From Laetmonice hystrix (Eukaryota), in assembly GCA_965235115.1 (NCBI GenBank), contig OZ249439.1, positions 23,994,001 to 24,058,000 on the forward strand: 64,000 bases of DNA, written 5' to 3'. A program made the position numbers and the translations under genes. The notes beneath the pieces are model-generated. The model saw only the letters and a list, made by a program, of their open reading frames with translations. It searched no databases and was not told the origin of the DNA. Shown in pieces: positions 1 to 64,000 of the stretch. The stretch's first letter is position 1, and each line of letters opens with the position of its first letter.

Positions 1-226
1 TGCTGCGTTCTATAGGTGGACCCCCGTGGCCATATCCTTCCAGAACGACTCCGTGTCGTATAATAACCTTGTTCTATGGCTCTGATTAACCTTGCAAGGC
101 TGCATATCGGAGGGCGCCGAAATTGCCGTCGTTAAGCTGGCGATTTAGATACGACCTCTAATTAGTCCGCAAGGTGGTGAAGGAGATTGACTCGAACGAT
201 CCAGGAAAGGAGCTTTTGCTGGGATG

Positions 227-381
227 NNNNNNNNNNNNNNNNNNNNNNNNNNNNNNNNNNNNNNNNNNNNNNNNNNNNNNNNNNNNNNNNNNNNNNNNNN
301 NNNNNNNNNNNNNNNNNNNNNNNNNNNNNNNNNNNNNNNNNNNNNNNNNNNNNNNNNNNNNNNNNNNNNNNNNNNNNNNNN
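227..381. other. Assembly gap (155 N)
   Basis: Run of N. Confidence 1.
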
Positions 382-3300
382 ATTATTGAGACTACAAAGG
401 CGAACCGTTGCCGCCGTATGCACAGACAGAGATGTACTCGGGCCAACGACATGCAAATCAATAGCTCATATCATCTATGAGAACCCCTTTTAAAGGTTTT
501 CTATAATAAAAGGAGTTCAATCCAATACACATGGACACCTATAAATAAGAAAGTGATGGATCCACACTTAGGTGGATTCGATCCGATTGCCTCTGGCACA
601 GTTTAAGTCTCCCTATAGAGTGGTTTTAGGTACAATATTTCATTCCTGATCCTGATTCCTTGTCCGCTATATTTGGGAACTAACGGGTTAATGTCCACAT
701 TGAAATTCCTAACCTGATGTAGCCTAATGTATAAGGTGTCTTGTCAAAGGCAAAAGTCTCCAGATGGCAGCAGCTAAGGCATCATTTCGTGGTGCATCAA
801 ATTGATTGTGACGTTATTGTGGTTATTTAACAAAAAAAAAACTTGCCTCTAGGGTCAATGTCAAATGAGATCTTCTGAAAACGAATTTAGAAGGGGCAAG
901 TGTATTATTGTATGGCGTTTGGCTAGAGTTGACTTATTTGAAACACAGAATTGTTTTTTGCCTTATAATTTCCTTCATCTTGACCCTGTGATTTAGTTAT
1001 TGAATTAAGCTGCAGTTTTCTATTGCAGATTTCTATTTTATTGTCATGATTAATGAGAAAAACACAGCTTGAGAGAAACATCTAAAGGCGACCTTTCCCT
1101 CACAGGCAGCCACAAAATATCAATGACAGCGGGGAACGAATGATATAGAGCCCCTGATCGTCTAAATAAATCTGCGGTTAAACGCAGATTTAAAGCATTA
1201 TCCTTGCTAATCCCCAATCCCGGGAGAAAAAGCACCAAGGATTTTACATCCTGCCTTCCTGTGCCTTCCTGTGCACTGTACTGTGATGGAAATCCTCGTC
1301 CACCTGTCCGACAGTGTGCAATCCTTGTTACCAGGGCCTCTAAACATGATCACTTTACTCTGCATCACTTACACCACTTAGGACCTCGTGTTTCACGGAA
1401 TGGCCTTAGAACATGAAAGGACCGTGTCTTCTTAGCACAAAGATCAAAAGACTCGATGGGTCCGGTTGCGAATAAAAATATCACTTCATTGACTGTTTTT
1501 ATTTTGAAGATCAGGAGCTAAGACGCTGGTGGATTTATCGTATATCAAGCATATAATACTACTCAATAATTTATCGGCCAAGATTATATGCGATCTAATC
1601 TAAGGAAACAGTTGGGGTGGAGATAATGGAGATCATTTTGAGGCCTCGACTCGCTCCGTTCAGTGGCAGACTCGCAGACGCTGTCTGAACGACAGAGTGC
1701 CGCGACGCCTGACGGCGCCAGTACGCATGCGCAGTGGGAAAGATGACCGGGCAGGCCTGAAGAGTCGTGCTAATATGGCGATGGCATAGAACTAGCGACC
1801 GCTACCACTGATGTAACCCTGTGGTAAATCAGAATCTACTGCGGGAAATAACACCAAACTCGGGAAACGAAATTGAATTTGTCGTGATTTGTGTACGCAT
1901 GTGTCCTTTGTCCCAACTTATAAACCCGCGATCGCAAAATTGCTGTTCCAGAAGACTACCTTTATTTAAATGCGAACCCAAAAATATGTAGGCCTAGCTA
2001 TGTGTAGCAGACTGGCGTGTATCGTGTTCTAAACAAATCTTATCATAATGTATATATGTAAGAGTCTGATGTATGCTGTGCTTCATGTTGTAAAGGAAAA
2101 TAAATAAATAACTCAGCTCATTTGACTTTTGATATATTATATTGAATAAAAATACAAAACGCTTATAAATTAACGTCAGTATACAGATGTATCATCTTTG
2201 TACAGAGCATGGTCTGATAAATGACCACCACGGTTTCCCAGATGCGTGACGTAGACACAACACTCGGGTTGTAGTAATAATATACGACTAATGAGGCGAC
2301 GTCATCCTCTAGTTTCACGATCGGCCCCCAGGGGTCCTCCCTAATGCACATGTTGATGCGCCTATGTCGGCCCGACTTTATCGCACTGACCACAAACCTC
2401 AAAAGAACAGAGCTGTCACGTGACTAGCTTTGCGCGACAGACAGTCCTGACAGACAGGGGAGAGGAGAGAAAAAATGGAACAGCACCCATCCTGTATCAC
2501 ACGGGCGCATGACTGAGCATCACGTGGTCTTTGGGCAATGCACCAGTTGGCCTTTACTGTCAGTTCTCGTTGTCTACGTAATACGTCAACTATTATCGCT
2601 GAATCCATACACTACAGCACGTGATAGCACTGGATGAAGGGGGTAGCTCAGTTATAATCGGTTAGTCTTTCTGAACACGTGGAAACGCGGCCTTCACATT
2701 GACATAGTTACTTGGCACGTCGTACCAAGATTCTCTTGAGCGGACATGCGCAAAAGCGGTTAATGGCACGAGTCAGAAGCAATGTAGGAAGCCATTTGTC
2801 TAGAGCACCGTCTAGACCTTGCGTCTCCTAGGTGCTTCCCAAAACGGATTCACTCCTACCAAAGGACACGAGATCTACAAAAGTTCGACGGCAGATTTTT
2901 TTAGGGGGGGGGGGGGGGTGTATTATGATTTCTGTGATTTCTCGAGCGTTTAGAGAGGGGACCATATATAGGTCACAGTGTCAGCAGTTCCTCGCCTGGT
3001 ATTATGTCTACATTCGGTCAGTCTTTGTCGTAGTGACCTGTAAATAAGTCTTGACATTCTGTGGCCATTGCCAGAGCACCACCACACAGATCTGGAAAGC
3101 TCTCGTAGGATCTACACTGAAGCCAGTGATGTTGTATCATATGTCAATGTACACACAAGCACGGTGGGTGGGGCTTCGGGAATGAAATGGAGGCGATGGG
3201 AGAGCCGGCGGATACTACTTCAGTGCAGATGGTGCGCTGGGGCCGACTGTCAGAATATCTGTGTCTGCTTGGAGCCAGTGTAGGTTACTGGAGAAAGGAA

Positions 3301-5853
3301 CGGTTCCTCCATCTGAAGCGCTCCGGAGACGTTGCCGTCACAAAGGGGTTTCGTGTACATGCTTTCCTCCGGCACCTTCTGGAAGACAAACACACACATT
3401 GTACACAACGTGATTATATGTGGCCGCGGCAACTTACAGGCCAACATGGAGAAGTCAGCAACTTGAGCTCATTTGAAATGGTTCTCGCATAGCTGAATAT
3501 GAAACACGTGCCAACATGTTTGCAAAGCTAATAATATACGGGAGAATGCCACTTATAGCGCAGCGTCATCCCTGGGGGAAATTTCCCCCAAGTCAAATAC
3601 TCCACTGTCGGGAGTAAGTAATTTCACTGGAACAGCCAGCATGGTCAGCATGAAGACCGGAAGAGTAACACAGGGCATTCCTCCGTAATGCTGGGTGTTC
3701 CATTGAGATTACCTATTCCTGATAGTGGCCAAGAGAACTTAGAATATTTCCGCCAGGTCTGAAGCCCAGGTAATTGAGATTCTCCCGTATAATTGAATTA
3801 TGTTGGTGTGATCTTAGTTTTTTAGCTATGCAAAGATGAAACATTTCATTTTTATGTCCTAGAAGTTTCTTTTTTGTAATTCTCAGAAAGCCTGCTCTCT
3901 CTTTCTTTGGCAGACACAATAGCTATCTATGTTGTCAACATATTAAAGTAGGCTCTCATCAAAACTGCATATGGACTATTTGTTTTTGTATCTAAAGGAC
4001 ACCGGCCCTGATAATTACAGCCATATAGATAATCTGTACTAGGAAACGCAACGACATCAGTCTATTCTAATTGTAGCTAAATAGAATGGATGTAAGACTG
4101 CAAATGACAAGCGCAAAAAGCTTTGAAACTGAAGGAGGCTTGTTAACTGAGATGCTACTTCTTAAGAATCTGTAAGTTCAGAGGGAGATACCGTCTGATC
4201 AATAATGTATTCTCCGACTACTTGCGACTATAATCGTAGGGCGTGACTCTAGACTATATCATGACTGTGAGCCCAAGAAATGCGTATCTACTCTACCGAC
4301 TAAATCAAGGAAAAACCTTCGAGACGAAACGAACAATTGTCGTACTTTCTTAGTCTCACATGTGCACTGTTTTACAAAGGTACAAAGACATCTATAAACA
4401 TACATGCAGGTATGTTAATAGATGCATATTGACAACTATATACGCACATAAAGACAAGACTTACATTGAACCGTGTGTGTTATACAAATGTCTAATAAAA
4501 CAAACATCCTGTGTGTTTGGGTGTGAAACTTAATTCGCTTTGTTTTCGCTTTGGTTTTGCATTCCTCGTCTTTAGAGTGAGTATGTGTTTAGTGTGGCAT
4601 CCATTGCACCCCCTCCCCCAATATTAGCAATAGGATATTTATTTTTGTGACTGCTATTTGCTCCGTTTTCCATGATTGTCACTGTCACTGCCAGCTGTCA
4701 GTGTTCTATGTCTCAGGCAACATATGTTAGACTTTCTTTGTATTTTACGCAGCAAAAGAAAACAGTATTTCACCATTCTAATTTACATTGATACCTTCCA
4801 TTTCCTGTGTGCTATTCAGAACAGGGCTATTCAGCACAGTGACATAGGAAGAAAGAAATGATGTATGCAAAATTGAAAAAATCACCGTCGTTCCTGTAGC
4901 ATGGTACATCATTGTAGGGCTTTATACATATACCACAGATATTCTGTCCATCTCCACAATTTTTGATTTATCATTTTATTCTCTTGAAAATATAATATCG
5001 GGCTACCTTTAATCAATACCAAGGAAAAATATTTTTTTTAAATCGGATTTTTTTTCAACCTTTGCGTTTAAATGTTTATTCATTTTCGCTGTTTATATAT
5101 AAAAAAATATAAAAAAATATAAGGATTAAACAAACACGTTATTAGCAGTTTGGTCCATTTCACTGAATTACCTTCAGTCGTTCACATCATGGTCCCATTA
5201 TCCATTTACACAGCTATTTTAGGAGTCCGAGTAATTATGTGAATTTTTATAGCTCCAACTTCAAAAAGTTTTAATTAACAAACTAAAGAACTGCTCGTCT
5301 GTTCAACTGCAAGGAATATAGACCTATTAGCAAAGATCAATGTGGGATGACAGCTGCTGTTGTTTCGTAATTTTAGATTTCCAACGGAGGAAAATTATGC
5401 ATAATCTGTTAGAATTCTTCCGCGTCTCTGCATGGATAATAATTATCAGTATTAGGGCATCATTATAGAGTTTAGTTTTGCTTATTCTGGGTAGTTTTAG
5501 TTCAGACATGTAACAATAGTGAGCAAGAGCGTATAGAGACAGTCATCGGCATCCGTCCTTCACGTTACTTACACCAGAAACAACAGACTATGCGACTTGC
5601 ACTGTTCATGCACTCTTCACGTTATTGTGAAATGTCCGGGAATGATAAAAACTGTTCAACATGACATTGGAATGAAAATAAAGGATGGGAAGGAGAGAGA
5701 CATTTTCACAAGAAGTCACGAACAGGCCATCAATAACGAGAGCAGACAGATTACAGATTGGGATACTGTCCTTATCTTGTCTTTTGTTTCGCCCCATCGT
5801 CACGGTTCAGTGGGTTCGTTTTCCTTGGTTTGGCCATTTTTTAATGTTTGTTT

Positions 5854-5940
5854 TTTATTTTTACCTAATCGCAGATTTATCTTGCTTTCTTTATTTTAAG
5901 CGTCCTAACATTTGTGTAATTTTGAGGCATGTGTTTTATT
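5854..5940 (-). terminator. Cluster of three AATAAA polyadenylation signals 240-330 nt after the iGluR stop
   Basis: tttatt on the + strand at 5854-5859, 5890-5895 and 5935-5940. Confidence 0.4.
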
Positions 5941-6180
5941 CTGTCTTCCTAGCTTCCACTTCGTTAAAATTTATGTATGATTTGTCTAGGTTCTCCATCC
6001 CTCTCCCAAGGATATAAGGCAGGCATAAAAAACCAATGCACCAAAAAGAACCGCCAACACTTTAAATGCAGAGTATACATAATATAGTAGCGCCACCTGT
6101 ACAGATTTACCAGGAACTAGTCTCCATCCAAGTGTCGAAGACGAGGCTGCCGTCGACAACGGGTAAACAAGTAAGGACTT

Positions 6181-6388
6181 CTATAACGAGTACGAGATCT
6201 TTACCCTATTTTTAGTCGCTTTCCGCCGCCGCTTAACTCGGTAGCAATATTCAAATAAAGACGCTCCGAGCGCTAGGACTACACCTGCGCCCAGAATAAT
6301 GAAAAGTCCCGCGACATCCTCGATGGAAATGGAATCTGTGGCCTGTGGTCGCGGCGGCGATGGCTTACACTTTCTGTTGTGAAACCAT
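6181..6388 (-). CDS. iGluR terminal coding exon: end of S2, M4 and short C-tail ending ...KISYSL*
   Basis: Acceptor tttgttgtttcag|A TGG, phase 2, completing R-W-F. M4 followed by EYCYR (AMPA EFCYK-like). Stop TAG at 6183-6181. A donor-like AGG|gtaaag at 6204 makes the exact 3' end uncertain. Confidence 0.9.
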
Positions 6389-9300
6389 CTGAAACAACAA
6401 AAACAAAAAGTCATTTTTGGAGATTTGATACACGTATGAAACGGATACTTCACAACCAGCCTCTCAAATGACCAGGAGGTGTGGCGGGAATGTCTAGCAT
6501 ACCATTGTCCTCATATTCTCTTATTTTTCAAACATAATAATTGTTTTAAAACTCATTTTAGAGGGCTTCAGACCATAGATCCAACCATGCATAACGTATT
6601 GAAGCCTATCAAAAGAGAGGCTTTGTATGTAGCTCAGCCCAGTCATTAACGACCCGGCAATGGGAAGTCCAACGGACCGATGCCTACACGGTGGAAGTTA
6701 ACTACCATGATGGGCTTTCTCAGACTTTCCAGTATTAAACCACTTTCCGAGGCAGCCCTGGTTTTGCGAAGCACTAAGCTGCTGACAGACACTCAACCGA
6801 CGGTCACTGCGCCCGCGGGATAAAGAGCGAAATGGATTTAACATTGCCGTTGCCACACTAGCCCAAGTCTGAAAACAAATGGTCTATTAGTTGGTCAGAC
6901 GGCCTCCAACACGGCTGGTATACTGTCTGCCCGCCTTGGTCGTTTGCAACCAGTAATCGGCTGGGCTAGTACCATCCCCTAAAGAGCGCCATCGGACTCA
7001 CCGACCGTGTAATCTGCTAGCCAAACCTCGTCCCACATCGAACGTTTGGAAAGGCGGTCTATTAGTAATATACCTCATATGGTTCACGATTGGCTATATA
7101 TGCAACGGCCCCGGCGTCTATACGGCCCTGCAATTTGGTTACACCGTCAATAAGACAGGAAAAGGCTCCTCCCTAATTCTCTTGGTTTTTAAGTCGGAAA
7201 TGGCAATCTATGTATTACAAGACGTGGCTCGAGACAAGCGCTGCTCTAGATTAGCAAATTGACTGGGCGTGCACCGTCTGGCAAAATTACAAGCACAGTA
7301 ATAATGCTCGGTTTTCTTCAATACTTCGAATGTTTCTTTGGGATGGAATCTTGAAGAAATGATTCCTTGTAGTGCATTAATGTCGACTTTTAAGCGAGAC
7401 TAAAAAGACCATCACAGATGAGGGCCATCCCGTTTCGGATAATACCAGGTCATACTGAACATTGAACGCCCTCTACGCATTCTAAGTATGGTCTTTCGTT
7501 TTATTCGTAATATTCGTATGTGTTGTTTTTATTTGCCCCTTTCTGTAGACTCGTAGTGGTATATTTATAGAATTATGAAGGTGGCAGTGACCTATATTTT
7601 CATCATCATTCATTCCAAGGTGAACACGGCCCATTCCCCAATCTTCTATATACGCCACCACTTTTACTATAGAACGTTTAGAAAGGAATCCCATTGCCAT
7701 GTCTCGAACCGATCACCCTTTCTAAACCCTCCTTCGAGACAGCAAGCTTATCAAATATATATTACTCTGCGACAGTTAGAGTGTTCTAATATATCCATCG
7801 TGCCGCCACCCGTTTAAACACCCCCTTGGGTTCAGATAGAAAGGGACTTTAGATGACACTTAGTGGTACGAGGTTAGCACTTCTATCGATGTGGATGGGC
7901 CAAGGGATGTCAGCACGCTTTCTATGGCTTCCACGTTCACAACACGTTCGCTCTCCATATTTGGAGTCCTGCTGGGGTGTTTCTACTTGAGCTGCCGGAT
8001 GCTGCCAGAATATGGCATCTGGCTAAAACTGCAGCCTCAGGCTCTTAGCAGCCCATCTCAGAACAGCTTTGTCAAAGGGGGGGGGGGTATCCTTTAGAAA
8101 AGATCAGGTTGAAAAATTTCGAATATATGATCGGCGGACAGTATACACCATGGGATTGTAACGTTACTGTAAATTGGGAGAATGGGTCATTTTATTATCT
8201 ACGGATCCGCCATCGCATTTCGTGGCAGAAACAGTTTCTTTTTGTTGTACGTTTTACGGTAGTCAGGACGGATGGTGTTTCCTAAACGGCATCGAATCCG
8301 GGTCGGTAATATCAATATGACAAAATTCCCCCGCGGTGCCATTTTGGCCGCTCACCGTCTGAGCCGGTGTGGCCACCCTTTGCTACATGTACATTTAAGG
8401 CAACTGTCAGGAGACAGGCCGTAAATGGGCTGTAGCTGACCCATGGGTTTGTTCAACCTATCCCGTTGACATTTCACCATTAGCACACGCAGTAAAAGCG
8501 GAGAAGATGTGAGCTGTGTGTGCATTATGCCAACGGCTGTGTGCTCGCAGTTTAACAAAACATGCATGGTGTATTCAACATATTCTCCCAATTCTATTGA
8601 AACACCACGTATCAATTTTTAAAAATTTCCATTTACATTCTTTACGACTTATGTTTGGCATACGTGCACAGACACTTGATTTACTGCTAATACGAATCCG
8701 CCCATTTACCGCCAGCACAGCATTTTAGCATCGGATACGCCATTCACAGATTCTTCCGTCGGTTTTATGGGGGCATCTGGCAGAAAAGCACTATCACGTT
8801 CCCACACAGACGGACAGAGTTGACTTAGCAAAGTTATCTGTTTGCGTTATTGACATTATTCCTCCGCGCGTCTGGTTAAATTTGCTTTCTAATTTCCATA
8901 CAGGCCCAAGAGTTGACACGAAGCACACTTAGCGATTGCTGCCAGACTAATCAGATGGGGCCTGTGATATAGGGAACCATTACGCTATTCGGACGCTTAA
9001 TTTAAACATTATACAACAGTGAACTGTAGCATGGCGTACTCTGGGGCCAGGGACACCTGGAACGGCTAAGAACAAAGGGAAATGGGAAAATAGAGAGAGG
9101 AAATCCCCACCGTCCTCATTGTCTTTATTTTTGAATCAAGCAAGCTCAGCGAATGCATCTGATAAAGAAATTCCGAATGCGACATTGATTAGTTTTGTCA
9201 ACTTTTCCAATAGCGGGACCAGTTATACATCGATATTGACAAGATCTGGATCGAAACTGTGTTCTCCGACCGTACCCTTGATCACTGTAGTGTGCGTGTT

Positions 9301-12300
9301 TGGTATGTGGTCTGGTTGAGAGATTGCTATCACAATACCTTTGATGTTATAGAGGGCTGGTCCTATCCGCATGCTGCTTATTTAGTTCTTGGTTGGTCCT
9401 GGTTGCATCTATTACCTATCATTAGAGCAAAACAGGCGGTGGTTCTAACATATTTACTCTTTTGTGGAAATGACAAGTCCCCGGAAAAAGTCAAAACATG
9501 AAAATTAATGGTGTAAAAAATCCGCAAATACCGATATATTATGATAAATGTTGTATTTTTCCAGAGTGGAGGGCGTAGAGAACCCGATAGAAAGATGCCT
9601 TTGTGTTTTATTTCTGACAAGGACTGGGTATACGTCACTGTACACTGTACAGCGCCATGGCTCACGCAGGACAAAACAAGTTCTATCTTTATCAGGGTCA
9701 AAGACGAAAAAACTCTGACGTGAACAATTATTCTTTACCCGATTAACAGTGCCACTGCCATCTAGCCGTTTTAAAAAACCATCCCTTCCACGCTCGGAAA
9801 GGAGAATTGCTTTCTCCAATTGCCTGTCCTGATGCTAAGAGCTCAATGGGGGATTTCTTTGACAAGAAACGGTCCGTCTATATCAAAGGGTTAAGTTTCA
9901 CGACGCGTCACGTAACGGGGAAGGATGTTGGCACGGATGGGATCACCTTCGGGCACCTAGACACATTTCATGTCACGGAATATCAGAGGGCAAGCGGTAC
10001 TGATCTATAGTATATCACTGGTCGCCTTCCGACTACCAACGATTTTTATCCTAAGAACTACTGTCGTGTCGGTGACTGTCATGCAAAGAAGAGTCTGAAC
10101 ATGCCAGTTCGGACCCACACTTCAAAACAAATTATACCGATTGTGAAAGTAACAACCTTGATGCGAATGTTACCGCTAATTCAGCCTTCACGACCACTGC
10201 TTTATTGAACCATCAATTGGCAGCAGAATCAGATCTTACCTGTGCTCTAGCTCCTGTAGCTTGCCGTTTTCCCGTAGCCGCAGAATAGCAATGGACAGTT
10301 TATCACGATAGTGAGTGCCCTGCGGAACCCCTAGACCGTACTCTCGTAGTCCAAACGTGTGACCCACCTCGTAAAGGTCACACTGAACACTCGTACGTAA
10401 CCGGATTTGGTAAGTCTCCCACAAAAAGGCATAGTCTCCTTTGCTATTAGCTACACGCTGGAATCCTTGTTCGCTATCGTTCACCATACCCGACTGATCG
10501 CCAGAACCCATAGCGAACCACATCCGCTGAAAATGCGGCAGTTTGCTGTTCTCGAAGAAGGCACTCACGTGACTACCTCTCACGGTACCGTACGAGACGT
10601 GACCCTGCGTGGCGAGATCCTGAATGCTTTGTATAGGAGCAGTGAAGCGAAACACTGTCAAGAAAGCCGCTAGGTTAGCGGTGTAAGTCGATATCATAAT
10701 TATAGAAAACAGCCACATGGACCCGGCTAATATCCGACTCGAAATGGACCTTGGCACGATGTCTGTCACCCTCAGCACCATGGAGGCGAACGTGAACCAC
10801 AAACTGTCACTGGCACTGAGGCGATGTTTGGAGTTTTCGTTGCCGCTGCCAGGTGCCAGACGGTCAACAACGTAGAGTGTCATGCTGATGACAAGGAAGA
10901 CGACCACCATGAGCACCCACACGAAGAGGGACAGAGGACTGAGAAGATGAAACATGGAGTGCCGTTCCGAGTGTCGTCTCATTATGATGGAAGAGCCGGT
11001 CGTGAAGAACGGTTCGGTAAAGTCAATAACTTCCTTCCTATCCGAGGTAATGGCCAGGGGAGCTACGGCTAAGGAAGCGTTCTGAAAGAAAATTTGCAGG
11101 GGGATTCGTTCTGTGGTGGTGGATGATTATGTACATACGGGAAAGACAGTGAAACAGCCACGTCTTCAGCTGACCAAACCGCATGCATAGATCTACTCCC
11201 AGTGTTCCCTTAAACACTTTCAACCATTATGTAGGGGCTAGTGTATGTAATAAAACAGTTTTAAGAGGAATATGTTTGTACTTTTACATATAAGTAGGCC
11301 TAATATGAACTGTAGTTGATTCACATTATATCGTCAGTCAAAAATTCAAGACACAGAAAAATAAGTATTAAACAATAAACATTTTTCATTTAAAGCCATC
11401 CCAATTTTTTATGCCCAAGTCTACCTTTCTCTTTGACACGTCAACAGAACCATCACGACTAATGATGGCCAGCAAATAATAGGTTTGCACATCGAAAGAC
11501 TAAAACCTCCCCTCTTGGCTTTATTTTGACCTTTTCGACACACAGACATCTTTACCCCATTGAGCAGTTCGCCGATGACGCCCGTCCACGACCCCGTCGA
11601 CAGCTTGGAACCGTAGAGTCCATCTGGCGCGATATACAACTGGTACTTGAACTGTAGCAAGGCGGCAACGTCGGCAAGCAGGTCGATGGCGAACCCCTCA
11701 AACCGATCATTTCCCGACAAGAGATGTTGACCAGTTTTCAGCTTCACGAACGGGTCCTCCTGAAGATTCGACACATGCAGAAACATGTAAAAGGATTGAA
11801 AGCCGATCTCTCCCCTCCTCCTCCCCCGCCGTTCCCGAAATCACTCTCTAATGGTGCCAATTCAGAATGGAAATAACCGGGAATTTGAGCAAAGCCTCTT
11901 TTTTGCTTGGGGAGTCAGTGAGTCGTCAATTTCCTTATGGAGAAAGGTCACCGATGGAAAACTCGCCTCTAATATTGACGACGGGCGTTAATGTGAGGAA
12001 GGTCGGGTTTGGAGGCACACAGGCCTGGGAGCTGTATAAGGGCGGGCAGGCGAGCTCGGTCAACGACTCGTCAGATAGCCCACCGCATATATCCCCGAAT
12101 TGCGCCTCGGCATGGCAATATCAAGACACATAATTCCCACTCCAATCTGTACCGATAAGCTTCCACTAGACTGACCACAAAGATGTGGGTGAGTCTCCTA
12201 GTGTCCAAGGAGCGGGAGGGGAGGGGGTGACCCCCCTCCGAGCACTGATTACTCTGAAGAAGCTCCAGCTCCATTTCGGTAATGTATTATGATGACCTGA

Positions 12301-15300
12301 CGTTCTCCGACTGATATACAGTTTGTACTGCTTTTCACCTATCATCGTGTGATAACCTTTTAGAGATTATTACACGTAAAGGTATAGTATATTGCCATTT
12401 CTGATCATAATCTGAAATTAGGATTCGTATGGTGGTGCATGAAATCACGATTCCATTTTCTAGTAATCTGTCTGATCTTTTTCCTTTCAGATATACGGTA
12501 ACAAATTGCTAATAAGGTAGGCGTTTGAATTCTTGGATGTACCAATAAAGATAAGAGTACATGAATTCGAAATATACTGACTAAAGACAAAAAGTCTGGC
12601 TTTCAGTCGGATCAGTATTTGTATCACAATCATTGGCGGGTTTTTCCGTCACAGATTTCTATTCCGAACGAAGGCGACACTGCAGTGAGTATTAAAAACC
12701 TCGTTCTGATCCACATCATGTCAATTCTAAAAGTCGAATTACGTCCCACGCCACAAGATGTCTCAGTATTTGAATTACAGCTTCCCTGATTTTAGTGGTG
12801 TGTATGCTTGAATTCTTCGATTCGGTTGGGCCAAATGTGTTTGTCTTTTTAACTTTCCGAGTATCGTAAAGGTCCATGATTGCACAAATGATTGTTTGTG
12901 TGGAATTGCTTGTGACAGTAGCCATGCACCGTCGCGAATATTGCCACAAACCACTACACCCCCGCCCCATTAATGGCTCGAATAATTCACCAGACCAGAG
13001 TCAGGCTTGAACTTACCAGGACTGTCACAATCTGAACTATTTCCTTGCCAAGCGGATACGTAATCGGCTCCTCCCGGATGCTGCCCGGGTCCGTTATGCG
13101 CAGGCGCTTCAGCAGCGCCCTCTCGGAGGAATTCCAGAAACCCATCTGAAAAAGGGGGAAAAATGCATGACTCGGAATTAAAAACGACAGGACGTCAACA
13201 TTTGCGCGCGCAAGATAACCTAGCACAACACGAACCTTCATTCACACTCCCAACCGACTGGGCATGTCCATTGACTTGACGACTGACAGAGGGTTTCCGG
13301 GTCGTAAGACATTCATACCCCCTTTCCTCAAGTTAGGATTAAACCAGAGTTTGGTGTTGACTAGTCTGATAATTCTGGTTAAGAGAGATAAAATTAACGG
13401 TATTGTTCCATAACTTCCTTCTACTGCTGGGCTCATCATTTTCCTAACCAGTCCCACTTAATATTACATTCCAATTTACGCTCCAGTGCACATTCCATTG
13501 TTTAATGCAGGCATTAATTGAATGCGTTAGACCGACACGGTACATAAATAGTACACTCTAATCGGGTGAATTTGGTAATTAGTTTAAAACTTGTTTCCAA
13601 ACGTGCCTTCATTTTCTATGGCCCCCACAGGCGTGCGACTGGGAGCACGCCTCGGCTGCTGACTGCGCTGGGACCTGCGCCCGAGAATACGACATTGGGC
13701 GCGTCTTCTTTCTCATTGACTTCAATTACTAAGGCATTGACAGTTTCTAATTATCTTATAATGATATTCATGAGACTTCTGGATTCATCAGATGTGGTAT
13801 TGGCATACAAGCCTCCCTTTGGACCCAAGGCATATTGTTGCGCATCGCAGCCAAGTAACAATATATGTACATATTTCAGTGTTACTGTATATATAGGACA
13901 ATTACAATCGGCAAATTGGCCCAATGACAGACGTCTGGCATGCACAAGTAATCACAAGAAAACACTTCTGAGTCGGAAATCCTCTTGGGAACTCCCTTAA
14001 AATATTCCTTTCTCCCATGCACGTTGCCAGAACTAGGTTTAGGGATGTGTTTGCATAAGGAATGATATGTGAGGTGAGTGTACGTTTACATAGCCCTGCC
14101 TTGGTCGTAATCTTTCCGGCGATTCCACCTGAAGTGGCCAATAAGGTAATGCCATCCATATAGTTATCATCTCCTTGTGCTTGTGGATTAATCCTCTTAT
14201 ACACTACAGTCTCTCATCCTGATTAAATAGACAAACACCTATCTCTGTGCTGATTAACATGATCATATGCATCTACGAAAAAAGAAAATATTAAAAGCAT
14301 AATCAAGAAATGTAGAAAAATCGCACGCTGGCTATATCGAGGCTGAATGCCAAAGAGGCGCCAGAGATTGGACCCGTGAAGCGGATGGTGAGAGCGCCTA
14401 ACAAAAGTCTCTGAGATAATTATATAATGTTCGTATGGTTCTACAAGTTGTATGTTCATACCTGATACAGTCCAGCCATACCCAGGCCGTAAACTCCCAC
14501 TGTGTATCCCTGTCGACTCCCATCCTCAGCGAATGAAAGCCAGCCTGTCGCGCCGCTGTCTCCTATCTCAAATAGACAGAACAAACAAGTCCGTTAGTCA
14601 AATCCTCCTCGAAAATCCGACCCAAGTCGCTTCATTCATTCTGTTCGGTGGCCATTCACATCTGCCAGTTGCACTGTTTGCCAGTCAATGGATGGACATT
14701 GTGAATGGTAACACAGACAAGACAGTAGCTGTAAGTTTGAAGGAGTGGGGCTTTACTGGACCCGGAAGGGCAGTGACCTTAATAATCGCTATACTTAGTG
14801 TCCGGCACAGTCCAGATGAGGTGGCAGTAGAATATCGATTCGTGAAGGAAAAAGTCAAACGGGATTTAGTACGATATACACCTTAATATAGGAATTATAC
14901 TCCAGTTGCCGTATATATAGGAAAATACTACTTCGAACAAATGAAGTAATTCCAAAAAAAAACTTCGGTAGCGATTTATTTTACGCAATCAATACAGGAC
15001 AATGCATCAGTAAAAATAGCGTAAGCAGATAATAGTGGCATTAAGCCAGCGCGAACTGAACAGTAGGCCTAAAATATCCCTATGAGTTAACGTGGAACTC
15101 TTGTCTCTGTTGAGACGCAGACAAGAAGAGAAGAGCCATGTGCGTTTCAATTGTTCTTACTCGTATTGTCTGTTCCGACGTTCAGATCTCAACGAGGACA
15201 AACAACACACACTCTACAATGACATGATGATTATTTTATAAACATTGATAACCGGCAACTGCTGACTTCTCAATGAGAGGAGCGTGCTAGGGACATTGAA

Positions 15301-18300
15301 ACTCCTCCATCTGGATTCTCAATGAGAGGAGCGTGCTAGGGACATTGAAACTCCTCCATCTGGATTCTCAATGAGAGGAGCGTGCTAGGGACATTGAAAC
15401 TCCTCCATCCGGATTCTCAATGAGAGGAGCGTGCTAGGGACATTGAAACTCCTCCATCTGGATTCAATGAGAGGAGCGTGCTAGGGACATTGAAACTCCT
15501 CCATCTGGATTCTCAATGAGAGGAGCGTGCTAGGGACATTGAAACTCCTCCATCTGACTTCTCAATGAGAGGAGCGTGCTAGGGACATTGAAACTCCTCC
15601 ATCCGGATTCTCAATGAGAGGAGCGTGCTAGGGACATTGAAACTCCTCCATCCGGATTCTTAATGAGAGGAGCGTGCTAGGGACATTGAAACTCCTCCAT
15701 CCGGATTCTCAATGAGAGGAGCGTGCTAGGGACATTGAAACTCCTCCATCTGGATTCTCAATGAGAGGAGCGTGCTAGGGACATTGAAACTCCTCCATCC
15801 GGATTCTCAATGAGAGGAGCGTGCTAGGGACATTGAAACTCCTCCATCTGGATTCTCAATGAGAGGAGCGTGCTAGGGACATTGAAACTCCTCCATCTAG
15901 ATTATCAATGAGAGGAGCGTGCTAGGGACATTGAAACTCCTCCATCTGGATTCTCAATGAGAGGAGCGTGCTAGGGACATTGAAACTCCTCCATCTGGAT
16001 TCTCAATGAGAGGAGCGTGCTGGGGACATTGAAACTCCTCCATCTGGATTCTCAATGAGAGGAGCGTGCTGGGGACATTGAAACTCCTCCATCCGGATTC
16101 TCAATGAGAGGAGCGTGCTGGGGACATTGAAACTCCTCCATCCGGGTTCTCAATGAGAGGAGCGTGCTAGGGACATTGAAACTCCTCCATCCGGATTCTC
16201 AATGAGAGGAGCGTGCTAGGGACATTGAAACTCCTCCATCCGGATTCTCAATGAGAGGAGCGTGCTAGGGACATTGAAACTCCTCCATCCGGATTCTCAA
16301 TGAGAGGAGCGTGCTAGGGACATTGAAACTCCTCCATCCGGATTCTCAATGAGAGGAGCGTGCTAGGGACATTGAAACTCCTCCATCCGGATTCTCAATG
16401 AGAGGAGCTTGCTAGGGACATTGAAACTCCTCCATCCGGATTCTCAATGAGAGGAGCGTGCTAGGGACATTGAAACTCCTCCATCTGGATTCTCAATGAG
16501 AGCAGCGTGCTAGGGACATTGAAACTCCTCCATCTGGATTCTCAATGAGAGCAGCGTGCTATAGGGACATTGAAACTCCTCCATCCGGATTCTCAATGAG
16601 AGGAGCGTGCTAGGGACATTGAAACTCCTCCATCTGGATTCCAATACTGACCAATTGTTAGAGTTTTATCTTGGATACAATAAGTTGATCCACATGACCT
16701 TAAAGCAATGGATGATACAAATCCAAACCCTCCGTATCCAGAGCCGTATGTCTTGAAACCCACTGCTACTATCAACCCGTTGGTCCGGAATAGCAGTACT
16801 GTCTATCAGTGACATATTGCCAAGGTCGTTCGCATGCTCGTACCCTACCTCGGGCAGGGAGGGGGGGGGGGAGGCTCACAATATCGATGTTCTAATGGGG
16901 GCCAAAGCACGTCTTGAGGCCGTACAAACATACTCGCTTAACAGAACCGTTTTTTTTCTCAACTAATCACACTATATAGATTTGCAGTAAAACGTTGGTA
17001 AAAGCATGTACTCGCATTTACAAATTACATCTCTGTGGATCATCAATTCCTGTTTAAGGTTACTAGAATGATCTAGACTTCAAATCTAACTTCTTTCTAT
17101 TCGGAGAATCATTAAAGTAGCAAAGTATCATTGACGTTTGTCCAATACAAAGGTGTCGCCATATAGACCGTCTTCACACCAGATAATCTAGCTCATTTTT
17201 CACGAATTAAATGCACTACATTAAATGCATTATTGAAAAGGGAAAGCACATAGCCACCATATGGAAATTTTCATCAGTTTGATCGTCCCTCTTCGCCCCA
17301 CGAGCGGCTTAAAGGCAAGCTTACCTTATGAAGCGTCGCGTATATTGGCCCCTTGCCTATCCAATGACAGCTTCCGCGGACCCTGTGGTGGTGCTTAATT
17401 CCATGATACAAAGTCAGCAAGCTGTCGTAAGAATTTATGTATTCATTTCGCTCGAATGGCTTCGGGATATGGAGATCGGTTACGAAATTCTTCATGAGAC
17501 GGAAGGTTGTAAAGTTGATCTGGGTGTAGATGTAGCGGTCTAGGTCGTCTTGGCCTAGTGTCTGCAACAAATATGGTCCAGTTTAATTGTGAAATTATAC
17601 AATATTACACATTACAATTCTGCTCAACAGTGTGGTGTTTCTGACGGGGTATATGGCAGGTGATACACTAAATGCTTTGTCCCTCTGTATACATAGTTTA
17701 TCTGTGTGTTTGCGAGTGGGAAGTATGTTTGTGCAAAAGAAATAAATCATTTCTAGAAACTCCGACGATGGTCTCAGTGCTAAGGTCCCTGCAGGCACCG
17801 AAGAGCTGCATCATTCAGTGGAGTTTTCCCGAGGCAGTTGTCCGACCACGCTCAAACGTTTCATTCCAATGAAACATCATTCCAAAGGCACCCATCCCAA
17901 CACATGTCACCCACACATTTACAGAGGGCAAAGTAAAAAGTGGAGAATTAATACACCGAGTATTGTGTAATCCCCGCAGATATATCCACCTTAAAGCAGA
18001 AGTGATGACGTATAGCGCGCAATGCATCACGGGGGATTCTTATTATATCTGACAACCGGAAGCAGAAGGAGGCACATCTCTTCCGCCTTTCCGCTATCAA
18101 CGGGCGGGCATTCTGGCTACATTAAATTCAGCAAGGTGCTTGGCTTTGATGATGATGCTTAATATGAATCCCCCTTTCGATGTAATGCACCGTTTGGCGG
18201 AAGGCAACATCCCAGGGGCCAACAGCGATCTCGAAGATACGGTACAGTGGAATATAACACCCAGAGAACGAGCCAGGATGGCGGTCGTTATGGTTGTGGG

Positions 18301-21300
18301 CAGGCGTGAGAGGGACAAATGGCAGGTTTCGTGTAATTGACCTTCCCCTAATGATTTCTCCGCAGCAGAACGGAGTTTGTGGTCCTGGTGAAAGGTGACC
18401 CTCTCCCGACAAACTCACCAATCCGTGCACTTAAAGTAAACATTATATTATGTTGCTGCATGTATAAAATAATAGCAATATTGCCAGATATTACTAGATC
18501 TATGCGCTATTTTTACTCGGAAAGGGTACAGCAAACAGATACGATCTACCATTTTTCATCCACTTATTCCTCCATGTCCCTTGATGAAAGTCTCCATATT
18601 CTATCTTATATATATATATATATATTATATATATAACGTTAAATTCTCATAAACCGTACATGAACAAGTAACATCGATTTATCATGTGAGAATACGGTAT
18701 AAATAATCTTCCAAAGTTACAAAGAAGGTTGATGATATACGATACTTCAGCAAGCTCCAACTCGATCCAGCTCATGACCGGATGAATGTATAATACAATT
18801 GATGGAGCGCTTTCCTGTCATCTCATTGCCTCCGAGGCATCATCGTTCTCTTGCCAAGGAAAAAGCTATATTTTCAGCCACAGCGTTCGTGATATATGTC
18901 GTCCCTAGGTTTCTCACGACATCTTATCTCGATACCGGAAATACACCCTAGTCCAGCTGCGTCACATCACAAAGTATAACTGCTTACTATAAATAATTCC
19001 GATTTAATCCCATGAATCTTATCAAAGTTTTTGATGGTCATAGTCACCTTTTCATTTTGTTCTTTAAAATAATTATAGCGATCGTGCCGTATTTCTGGGT
19101 CCTTTAATGATGCGTGGTTGACAGTGAGTGTTATTTCTTAGACCCAGCGCCCATCAGTTATACTGCACTCTAAAGCCGTATTAAGGAGCCGACGGTGGAC
19201 ATCTCATGTAACTTTACGGTAATGTATATTCTCCGGAGCCCTAGTATCAAACTTTGCTGGATTTCAGAACCATATTGCGACCTTTAAGATGCTTTAGTAG
19301 TCAGTGAGGTGTTAATATGAATGTTACCGTATCGAACCAATTAGGTTAGTTTAAACATCTAGATGTTTCCCGCATTGATTGGTACAGACTTGGAGTCATG
19401 CTGGAGATCCAGGGGGTAAGTGCTCCGGGCACAGCCCTTTGTTTAGCATGTTTGCATGTGGAACATCAGAGCTGTCTGTCTGTCTATCAGAGGGTCTGTT
19501 CCCAAAGTGGCACCACTCAGTGTGAGCCAGGCGCTTCATCAAGATGTCGCCAGTGTTAGAATGGCGGGCCACAGAGGCTGGATGGCAGGGAGGGATGAGG
19601 GTGACGCCATCCATCAGCAGTGGTGGGCAGGCCAGTCGGTGGGTGGCTGGTGAGAGTGTAAGGGGAGAGTGTTGGCCCCAAAACCACCACTCCGTCCGTA
19701 CCTCATTATCCTGACAGGCGCCATGCGTGAGAATTGTAACACTAAATGCACCAGGATGATCAATAGAGTGTTAGCCGGTGTCACGCATGGGTGTGTTTGT
19801 ACGTATGCGTAGGACGGGATGTGGGGGGTGTGGGGGTGTGACGGACGGCCAAACCGACGGAGCACAAATATGACATGTGACATCCCAGCGGTAGAGTTAG
19901 ATAAAAAAAATATTTTCCGTCGCAATGTCAAATAATTGAACTTACAATTTATGTTGTCCATGAGACAGTTTCTTTTGTGAATATTGCATGATGGCGCAAG
20001 ATCGAGACGGTGGTGATCGCGATATGCTGGAGGCGTAACCGAGGGCATACTATCGGATTACATCATCGGGCCCTCGCACCGTTGTGTCATAATATTGTAA
20101 CCACAAGATCTAGACTCGAGCTATAGGAGTGCACTATGTTTTAATTATGTAAATTTTATCAAGAATTACTGTTAAATTAGCGGCGCCAGTATGGCTTAAT
20201 ATCCATGAGAATTTCCATTCCTCCTCACATTAGTCACGCTTGAATTTTTATCGAAGGTGTTCGGCCTGCACGGTTTCATCACAGATCTTGTATATAATTG
20301 GCGAGCAACAACACCTTTCCTATACAACTACACTTGACGCTTTCGGTGGTGGTTCTATGCAAGATAAACATATAGGCAGTGCCTAAATTAAATGATACGG
20401 GATGAAAAATACACACTAATCAGATTTGTTAAAGTTGCATTGAGAGCCGCTTCCTCTAATTCTGTAGTCATGGGCGGCTTAATCTGATTGAGCTCACAGG
20501 GTGTGATAGATTCGAAAGTCGATAAAAAGCTCTAATCGACGTAATTTATTTATTGAAGACCTTTATCTGAAACTCCACAGTACATCCGTAGTTAGATTCA
20601 TTATCAGCCCAAACTAGGTAATTATTCACTCGCACAATAAATATACCTGCGCCATATTCCTCCAGCTCAGACGTATGTGAGAACCTCCTCCAGTAATGCT
20701 GTATTTCAATCAGGAGGCGCCAGTGTCTTGAGTAGCGGACGTATACTTTATACTGTGCTGTATACCGGCTTGCTTGGCCACCTTGTTTTATATATACACC
20801 CGTTGCCATGGAGACCGCTACTCTCAGGCGTCTATCTGTGTGGTATACGATCTCGGACGTATATATACGTCAAGTTGTCGTCCTGCTGGCAGCGGGTTCC
20901 CCCCAGTAAGAGCCACATACAGCCAAGGCAGCGGCCTCTACTTCTATCCAATCACCTCTCCGCCGGAACTGTAATGTACTTCGACAGCTTGATGGAATCC
21001 AGCAACGAGGATCGGCCGTGTTCGGAACAATTGAAAAGACAGTTAATGAAGTTTCCTTTCCAATGATCGAGTCTTAATTGGATACCGTTCACAATGCACT
21101 AGTATAGAGGGCCAGGATGTGCGGTTTGACTACCGCTAATACCGATGCCCCCTTTGATAGATTCGACTTATTAGTCTGGCTCTATCCTGATTCATGGCTG
21201 TTTTCTGACCTCAATTTAACGGCACCGGATCCTGTGGTCACGTGTTGTAGGCGTATTGATTGCCCATGACGGACATTATATGTGATTCGGCGGGTAAAGA

Positions 21301-24300
21301 GAGACCACCAGGGCCTGCGGACGGCCGGGGCACCCTTGTGGTACTCCCCTTCCCAACCAGTAACAGGGCCCGGGAGGATTTCCTACAATCTTGCGGTTTT
21401 GTAAGCCAAGTTGATGGCTGTGTTTTTCTGTTATTTCTGCCCGCCCGATGAAAAAGCCAGGAGTTCTTGCGCTGAGACGTCGCTGTAGTATTAAGAGGTC
21501 TCGACCACTGAATGGCTCCATCTTCGCCGGCCAGGCGTTCATCACGGCAGGCAAAACGCTCCATTGCTCTAGAGACATAACTGCCTGTCCATTCTAATTG
21601 AAAATCGCCATCCATAACATGGCATTCATAGCGCAAAAAAAAACTTGATGGTTTATGTGCGAGACGGCAACATGGTCGACAGCCGACCTTCCGCAAGTCG
21701 TGCGCCAATTGGCAAACTGGCATGCAGTGAATGGGTACACACCGTGCTGTCGTGTTTAAGAACGTAATACGGCTAATAAGGCCGATATATGGCCTCGTTA
21801 CGGCCTCAAAAGAGGAAGGATGCCTCCAAAGGGGAAGTGGATAGCTCTGAGCAAACGTTTGCCGTTGCGCAGTTGTCGGGCAAATTAAGTTTCCGCACGA
21901 GTGAAAGATTAAAAAAAAGTCGTCCTATTTTGAAATCGATCGATCGGTTGTGCAACAGGACCCTATTGAGCAATGGCTTGCCATGGCCCAGGAGGGCAAT
22001 AGGTTTTGAACCTTGATGCCAAACTTCGAACAGCCTTTTCGAGGAGAAGCTATCCTTAAACCATTAAAACTCCACACACTCACTCGTAACATAAATCTAT
22101 ACGAAATAAAACGGCGTTCAAAGAGGCTAGATGACAGTTTGAAAAACATTCTCTCACAAAAACTTTTATTTCTACAGCTCGAGAGGACAATTAACGTTAA
22201 AAAGGGCAAAGAAGAAACGTGGGCCGCATAAGAGAGGGAGTTGTCTCTCGCAACTTTCTATAAGCGAATGGCAACAAAAAGAATATAATATTACGACCGC
22301 TGCCTTTCTAGCTCCAGCCTTCCTAATCAGAACCATTTATCAAGGCTGGCTATACTATAATGTAGGAACAGAAGCGTTGTTAGCAGATGATATCATCTGA
22401 AATGTTTTATCATAGCCAGACAAAAGCGACGGTGCTGGCTGCCTTAAGCTGATGTATGTTTATAGAGAACAGCACCTGTTCGCGGGGGAGTCTATAATCG
22501 TTGAGAGGACGCCATCTTCTACGGTTACAGGCGCTGACGTCGAGTGACAGTTTACGTTTGAACTTAGTGCCACTCACTTCAACCAATCACGGTACCGACA
22601 CCAGACTCACTTCAACCAATCACGGTACCGACACCAGACTCACTTCAACCAATCACGGCACCGACACCAGACTCACTTCAACCAATCACGGTACCGACAC
22701 CAGACTCACTTCAACCAATCACGTACCGACACCAGACTCACTTCAACCAATCACGGTACCGACACCAGACTCACTCCAACCAATCACGGTACCGACACCA
22801 GACTCACTTCAACCAATCACGTACCGACACCAGACTCACTTCAACCAATCACGGTACCGACACCAGACTCACTTCAACCAATCACGGTACCGACACCAGA
22901 TGGCGTCTGCCAATCAGGAAGTTTCATAGANNNNNNNNNNNNNNNNNNNNNNNNNNNNNNNNNNNNNNNNNNNNNNNNNNNNNNNNNNNNNNNNNNNNNN
23001 NNNNNNNNNNNNNNNNNNNNNNNNNNNNNNNNNNNNNNNNNNNNNNNNNNNNNNNNNNNNNNNNNNNNNNNNNNNNNNNNNNNNNNNNNNNNNNNNNNNN
23101 NNNNNNNNNNNNNNNNNNNNTTCCGGCCTTGAGTCTACTTTGGTCCTTGAAGAGAAACTAGAGACTTGTGATGGAAAGACCAGACATGTCGGTGCAGGAT
23201 CTTTGGAACGTCTCATGCTCGCTCCAGTGACGGTGTATGAGCTTATATATTATACATAACATTTAGTGTGTTCACTATACTATAAGGCCACACAACAATT
23301 CTCACATAGGATGGCACAGTCGTGGTCCTTCATAGTATCGTCCAATAGTCTAAGGCGCCAAGCAACCATCGTTTGTCTCAGAAACATCACGTCATTCAGG
23401 AGGAATCAAAGGAGAGATCAGGTTCACTTTAAAAAAATTAACTTCCTTGGTCGATATTCAATCGACTTATTCCTCTACCAGCCCCCTGAGCGATGTTCAT
23501 GACAAATGTTGCTCTTTCATTTCTCAAAGAACCTTCCGTGTACGAAATGAAAGAGATAGTAGATCTCACGAGACTTGGCAAAACGTGAACAAAAGGCAAG
23601 GGTCCAAATAAAAGGGCAGTTTGTCATTCCTTCTATCTCTATTCAAGACCTTCCTTCGACGGAGGATTCCCATGGATTTTGGCCCTGTCTAATAAAATGC
23701 ATATGGCCTTTCCGAGCCTTTGAGAAGCGGCAACCTGGGTGTAGGACGAGCAAAGCCAATTGAGCGCAGCCCGGACCGAGTGTCAATAAACAGTTCTGGC
23801 GTCGCTCTCAGAGCTCTCCTATGGACAGACAGATCAAGCTTCGCAACCTGCTTGCCGTGAAATGCAATCCGTAAATTGACTCTTCACCATGGCACAAATT
23901 ATGGCCATCGACCTGTTCCGAGTGGCATCAAACGCTTGCGCATATGACAAGGCGTACAAATTGGAAGTCCGAGTTGAATTGAAGTTGGCGGGCAGGAGCC
24001 GGATGTCACGTGGTGTGTTCAAAGGGTCTGTTACGACATGGCGTGGCGTGATCAGAGGGTTGGATTAACAACCGCTGTATGGTCACTTGGATGGGGGTGA
24101 TCGCTCTGATTGAGGTCATTTCCTCCCAGTCGGTTGGGTTTAACTGTAGCACTATTGCCGTATATATAGTGCCTTGGTGGAAAAGAGGTGTGGTATAGGG
24201 CAGACTAGACGAGTCATCCATCAGACTTACATGAGGTGGGGGGTGGGTGGGTGGGGGGGGGGGGGGGGTTCGTTTTCTCATCAATTCCCATATACCCGTC

Positions 24301-27300
24301 TCAGAGATATATATACTGATAGCATGATACCAGACGAGGGAGGGGTTGCATGCGCCGTTATCGAGCGGCGGCTGGTCCGTCGGTCGAACCGGCCGACCGA
24401 CCAGCAGGCCCGTCGTCCCTGATCGACGTGTCAATACAGAAAGGCATCGCGTCGCCTTCCCGTACGCAAAGCGCATGATCGTGTTCCGCTTCAATTTCCT
24501 AAATTTGATGGTACACGCTGTCCATACATAAGCGCCTTTGTCATGGACATCGGAGCGTGCACCTAGAGCGACGACTGCCAATCTCGATGAGAGGCATCTT
24601 TTATTGAAGCCCGCGGTCATTACTCGCAGCAGGAGCATCCCACGAGGACTTTGCTGCCGACATCAATACGAACTTCAGTGGCGTTTAAAGCGAACCACGG
24701 ATGATTGGTGCTCATCACCATCAATACATTGACACATGCAAAACATACATCCTATGGAATGAACAAAGTGGCCAATCGATGGGCGACTCGCCAAAAATAG
24801 ATGTCAGTGAAGGACCATTGTGAAGGTCAAACCGCCTCGTTCCCCCGCGAGGGCAGCGCCATCTGAAAAATCTGCTACTACTTGGTCGATTCTTGCTCGT
24901 CTCCATGGGACGTGTCCTTCCTTGTTCGCCTGAACCGGTAGAGCACGGCTCTAACCCCCCAGAGTGAAGGATTAAGGGTGGTGAGGCACCTCTTGCCTTT
25001 GACGTCATGGCCAAAAGTCACTAATCACTTTCTTCAAGGGCCTTGCCCCTGATGGCATGTTCCTTTTTTCCCTCCACATAAAGTCATTGCAGTACTTTGG
25101 TCAATCCCCCCGATGCTAGCCCTGGTTATTTATTTCCTCCACTGGATGCGTCGATTATATTATATCTAGCGAAACCAAAGTCTCTTGGATTGAGCTGCGT
25201 CGCTTTCCCCCTGAGCCTGCTCGGCTCGTAAATTGATGCAATGCAATCGAAAAGGCCTTATCGCTTCGAAACCCGAATATCTGGGCGCGACTGAACACGC
25301 ATACGAGGCCAAGTTCTGCCAAAACACGCGCGTAACGTATCCAAGATAAAAGCCATGTTGGCATAATTCGGCCCCCGGGAACCGCTTCTGGTGGGTTCTA
25401 TTTGATAGGGATTGGAAAAATGGTCGAATTCGAGTTCCAGTGGGAAATGGCATTCTTGTTGAGAAGCGCACAACGTATCGCCATATCCAGTTCAGGCCGT
25501 TCACATGACGAATCATTATATCGACTGGAATATGTAACAAGATGACTTTGCAACGATTTTGTTCCCGTGTTCATAAGATGTTGCATTGGTACATGATGAT
25601 GTAGGGTATAGAATAAGGTCATGATTCCTATCTCGTTCATAGGGCCTTCTTGTCGGCCTCTTTAACCTTGGATGGCAGTTCGTCCAATTTCAGATTGACT
25701 TTAAAAAAGGTCAGTAATGACCAATATTTGTAGGCCTATAGATGCACAGCAATGCTTATATCTGGAGTTCGTTAAATGTCGTGCTTGGTATAGGTGATAT
25801 TTGGTTGAGGATATGTAGGAGTGCACGCCTATATGTCATGCGCCACCTATCCTCCAGTTTTGAGCACCCACGTGCACTAACTTATATTTTGTGTCCTCAC
25901 TCATTTCCCAGGACTTGGTCTCATACATACATACATGTACATGGAACACGTTCACATGCAAGCATGGAGTATTACACACAAACTCAATCCGTTACATTAA
26001 GATTTTGTGGCGCCATTGTATTATATTCGCACGCAATTATTTAAAAGTACATGTTTAACGTGACATGAAATCAGATATAGAACGCTTTGAAGGTGGTCCC
26101 TCTACCTTTTTCCCCTGAACTAAAAATGAATATGAAACCGAAGACCGCCTTTGTCAAGCTACACTTTTGTATACCGCGCGGTTAATTACATCTGTACAGT
26201 AGAAACTGTATTCCCTACTCACCATATTCGGAAGCATCCAGGAATAATGGCTGGACAGCATGCTCAAATGGAGTGCCTATATGAAGAACAATTTGAGCGG
26301 ATTAACTCTTTGTCCATTTTAGCTATACAATATTATAGATGTCCTAGTTCCGGGGACGAAGGGAAATTGAGATTGGTGACCTAGAACTAAGCATGTGATG
26401 TATCATCAATGCGAGAAGATTTTCGGAGAAATTACACGGTAAAACTGACCATAAAATAAGGAAGTATATAGGGATAAAGACGTAGGAAGCGGTGACATGA
26501 AATGCACAAAGACGCGATATAGGGACGGTGCAATAAATTATAATTCCGGGGAAGAGTAGATACAGATGGGAAAACTGAGGGGGAAAAACACCAAAGGCAC
26601 ACAACGAGGAGAAGACGGATAGAAACATGCAAATGGAACCGTCAAAGTAAGGACAAGGTTTGCATACTTTCAATGGCTTTACATATGAACACCTGCACAG
26701 TTCGGTGCAAAGCAACAAAAAGCGTTTAACTGGAACCGTTCAGGGGGGAAAAAATCTTCACAATAACACAGCCACCTGCAACACTCCGATATGGGAAAAA
26801 GAATATTATTCTGCAAATACGGAGTGCAAATGAAAAACATAAGTGAACAAAAAATGAACATTAAGAATCTAGAACGCTTGAGTGGAACGCGTTGGGCCGG
26901 GAAAAGGGCATCGGACTATATACTTGCAGCGAACGCTTAAAAGAGAGGAAGATAAATTTGAGACGCGGAGGCTGTAAGGGTCGGGGGCATTCGTAGATGG
27001 ATGCGAACTGCACGTATTAATGTTGAAAGCGTAAAGGGTTCCAGCAAACATATATATATCGCTCCGATTTCTGGCATGTAATGAAATAAATGTTTTGAGA
27101 ATCTCTAAGTCAAATATGTCTTTTTTTAAACCAACAATTCAGTTTCTTTCGTGTCATGGTACATAATGTGGCGTAGACTCGACTACACAATTAACTATCT
27201 ACTTATAACAACGTGGTTGCAGACGAAAAAGATTATGGCCAGAACTGGGGGCCTACATACCTCGTCCATCATCATCCTGGCCACGTCACCGGACGTTAAG

Positions 27301-30300
27301 AGTATGATGTTTCTAATGGTCAGTTTTCTGATGGTCAACATAATGTCCCGAGCGTCCTTCTGACCGACATTACGCGTCACTCTCCATGACCGGACGCGCA
27401 GGGCCGGATGGAGTACTAACCGTTCTACCAGATGCATCCCTATATAATGACAAAAAAAGAATTTCATAAAAATGATGAAGTACCTGTTTACTCGCTTTTC
27501 ATGCGTCGCTATACGGATTGCTAAAAGTAATGTTGACTTCAATAGTATCATGGCAAATCTTATCGACTTCATAACCAGCATCATTCCTGCTGGTCACCAT
27601 ACAATACCACCACATATCGCCACAACACAACATAACCATGATTACAACTATCAGTTGAGGAAACTTTCGATAAGGGAAGCAGTCATTCATAAAATGTTTG
27701 AAAAGGGAAAGAAGTTCCAAAATAAATAGCTGAATCCCATATTAGACCAGTAGCAGTTGCGATGGAAATAGTCAAACGACGCTGCAGTATCAGCAGCATA
27801 TATTTGTTCTTTTTTCTCCGCACCATATCGTGGTAATCGGTCCACGTGACAGGGGAGCCAATGTCCTCCTGGTGTTCAGCTGTTGAATAAAACGTGCGCC
27901 ATGATCCCAGTGAGATCCGACTGTCGACCAGGGACCGCCGTCCACTGATCCCCCACCGAGGTCAGGAAATGTTGCCGACGCCAGCAACTTCGTAGACAGG
28001 TTCGAATCAATAGATGACAAAGATAGATGGCTTGTCACCTTACAATCTCAACCTTATACACCCCTAGCGGTTGGGAAAAAATGACCGTATGCCCAGTGCG
28101 CAGGCGCAGCGGCACGCATCAAGGATGACCAATCGATGGCGATGGCCAATGAATTGACATTTAGATCGCGCAGCCGCCTCCGGGATGAACTTCCGGTGAT
28201 TCATAAAAACCGAATGATGTAACGCAGAAAAAGGAATGGATCTCCCTTATTGGAGAAGACCTTAGAACACGTCATGTTCAGTGGTGAGAAACAAGGTGAG
28301 GATGAAGTGAGGGAGTATACTTCACGAAGCCGTGGGCTCGGCCTTGTAAGTCTCCTACCTTGGAGTGGTTGCCTTTGGGCGATGGCTGTCGGGGGGGAAC
28401 CCGATCAAACAGCCGGCTGTGTGTTATCGCCCAGACCTGAAATGCCAGGCGCCTATTGCGACCAAGAGGTACACGTGTTCGTCTGTGTGCCCGACATTTC
28501 AATATCCGTTATGCTAAGACGTGATTCGGTTCTTTAGGGTTGCTCCCGGCGACAGAAGACGCCGTTACGGAGGGGGGGGGGTGGCCAGGAAATTCTGTAC
28601 AGTACAGGCGGAAGTGAAGGAAAGTCATTTGACTTTATGACTGACAATTTGCAAAAAGAACTTTCTTCAGGTCGAGGTCGTGTTTGTTGGTCACTTAACA
28701 TTTTGTAATACAGCTACTAAAGTTATTACAGAACTTTTCTGACCTTTGATCGCGGATTGGTTTTCAAAAAAGCGATTGTTTTTCGAGATGAAATGCAATT
28801 AGGCATGTAAAACTACACAGTGCCAATATCATTATTAAATTCCCTGTAATGTCACGAGTACTATAATTTGAAATTCATCACGAACGAACTATCATTGTTT
28901 TCACATCCATACTTATTAAGCGTCTACATTTTTACATTTACACTTATGATTTCCGATGAGAATGCCATTTGTCACTGACCGACCAACATGCCGACAAAAC
29001 GCTCCCCATTGATTAACTGATAACTGCAGTTCCCCCAGAAATCGGCCAAACTGATCGCGAGGTCGTTCGATGTCAAACTCGCGCGGGTTTAGGTCAATCG
29101 TTCACAAAAGGATCCGCGGGGTCACCCCTGTCGTCTATCTAACCCGCACACGCACCATCGGACAGAGGGGGACGCTGTCTGTCACGTCTGACATGACAAG
29201 CTTCAGATCTCGTGCAGGCGACAAGCCTTGATATACAGCACGCAAGCTATATGGGATATTCATGTCGGCACCGGTGGAATGTATTTCATAAATCTCTGGA
29301 CATGGTCGGTATGATTGGACAACCCGAGAACTATGGCACGAGTGTTGATATGATTGATTAGCAAACCTGAACGTTAAAGGAAATGTCATTCCGTCCCCGC
29401 TGCCATGGGTTGGTGTGCCATTTTACACGAACCACACAGGATGGGTAATATTTGATTTGTTCCATCAGTAGAGTCGGTTGATTATCATACAATGCACAAG
29501 GCTGTCCTTTATGCTATCAGAATTGCTATTATAATAGCATAATTTTGGTAAATAAAGGTACAAGCCGTGGCTTAGTCACAGAAGAATACTGTGATAAAGT
29601 ATATGTATGCGTTAGTAAAGAGAAGTTATTACTTCTTCAGAGCAACAAACTTATAACTTAACTCCCCCACTTACCTGTCCTATTTCCGAAATGGCCGGAA
29701 AAGTCCGAAAAGCTGCTACATTGGTCGGGGGTAACATCCGATAACAAAACAGCCCTATCAAAACCGGGTCATGTATCTGTCACATTTTGAGTAGGACAAA
29801 CTATGCTGTTTGAAATTTGAAATTTTATGCGCTAGGGAATAGGACAGGCAAGTGGGGGATTAAGGTATGACATTATGCAATAATTAGATTGATTGTATTT
29901 GGGAGGTGATCTTAGCGGCCAAAGGAGCTACCGTGCCACCTAGCGTCAACATCCAACGGAAGTTGATGGACCGTCAGAACGAGGTTCTTCCTCTAAACTA
30001 GGTCAGCAGCCTCGAACATCAAGGCCCTCTATCGGCCTAGTATCAGCCACGACGCGAGGGCCTTGAGTCAAGATTCCCCTAGATTTTTTTTCGTCAGAAT
30101 CCTGGCGAAATCCCCGACGAAACCTTCGCTTCTTGGCTGGCTTTCTCTGGGTCAAGGCCATCTGTCTGGTTCCCGCCCTCACTTTCCGATGAGACAGGGA
30201 ACCAGCCAGCCATTGACCCTGACCTGGCTTCTATACTGTTTAAGTGGACGATATTACGCGCGACATCGAGTTCAGACAAATGTCGTTGTCCAGTGCCAGG

Positions 30301-32712
30301 GTACCAGTACCAGGATACCCTTATAACGTCCTCGGGACTAGCATAACTCAGGAAAGAGAAACGAGTACCTCTGAAACAGACGTATAAGACAGACTGCTGA
30401 CAGTAATACATGCGTGACGCATTAACGTGTCATTTAGCAGTCTCAACCGGCATCGATAGATGGTCATCCGGGTACCAAACGGCGGTCATGTATATTTATT
30501 ACAAAATCTCGCGGCGAGGCTTGTACTGAGGTAAGAGGAACGAATGGCGGCAGTGGGCGTTATATATATGAAAGATGGTCGCCGTGCTGGACTGATAACG
30601 CCAGAATATTGGCGCCCTCTCTCCGTTAAAAAAAACCGGCCCGGAGATCTGCATTGAATGAGCAGACGACATCGGTTGGCGGGGCGCCTCAACGGCCTGG
30701 GTGAAACAACATTGGTGTCGTGACCCGCCAAACGACGCTCTGACCTTTCGCGCTCCCTACCCGGCGCAACTGGGAGACATTCTGAATTGTTGTCGCCTGG
30801 TATTAGGGCAAAGTCGTTCAGCGAAAGTTGAAATTCCAAAAGGATACAAGATAGCACGCTCCTCTTGACGTGCATTACACAGCTGGAATAATCTTGACAG
30901 ATCACGCGGCCCGCAAAGAATAGGAAAAATGCGTCTAGTGGCTGGGTCTCCTGTCTTAGTGCAGATATTTCCTCCTCTATAATGGAGAAACAGCCGGATT
31001 CGCCGTACTGCAACCTCGTTATGCATGGAAAAAAAAGAAAAAGGGAAGAAGAAAAAAAAAACAACGCGAACGAGATCGCGTGGTACCGCTTACCGTCGTT
31101 ATTATCGTACACTAACGCGAGATCTCGCCATTCATACTTCCGGGCAACATCCGCGGCGACCAACATGGCGTCGAGGTCGTTCGGGTAAACGACGATCATA
31201 TTGTACGGCCGGTAGCGAACCGTTTCCGGTGGTGACGTCACAAAGTAAGGGATGCCGAATTTCTCCGTTGTTGTCGCCAGAGGCTCGACGTAGGGGCCTA
31301 TCATTGCGGAAATGTTTGTGGTTCCAATTTCCATGTAGGCTGAAAAAAAACCATACACATTTAAGTTTCACGCAACATGAACCTGGATAAAAGTGTTTGG
31401 GTTAGGCACCTTTAGGCACTTTAACATTACGGTGATGTTCAAGGTACTGATTGGGCCTGTGTGACAATGAAGTCATTCTCTGGAATGTCACTTAATGTTT
31501 TGACAAAGAACCTGTTACATCTATCCAGCAAAAATGATAATGGATTAATTTGTGGGCTATCGATGAACTATTCTTTATCAACAATTCTGTTGCTTTGTTC
31601 TTTAACCGGTTATGATTGATCATGTGGACCTAAACGACTAGATAATTTCTAGACGACAAATACACTTTCTCCGAAGAGCCTGACACCGATGCTTTCCCAA
31701 TACTACCCCAGATATACTAAGGTATGTCAATTTTACATTTTACTAATTATATAAGTTGAAGATTTAGTAAATTTCCGAGGTGGCTTCATGCTCGAGGTGA
31801 AACTAGCGCCTCTTGTTATAAATAGTAAATACAAAAACCTGAAAACAATGTTCTCCCTCTTAGCTGACCGTTTGTCGACGTAGCAGCACGGGAAAAATTC
31901 TTCGATTTATTTGAGATAACTATGTATCATTTGAAAGTAGCATATTAAATACCAGCCAGTACTACATACACATTATGTTCTCATATATACAGAGAACCCA
32001 AACCACCCGATCCAGATCCGTCTCACACCTAACATTTTATTTTCCCCCATACTCTTCCTGTGTTCTATTTTTTAACGGTTATTTTCTTTTACCTGCCCAC
32101 TTGTATATCAGTCTGGACTCTTTATTAGGGCTTTCCGATCCCATGTTCTCGGTTCGCCTCTAATACCTCAACATTGAGCAACCCTATACTAGACAGATCC
32201 TTGAAGCCACCAATGGGAAAGGTCAATTAGATTTACGACTCAAGCCGCCTGTCCATTAAGTAACACATTATTCCCGCCAATTAAATATACTTATTTAAGC
32301 TTAGGGGACAGAATCTAATATGGAAATGTATCCACGACCTTTCTCTGTCACAAATATATCAAATTAAGAATAATTGCAAACAGCTCTAGGCTCTATGTTA
32401 TCCTGACTCTCAATATAAAATTAATATTTCAGCCTAGTGACCCTACATGGGTACATTCACGTGTACACGCCTTGCGAAGTTTAGATGCCATTATTCAAGT
32501 ATGAGTATATCCGGCTGCTTCCACCTCAGACCGATTTCACCCACCTTCTACTAAAATGTCCATCGTGATGTCCGAACGTCGTCGTATCGGCATAAATTGT
32601 ATGTCGACCTCAATGATACCCTTCTGAAAACGGAGCTCAGACCACGCAGTTCGTACGAGGTCAACCCGACTGGTCCCGTGAACTTTGACCTCCTCCTCAT
32701 CAACGATCACGC
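6181..32712 (-). CDS. Ionotropic glutamate receptor subunit, non-NMDA (AMPA/kainate/delta-like); spliced CDS of 10 exons, about 790 aa, 5'-incomplete (signal-peptide exon not located)
   Basis: Exons 32545-32712, 31094-31339, 27261-27439, 26223-26276, 17325-17561, 14462-14566, 13017-13145, 11556-11759, 10240-11081 and 6181-6388 have AG/GT boundaries with matching phases (1,1,1,0,0,0,0,0,0,2) and total 2372 nt with no internal stop. Hallmarks: EGFAIDLL, DGLYG, APLAITSDR..IDFTEPF, WFT..PRS, TYTANLAAFLT, YGTV, QCDLYEVG, YGLG, WFHNRKC, and M4 VAGLFIILGAGVVLAL. Confidence 0.95.
6930..7320 (-). mobile_element. Possible decayed hAT-type transposase catalytic-region fragment
   Basis: FSCLIDGVTK...EPYEVY resembles the FS..xDGxxD first catalytic Asp motif. 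Many stops. Confidence 0.25.
10240..11081 (-). CDS. iGluR large exon: end of S1, M1, M2 pore loop, M3, most of S2
   Basis: Acceptor ttttctttcag|AAC GCT, donor AG|gtaaga. Contains APLAITSDR, the M1 helix, WFTFASMVLRVTD, TYTANLAAFLT, YGTVRGSHV and YAFLWE. Confidence 0.98.
11556..11759 (-). CDS. iGluR S1 exon (EDPFV...RFEGFAIDLL...DGLYG...WTGVIGELLNG)
   Basis: Canonical S1 motifs. Acceptor aatcttcag|, donor GGG|gtaaag. Confidence 0.97.
13017..13145 (-). CDS. iGluR ATD-to-S1 linker exon (MGFWNSS...IVQIVTVL)
   Basis: Acceptor ccctttttcag|, donor CTG|gtaagt. Contains G.W and the S1 start IVTVL. Confidence 0.92.
13264..13410 (+). mobile_element. Possible decayed PIF/Harbinger (DDE_Tnp_4-like) fragment
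   Basis: TDRGF...FIPPFLK resembles the ADRGF...IPPF motif. Short and degenerate. Confidence 0.25.
14462..14566 (-). CDS. iGluR ATD C-terminal exon (IGDSGATGWLSFAEDGSRQGYTVGVYGLGMAGLYQ)
   Basis: G.TG..F..DG.R..Y motif. Donor CAG|gtatga. The in-frame acceptor is tttGAG|ATA, preceded by branch point TGACTAAC. Confidence 0.85.
15267..16640. repeat. Intronic minisatellite, 49-bp unit, about 28 copies
   Basis: Unit TTCTCAATGAGAGGAGCGTGCTAGGGACATTGAAACTCCTCCATC(C/T)GGA in near-perfect head-to-tail copies with no spacers. Confidence 0.98.
17325..17561 (-). CDS. iGluR ATD exon (TLGQDDLDRYIYTQINFTTFRL...CHWIGKGPIYATLHK)
   Basis: Acceptor tttgttgcag|, donor AAG|gtaagc. Contains the N.T.FRL, YD and C.W..G motifs. 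Confidence 0.88.
18606..18634. repeat. (TA)n microsatellite
   Basis: ttatatatatatatatatattatatatata. Confidence 0.9.
19400..19600 (-). mobile_element. Decayed Ty3/Gypsy-like integrase zinc-binding (H2C2) fragment
   Basis: Minus-strand translation CSTCKHAKQRAVPGALTP resembles the CxxC..K....G.L.P end of gypsy integrase Zn domains. A frameshifted WWP-like stretch lies just upstream. Recognised by eye only. Confidence 0.4.
21930..22231 (+). mobile_element. Decayed hAT transposase C-terminal dimerisation-domain-like fragment
   Basis: Translation DPIEQW....F*TL...NLYEIKRRSKRLDDSLKNIL resembles the hAT DP..WW..FP.L / K..RNRL...L pattern. Interrupted by a stop. Confidence 0.35.
22573..22900. repeat. 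Intronic minisatellite, 33-bp unit, 10 copies, each containing a CCAAT box
   Basis: Unit CTCACTTCAACCAATCACGGTACCGACACCAGA. Two copies carry a 1-nt deletion. Lies next to an assembly gap. Confidence 0.97.
22931..23120. other. Assembly gap (190 N) within an iGluR intron
   Basis: Run of N. The flanking exons join in frame, so no required coding exon appears to be missing. Confidence 1.
23580..23920 (-). mobile_element. Possible decayed Tc1/pogo-type DDE transposase fragment
   Basis: ICILLDRAKIH resembles the LLLDNAxxH second-Asp motif. Surrounding frame has stops. Confidence 0.25.
26223..26276 (-). CDS. iGluR ATD micro-exon, 54 nt (ALHLSMLSSHYSWMLPNM)
   Basis: Acceptor ttcttcatatag|, donor ATG|gtgagt, phase 0-0. 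Matches the A...M....Y.W...N motif and bridges the neighbouring exons in frame. Confidence 0.85.
27261..27439 (-). CDS. iGluR ATD exon (GMHLVERLV...RNIILLTSGDVARMMMDE)
   Basis: Acceptor cattatatag|GG, donor GAG|gtatgt, phase 1-0. The IRNIILL..DVA pattern matches the ATD R2 lobe. Confidence 0.85.
29658..29863. mobile_element. Short non-autonomous DNA element flanked by TTAA
   Basis: Inverted termini TCCCCCACTT(A/G)CCTGTCCTATT. TTAA at 29658-29661 and 29860-29863. Confidence 0.65.
31094..31339 (-). CDS. iGluR ATD exon (AYMEIGTTNISAMIGP...WRDLALVYDNND)
   Basis: Acceptor tttttttcag|, donor GACG|gtaagc. Motifs AMIGP, GIPYF and W..LALVYD are typical of the iGluR ATD. Confidence 0.9.
32545..32712 (-). 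CDS. iGluR exon: start of amino-terminal domain (GVIVDEEEVK...DILVE)
   Basis: Acceptor ttttcag|GC GTG ATC, donor GAAG|gtgggt, phase 1-1. G-V-I-V-D matches the first ATD beta-strand. Joins in frame to the 31339 exon. Not reported by the ORF track. Confidence 0.75.
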
Positions 32713-34759
32713 CTGAAAAGAAATCATTTCTGACTTAAGTCTTATCGGTCTAGGCCCAGTGTTTTGCTTAGCCTACATTGCCCTTATCAACTGCGAAGCA
32801 AGGGAAAAGAGGGCGAAACGCTTCGACATGGAAACACATTTTGAAAACGACATCGAATGATACTGCTGCACGTACCCTCTCACTCTCAGGTCTGGTGAGA
32901 ATTCATCACTCTGAAACTGAGTGCCTTTTTAAAGAGCGAATATAATAGCAATATTAGAAAATTATGCTTTCAACCGTAGCACTGGACGAGTATTCCGAGA
33001 ATCAAGATGCAAGCTTAACCAAATGTACGAGATATTTAAACAGGGAACGAGACACTCCCGGTCAATTGGAGTGTTTTTAGATTCTTCTGTCGTTTTTTAT
33101 AACTACCTCTTCAAATTGAGAGACTCATAAAAATGAGAAGAGTGCCTTCACCTTTACATGAGCTTTCAGCATTTATTAATCAGGCAATTTAGTCTCGCTG
33201 TTGCTAGTTTTAAAGAAGGTATGCACGCCAGGAGCGGTAGTGCGGATGTAGCAAACTCCAGTATCCGCTGGAACACTCTTTTAGGTTATTTCTTTTGCTA
33301 ATGTCATGATTTACATGCAGATATTTTACTTTTACTGATAGATATTACACATAAGGGAAAGACAGCTCAGATAGGAGGCGCATGTTAAAAGCGGATACGT
33401 GCCGTAGATCTTTATTACGTACTTTGCCGTATCACATGCAGCATATGGCCACAATAAAAATAGATACACATGTGCATGATGAAAAAGCGCGTTCTGCAGT
33501 TTTTATTTAATATACATGCCTGCATGGAGCTGGGAATTAACTATGTTTTCTTATATATAGGATACGCGTTAGGAGTCTCTAATGAGAATAAAGAACGACA
33601 AAAAGTACATGTAGTTCTGAAGAATCTATGGCGTGCTCAAATTGCAAGAATTACTGCCCTATTATGTTGGATGCGACTCGACATATTTACCAAGCGTTTT
33701 TCTTCACAATTAATATACAATGCTACAGTTTACAATGACAAAGTATATATATATATAAGAAAACAAGCCTACATATTACTTTTTAAAAATTCCCTTTGAT
33801 TTCAATAGAGACTTTAAGTTGTATACTATAGTTTTACAGTGGCATTATACAAGCATATATTTGGGCAGTGGCAGTGCAGAAGCCTGATTGGGAGAGCCGT
33901 TCGCCTTATGAAGTCGTACTGGGCAAGTCCTCTTGATCAAAGACTAGTATAAAACCTGGCTTTGAGGACGTGACTATCCGGCCTTCATTCCGGTTCTGAC
34001 AACCAGATTTCCCTGTGGTTTTCCTAAAGACTCGAGGGGTTGTCACACCAAATTTACCTAACCAAACATGGGGGTAAACCATGAAAATGTGTTTCAAGCG
34101 TAGCGCCTGCCCCGTTGTAGTGTGATCAAGATTCGTAAATAAAATATACATCCGTCTTTTCTTTTGTGTACGTGGTTTGTTTTGTTACGCCCGTGAACGC
34201 ACACCGTTTGGTACAGTCCTCAAGATACACATAAACTATGTGTGCATGTATGGTCTGTGCATATATGTAGATGATCCATTAGGCATTGTATGTCAAAATT
34301 ATTCCGTTCAAACTAAAATTCCTTAAGATCTATTTGTACAGACACATTTATTGCTTAGTCTGCTCGAGGAAATATCTTCTCATGTAAATATTAGAATTAA
34401 ATCCGCAGCATTGAGAAAAGGCATTATTCTCAAGGTGTGCAAACACACACGAATCTAGCCCTGGAACTGCTACAGTGGCATTATTACATTTCAAAAACAG
34501 CATTTCTCATCCCTAATATCCAACCACAGTTTAAGTCAAAATTAAAAAATAGCAGTAATATCTGCGCAAACATCTTTAACATGACCGTCTTTACGTTCTG
34601 TGACGTCACAATTTATTTATCAAGTTCTATACTCAATGCAGGATTCACGTTTAGTAGATATTATACAAATATGGCACTTGGTTGAGTGCAATATAAAAAA
34701 TTATGGCACGATAGCAACTGATATTGCACGACGCGAAGCGGAGTGCCATATCAGTTTAT

Positions 34760-34862
34760 TTTTTATTTATTTTATATTATTTTATATTTTATTTATACAT
34801 GTATATATTTTTAGTCTTTTTATTTTTTATATTATTTTATTGTATTATATATTTTATATTAG
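34760..34862. repeat. AT-rich low-complexity tract
   Basis: Repeated tttata/ttttat motifs. Confidence 0.8.
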
Positions 34863-37800
34863 TTTCAATACTATACCACAACTACATCGACTAGGCTTAC
34901 GTTGGCCGCAGATGTCTCATTCTCTGCAGCCAGGTTACGACATCGTTCTCAATCACGTCAATACGGCTATTTAGGGTTGTCACTATTCAGTCAATAAAAA
35001 TGATTGATGTTTTAACAAATTGTTAGGTACATGTTTGGTTTATAAAAAAAGTATTCGGGGCCCTGTACTTTTCATCAGCCCTGTACTTCTACATGTATTT
35101 CTCACCCGTGCGCTATATCTTGAATTGTGTAGTGAATTGATGCCCTGTAGCAAAAACACGATCTTATTTTAGAGCACAGTGTCAAATGTCTTTCTCGTCC
35201 AATTAAGATGTAAAATTTGTTATTGGCCTATCAAATTGGCAACGTGGGAGGAGTAACTGAGCCTGTTATCTCCCGACCGAGCCACGGCGGCACACTGCTT
35301 TTAAGAAAGAAACTAAACACGCGTTATATCCCGCATACCACTTTCCTACTCTCTCCATTTTTTGCTTTTTGTCTTAAATTTAACACCAACGAGAAGATTC
35401 ACGCTTGCCCACACCCAGCAAGGCCATTTCAGTAGCTTGCTAAGCGTCAGTATTGGCTTATTTCATAGAAGAATAGTTGATGTTTCGTGCCGTGCATGTG
35501 GCCAGGCGAAAATTAAAGGGTTCCAGACTCTTTTTCCGCCTGATCCCCGATCTCTGAAAAGCTGTTATCGGCATTTGACGATCGGTCGTTCATCACGTTT
35601 TGTATTAACCTTCAGAGACCTTTGCCCGCGCAACGGGGCAACATTCACGAATTGAAAGAACCGGTAGACGCCTGAACGGAGCCTTTATTGCGACGGCGAC
35701 GGCTACACTGATCCTCTGGCGTGGACATATACACATTGCACAGCAAAACCCCGTGTGCTCGATGGCAAATTACTATCTGTCGACACCTTGGTTAATTTCA
35801 TTACATGGGAGTCTGCGTTCGGCTATAGAAAGTACAAACAGACGACGTAGCCCGCCATGCTTGGGTGGAGATGATTACTTTTAAAGAGACATCATGCATA
35901 AGGCTGCAGCAAAGGAAAAGAGGGGGAAGAAGCGGCGTAAGTGTCATATTCTTTATCCAACCAGCGTTGTTTCTATTATTAGAATGCTTGGAGACATTGC
36001 TACAGTTTGATTTTATCAGTGTCATGGTTATCCCTCGGCAAGCCTCACGTGGTGAATGCTGTGAAGATTCAGTGAGAAATCGGCCTGTAGGTGTCGCTCC
36101 GTCGCCACGCGCAGCCGAAGACGTTGGGGCCAGTATGTCTCGGCCGAGTTCGTGACACATATTACATGCATTAATTGCGATAACTTTCATACATATTTCA
36201 AAAAGGCGTGACAGAATAACTAATGCTCGCTCCAATATGTTCTGCCTCAATTGTAATCTGTTAAACATTTATAAAAAATTATCCCTGTCCCCGGAAACAA
36301 ATGTATAGATCTATGCATTGTATTATCCGCAATATAAAACGTCCATTAATGGGAAATGTATCATGCGCATCTAATAAAATATAGCAACGCAAATTGTAGA
36401 TTTTTATTTACGAAATCAAAAGCTACGTTTTGTAAACGAGTCGTGAGACATACATCATACAATGGAAAGAAACGCAGTTCGCTTAGCGTGATAAATCATC
36501 GGAATGCTTGCTGTAAAATAAGGCCTTGAGGGAACGCGGCTGCCTTTAGAAGAAATGCCCCAGATATACGCTTAATTTCCGTTGGTGAGCACTGAGAGTA
36601 GCTACCGCCCAACCTTGTATAGCACCGGTTGAGAATGGATGGGTAGTTTGGGCTGGCTGTGATATGGCTCTTGTTTACTATGGTAACACGGAGTGGTTGG
36701 TCGGCCATCGGCGGCACATCACGGAGATATCACGCTGCCGGCGAGATTCTCCCGAGAATTCACTCTCGCGAGAGCTGTATCTAATACCTTCATTACGCCT
36801 TCTGTGTCCTTCTGACTTTAGTTATTATATTTCTCTCGCGAAAAGTTGTATAATATGTTGTATATTGTTGTAGGCCTATATATAATAAGAATTATGACTT
36901 CATTGTAGTGCCCTCTATTAGCAGCAAGATGTGGAATTAGCAGTTATACAAATCCTGATAGAGAACGACAGTAGAACATACATACTGCTCTAGGCTGAAA
37001 GAATAGAGAGACGCCAAAACAGTAGCGGGAATATTGGAGGTAGCTTCTTAGACATGTTCCACGTGAAACCCCTCCCAGTCTTTGAGACAATACCTATAGA
37101 AGACAGCCTTCATATAGTTATAAAGGAGCTGTACCTTGAAAGTTGCAGTGATAAATACCACTTGTGGACTGATTCTGGAAACTTACTTATCATATAACAA
37201 AACTATATCGGCCGGTTGCAAGAACATTTCGTGAAGTTAATCCCAAGAATGGCTTAACTTACTATCTAGCCTGGATTTAAGGTTGGGTATGTTTGGTAGT
37301 CCTGTTTAATGGAATTCTTTTGTGCTTGGCCAGCGAAATAAGGGTCAGTCTCCAAAAATGAGAAAAAGCTATAATATTCTGACTTTCTGGGAACTGAAAA
37401 TATGCGTTAATCCACAGATTGGGTTATTCTCGAGAATAAGTATGTCCTTGCAATCGGCCATATGTACCTTACTCTTGATTCCGTGGTCCCCTGAGGTTAG
37501 GGCTTTGTAACCATCATACCTTCAGGCGAGTTTTATCCCGAGTATACACTTTAGATGATACATTCAGTACCTCCTTTATCAAAAGAGATTTAGTTGTCTA
37601 CCCCTTTCTATATAGAGAGCCGGTATAATGTAGTATATGTGCCCCAACCTTTGTTCTTCACCTGTGTACTCAGGGAATTCAATGACACCCTATTATATTA
37701 TTGTGCCGCGGGGCCATTTTCTGATTGATGGATGATTTGGCCCATATGGGAGGACCGTCCTCTATGGAAGGACCGTTCCATTTGGGACGACCGTCCCATA

Positions 37801-40800
37801 CCTGCCTGGCCAGGCCAGGCCTGATGATAATGTGTTTTTCTGTAGTTGGATGGCCAATTGTTACAAGGTTATACACAGAATGCTACATGGTTTATCACGT
37901 GTATGTCTCCTTCTGTCCATCTAAACTGCGTCTTTTCTCCTGAAGTAAACTTTAATCTAGTAAAACACGGTATTATTCGGACTGTAATAACGTGGCGGCA
38001 CAAAATCGTTTCCAATATCTCCGGTATCTGGCGTGACAGGATTTTTTCGTGAGACGTTCGCGGAAGATTACAATAATCACCAGTTCCGGACATGGATAGA
38101 GGTACAATAATCTCGAGGCAGACAAAACGAAAACATTTGTCAATAAGTAGAGAAAAAGACAAAGAAGCCACACATTACATTGCCCTCAAGGTATGGTGTA
38201 GCTAATAACACGTCATGATATTGATTATTGTTTCTTATCAACATGTTCTTTATTCGGTACGGACGACTCCTGAGATTGCTTGTTTATCGCTCAATAATCT
38301 CGAGGCAGAAATAACCGTCATGTGTTGAATCTCCTCGTATAGAAGCCGAGGTGTACAAAGAGGCCGACAACTCCAAAGGTTGACAAGGGCCTAGGGGTGG
38401 CAGTTAATGAAGTTAGACTTAACGTTTCATACGACGATCTCTCTAGACCTTATATATTAATATCAAGGAAGGGAACGTTTTTACCCCCGGGCAGTATCCA
38501 AACCTTCTTCAGGACGAGAGGAAGACTTTTAAAACTTCAATAATTGGATTTATTTTATCCCTCGAGCCTCAAGAGTTGATGATGAGAATGAAATGAAATA
38601 GAAGCGCGCCATCGACAGGAAGACCCCTACTCTTTTGGAAAAAAATGGCAAGGGTTCTTCTATATACGCTCTGGGGCACAAACAAATACAAAGAGCAGTT
38701 GTAGAGCAGTGGGGAGAGTCAGTAAGAGGAATATTAGTGGAAGGTTTATTCTACGAACCGACACTCGAGAAATTCGATCTCACACCTGGACCCTTTCATC
38801 GCCTCTTACGAACAGCCAGGTTTTGGGCTGAGTATCATTCCTACCCTTAATCACAAATAGAAGCTTTCAGACCCAGCTAATCTGATTAAATCTAATATCG
38901 ATCGTGAGCCAAAATCTTCTAAAAATTAGATTTCAAACGACATCTACGCGTCCCATAAAATGAGTATTCGCTGTGTTTCAGTCAATCTATTACTTCAGTA
39001 AGTTAATTATCATTATGCCTCGGAAAGGTGTCTACGACAGACTTAATACCATCACGGTCCATGCATTAATTTTCGTACAAACGCGTTCATGATATCGTGT
39101 ATCAGAATAATTTGAAGCTTTTAAAAGCATTTTGCCGGCAAAATAAGATTGTCCCTATTATGCTCGTTACATACGCTTTCTACTCCCTGGAGAGTAGAAT
39201 AATGGAAATGGCTATTGCTTTGCACTAATGGGTGCATGTGTATTACATTTCTTTCGTTATAACAGCACCCAAGCTGTTCTTGGGAGCCTCATCCAGGAAT
39301 ACATTGCAATGATTTAAGACATTCTTAGGCTTACATGGTGCAGATCCAGCAAATATGATTTATAACAGAAATAGTCCATTACGTGACTCAGGTTTTACCA
39401 AATCTACATACGATTCCGGGAAGCATTGATTCCAACCTCCACTGACATTTCAATTGCATTGTCAAGACGAACCTGTTAGAGTTTCAGGTATTGTTTCGCC
39501 AAGATAATGAACTTATTGTTTGAGGAAACATAAATATTTGATGTGACGGATCTGGAGGGTGAGCTGTGTTAATTACCTACAGGGGTGTTAATGACAGTAA
39601 TTAGTGGCATGTGACAGTAATACATCATTTTTTCCATTGCCCCGTGTGAAAAACAAAGTGTTTGGTGTTAGGCAACCCCTGGACGACCACAAATAAGGAA
39701 GTTGATTTATTTAATACGTCCCTGGGCTACTACTCCCCCACAACATCCTCACGTCATTCAGGACACTCCTTCCCATGTCCTGGGGATGCGGGGGGGGGGG
39801 GTCCATGACCTATTTTGTTAGAAGTGCAGATCAAAAGAAGTGTGATTTCTTCTCCTCATATACAGAAACGTTGGTTCGGTAACACGTTTTTTTTTGTGTT
39901 TTTTTTTTTTTGGGGGGGGGGGGGGTCCATGCAACCAGATAGTGGTCGATTGCTGTTGGATACATGAGGAAATCCTCATACCAAAAAAACTTAGTCTCTG
40001 ATGTGCAATGTCTTTAAAAATGTGAAAAATTCACAAGTAAAACTACACCTCACGCCAAACAACGGCAAACAACGATCAACGGGCGACACTGTCCACCACC
40101 AAATTTGATTTTTTTAAACAAAAAAAAACTGACCAGGGAGATTCTGATGATGCGCGCGGGGACAAGAATCGATACACCTTTTTTTGGCCTGATGCCGAAT
40201 ATTTTGCGAAGTCTACTTACCACACTTCAGCCTGCACATGAGCCGCGAGCTCTGTGTCTTCGTGTGACCAATGAGTATGGCCAGAACGAGACACGTGACC
40301 AACACCTTAGTCATTGTGCATCTACCTCATTCCCTTCTCTGCGAAAGCGCCATGTGCTGGTTCATCTGCAAATATAGAAAGATGGCGTCATGTACAATGG
40401 AGAAGCTCATCGTATAACAAAATGGAGATCCTGCGGGGGCAACGCCATGCTCCAATCTATTGACCTGATTGGGATGTACTTATGACAGCGAACCCTTCCA
40501 AACACAAAAAGGTTTCTTGCTTTATTCAAACGGGTCTTTGCATCCTGGAAATGACTCTATGATGATGAAGTGCAGGCATTTTCGTTGCATATGGAAAGGT
40601 ATGACCTTCAAATTGATCATGAAGTGCATTTTGGTATAAAAAGGTCAACCTGCACATCAGGCCCTAGCTCATCCTCCAGCAGCCAGACCCAATGCCGTGA
40701 TATATGGTCCTTCATTTCCTACGAGGTAGTTGGATAACGGCCGCAGGGACGGAAAGCTGGCAGGCGTGTGTGTCCGTCTATGTATAATTGCCCCTGGTGA

Positions 40801-41949
40801 TAAAGGCCTACTGGCAAAGACGGTCCCAAGATGTTTGTTAAGTGTAGCAGCATCCACTGCTAATTCTCCCCAGGTCCGAATCTCTCCGAGCCAGTCGCCT
40901 CTAGAGATGGCAGTTTTTCTTGGTTTCTGCAGTGATGCGGTGCGACTCGGGGGAAGTCTAAACGACGCCTGACAAACTCAGTCCACAGCACCTGGCCACT
41001 GATAATCAGTTCATGTAGACTAAAACTGACCCTACCGAAATCTCCGGGTATAAGTTCGAGCGAACTCCATCAGGAATTTTGTCAGTTCAAATAAATGACA
41101 CCACAATATTCTCGCGGGGTTTCGATTTCCTTTCCGAAACTCAGGCCCTCCTCCTGGCCTAGATATAAATTTATATATGTCCGTGTGTGCGCATTGCTGG
41201 AGGTCGCCCTCTGTATATATTGGAAACGGATGGCCTGTGATACGGCCGACTATATAAGGATTGCAATATTGCCGTTCGATGTCCGGTCTCATCCAGCCAG
41301 GGCGATCCTGGGGTATGAAGACACTTGTCAATATTCGTGCCCTTCGTCCCTGCCCTTCATAAGACCGTAATGACTGTAGCGCACGCCGCTAGCAATCCCA
41401 ATACGACGACCACCACCACCACCACCACCAACACGAGTCCGGCAAATGGAATTGTCGCCGTATATAACCAAACCAAGGCGAAATGACGTGAAGGTACGCC
41501 TCAGCAGAACGTCATATTTCCGGCTCGGTGACGCTCCACCAAGTGCCTCATGAAGTCGGCGCGGATGACTTCGAGCTTATATTGGGCGTCGTAATCAGAT
41601 GGAATTTATGGAATGTGATACTGGAGCGGGGACACGTGTGATATGCTAGGTGTGATCGAAGGCTGTCAATATGACACGCTGTTTGGCAGCCACTGTAACT
41701 CGACGTGTCGCTCGCCGCTGGCGCTGTTCTACGGAGAATTGAATAAACATGACCTTGTAAGAATATGAGAGCACAATAAAACTGCCATGAAATATAGAGC
41801 GTGCGGGCATTATTTAGACTATAGCTGTCAGAGGCGGGGGATGTTCCCATGCTGATACAATCTTTAATTAAAACGCTACAGTATTTGGGTAAATGCATCG
41901 AACGTCACTTCATACATTTCCCAACTTACCGCTTCATCGTCGCACGGTA

Positions 41950-42845
41950 CTGATGTGAGCACCACATCGTAGGAACCCTGAGGCAGAGATGTAAATACCA
42001 CATCATAGAAACACCCGAGGTAAAGATGTGAGAACCGCACCATAGGAAATCCCAAGGTATGCATCTCACTATAGGAAACCCCAAGGTATGCATCTCACCA
42101 TAGGAAACCCCAAGGTATGCATGCATCTCACCACAGGAAACCCCAAGGTATGCATCTCACCACAGAAAACCCCAAGGTATGCATCTCACCATAGGCAACC
42201 CCAAGGTATGCATCTCACCATAGGCAACCACAAGGTATGCATCTCACCATAGGAAATCCCAAGGTATGCATCTCACCACAGGAAACCCCAAGGTATGCAT
42301 CTCACCATAGGAAATCCCAAGGTATGCATCTCACCACAGGAAACCCCAAGGTATGCATCTCACCATAGGAACCCCCAATGTATGCATCTCACCACAGGAA
42401 ACCCCAAGGTATGCATCTCACCATAGGAACCCCCAATGTATGCATCTCACCACAGTAAACCCCAAGGTATGCATCTCACCATAGGAAACCCCAAGGTATG
42501 CATCTCACCATAGGCAACCACAAGGTATGCATCTCACCATAGGCAACCACAAGGTATGCATCTCACCACAGGAAACCCCAAGGTATGCATCTCACCATAG
42601 GCAACCACAAGGTATGCATCTCACCATAGGAAACCCCAAGGTATGCATCTCACCATAGGAAACCCCAAGGTATGCATCTCACCCCAGGAAACCCCAAGGT
42701 ATGCATCTCACCAGAAACCCAGAGGTGAAGATATGAGCCCCATTGAAACCCCCTTGGTAGAGATGTGAGCACCACTTCAGGGGAACCCCCTAGGTTGGGA
42801 AGTGAGCATCACACCATAGGAAACCTCGAGATACAAATGTGCACC
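41950..42845. repeat. Minisatellite, 29-bp unit (about 23 homogeneous copies at ~42040-42715) with degenerate flanking copies
   Basis: Unit GCATCTCACCATAGGAAACCCCAAGGTAT. Diverged related units on both flanks (e.g. gatgtgagcaccac...ggaaccc). Confidence 0.95.
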
Positions 42846-44002
42846 GTTTAGGGCGTCGAGCAGTCCCCAAACCATCGGTCGGGACTCAGATGAGGGTCGC
42901 GGGGAGGTCTCAGAGGAAATGAAATCGCCAATTAATACTACCCAATATTTTGGATTACCATGTAGGAAAGAGATTATGATTTAAGGTCGCGATAAAAAAA
43001 AGGGCCATGAACCACTGCTGTAGGGTTTACACAAGGCATGTCATCTTTTATTTCAATATGCCGTATATGTAACGTACGTGGCAAAGAGGGCAGACAAAAA
43101 TAGCACCATCCCATCTCATGTACAGCTTCTTATCAGCTTTACGGTGCGACGAGCAGGAGTCTCATCAATTACTTACATCCAAGGGCAAGGTGAAGATCAA
43201 GAAAATATGTTTTATATAGGAGTAATCAGGCTACTTTATCTAAATCAGTGTCTCTCACGTTCTATCTATCAGGGTATGATTCTGCTGTGATAAGTATAAG
43301 AAATTCCCACGGTGCCCTGATTGCTGCCCCGATTGCAGCCAGTAGTACGAGCCTGCTTATGATGCCTAGGAGCACCTTTTATTATACAACAGATCCCCAA
43401 TTTACATTCCTACTGGGACTGTTCCACACGCAAAACACGCAGGCCTGGGGGGTTTCTTCATCCGCCTGGGGTAAAAAAGAAAATGGGCATCGGATTCTTG
43501 AACAGCAAAAGTATTAGCGGCATGGTGCCCGTGATGCATGGGGGTGGGGGTGGGGGGGGGTGATTTATCTGTAATGGATAGGTGTGGTTGTCCTCCGTGA
43601 AGTGTCGGGCTGTATGGGCCGGGGACCGAGGTCGGGGCCAGACGGTGGCCCTGGAGGCAGAGCTGAGGGCAGACCGGCGGGAGGCAGCGGATCGGTCTCT
43701 GTCCCGCTGCCCCGTGGCGTCTCGCGTCACTGCCTGCCCTGACCTTGAAATAGTCACACCTCTCCGGGCCAAACCCCCTGACTGGGGGGTAGGGGTCAGT
43801 CGGCCCTAGCCGCCCTCCTAACACCTACCTAATCAATTAACCCACTTGTGCAGCCAGCCTGGAAACAGACCTGCTATTTTCTTAATGGCTACGCCCCTGC
43901 TAGGCGTTATCTCAGAGGCAGATCTAGGTACCACGTCACTGACATATTGTAAAACAAAAAATGGCCAAGACAAAATCCGTGTGTGTAGAAAAACGCAGTC
44001 TT

Positions 44003-44203
44003 AAGCTGTATCCTCACTGGACGCGAGCGACGCGAGCGACGCGCGCGTTTTTTTAAAGAAGTAATGGAAATGAATGGAGCGCGTCACAAAAAATGTCGCG
44101 CGCGTCGCACGCGGCCAGTGCAGATGGCTGCATTCATTTCCATTACTTCTAAAATAAACGTGCGCGTCGCTCGCGTCGCACGCGTCCAGTGAGGATACAG
44201 CTT
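44003..44203. mobile_element. Foldback MITE-like element, about 200 bp
   Basis: Perfect 23-bp terminal inverted repeat AAGCTGTATCCTCACTGGACGCG / CGCGTCCAGTGAGGATACAGCTT. Complementarity continues to about 75 bp per arm (gaagtaatggaaatgaatg / cattcatttccattacttc). Confidence 0.85.
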
Positions 44204-46219
44204 TACAATCCTTTACTGTTCCTTCCTTCACAACCAAAATGCTGTGCAAACGTCTGTACAGTTTCTCTTTTTCATAGTACAGTTTTAAGTGCAAACCTTT
44301 TCCTTTTTCTAATCCCCTAGCCACCACGGCAAGCCTTTCAGAACAGTGGGGGCGATTTATTTTAGTGAATGCAGAACGAAGCAAAACCAGGCGCTACGAA
44401 GGGCCCATCCCGCTCGTCACTCACAGAATTTCTGACGTATCTTTGCAAAGGGCCCAACGAGAACGCATAGGAAACCTGTATTTACGTCAAATTGCCAGTT
44501 GAAATCCTCTCCCTCCCTGGATGAAAATCTGACCCCCGGTCGTCTACTTAATCCGAATTAACGTTATGCAGGGACATTCCTCCAATGATGGCTATGGTTT
44601 CACAAATGTCCAAAATTTGGGGTCGCATTACAACGATTGGGCCCGACAGCCAGCCCCCTCCCCTCCCGCCTCCCCAGGGGGAGGCAGCATCTCAGTGCGC
44701 TATCAGGTTAAATGCCGGCCTGGAGAATATCTCGGCGAGTCTGTGGCTTTCGGTGTCTATTTGTTTCCCGTGTGTGTGGTCTCCAGGTGACACTGCCTCC
44801 AATATTTCCGGATCAGTCTCCTCCCACGTTCCATCGACCGGTACCCCGAGCGCTGACATGTTATCTTGCCGGCAGTTGGCCTGCCGCCATGCGCATGCGT
44901 CATTGCACGATCGACATTGTCGCCCGTATACAGAGGGTTATTAAGCTCATTTTTAAAACGCGCCTTGTCGGCTTTCTGGCGTTCACGTTTGATTAGGTGG
45001 CTGAGTGACACCCCGGCTGGGTAGATAAGTCTTGGCTATCTCCGTTAAGGGGTCGGTGGGTATCAGACAGCAAGCAGTCAGACTCAGTTGGCTGCTAGAA
45101 ACCGAATATAAACTGAGCACCTCAACCAGTTACGTATCGCATTGTGTGGTGCCTAAAGCAGGTGGTCCTCTATAGCGGATGCCTGACATTGCATTTAGTC
45201 GACACCAGACATGAGCGGCTCTACCTACCAGCTTTTTATGACACTAACCAAACCTAATCAACAGGTATTTACCACAGTCAAACAAAAGAGAGCGCAATTC
45301 TAAGGACTTGATCAACAGGACATGTAATATCGTTCTCTTGGTCTCCAATATGTTATGGAACCTTGGGTAGCATTTCGTGTATTCTATCGATCAGGTTGCA
45401 TGGCGATGAACTAGAAGGCTGGTGTATTATTCGTTTCTCAGATACAAGGGACTATTGTAGGAAACAAGATCGCTTAGCCTTCTAATGATTGGTTATATAT
45501 GCGGTTGGCTTGGGGGTATAAGCAGGCATGTATAGGAGGTAGGCCTATTGTAAGGGTTCATACCAACATTCACCAATGTGTGTGTACTAGTATACACTAT
45601 TAGAGCATTCTCCTCTTTGTCCCGTTACTTGACAAATCCTGCTGCCATATTTCTTACCTAAAACATCTTTAGCAATGCAGTCAGCTCCTCTAATTAATAT
45701 GAGCAACCCTCATCCATTAGCCATACGGTTTACTTCCCCTGAGCGTACTCCAGCTATCAATCCTAATGTCCATCTTTCCAGAAGAAGACGTTGGTAGGAA
45801 GTCTGCAGTAGTCATACTTTTTTCCAGCCCCTTGCATTACTGATAGACCCAGGTATTTATCATTGGTGTTCTGTTGCCATCTTTGGAGGATTATTCCAAG
45901 ATACGCTAATCTTACCATAAATTATTCTCAGTGCCGCGATAATCGTATTGTAAGTCTAAGGATATCGGGGTGTCCTCCCTTTAATGTATCAATTATACAA
46001 TTGTGAAGTACAGAAACAAAAAAATATCAAGAGGCATTTTAGTAAACTTTGTGGATACGTTGATGTCTAGGAGGTTCAGCTTTGTATGGTCATTTACCAA
46101 AATATTTTTAGTTTCCACGTTTTTCTTTTGTGTTTTTTTTTTTAAATTACATTATTTACCCTGGCAGTGGATCAGACAGCGCCTGTTCTTCCCCGTGCTA
46201 TCTTATACCTATTATAATA

Positions 46220-46690
46220 GCCACTCTATTTGCCAAACAACCTGATCATGTGGACCTTTTCCATATACTACTTAGAGCCATTCTATTTGCCAAACAACCT
46301 GATTATGTGGTCCTTTTCCATATACTACTCAGAGCCATTCTATTTGCCAAACAACCTGATTATGTGGACCTTTTCCATATACTACTCAGAGCCATTCTAT
46401 TTGCCAAACAACCTGATCATGTGGTCCTTTTCCATATACTACTCAGAGCCACTCTATTTGCCAAACAACCTGATCATGTGGACCTTTTCCATATACTACT
46501 CAGAGCCACTCTATTTGCCAAACAACCTGATCATGTGGACCTTTTCCATATACTACTCAGAGCCATTCTATTTGCCAAATAACCTGATCATGTGGACCTT
46601 TCCATATACTACTCAGAGCCATTCTTTTTCCCAAACAACCTGATTATGTGGACCTTTTCCATATACTACTCAGAACCATTCTATTTGCAA
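46220..46690. repeat. Minisatellite, 57-bp unit, about 8 copies
   Basis: Unit GCCA(C/T)TCTATTTGCCAAACAACCTGATCATGTGGACCTTTTCCATATACTACTCAGA. Confidence 0.97.
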
Positions 46691-49600
46691 AAAGCATCAT
46701 ATCTCTGATTTATGCATTCATAAAGAGGCCTGTAAAATGGTCCTTTGCCTTACAAGGCCGCCATCTTGGTTTCGCCGTGAGTTACCTCCCCCCCCCCCGG
46801 AACCGTTCGCCTCTGGTATGAAACGTTTGCGGTGAACGTATCGTTCAATAGGCAAACAGTCAAAACGTTCATGATCGGTTTGTTTATTGAACGTGCCTCA
46901 ACACATTCGCTTCCGACGAAATCAGCCAAACAAGAAAAAATGCGATTTTCCCCCCAGACCCCCAAGGAGGACTGGGGGGCGGATGACATTGCCGATGATA
47001 ATTATTGTGGTGAAGGAAATATAGAAATATAAGAACACTCCCAGCCACTTCACACGAGATATCACTCTGTGGTTTTTAGTTTGTATAATGACCTTCCCAT
47101 TCAAATCTTGATTTATGCTTTTCATTTAAGCATCCAATCTCAAACCTTAATCCAGGCTTTGAATCTTAAGTGATAACTTAAAGGCGGGGGTAGGGTCGCA
47201 TGCACCCCCCCCCCGCCACCCCCACCCCCGGCCACCGAGGGAATCATGATGGGAATAATTGAACGATCCTCACCACAAAGTGGATCAAGTTGGAAGTTGA
47301 CTTGATACTCTTATCCTTACACACAGAAACTATTGTCAGATGACAAGGAGCTGGTCGTTTTCATTTTTTTCACATTTTAAACAACAATACCGCCACTGCA
47401 AACGCAGATCACGAACAAGACTCCCGTATAATTGCTGTACAGTGATATCCACACATTAATCCGTATTTGAACGTGACACGCTCCAGTCTCAATGTAGAAA
47501 GTAATGAGTTTATTCAAGGCTGGTAACTAACGCGTGATAAATGAGGAAGATTATTCTTTACGGGGAATAAGGATATTCTATCTTCATTGCTAAATTCTGT
47601 ATTTCACTATCGCCTTGTCGGTGTCAGAACTTACGAGGCAAAGAGGCAATGGCTTTCTATTCTTACATATAGTCCTAGCCACTTGTATTTAAAGCAACAA
47701 AATCACCGTTGATTTGGGTAGAGGCATCAGCACCCTAGGAATCACGTGTGTATGGCATACCAACACTTTGTCAAGTGAAATGTTGCCATATTATGCCAGC
47801 TTATTCAACTACCTGGATCACCGCTCAAGTCTCCTCAGACCTTGTTTACATCCCCATTTCCTACCATTCTTAAAGTATCGCTGACTTCTACATCATCGAT
47901 CACGTGATGGGGATTCCTTGATGGGTCACCGCCATTGGCTGTTCAAGTCCATGACATGTCAACTATTTTGTCAACAACCAGCCATAAGACGATCGCTTCA
48001 TAGCGACAACAGGCAACTGGAATGTTGAATTTCATGAGCTTTCTGCATTTCTACGGGTATACATTTATTACTTTATGCAGTCTAAGGCCTTATCTAACCT
48101 ACAGCCCACGTCTTCCCTTTTGGAGTCATTGAAATAAGAGATAGTCGTGGGTTAGTTTAATATCACGTGCAAAGCTTCATCCTTTGATACACTATGGTAA
48201 ATCTAATCATAATAATTTCCACGCATAGCAAACGTTCCGTTGCTTTCTACATGAAACATTACGTTCCGTAGGTGTATGGACGTCTAGATCACCATCGAGC
48301 GCCTTCCATTTCCTCACATATAACACTTTAAAGCTTGCTTGAGTTTCTTCCTGTCGAACTGTAATGGTACCGGCAGTCATTAGTTAACGCTACCCTGCAG
48401 TTAAGTCACATTACGTGACAAACTGCATTAGCGTTTCACTATCGTGTCGTCAAGATAAAGACTCAACTCCGGAAATGGCACATCTGTCAAATTCCCACTT
48501 GATACAAAATACAGGGATTGAGCGCCTCGTAAGCCGGCGAGTAGCCCCGACACTGAGTCGGGTCCCTGCCTTAGTGTCAGGGATGTATCACTGATCTGGC
48601 CGCTTGCCGGAAGTGACCTTCGACCCAACGCTGCCGTTTCTTCAAATGAGAAAATATTATCCAACCGAATCATAATGGCGTTTGCTGAAACGTTTTCCCT
48701 TCACGAATCTCTCCGGCAAACCTAATTATGGGTTCTCGTCATTGGATGTAGTCATGTTATTTTAGCCATGATTAGGACTTTTACAACCTGGCTAGCACGT
48801 AGGCGTTCAATAAAGTATAGCACCAGCCAGAGGACGTCTATATTAGACGTGTTTGCGTCAACACAATATACTATGGAGTGTGCAGATTGGCTCTATGAGC
48901 TTCAGTGGACAAGAACGCCATGGCCATGCTCTGCTTGGAAGTAGGCCAACGTATCTGCCGTTATAAAGATAGATGGACATCTACAACTCATTTGTAAAGT
49001 TGTTATTCGGGGACTGTACAATTTCTTTCATCTCCGCGTTTCCTAACTTGCAACTGGAGGCCAGTTTATGGGATACGTTGACCTTTGGCTCGCCAGAAGG
49101 GACACAATCTTCTGAGGCCTTGGTGTCTCGCCGTCGCTAACTTTTTAGAAAGGTCACTACCGACAGGGACAGGAAACTGAGACCTAATCTGGGTGGGGAA
49201 TAGGCTCCGTCGGTGTGACTGAAGAGGCGCCACAAGGGACCGCATCTTCCTCGCCACATTTGGTGCGTAGTAATCGCATTGGTAATAATGCCTAAAGCGA
49301 GAACCTTGGTCCAATGGATAGTGTTGGTATTTGAGAGAATATGGGATCAATGTACCCTAAATGGTTTCTCATGCTGTCAATTCAACGGCGGCCTGCAGCA
49401 AAAGAACCGTCGCCTGTCATTGGAAAGTCGGTGCCGCTATGCACCCTCTGCAGGGGTTCGCTGGTGGGTAAAGAACCTTGGTCTTGGTCAGGAGGATCTG
49501 GAAGTAATCAATAGATTCAGGAGGGGAGAAGAGGGTAGCACTCCACAAGCCAGACAGACAAAGCGGGTGAGAAGAGCAGGTCGATTGCTTAGAGGCCCGC

Positions 49601-52600
49601 GGTACTCCCAATCACTACCTTTCTGCCAGGCTCAGTCGCCGGTCACGTGACGGGGTTCCGGCCTCGCCCCCGTCCACAGCCAACCCCACAGAATCACACC
49701 AGTGTGCGGCTCAGACAGAGCACGGAAACACTGGACAGGTGACTGTCCACTGCCCTTTGATCTGTACGGAAACAAATGCCGGGAAGATCCCTCCAATGGA
49801 CGGGGCCGCCGTGCTCCCAGACGACACCTGAATCACAGGCCCATCTATCCATCCACTTGGCTTCAATTGGCAAGAAGAGCCCGGCGATTAGAATATTAAG
49901 GTCGATATCGTGCTAATTCGTCGATGGGACTTTGATTGACCGAGCCTGAGGCCATCAGGGATTGCTCTAGTGGAGCCAATTAGGGTGTCTGACGAGCAGA
50001 CACTGCCGGCGCTGACAGGAGGCCATGGTTTCCAAAGCAACAAAGACCCATGGGTAAACAGTAAAAGGGCAGAACAAAGGATAAATGGGGTTGTTTACCT
50101 TGTTCTTGATTAGGGACGGCCATCCGGAGTGACCACTGACTTCAGGATCCATGTTTTAGTTTCGACATTACGGTCCGGACAATAATATTTCTGCTGCATT
50201 TAAATATACTTTTGGAGCCACAAACTGCCTCTTCGGACGACTTTTAATACCGCATGTGTTTTTTTTTCCATTCGTTATTCGAAAAGCCGAAGAAAGTCGT
50301 GAAAGCAGAGCTTGGTGGTGGTATCGTTGAAGGTCAACAGCGTTATTCTATCCAAGCCTACTTTGAAATTCAAAACAGTTTATGCAAAAGAACATGCAAT
50401 TTTCTTAGTGGCACAACATTATTTATTTTACGTAATGATTAATTGTTATTTTATCCAAAATTATAACAAGAAGTTCTGAAGGTCGGTGACCCTGGCAAGA
50501 AGGATTGCATTCACGTTGATTAACTGTAGCAACACAATGCCCTGAATAAATGGCACTCATGTATTACAGCAACCAACAATACAGTTCAAGATTTTGTTTA
50601 ACATTCTTTATGCATTAAAATGAAAGGAAGATGGTTGCGAATATCATGAACTAATTGGTTTCAGCTCTGGCCTTGGATTGAACCAATACTGCCAGACTTA
50701 AACAGGATTGCACCATTACTTGTCGCCTCTAGTCCGCCGTCTTAGCTTGATGTCTACCTACTTAGCCATATCTTTCAGTTGCCAACTTAGCGCTAACGGC
50801 TGCTAGCTCTCTGGAGGATTAGCATCAAGAAGCCATTCTCCAGACGGCCGGTCTGAAGAGTTGCTCCTGTAAGGTGGCGCAACAACCTGGCAAAGAGCTC
50901 ATACGTGCTGGAGGCAGGCGTCTTGTAATGACGTTAACATCACGTCGCCGCACAGCCTCATCATTTTATCCATGTGTCTGGTGCCGCTCAAATCTGATAT
51001 TACCAGAGACAACTCTCTCCGAACATGTGGCTTATTATATAACGTCCTAATATGTCCCAACAACTGCGAGAAATGGCTTCCAAGTCTTAAATATTAACGA
51101 AGTTTAGTACACTCTAGCCCTGACAAACATATATTTTTTTCTTTGATAAACCGTTGATTAGTAATACTGAGGAATCATGATCACCCACCAACCCAGTGTT
51201 GGGGTCACTGTGGACTACTAGTTATCCTCGGTCCAATACATGTTTAATGTACTGTCAAATCAAATTCTAGCAGCGAAGAACGACATGCAACGCCCACGCG
51301 TCCGCCGTATTGAACACGATATCGTTTCTTCTAATATTTGAGAAACTTTGAAAGTCCAATCTTCTTTTACATTTCATTCTTCAGTCTTTACGTCTAAATG
51401 ATATGAATGTTTGTAGAAGGTGGTCAACACGAGTACTGTGGTAATACAGGCTGGGCGGGGGCAAACAAACATTCAGTCCCAGCAGTGATCTCCCAATGAG
51501 TTTTTAAGCTGTGTTTTTGTTTCACCACAAACATGCCCCCATGTATATAGGTAATCCATCGAATTACAGCACGTATAACCATGGGTTACAAGTACATTAC
51601 AGCTACACAAAAGAAGATGGGGCCAACAACTCTAATCAGTCACATTGGCTGTAATAATTTCCTTTTTGTGTAAGCAGGACCTCAGGACAATAAAGTGTAA
51701 ATCATCTGTCAAACGCTACGGCAGCTCCCCCGGACGTCCAGAGAGTCAAATGTCAACTGTTGATTAATGAATCAGTCATCATAAATACTCTCTCGGGAAA
51801 GAAACACCCACCTGCAGCCACTGAGTAACAAAGAAAACTCCCCGTCTCAAATCCAAAGCCTTTGTAATAATGCTTTCACCCGAGGTACACATCGAAAAAA
51901 AAACACCTGTATCAGCGTTGGATGGAATATTCTTACACTGCTTATAGCTATATACAAAATTAAATCATGCAAAATCACGGTGAACATAATATACTGCAGT
52001 GTGTCTATTAATATATATGCATTCCTGATTCTCTGTCGTTCGAAACTCCGCTTTCAAAATGCATTTTACTTAATGTGACATAAATAATGCGCCTTTGATG
52101 CTGATCGATTGCCTAATGTGCTCTCATTTCAAAGTTGATAAAGTAATGGAAATCGCCCCGTGTAGTCCACGCTTTTTAAAAGCACAACTTAGGTTATTCC
52201 GCGTCGTCTGATTAGAATAAGAGCTTTAAAGGCTGGAGATCATCGCCTTTATCACATATCGCTATAACACAAGACCGACAATGCAATCATCTGCTGTTAT
52301 TATGGTCCTAATGTATACAAATAAGTAGATATAATTCTCACATTGCATATAGACTTGCATTGCTCAAAAGAAGAAAATTAATATAAGCATCCAGTATTTA
52401 CCAATTGTCCCTCAGAAGCCGTGGTGGCGGGGTTCTAGTTAAACACGTAACCCTGGCTTTACATGACCTTCCCTAATGACACACTCCCTGTTCCTCTTTC
52501 ATGAGCTACCCCTCCACCCAAGGCCCTCACAGACAATGAGTGTCGCTTGCCAGACACGGCCATGCCTTGGGGTAGCGCGCCAAAGATGCTCGACATTGAC

Positions 52601-55600
52601 TGGAAAGGGGCCTTGATGTGGCGGTATCCATTGAAGTAGAGGCACCTGAAGGAGACATGTTGACTGCCACGGTTCATCACGACACACGTCACCCCATTGT
52701 CTGATCCGTTAATCTGTGAGAACGCAGAGGTCAAAGTCCCTGCCTTCACTTATACCACCTTCAAGGAATAGAAACCGTAGAATTTGGATCGCCCGAGGAG
52801 CGGGAACCTATAAATTGGCACGATTCTAATAACATGGGGAATGGTAATAGTCCTATTTACTTCAAATCAGTTTCCCCCGCCGGCTATTTTGCTCACCCTG
52901 TTGGATATGAGTGCGGCGGCTGAATTTATAACACTATGGGACACTGCCTTGCGCGTCGCGCACAATGAATCCTAACTGTTAATGGGATCCATGATGAATA
53001 TCGATGACGAAGGCACAGTGTGAAACTATCACGGCGGCTGAAGAATTATAATTCAGGCAAATTACCGATGTAAATGTCATGAATAATTTCCCATCCGAAA
53101 TGGATCGCATCTCTTGGAAGGACAAAATTCCGCAAAGCAATGGAAAATCGGGTGTGTTAAAAATGGTCGCAATTATCCGTTTTTCTAATGAGATCCTTCC
53201 TTGTTTCTTCAAACAACACCAGAGTTAACATTGCTTGGGACCGACTAATCAAAGTAAAAGCTGTTCTAAATTTTCAATATTAATTTAGTGTCTTCTTTAA
53301 TAAAAGATGCGTTCGCATATACACGGAAATGTCCTAAGCAACCTGCAAGAACTACCCGTACAAGAACACCTGCTCATTTTTTTCAATTTTCATCTGAGGC
53401 ATTGAACAGAGGAGCTGCCTTTGGGTATAATCGTGTGCATGGGAAATACCTGCAATTTCACAGTTGCAGCAACGTTTGCATAGCGCAGGCGTATACCTAA
53501 TAGGGAGAAAAAGGTAAAATAGTCCATTACAAGCCTGCGGTAGAGTATAACCGGCATCCAATAAAGTGTTGCATGAGTTGATGTGTTGTTGACAGGTGGC
53601 AGTTGGCACTTAATCGCTGGCTGATTGTCCCCCATGATTGGCAGACACTGCCGGTGGGAAATTGGGGCCCGCTGACCGAGGAGGACTGACAGGTGCGGGT
53701 GACCGTTGAGCCCCGGAGCTCTGCTCCGCTCGGCCGTGAACATTTACTACTCCTCCTCCTCCTTTCTCCTCCCTCTCCTCCCTCCTCCTCCTCGTCCCCG
53801 GGAACAGTTAACGTCTGCTCGTGCCGTCCCTGATCGATCCGAACACAAATTTCCGAGGTCACCCCACCCCAATCTGTTTGCGGAGCGTGCGACGTGAATA
53901 AAATATGATGTGGTCAAGTTATCGATGAGAGCGCGGGGGAGGGTGTGGTAAGGAGATCGAGGTTGGAGTCCGTCAGAAAGGATGTGGCTCTTTCCTCGGG
54001 TAACGACTCTTCCCCGGGCCACCAATTGCAGGCACTGGTCAGGCAATATGGACAAGTCGGAATTGGCATAACCTCCACTGGTGCTGCTATACACGGAATG
54101 GATGTGTTTGGTCCTGTGTAAATGTGCACTAAGGGACCAACCACCTGGCCATATTCAATACATCCATGGCACTGATGGACACCGGTTAAGGTACACTTGA
54201 TCCTTCATTGGATCATTACTGTAACGCGAAAATAAACGCAATGACCCTCTCAAATATTAATCCCGAGGAAGCAGGGACGCTAATAAAGTTCCTGATAAAG
54301 GAGAGGTTCCTTTCTGAGCCCCAGCCACACAATAAGCGCAGCCCCAACAAATTGGCAATCAACAAGTTGCGGGAGAACACCAAATTGGTTTTCACAGAAA
54401 GACCTCCACCAGAGCCTCTTGAGTCCGGCCCGGTATGCATTTCCAGGAAGTGGCCAAATGGCCGCGTTAGCGTGACATGCGCGTGTGTGACCCCGCAACC
54501 AGCGACACCTGTCGGTGGCGTCTGGGTTGAGGCTCCTATATAAAGGTGACATGCCATTAGGCAATAGGCGCGTCAGAACGACAAGGGTGGTTAGAAAACC
54601 TCTCGCCCCGGGTCGGCGTCGTTAACCGGAGTACCCGACGGAATCCGTCGCTGCCTGCTGTAAGAGCCGCCGTGTACAACAACCACCACGCCAATCCGAG
54701 TCCCCCTCCCATAAATACCACTCTATCCGAAAACTGGCACGCCAACTCCCTGGCACACCTTCTTTAGTCAGTTCCCTTTTGACTGCGGCTGGTTGATTGC
54801 AGTAGCCTACAACAAGGAATCTGCATGGCAGGGATTCGTCTACCCCACCCACCCCCACACACCCTACCCCAATCTCCCAGCCCAGCAACTTACACCACCC
54901 CAGCCGCTAGCCTGTCGCTATCCAATATTCCAAACTGCATGCATTTTAGTGATAAGATGGATACAAATGACAAGTGATGTGGTAGTTGCGCCGTTGTTGA
55001 CTGCTCGGTGCAGGGAGCGGCTCCAAAGCTCGTTCGCATTAGCGTGGGGCCGGCGCCTGAGTATGAGCGTCCGAAGCGGATTGGTTTTCTTTTTGTGCCA
55101 CAGCTCCGCCGAGGTTAGTAAATCTCTCCAGGAGCACACAGACAACCGTGCCTTCAGATAAAAGTACGTACATACACGGGGTCTTAACCATTGATCATAC
55201 CGTGCCAGAAACGACGACTAACACTGCACAAATCCACCCGACGTTTGGCAAATACTCTCAAGATTGCTTCGACACCTATTCTCAGAATTAAAAATATTCC
55301 CTCCCTGGTTTTGGTCGCGTCTGGTGCCCACGCTGAGCCAAATATCTCTTCCATAACCAAAGGATAAAAGTGAACTGCCATTCCATATACGGATATAAAA
55401 CACATGCAGTCATATTCATATTGGTGGAACTTCTTTTATATATTTTTTTCTAGTTATATATTATATACATTTACAGTAATCCTGCTCATCCCATACGATT
55501 CTCTCATGAATAGTTATCATGGTATTGATCAAGAATCCGAAGAGACTTGAAAACTGATGCCGTTTTCCTTCCTTTCATGTCTACATGCCCCCTCGGCGAC

Positions 55601-57177
55601 ATCTCGCCCTCTGAGGAGTGAGCTATGATCAAGTCGGCGTAGCTCTCTGCCTCCATGTAGAGTCCCATGGAGATGAGTATAAAACCCGTGGCTCATATCT
55701 TTTTGATGGCCACATATAGCGCAGCATGAAAGGAAGCTATAGCAGCATCGAGACAGGGCCTTGCCTTATATGATTCCTTCATAAGCCGAGCAACAGTGCC
55801 TTGTATCCATCCAACAGCCAGCCGACTGGCGCTGCTACCAAAACGTGTCTGATTTCACAGGTCGTGTCTGATAAAAGCTGACATCGACAGCAATAAGTAG
55901 CGAGCAAAACCTCCGATGGCACTCTTTGAGTTGATCTAGAACTGAATCCATAGCGAATGCATGGAATCATCATCAGATTTATTGTGTTAACATAATTACT
56001 ATTGGAAGCCTGCTGGAGTTGGTGAAGTACCAGTATGCCCTTGTAAGTTGTGCTAATAAGGCCAATTGCACTTTTAGCGGCCGGGTCCAAACCTTGCGAC
56101 ATTGTTTCTAGTAAACTGGTACAGCAGTGTACTTGTCCCAGTCATCCACTAAAATAATGTTCTGATGTTTTCAATGTGTACCTTTGAGTTTAACTCGTTA
56201 AAACCTCAGGTTATACACTTATTGTTACATAATCCCGAGTGCCGAATCCCAGCCGGGTCGGAGTGTTTCATCTGACCAGCGGCCGCAGTTAAAGAGCAAT
56301 GTACACGTGACCAGCATGCAAGTGACCGTAGAGGTCGTGCAATGGGACCGATTGCTTAACGACGATAAACGTTGTACCTTAATAGACGGGCGGTATAAAA
56401 ACGGCTCGAGACGGATGGTAACTTATTGGTATGTTAGCGGCGACAGTTTAGCTTATCGCTTGGTCCGCTGGAACTGTGTCGAGCATCATAAATCGTACTT
56501 ATATGATATTACGTATTCATAGGCGTCTTAGGCTTAAATTACGGCAAAACGTCGAGCGCCACCTTTTTAGATATTCTTCGTGAGCCGCCTTCATTTCCGT
56601 CTCGAATATCGTTCTGTTAGAAAGTGCATGGGCGTCCTATTTGGGCGTCTTGGAACGGGGGATTCGATCTGGTTTCTGTTTGACGTGCTGGCCACATGAG
56701 GCTAGGTCCAAATTGCTACAGCGCAAAAAGTTTGTGGAAATTTCACCGATGACTGCGACTGGCTCGTCCAGATAGCACTGCTCAGTCGGTAGCTTGCGGT
56801 GTCGTAGATTTCCATCCGTTGTCCTACAGACCAGAGACACACTAATTAAAGGGATACAGCGCCCCCAGTTTCCATTATGAAATTGCCTAAATTACCGCGC
56901 TCTACGATAAAGAACTGATGCATGTTTAATATGATGCTCTCATTATACCATGCAAGCCAAAAGGTACTTCTACCGCATGCAAATGTATTCTATAATATAA
57001 GAAAAGCCTTTCCGACACGGCAGTGTGTCGAGTATATCACTCAATAACTGTCGTCAAACAAATTATGTTGTTGTGATTTAAGTCGGGAGGTAAATTGTGA
57101 GTCAAAGTCTGTTTTTGTGGTAAGGCCAGTAAGTTTAGATTGATAGAAAACGGCATTTGTCGTACGTTAAGACATAC

Positions 57178-57691
57178 GCTGTGTTCAGACAGAGATGGTC
57201 ATATATCGGTTAGCAATCGAAATATCGCTAGCTATTTCTGTGTGAACAAGCTATGTCGCCTGAGTTAGGTCGCCTAGCTAGTCCGGCTGGGACCACGGTT
57301 TAGTGATCCCAAACATCGGCCAGACCTCTGTCTGAACACGCGTGCCGGATTATAGCCATTGCCTACTGCCAACTTCAGACTAGTGAACCCTCGGACTAGT
57401 GGACCCCCGGACTAGTAGGTAGTTCCCCAGCTGGATATGTCCGGTAATCCGGATATGTCCACAAATGTTGATATTTGCGGACATATCAATTTCTCCGGAC
57501 ACATCTAGCTGATGTTTGCGGACATATCTCCTATCGGACATAACTAGCCGTTCGGACGTATCTAGCCGGAACAACAGGTCACTTCGCTGCCGGTATATCG
57601 CCTGTGTCTGAACGCTAGGCGGTATATCGGGTAAGCGAAAGACTGGTAAATAGACAGGACCAGTATGCAGTCTATCCTGTCTGAACACAGC
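57178..57691. mobile_element. MITE-like element, about 514 bp, with 15-bp TIRs and internal short repeats
   Basis: GCTGTGTTCAGACAG (57178-57192) and its exact reverse complement CTGTCTGAACACAGC (57677-57691). Internal repeated CGGACATA-like motifs occur in both orientations. Confidence 0.75.
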
Positions 57692-58723
57692 ATAAGTCTC
57701 TCTAAGTCTCTGACTTAGTAAGTGACTTAGAAAGAAATCCCCGTTTGTCAGTAGCATGGTTGTGCAGGATTTAATACTTGTAAGTCCCCCTACTGTTGTA
57801 TACAGGAACCAACGCGAGAACCAATGAATGAGCCGGAATTACTTTGATTCGGAATTACCGGCACGGCGCTGACATCCATGACCTTCGTGACCCCGTAAAT
57901 ATTGATTAGGCCTCGTCCCTCAGTCTCGACACTGTCTCGTCTGCCTCGATCTTCGCAACGATAACGCCTCTACAAAACGCTAATATTCAAATGAACGATG
58001 TCGTTTCTGATTGCGATTACTTTCTTCATTGACTATCAACTTGTTCGCCCATTCATTTGTTTTTTCTCAAACCACAATCCTGGCAGGGTGTAGTTTATGG
58101 TGGCTTTCCCCTAGCGTGGTGCCGCTAATCGTGTACAGTTTCGTCTGGTTCAGTGGTGTGAACTATGTACGAGTGAATCACTGCAGTCTATTCTATTGCC
58201 CATGTTGACCTCAAGCTAGCGGGGGTCGCCCTCGGAAATATTAGTCGCACTCCGGCTACCGTTATATGTTGCCGGTAGCAGGTTTCATGGCGACTCGTGG
58301 CCCAATATAAGCACAGCCCACTAATGTCCCCATAGCAAATAGCAATGTATTTATTCCCCATGAGACCAGGCGGCCCTTTACTTGTCACATTTTACCTTCA
58401 GATAATGTTTCATGGGGAGACCGAGAAATGCAGCTTCCGGTTTGTTTACTATCTGAGTGTGCCGTGATAAAGGTGAACGTCGGTAAAACATATAAAAAAA
58501 AAACTTGATTCCAAACTAGCCTACATGGATGATCTTCTTATGTTTAGCAAGGATGCCGTCAGAAGTATCACCTTCGTACTAAGTCTCATCGCGTATTTAC
58601 GCTAAGATCGGGACTATAATTCTCAACCAAGATGGCGGAAGAAGATCTTGGAATTATCCAATTCACCGTACCCGCGTTAGGGGAATTTGACAAAATAGAT
58701 TGCTTTTCCTAATTTCCGATATA

Positions 58724-58850
58724 TTTTCTCCCTGTAGCTGGAAGGTCGCGGAGCTAGTCACAGAGGGGGAAAGAACTAGGAATCGGTTTAAACAAAGCGC
58801 ATGTGATCTTTAGCGATAATACGCTGGGCGGAAACGCTACAGGGAGAAAA
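58724..58850. repeat. 15-bp perfect inverted repeat enclosing about 100 bp (possible MITE remnant)
   Basis: TTTTCTCCCTGTAGC (58724-58738) and GCTACAGGGAGAAAA (58836-58850). Confidence 0.6.
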
Positions 58851-61233
58851 ACCTAGGCGTATGTAAATAGACCATACGGATGGCACGAACAGTGATAATG
58901 CGTTCTTGTCCCTAGGCGATACAGTCGATACATCAAACACTCAATAGTCCCCTGCGATTTCTAGTTGGAATGTCAGATAGGATCCTATGCATTCCTTCTA
59001 TCACTAGTTTGATAAATATAACCCAGAATAATCTCCACAGCAGAACGCATCAAACGCCATGGATTAATACACAGTTATCACACGTCTATATCAGTTGGCA
59101 AAATAGCATCGGCATAAAATACTTATTGTCCCCCAGAATAAATTTCCAAGCCAAATACAAAAAATAAACCTGACTGGATATGACCATAAAAGGTCGGCTC
59201 ATCTGTGATGCTGTCTTTACTCTAATATATCCTTCAACACTTAAAGGGCTCTTAATACACACATCTCATGGCGAATGTTAAACCCATCGCAGGATATAAA
59301 TTAACATGATGGAGACCTGGCGCAGGTGTAGATCGTTGTAGGGTAGATACCCTGTGAGATATGTTTGGATGCAGGTGATATCAATGAAAGGCCATGGGCA
59401 TCGACTTCCATATCAAGTCCCTATAACTTTCCTGAAATGTAACCTCCTGAGACCAACCTGACCCCTCCCCTGCCGGTCCCAAAATGTATCTGCTTCTCTG
59501 GCTGTTTTTTGGACCCGAAAGTTCTAAACTGGTGCTTGATTTCACAGTTCTCCACTGAGAGTCCATGCTGACAAGAGCAGAGATAACGCATTCCCCATCA
59601 AACACGTAGGGCGTTCTTAGGTCTTACTAAGGCGCTGGTTGTTAACGATATCGTTTATATATAGGAGTCAATGACAGACCAACTAGTTATTAACTAGTGG
59701 CCTCCCATTCCCTTCTATATCACTTATCAATTATTAACCAGACCTTGGATGAGAAGTATATGAAAAGTAGACTTTGAATAGGGAATTCCGGTGTGCCATT
59801 CAGCTTCCGTCTCTCCATGCACCTCCTCCTCAGCCATTCCATGACAAGTAACGCAGAGCTAGCTTTAAGGCAAATGTATATCTCCTCCATGTCATCATCT
59901 GCATGGCAAAATTGGCATTATTGTTCTGTGTGCGTGACGGTAATGACACCATCGTGGTTCTCATGCACGCAATCCTAACAAACCACAGGTCAGTAGGCTA
60001 ACACGGACAGGCACCTGCTTTACTCACTAGTAATGTTGAAATCCCAATTGCTCATTGAGAATAATTTAAGGCACTAGCCGTATATGTATAAATGCTGCAT
60101 TAAAACATAGGTATACTAAAAAATAGATTTGATCCACCTACTCCAGACATTATACAAAATAGAAACTATACATCACGTCAACAGCTATTGTGTCCTAATT
60201 GAAGTCCGCTACATCCTGTCTTGAAAAATTCCCGGTCGCAACTACCGGCCTTCTCCCTAGCAGACCAACGTTTCCACGTGTACACTTTATTGACGAGCTG
60301 ACGAGCTATAGCAGCGCCTTTCGCCTGCTACCCACCATCGCCGGACAAGCCGGTACGTGTGGCTGTGTTACATTACGCGAGTTAGCAGAGTCGAACCTAT
60401 AATTACTGCAACTGCCGGACGAGAAACGGTAGCGAGGAGTTCTCCGACGTGACTCGGGCGCCAACTTCCGCACCCGACGGGTGACTTCCGGGAACCGATT
60501 GACCTCGGCCAATGCTCGTGGATTACCGGCTACGAGAGACATCGGAGCGGCTCTGGCGCCCTGCCGAGCCGCCACGACCTTTCTCGTAATCATTGACTCA
60601 TTCCATATCAATTATCTCTGTCCAGGTCTTTGTGCTATTTGTCAATGCGGCCAAGCATAGATATTCGTTACGCTGGCGTTCAATTTCCAGGCCGGGGACT
60701 ATCGTCTTCTAAAGGAGGTCGTCATGAGCAATTACCATTTCCGTCTGCCGATAGACCATCGATGAACTGGGCGGATTTGGTGAATTCATTTTGTCCGGAC
60801 GCCATCCCCGATACCATCAAAACGTATTAAACGTAGGCTGGGTTACTCTCATATATTTTAGCATATATAACCCCAACTTTGTGCTTTGCTTATTAAAGTC
60901 TGTAAGCAGGTTGAGACGTACATAGAATAAAGCCCCACTCCAGCAGTCATTTCCAGAGTAGTTGTCCATGTCCGGGGGGATGAGTGAAACCCATACAGAC
61001 AACTGGAGCTGACACTTAAATCGTCTTCGCCATCGCGTCATCTTCCCTCATTCTGCCACAGGAAACTGATATTATGATGAAGTCACAAATCATAAATACC
61101 TCAGGGAAAATGTGAGGAACTCCCAATCCGTCCTTGTATTCAAAGGCAGGATGGTGGCATTGTTAGATATGCATCTTTGGGTACTGCACCACATTGTGTT
61201 CATAGTTTGACTCTTTTGTCAAGTGAGAGAAGA

Positions 61234-61537
61234 NNNNNNNNNNNNNNNNNNNNNNNNNNNNNNNNNNNNNNNNNNNNNNNNNNNNNNNNNNNNNNNNNNN
61301 NNNNNNNNNNNNNNNNNNNNNNNNNNNNNNNNNNNNNNNNNNNNNNNNNNNNNNNNNNNNNNNNNNNNNNNNNNNNNNNNNNNNNNNNNNNNNNNNNNNN
61401 NNNNNNNNNNNNNNNNNNNNNNNNNNNNNNNNNNNNNNNNNNNNNNNNNNNNNNNNNNNNNNNNNNNNNNNNNNNNNNNNNNNNNNNNNNNNNNNNNNNN
61501 NNNNNNNNNNNNNNNNNNNNNNNNNNNNNNNNNNNNN
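61234..61537. other. Assembly gap (304 N)
   Basis: Run of N. Confidence 1.
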
Positions 61538-64000
61538 AGAGGAGCCAAGGTTGGGGGACTGACGGTGTAACATCCACGCAATGCATACACCGACAACTCA
61601 GCTCTAACGATCGCTGCTCACCACACCATGAGAAATATCGTCGATAATTGTACTCAATACAGCTACAATTCACAAACCAAGCATGGTTATTTGACGTCGC
61701 AACAATTCCAATTAGTCGTGTTTAATTAACAATCATTGCATAGAATATTCGTATTGCTGGCAGGATAATTGGTTGAAAATTAAGCAGATTATTAGCAGAT
61801 AATTTTACAGAAAAGTTTTTTTATTCTGACCTGGAGATCAGTGTTGACCGTTAATATTATCATCACGGTTTGTGATATAAATGACGATATCAATCTGACA
61901 CGACACACCATGTTACAATTGTGTTTTAGATTATGAACAAGATCTATGCAGCAATGGTCATGACGACTAAAAGAAACTGGCAATAAAGGTGGAGTTTTTT
62001 TCTTTGTATTTCACATGAATATATTTAGAATAGAACTGTAGCGTAAAGAAAATCACAAACTGTTTTCTTCGGATTCTATTTGAGAAATGCCTTAAAGGGA
62101 TGTACTATTTATTGATTTGCCTCACGTAAAGAAAAGCGGGGGCACTTAGTCGCCATACAAAACGGAGTTAAAGAAAAGTTACCATGACGTTTGAATGTTT
62201 CCGTTCCGACACGATTTTTGGGTTAAATTCTGAACTAATTATTTTGTGTTTGGCTTCGGCTCAGAATTCTCACAGACCATCTATACATTCTGTACGTGAC
62301 AACGCAATTTGAAGAAGAAGAGATATGATATCTTATCCCACTTTGTCGTTCCGCTAAAACTACGATAGCAACACAGCCTGATCACGTCTCATCATCAGTT
62401 CCTTCGGCTCTCATCCTATATCCCTAAAATCCCGGAGGCACACTTTCAAAACCGATAAAACGACGGCCCATGTCATTTCCTCCGAATAATGGCCTTTTCT
62501 GACCTCGACCAGATTGCCTTCTGGTTATAGCTGCTGCTTTCTCGTTCTGAAAATCTCCTTGATCTATCCGTGAATCGTCAACCAGCCCACATCCCACCCA
62601 CACCTACAACACATTCAATAGGGACTCGTCGAAACATAATATATAAAAGAAACAAAATAAAACAAACCCAAACCTATTACTCTGAGAGATGTTTGTAGAT
62701 AATTAGGCGCCATGGACCTTTGCCTTAAAGAAGCGACGATATTACTTCCAACGGCGACTCCTTAATGCAAACATTTGACAGATATAATTGTTTTCTCCAG
62801 GCTATGTCTCTTTATTTCCTTTCTGTATTCTTTCATCTCCCTGATATAGATTTTTACCAGTAACTTTCTACATTTGCTTATTAACTTTGACCTTTCGTAT
62901 AACTGCCTGGACTTTTACTGGAATATTGCATCGCACTGAATACTCATCCCAGCCTGGCTTATAGCCTTTCAGTTCTAGAAGAAACTTGTCTCCTCACAAT
63001 AATATCTGGGGACCATCTGACCGGCGACAGGCAGTCGGTCGCGTGTTTCTAGGGGCTGGTATTTTTTGTCCCGTCGTTTGTCATGCCATACCTCGGTGTA
63101 ACCGTAATGATCACCCGGACGATACCAACGTGCATTTTCTAGGGATTACTCATGACACTTCAGCTTTGACTTCAAGGGATGTCACGGAGATGTGCGTCAT
63201 CACACTGCTCAGCAAAATCATCACAACTGTATCACACGCTGATCAAAATCCAATTTTTGACGTTTGAGTTTTTGACCTTGCAATGAAGTAACCTTGTGAA
63301 TATTAACAGAATAATTGCCGCCTCCCGCCCCCAAATGCCCCCCCCCCCCCCCCTAAAAAACTACAACTGGTCTATTGCTACAAAAACTAAATAGAACATT
63401 CGCTCTATGGCATGTGCACAGTAAAATTGTGATATGTTATCCTTTATTGGATGTGCAATATACACTGCTTCTCAGTAGACATCTTGAACGGCTATAATCT
63501 ATGAGATAGAAGGGCCTGCGAGAGACAAGTCATTACTGACTTGGGATGAAGCCTCCAAATTTTAATATCCTGAAGTATAACATCAACTGTGTAATATCAC
63601 CTTTCATTTTTTTGGGTTATCGTAACTGATCTTGCTTATAAGTTTCGGCAATCTACTATCTTCTCCAAGATGATATTAGTTCTGATTTGCCATGGCTCGC
63701 CCCCAAAAAGGAGACCGAATAATTTACTAGACTCACAGTGCCATGTAATTAATTGCACCGCCAAGCGACCCATTAGGTGTACTCGTATAATATATCAGTA
63801 TATCTGCCCAAAAATTAATCGTTTTACATCAGTATAGCATTGCAGCTGGAAGTTTTAAAGAATATGCTTCAAACCTGAGGATATCAGATACCACAACTGT
63901 CCCGATTTCTCACCCACAAACACGCTCAATAACTCACTCACTTACTCATCCTCGCTCTGTAAGGCCTCAGTTTCCGGTAGATCCCGGTAGCGGCCGACAT

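What the first reader, a model, noticed from the sequence alone, without database searches (positions are those of the whole stretch)
10413..11039. Ligand pocket is glycine/D-serine-like, not glutamate-like, with an unusual His
Seen: the S1 Arg is kept (APLAITSDR, Arg at 11037-11039; Ala as in GluK2 APLAIT). The S2 segment is YGTVRG-S-H-V (10566-10574) versus GluA2 G653-S654-T655, and AFL-W-E (10416-10421) versus L704-E705. Established: Val at the 655-equivalent and Trp at the 704-equivalent are the GluN1/GluD features that exclude glutamate's gamma-carboxylate. Those receptors have Asp rather than Glu at 705 and small Ser/Ala rather than His at 654. Inference: this is a hybrid W-E/H-V pocket, probably not glutamate-gated. 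It may bind glycine, D-serine, another small ligand, or be pH/metal modulated.
Basis: partly seen in the sequence, partly recalled or inferred. Interest (0 to 1): 0.7.

Follow-up and report, generated by a model that had tools for sequence, protein, structure and literature searches.

The report
Delta-like glutamate-receptor subunit, unusual ligand pocket
The window holds an intact, transcribed and strongly conserved glutamate-receptor-family gene of a spiralian invertebrate whose ligand pocket (Ser-His-Val plus Trp-Glu) resembles GABA/glycine/D-serine-type receptors more than glutamate-type ones, so it is a conserved new variant of a known, uncharacterised receptor group and its real ligand still has to be measured.

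Summary
On the minus strand the S1 Arg (11037-11039), S-H-V (10566-10574) and W-E (10416-10421) sit at GluA2 positions 485, 653-655 and 704-705. The alignment to GluK2/GluA2 is ungapped, and an AlphaFold model starts helix F at the His.

The gene is real and constrained. It has ATD, S1, M1-M3, S2, M4 and tail exons from about 31340 to 3250. One splice is seen in an RNA-like contig. dN/dS is 0.044 against an orthologue from another species that keeps every pocket residue.

In a 122-sequence tree the gene falls in a spiralian-only AKDF clade (100/100) whose pocket is Delta-like (S-x-V/I plus W-D). Whether that clade is sister to Delta or to AMPA/kainate is unresolved (AU p 0.53).

The His is a subfamily trait, present in 7 of 11 members of a subclade that also carries Leu-Arg at the pore Q/R site; Gln is common in the next relatives. 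W-E is a lineage-specific D-to-E change that amphioxus Delta paralogues also show.

A non-glutamate agonist is plausible. The claim is not provable from sequence, because published mutagenesis shows these motifs predict ligand poorly. There is no support for pH or metal modulation.

Verdict: new variant of a known kind, moderate interest.

The parts
10240..11081 (-). Large coding exon: end of S1 (APLAITSDR), M1, pore loop M2, M3 (STYTANLAAFLTV) and most of S2, including both lower-lobe motifs
   Evidence: Translation. Pfam Lig_chan 9.9e-31 and Lig_chan-Glu_bd 9.2e-09. GluK2 8.1e-64. Acceptor cag at 11084-11082 and donor gtaaga from 10239. 92% amino-acid and 82% nucleotide identity to orthologue L016.
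11556..11759 (-). S1a exon (EDPFV...GELLNG) carrying the E402 and Y450 equivalents (Glu 11757-11759, Phe 11691-11693)
   Evidence: Pfam Lig_chan-Glu_bd 1.1e-18. tblastn hits. Splice signals read. The join ...ELLNG|NASLAV... matches relatives.
6205..6388 (-). Exon with the end of S2 (RWFHNRKC, second Cys of the LBD disulphide pair) and M4
   Evidence: 92% identical in the orthologue. The donor at 6205 is confirmed by a spliced contig of run X4.
3250..3378 (-). Last coding exon (KVPEES...TQIF, stop at 3252-3250)
   Evidence: The X4 contig runs from 6205 directly into 3378-3349. Acceptor ...cttccag and reading frame. 85% nucleotide identity to the orthologue.
13017..31340 (-). Amino-terminal-domain exons, approximate limits: 31340-31089, 27464-27255, 26276-26205, 17549-17403, 14557-14462, 13154-13017, and probably 16998-16882. 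The 5' end with the signal peptide was not found.
   Evidence: Collinear matches to a profile of full-length relatives, profile positions 79-395. Four of them coincide with blocks conserved at 74-84% in L016.
11037..11039 (-). S1 Arg (GluA2 R485 equivalent), the ligand-carboxylate anchor. Ala at 11052-11054 is the T480 equivalent and Pro at 11058-11060 the P478 equivalent.
   Evidence: The orthologue keeps Arg with a synonymous codon, AGG versus AGA.
10566..10574 (-). Alpha-F motif S-H-V (GluA2 G653-S654-T655 equivalents)
   Evidence: Identical in orthologues P0154 and P0155. S-H-V or S-H-I is found in 7 of 11 members of the subclade.
10416..10421 (-). Beta10/alpha-I motif W-E (GluA2 L704-E705 equivalents). 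Gln at 10407-10409 is the M708 equivalent and Tyr at 10338-10340 the Y732 equivalent.
   Evidence: Glu is kept in the orthologue through a synonymous change, GAG versus GAA. Sister groups have W-D.
10770..10775 (-). Pore-loop Leu (Q/R site) and Arg (+1) in S-M-V-L-R-V-T-D
   Evidence: L-R is shared by 10 of the 11 members of the subclade. Both codons differ synonymously in the orthologue (CTG/CTC, AGG/CGG).
10540..10598 (-). 59-nt block of perfect nucleotide identity with the orthologue, covering the S-H-V codons and the exon's only two GTRAG[TA] donor-like motifs. Its cause is unexplained.
   Evidence: 0 of 5000 shuffles reach 59 nt (mean longest run 24.6). One search gives the motifs.

Best explanation
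Shown. The window encodes a complete-looking, transcribed iGluR subunit (ATD, S1, M1-M3, S2, M4, short tail) under strong purifying selection. It belongs to a spiralian-specific clade of the AMPA/kainate/Delta/Phi (AKDF) group. Inside that clade it sits in a subclade marked by Leu-Arg at the pore Q/R site and, mostly, His in the alpha-F motif.

Shown. Its ligand-binding domain keeps the parts that hold an amino acid. These are the S1 Arg for the carboxylate, an acidic residue at 705 and Glu at 402 for the amine, the aromatic lid (Phe 450, Tyr 732) and the disulphide cysteines. The lower lobe is S-H-V plus W-E instead of the G-S/A-T plus L/M-E of glutamate-selective AMPA/kainate receptors.

Inferred. 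The subunit is therefore most likely gated, or at least bound, by a small amino acid without a distal carboxylate, and not by glutamate. Candidates are GABA, glycine, D-serine, alanine or a similar molecule. GABA and glycine/D-serine are the leading candidates by analogy with Delta-type and other S-x-V/W-D receptors.

Inferred. The His, and the Gln or Glu found in relatives, would act as a hydrogen-bonding side chain pointing into the sub-pocket that holds the ligand's side chain. The D-to-E change moves the amine-binding carboxylate about one methylene further into the cleft. Which ligand fits cannot be read from the sequence.
For: Gene reality:
- A collinear exon set was recovered.
- GT-AG junctions were read.
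- A contig of run X4 joins 6205 to 3378 exactly at the predicted donor and acceptor.
- dN/dS is 0.044 at dS about 1.17 over 409 codons against orthologue locus L016. The values are 0.03-0.05 for S1, TMD, S2 and M4 taken separately.
- Pocket residues are kept through synonymous codon changes.

Placement:
- In the careful ML tree (122 rows, GluN3 outgroup) the spiralian clade has 100/100 support, the 20-row clade 100/99, the L-R subclade 100/99 and this gene with its orthologues 100/100.
- Delta has 99/97 and AMPA+kainate 100/99.

Pocket:
- The table shows R, E402 and Y732 retained.
- It shares S at 653, a hydrophobic residue at 655, W at 704 and F at 450 with the Acanthaster Delta sequence (P0221), which matches the published description of the GABA-gated receptor.
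- It is unlike the G-A/S-T plus M/L-E of GluK2- and AMPA-type rows.

Literature:
- All glutamate-selective receptors in the published alignment have Gly at the first alpha-F position, and the non-glutamate ones have mostly Ser.
- GST-to-SSV or SAV in GluA2 drastically lowers glutamate potency and raises glycine/D-serine potency.
- Invertebrate Delta receptors that gave currents are best activated by GABA.
- A placozoan AKDF receptor with a bulky polar middle residue (S-E-A) is activated by glycine, D-serine, alanine and GABA, and E-to-S at that residue lowers alanine and/or glycine activity.
Against: - Motif-to-ligand rules are unreliable. S-Q-P occurs in both a glycine-selective and a glutamate/aspartate-responding receptor.
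- W-to-L, S-to-G and L-to-T in starfish Delta did not change its selectivity.
- Glu at 705 is the AMPA/kainate state, and a protonatable His could replace the Thr hydroxyl as partner for a distal carboxylate.
- No member of the spiralian clade has been characterised. The one protostome Delta candidate tried (oyster) gave no currents.
- The Leu-Arg pore and, in the orthologue, changes inside the normally invariant SYTANLAAF gate raise the possibility that the subunit does not form a conventional homomeric channel.
Confidence: 0.6

Rival explanations
1. It is still an acidic-amino-acid (glutamate or aspartate) receptor. The Glu at 705 binds the alpha-amine as in AMPA/kainate receptors, and the His supplies the polar or cationic contact for the distal carboxylate that Thr 655 supplies elsewhere.
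For: Glu at 705 is the state of all 120-odd AMPA/kainate-type rows. Nematostella 5500937, with alpha-F S-Q-P, responds to glutamate and aspartate and not to glycine. G674S in GluA2 does not lower glutamate potency. The starfish Delta receptor still responds to millimolar glutamate.
Against: The protein has Ser at 653, Val at 655 and Trp at 704 together. GST-to-SSV/SAV in GluA2 drastically lowers glutamate potency. Every relative in the clade has the W-D/F-D Delta-type state, so W-E is a recent single change on a non-glutamate-like background.
Confidence: 0.2
2. The subunit is not an agonist-gated homomeric channel. It would work only as a modulatory or obligate heteromeric partner, perhaps with the paralogue about 77 kb away, or mainly as a non-conducting ligand-binding or adhesion protein like vertebrate GluD.
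For: Leu at the Q/R site and Arg at +1 are unlike the Q-Q of Delta and AMPA/kainate pores. The orthologue has Pro and Val inside the SYTANLAAF gate motif. The neighbouring paralogue L002 has lost the S1 Arg, as tuning or partner subunits often have. Wild-type vertebrate GluD and oyster GluD gave no ligand-gated currents.
Against: TMD dN/dS of 0.05 shows the membrane domain is as constrained as the LBD. The +4 Asp and the rest of M3 are intact. Invertebrate Delta receptors of deuterostomes and acoels are active channels. This rival is compatible with the pocket reading and is not an alternative to it.
Confidence: 0.15
3. The His makes the site a proton or metal (Zn2+) sensor, with ligand binding or gating switched by pH or metal ions.
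For: The only support is the chemistry of an imidazole next to the ligand carboxylate site, and its conservation in 7 of 11 subclade members.
Against: The same position is Gln, Glu, Ser, Ala, Gly or Tyr in the nearest relatives, which fits a general polar contact. No second conserved His, Cys or Asp partner was identified, and no precedent was found in the papers read (no 'histidine' in PMC13648236).
Confidence: 0.08
4. The odd residues are an artefact: a pseudogene, an assembly error or a misalignment.
For: None was found.
Against: dN/dS is 0.044. Pocket and pore residues are identical in two orthologues and kept through synonymous changes. Three DNA runs cover the exon with no variant at the pocket codons. 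A spliced RNA-like contig exists. The alignment is ungapped and the structure model agrees with it.
Confidence: 0.01

Closest known systems
Delta iGluRs: vertebrate GluD1/GluD2 (bind D-serine/glycine; GluD1 also GABA-sensitive) and the GABA-gated invertebrate Delta receptors of starfish, acorn worm and acoel (PMC10861852)
   Same: It shares Ser at the first alpha-F position, a hydrophobic third residue, Trp at 704, Phe at 450, the retained Arg 485 and Glu 402, and an ...ITSDR... S1 strand. A tree with Delta and the spiralian clade held together is as good as the free tree (lnL +1.48, AU p 0.53). Published gene trees place protostome relatives at the base of Delta.
   Different: It has Glu instead of Asp at 705, His instead of Ser/Ala at 654, and a Leu-Arg pore instead of Gln-Gln. 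Monophyly with Delta is not supported in the free tree, where the alternative gets 58/64. Profile scores are about equal for Delta (408 bits) and AMPA/kainate (425 bits).
Glycine/D-serine-binding NMDA subunits GluN1 and GluN3 (alpha-F S-S-V, beta10/alpha-I W-D)
   Same: The lower-lobe pattern is S-x-V plus Trp (PMC13648236).
   Different: It is not in the NMDA group; GluN3 sequences were the outgroup, on a long branch. It has Glu where they have Asp and His where they have Ser.
Kainate receptor GluK2
   Same: GluK2 is the best match among solved structures (8.1e-64, about 42% identity). It shares the identical APLAIT strand with Ala at the T480 position, and Glu at the 705 equivalent.
   Different: GluK2 has G-A-T and M-E where this protein has S-H-V and W-E. 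The AMPA+kainate clade excludes this gene at 100/99. A best PDB hit to GluK is not diagnostic, because the S2/M4 region of a starfish Delta receptor also hits GluK first.
Trichoplax AKDF receptor 19383 (alpha-F S-E-A; W-Y in the wild type, W-D in the ligand-gated mutant; responds to glycine, D-serine, alanine, GABA; PMC13648236)
   Same: It is an AKDF receptor with Ser first, a bulky polar residue in the middle of alpha-F and Trp at 704. The middle residue contributes to agonist action.
   Different: It is a placozoan lineage with Glu instead of His and Ala instead of Val. It was not in my tree.
Amphioxus 'delta-1-like' paralogues (XP_019635244.1; P0021/P0233)
   Same: These are the only other W-E found, sitting inside the Delta clade with S-S-L.
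   Different: The D-to-E change is independent, since they lie in a different clade. They have no His and a Gln-Gln pore.

Membership tests
Ionotropic glutamate receptor superfamily, AKDF (non-NMDA) group | Lig_chan and Lig_chan-Glu_bd domains, an S1-M1-M2-M3-S2-M4 order, the SYTANLAAF gate, the LBD cysteine pair and an ATD | tested here: met
   Pfam hits. The gene is ingroup to the GluN3 outgroup at 100/100.
Delta iGluR family | Forms one clade with bona fide Delta receptors to the exclusion of AMPA/kainate | tested here: inconclusive
   The free careful tree puts the spiralian clade with AMPA/kainate at 58/64. The constrained Delta+spiralian tree is 1.48 lnL better than the quick free tree, AU p 0.53. 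No vertebrate GluD sequence could be fetched for the tree.
Delta iGluR family | Lower-lobe pocket S-S/A-L/V plus W-D | tested here: not met
   The protein has S-H-V and W-E. In the Delta rows, 20 of 28 have S-S-L and the rest are close variants, and 25 of 28 have W-D.
Delta iGluR family | Gln-Gln at the pore Q/R and +1 sites | tested here: not met
   It has Leu-Arg, against Q-Q in 27 of 28 Delta rows.
AMPA / kainate receptors | Membership of the AMPA+kainate clade, with G-S/A-T plus L/M-E glutamate-type motifs | tested here: not met
   The clade of 49 rows excludes it at 100/99. The motifs differ at four of five positions.
NMDA glycine-site subunits (GluN1/GluN3) | Membership of the NMDA clade | tested here: not met
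   The genome's own GluN3 exon (79% identical to the Capitella protein that Ramos-Vicente et al. list as GluN3A-B) and other GluN3 rows form the outgroup.
Spiralian Delta-like AKDF clade (uncharacterised; nemertean, annelid and mollusc members), L-R-pore subclade | Clade membership, S/T-x-V/I/T plus W/F-D-type pocket, and Leu at the Q/R site | tested here: met
   Clade support values are 100/100, 100/99 and 100/99. It departs only by E for D at 705.
Amino-acid-binding competent LBD | Arg 485, an acidic residue at 705, Glu 402, and aromatic residues at 450 and 732 are retained | tested here: met
   The actual binding of any ligand is not testable with these tools.

The most novel reading that the evidence does not exclude
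The S-H-V/W-E pocket together with the Leu-Arg selectivity filter defines a functionally new class of spiralian iGluR. It would be gated by a transmitter outside the glutamate/glycine/D-serine/GABA set, or would have altered ion selectivity because of the filter Arg. The 59-nt ultraconserved block over the S-H-V codons might mark RNA-level recoding or alternative splicing that changes the pocket. For example, A-to-I editing of AGU to GGU (Ser to Gly) or CAC to CGC (His to Arg) would alter it.
Probability: 0.12. Interest if true: 0.75.

Novelty: new variant of a known kind. Interest (0 to 1): 0.35.

Why it matters
Which ligands gate the many non-mammalian iGluRs is an active question. Recent work found GABA-, glycine-, alanine- and aspartate-gated members and showed that pocket motifs predict ligand only loosely. 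This gene adds three things:
- a conserved, selectively constrained natural variant (His in alpha-F, Trp-Glu in beta10/alpha-I);
- a paralogue that has lost the S1 Arg;
- a subfamily-wide Leu-Arg pore.

All three lie in the spiralian branch, for which there are no functional data and whose relation to Delta receptors is disputed. The gene is a good, cheap candidate for oocyte recordings and H-to-S/Q and E-to-D swaps, which would extend the existing 'natural mutagenesis' series. It does not overturn anything known.

Tried and rejected
- Pseudogene or artefact: rejected.
L-R is shared by 10 subclade members and kept in the orthologue through synonymous changes.
- Best PDB hit as a class label: rejected as uninformative, because a starfish Delta S2/M4 fragment also hits GluK first.
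- Profile scoring against Delta and AMPA/kainate HMMs: ambiguous, 408 versus 425 bits.
- Looking up the Capitella relative (CAPTEDRAFT_169825) in the Ramos-Vicente tables: it is not in their set.
- Looking for the oyster GluD sequence or accession in the Rosano supplement: not recoverable, so I could not test whether the clade here is their 'protostome Delta'.
- Vertebrate GluD, GluN1, Phi and Epsilon references: they did not come back from the protein searches, so they are absent from the tree.
- RNA runs: none is on record for this organism. Only one small run, X4, behaves like RNA, and it does not cover the S-H-V codons.
- RNA-structure explanation of the ultraconserved block: the local fold has z 0.73, there is no long inverted-repeat partner, and no conserved intronic block lies beside the exon.
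The upper lobe is therefore incomplete, and no coordinates or docking were available.
- Earlier scan notes by words gave nothing relevant to this gene.
Full report
**Observation.** The finding lies in a large minus-strand exon (11081-10240) of an animal ionotropic glutamate receptor gene.
- The exon reads ...NASLAVAPLAITSDRKEV..., with Arg at 11037-11039.
- ...VSYGTVRGSHVSAFF... has S at 10572-10574, H at 10569-10571 and V at 10566-10568.
- ...DYAFLWETYQ... has W at 10419-10421 and E at 10416-10418.
- phmmer aligns the exon to GluK2 and GluA2 structures at 1e-63 to 1e-57, without gaps and with top posterior marks through all three motifs. GluK2 reads APLAIT / G-A-T / M-E at the same columns.
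- An AlphaFold2 model of the exon (S2 part pLDDT 80-93) starts a helix exactly at the His, with the Ser as N-cap. It ends a strand at W-E just before the next helix. This matches the 'alpha-F-GST' and 'beta10/alpha-I-LE' positions as described for GluA2 in PMC13648236.

**Gene model.** The gene is real and functional-looking.
- A profile of full-length relatives finds a collinear set of minus-strand exons. The ATD pieces lie at 31340-31089, 27464-27255, 26276-26205, 17549-17403, 14557-14462 and 13154-13017. The S1a exon is 11759-11556, the large exon 11081-10240 and the M4 exon 6388-6205.
- Splice signals are canonical.
- Of four public runs from one sample, three are DNA, since they cover the introns. 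The fourth is small and holds a contig that runs from 6287-6205 straight into 3378-3349. That is a splice from the predicted donor to an acceptor ...cttccag, opening a last exon that ends ...TQIF-stop at 3252-3250. The same run has a contig over 10250-10507, which includes the W-E codons.
- No run is formally on record as RNA, so expression evidence is thin but positive.

**Selection.**
- A protein search found exon-sized orthologues at 92% and 89% identity (P0154, P0155).
- The DNA of the first (locus L016, an ENA assembly) is 82% identical in exons and mostly unalignable in introns.
- Over 409 codons, Nei-Gojobori dN/dS is 0.044 at dS about 1.17. The values are 0.03-0.05 for S1, M1-M3, S2 and M4 taken separately.
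- All pocket and pore residues are identical in both orthologues.
- The S1 Arg (AGG/AGA), the Glu at 705 (GAG/GAA), and the pore Leu (CTG/CTC) and Arg (AGG/CGG) are kept through synonymous differences.
- This excludes a pseudogene, an assembly error, or the 'compensated micro-frameshift' that another first-stage note proposed for the pore.

**Family placement: data set.**
- The best cluster representatives in a 1.8-billion-protein library are only 41-48% identical. They are spiralian: nemerteans Tubulanus and Lineus, molluscs Pecten and Plakobranchus, annelids Owenia and Capitella.
- The genome's GluN3 exon is 79% identical to Capitella CAPTEDRAFT_24092, so the animal is probably an annelid.
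- I built a 122-row, 422-column ML tree (LG+C20+F+G4) with four groups of rows. The first is the near relatives. The second is Delta receptors of echinoderms, hemichordates, amphioxus and acoels. The third is AMPA/kainate rows. The outgroup is GluN3.
- The Delta rows include the Acanthaster protein, whose residues match the published GABA-gated AcaGluD: V at 480, S-S-L and W-D.

**Family placement: result**.

| Clade | Rows | Support (UFBoot/SH-aLRT) |
|---|---|---|
| Delta | 28 | 99/97 |
| AMPA+kainate | 49 | 100/99 |
| Spiralian-only clade holding this gene | 39 | 100/100 |
| 20-row clade within it | 20 | 100/99 |
| 11-row subclade | 11 | 100/99 |
| This gene with its orthologues | 3 | 100/100 |

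- The order of the three big clades is unresolved. The free tree joins spiralian with AMPA/kainate at 58/64. A tree constrained to Delta+spiralian is 1.48 log-likelihood units better than the quick free tree (AU p 0.53).
- The literature shows the same instability. Protostome relatives are 'earliest branching within Delta' in one study. In another they fall either with Delta or with cnidarian AKDF, depending on the method. An earlier survey reported Delta as absent from annelids and did not include the Capitella member found here.
- Profile scores are also equivocal: 408 bits for Delta and 425 for AMPA/kainate. The best-PDB-hit criterion is uninformative, since a starfish Delta S2/M4 fragment also hits GluK first.

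**The pocket in context**.

| Group | Alpha-F motif | Beta10/alpha-I | Pore (Q/R, +1) |
|---|---|---|---|
| AMPA/kainate-type rows | G-S/A-T | L/M/I-E | Q-Q |
| Delta rows | S-S-L | W-D | Q-Q |
| Spiralian clade | S/T-x-V/I/T | W-D (32 of 39) | diverse |

- The middle alpha-F residue in the spiralian clade is G, Q, H, A, Y, R or E.
- His at the middle position occurs in 7 of about 200 aligned sequences, all inside the 11-row subclade. Ten members of that subclade also share Leu-Arg at the pore Q/R and +1 sites.
- The next relatives often have Gln, and Capitella has Glu. The His is therefore a conserved subfamily trait, interchangeable over time with other hydrogen-bonding side chains. It is not a one-off.
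- W-E is found only in this gene and its orthologues, and independently in an amphioxus Delta paralogue. It is a single D-to-E step on a W-D background, and it has since been held by selection.
- The upper lobe keeps Glu 402, Pro 478 and Arg 485. It has Phe at 450, as in several Delta rows, and Ala at 480, as in GluK2.

**Likely mechanism.** Two parts are shown, and the ligand class is inferred.
- Shown: the domain has everything needed to clamp an amino acid (Arg for the carboxylate, acidic residues for the amine, aromatic lid, disulphide).
- Shown: it lacks the Gly and Thr that make room for and bind glutamate's gamma-carboxylate in AMPA/kainate receptors.
- Published data give this weight. 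All glutamate-selective receptors in the Wang et al. alignment have Gly at the first alpha-F position and the non-glutamate ones mostly Ser. GST-to-SSV/SAV in GluA2 drastically lowers glutamate potency and raises glycine/D-serine potency.
- Invertebrate Delta receptors with S-S-L/W-D are GABA-gated. A placozoan AKDF receptor with S-E-A responds to glycine, D-serine, alanine and GABA, and its middle Glu contributes to that.
- I therefore infer a small agonist without a distal carboxylate, with GABA and glycine/D-serine as leading candidates. My confidence is about 0.6.
- The same papers caution against more. S-Q-P occurs in both a glycine-selective and a glutamate-responding receptor. Single swaps in the starfish Delta receptor do not change its selectivity. 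[quoted passage not shown]
- A glutamate/aspartate reading, with His as carboxylate partner and Glu 705 as in AMPA/kainate, stays open at about 0.2.
- Nothing supports a pH or metal switch beyond the chemistry of imidazole.
- The Leu-Arg pore, the altered gate motif in the orthologue (IPTYTVNLAAF) and a neighbouring paralogue without the S1 Arg make heteromeric or non-canonical channel function a live possibility.

**An unexplained extra.** Against a background of 153 differences in 840 nt, the two orthologues share 59 nt of perfect identity at 10540-10598. One difference follows, then 22 more identical bases.
- None of 5000 shuffles that keep codon-position classes reach 59 nt; the mean longest run is 24.6.
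- The block covers the S-H-V codons and contains the exon's only two consensus donor-like motifs, ACC|GTGAGA and CAC|GTGAGT. The paralogue lacks both.
- I found no strong local RNA fold, no long inverted partner and no conserved intronic block, and no RNA reads cover the block.
- A splicing signal or an RNA-editing substrate are candidates. I could test neither.

**Verdict.** This is a conserved new pocket-and-pore variant within a known but functionally uncharacterised spiralian branch of the AKDF receptors. It is a good bench target of moderate interest, and not a new kind of system.

Noticed in passing
window 10770-10775 (pore loop S-M-V-L-R-V-T-D, 10761-10781): The pore has Leu at the Q/R site and Arg at +1. 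This is a family trait and not a local frameshift. L-R is shared by 10 of the 11 subclade members at 40-50% identity, and Leu at the Q/R site by most of the 20-row clade. Both codons differ synonymously in the orthologue. The effect on conductance or selectivity is unknown.
   Followed up: partly
L002 (G000:C4:23926704-23927576, + strand, about 77 kb from this exon): The nearest paralogue (47-50% identical; S-H-V, W-D, pore L-R-T) has Leu in place of the S1 Arg (ITSDLEEV) and an Arg at the T480 position (GPIRIT). A second subclade member, P0159, has His at the Arg position. Part of the subfamily may have given up canonical carboxylate binding. No close orthologue of L002 was available to check conservation.
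   Followed up: partly
window 10540-10598 (plus 10517-10538): A 59-nt run of perfect nucleotide identity with the orthologue, at dS about 1.2, covers the S-H-V codons. It contains two GTGAG donor-like motifs. 0 of 5000 shuffles reach this length, and the cause is unknown.
   Followed up: partly
L016:10040-10879 (orthologue of the large exon): The orthologue reads IPTYTVNLAAFLTV where the window has ISTYTANLAAFLTV. These are two replacements inside the normally invariant SYTANLAAF gate motif of M3.
   Followed up: no
L025 (G000:C2:5590032-5590349), L032 (G000:C6:280784-280939), L026 (G000:C1:56839867-56840088), L013/L027 (G000:C5:4288411-4288629): The same genome carries several other iGluR exons. 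L025 is GluN3-like (79% to Capitella CAPTEDRAFT_24092). L032 is GluN1-like (...SYTANLAAFLVLDRPE...). L026 is GluN2-like (...AAFMITKEDY...). The last locus resembles IR25a, judged from memory only. Two further Delta-like paralogues lie on C4 (L003, L004).
   Followed up: partly
window 10502 (+ strand C>T; also 10425 and 10437): Allelic differences appear within the sample's runs. 10425 and 10437 are synonymous. 10502 changes Gly to Ser in the variable GSGDQSG loop of S2. No variant lies at a pocket codon.
   Followed up: partly
window 8077-8087: Contigs of run X1 break at a poly-G tract, leaving loose ends of 11-14 G. This is probably a homopolymer sequencing or assembly break in the intron.
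   Followed up: no
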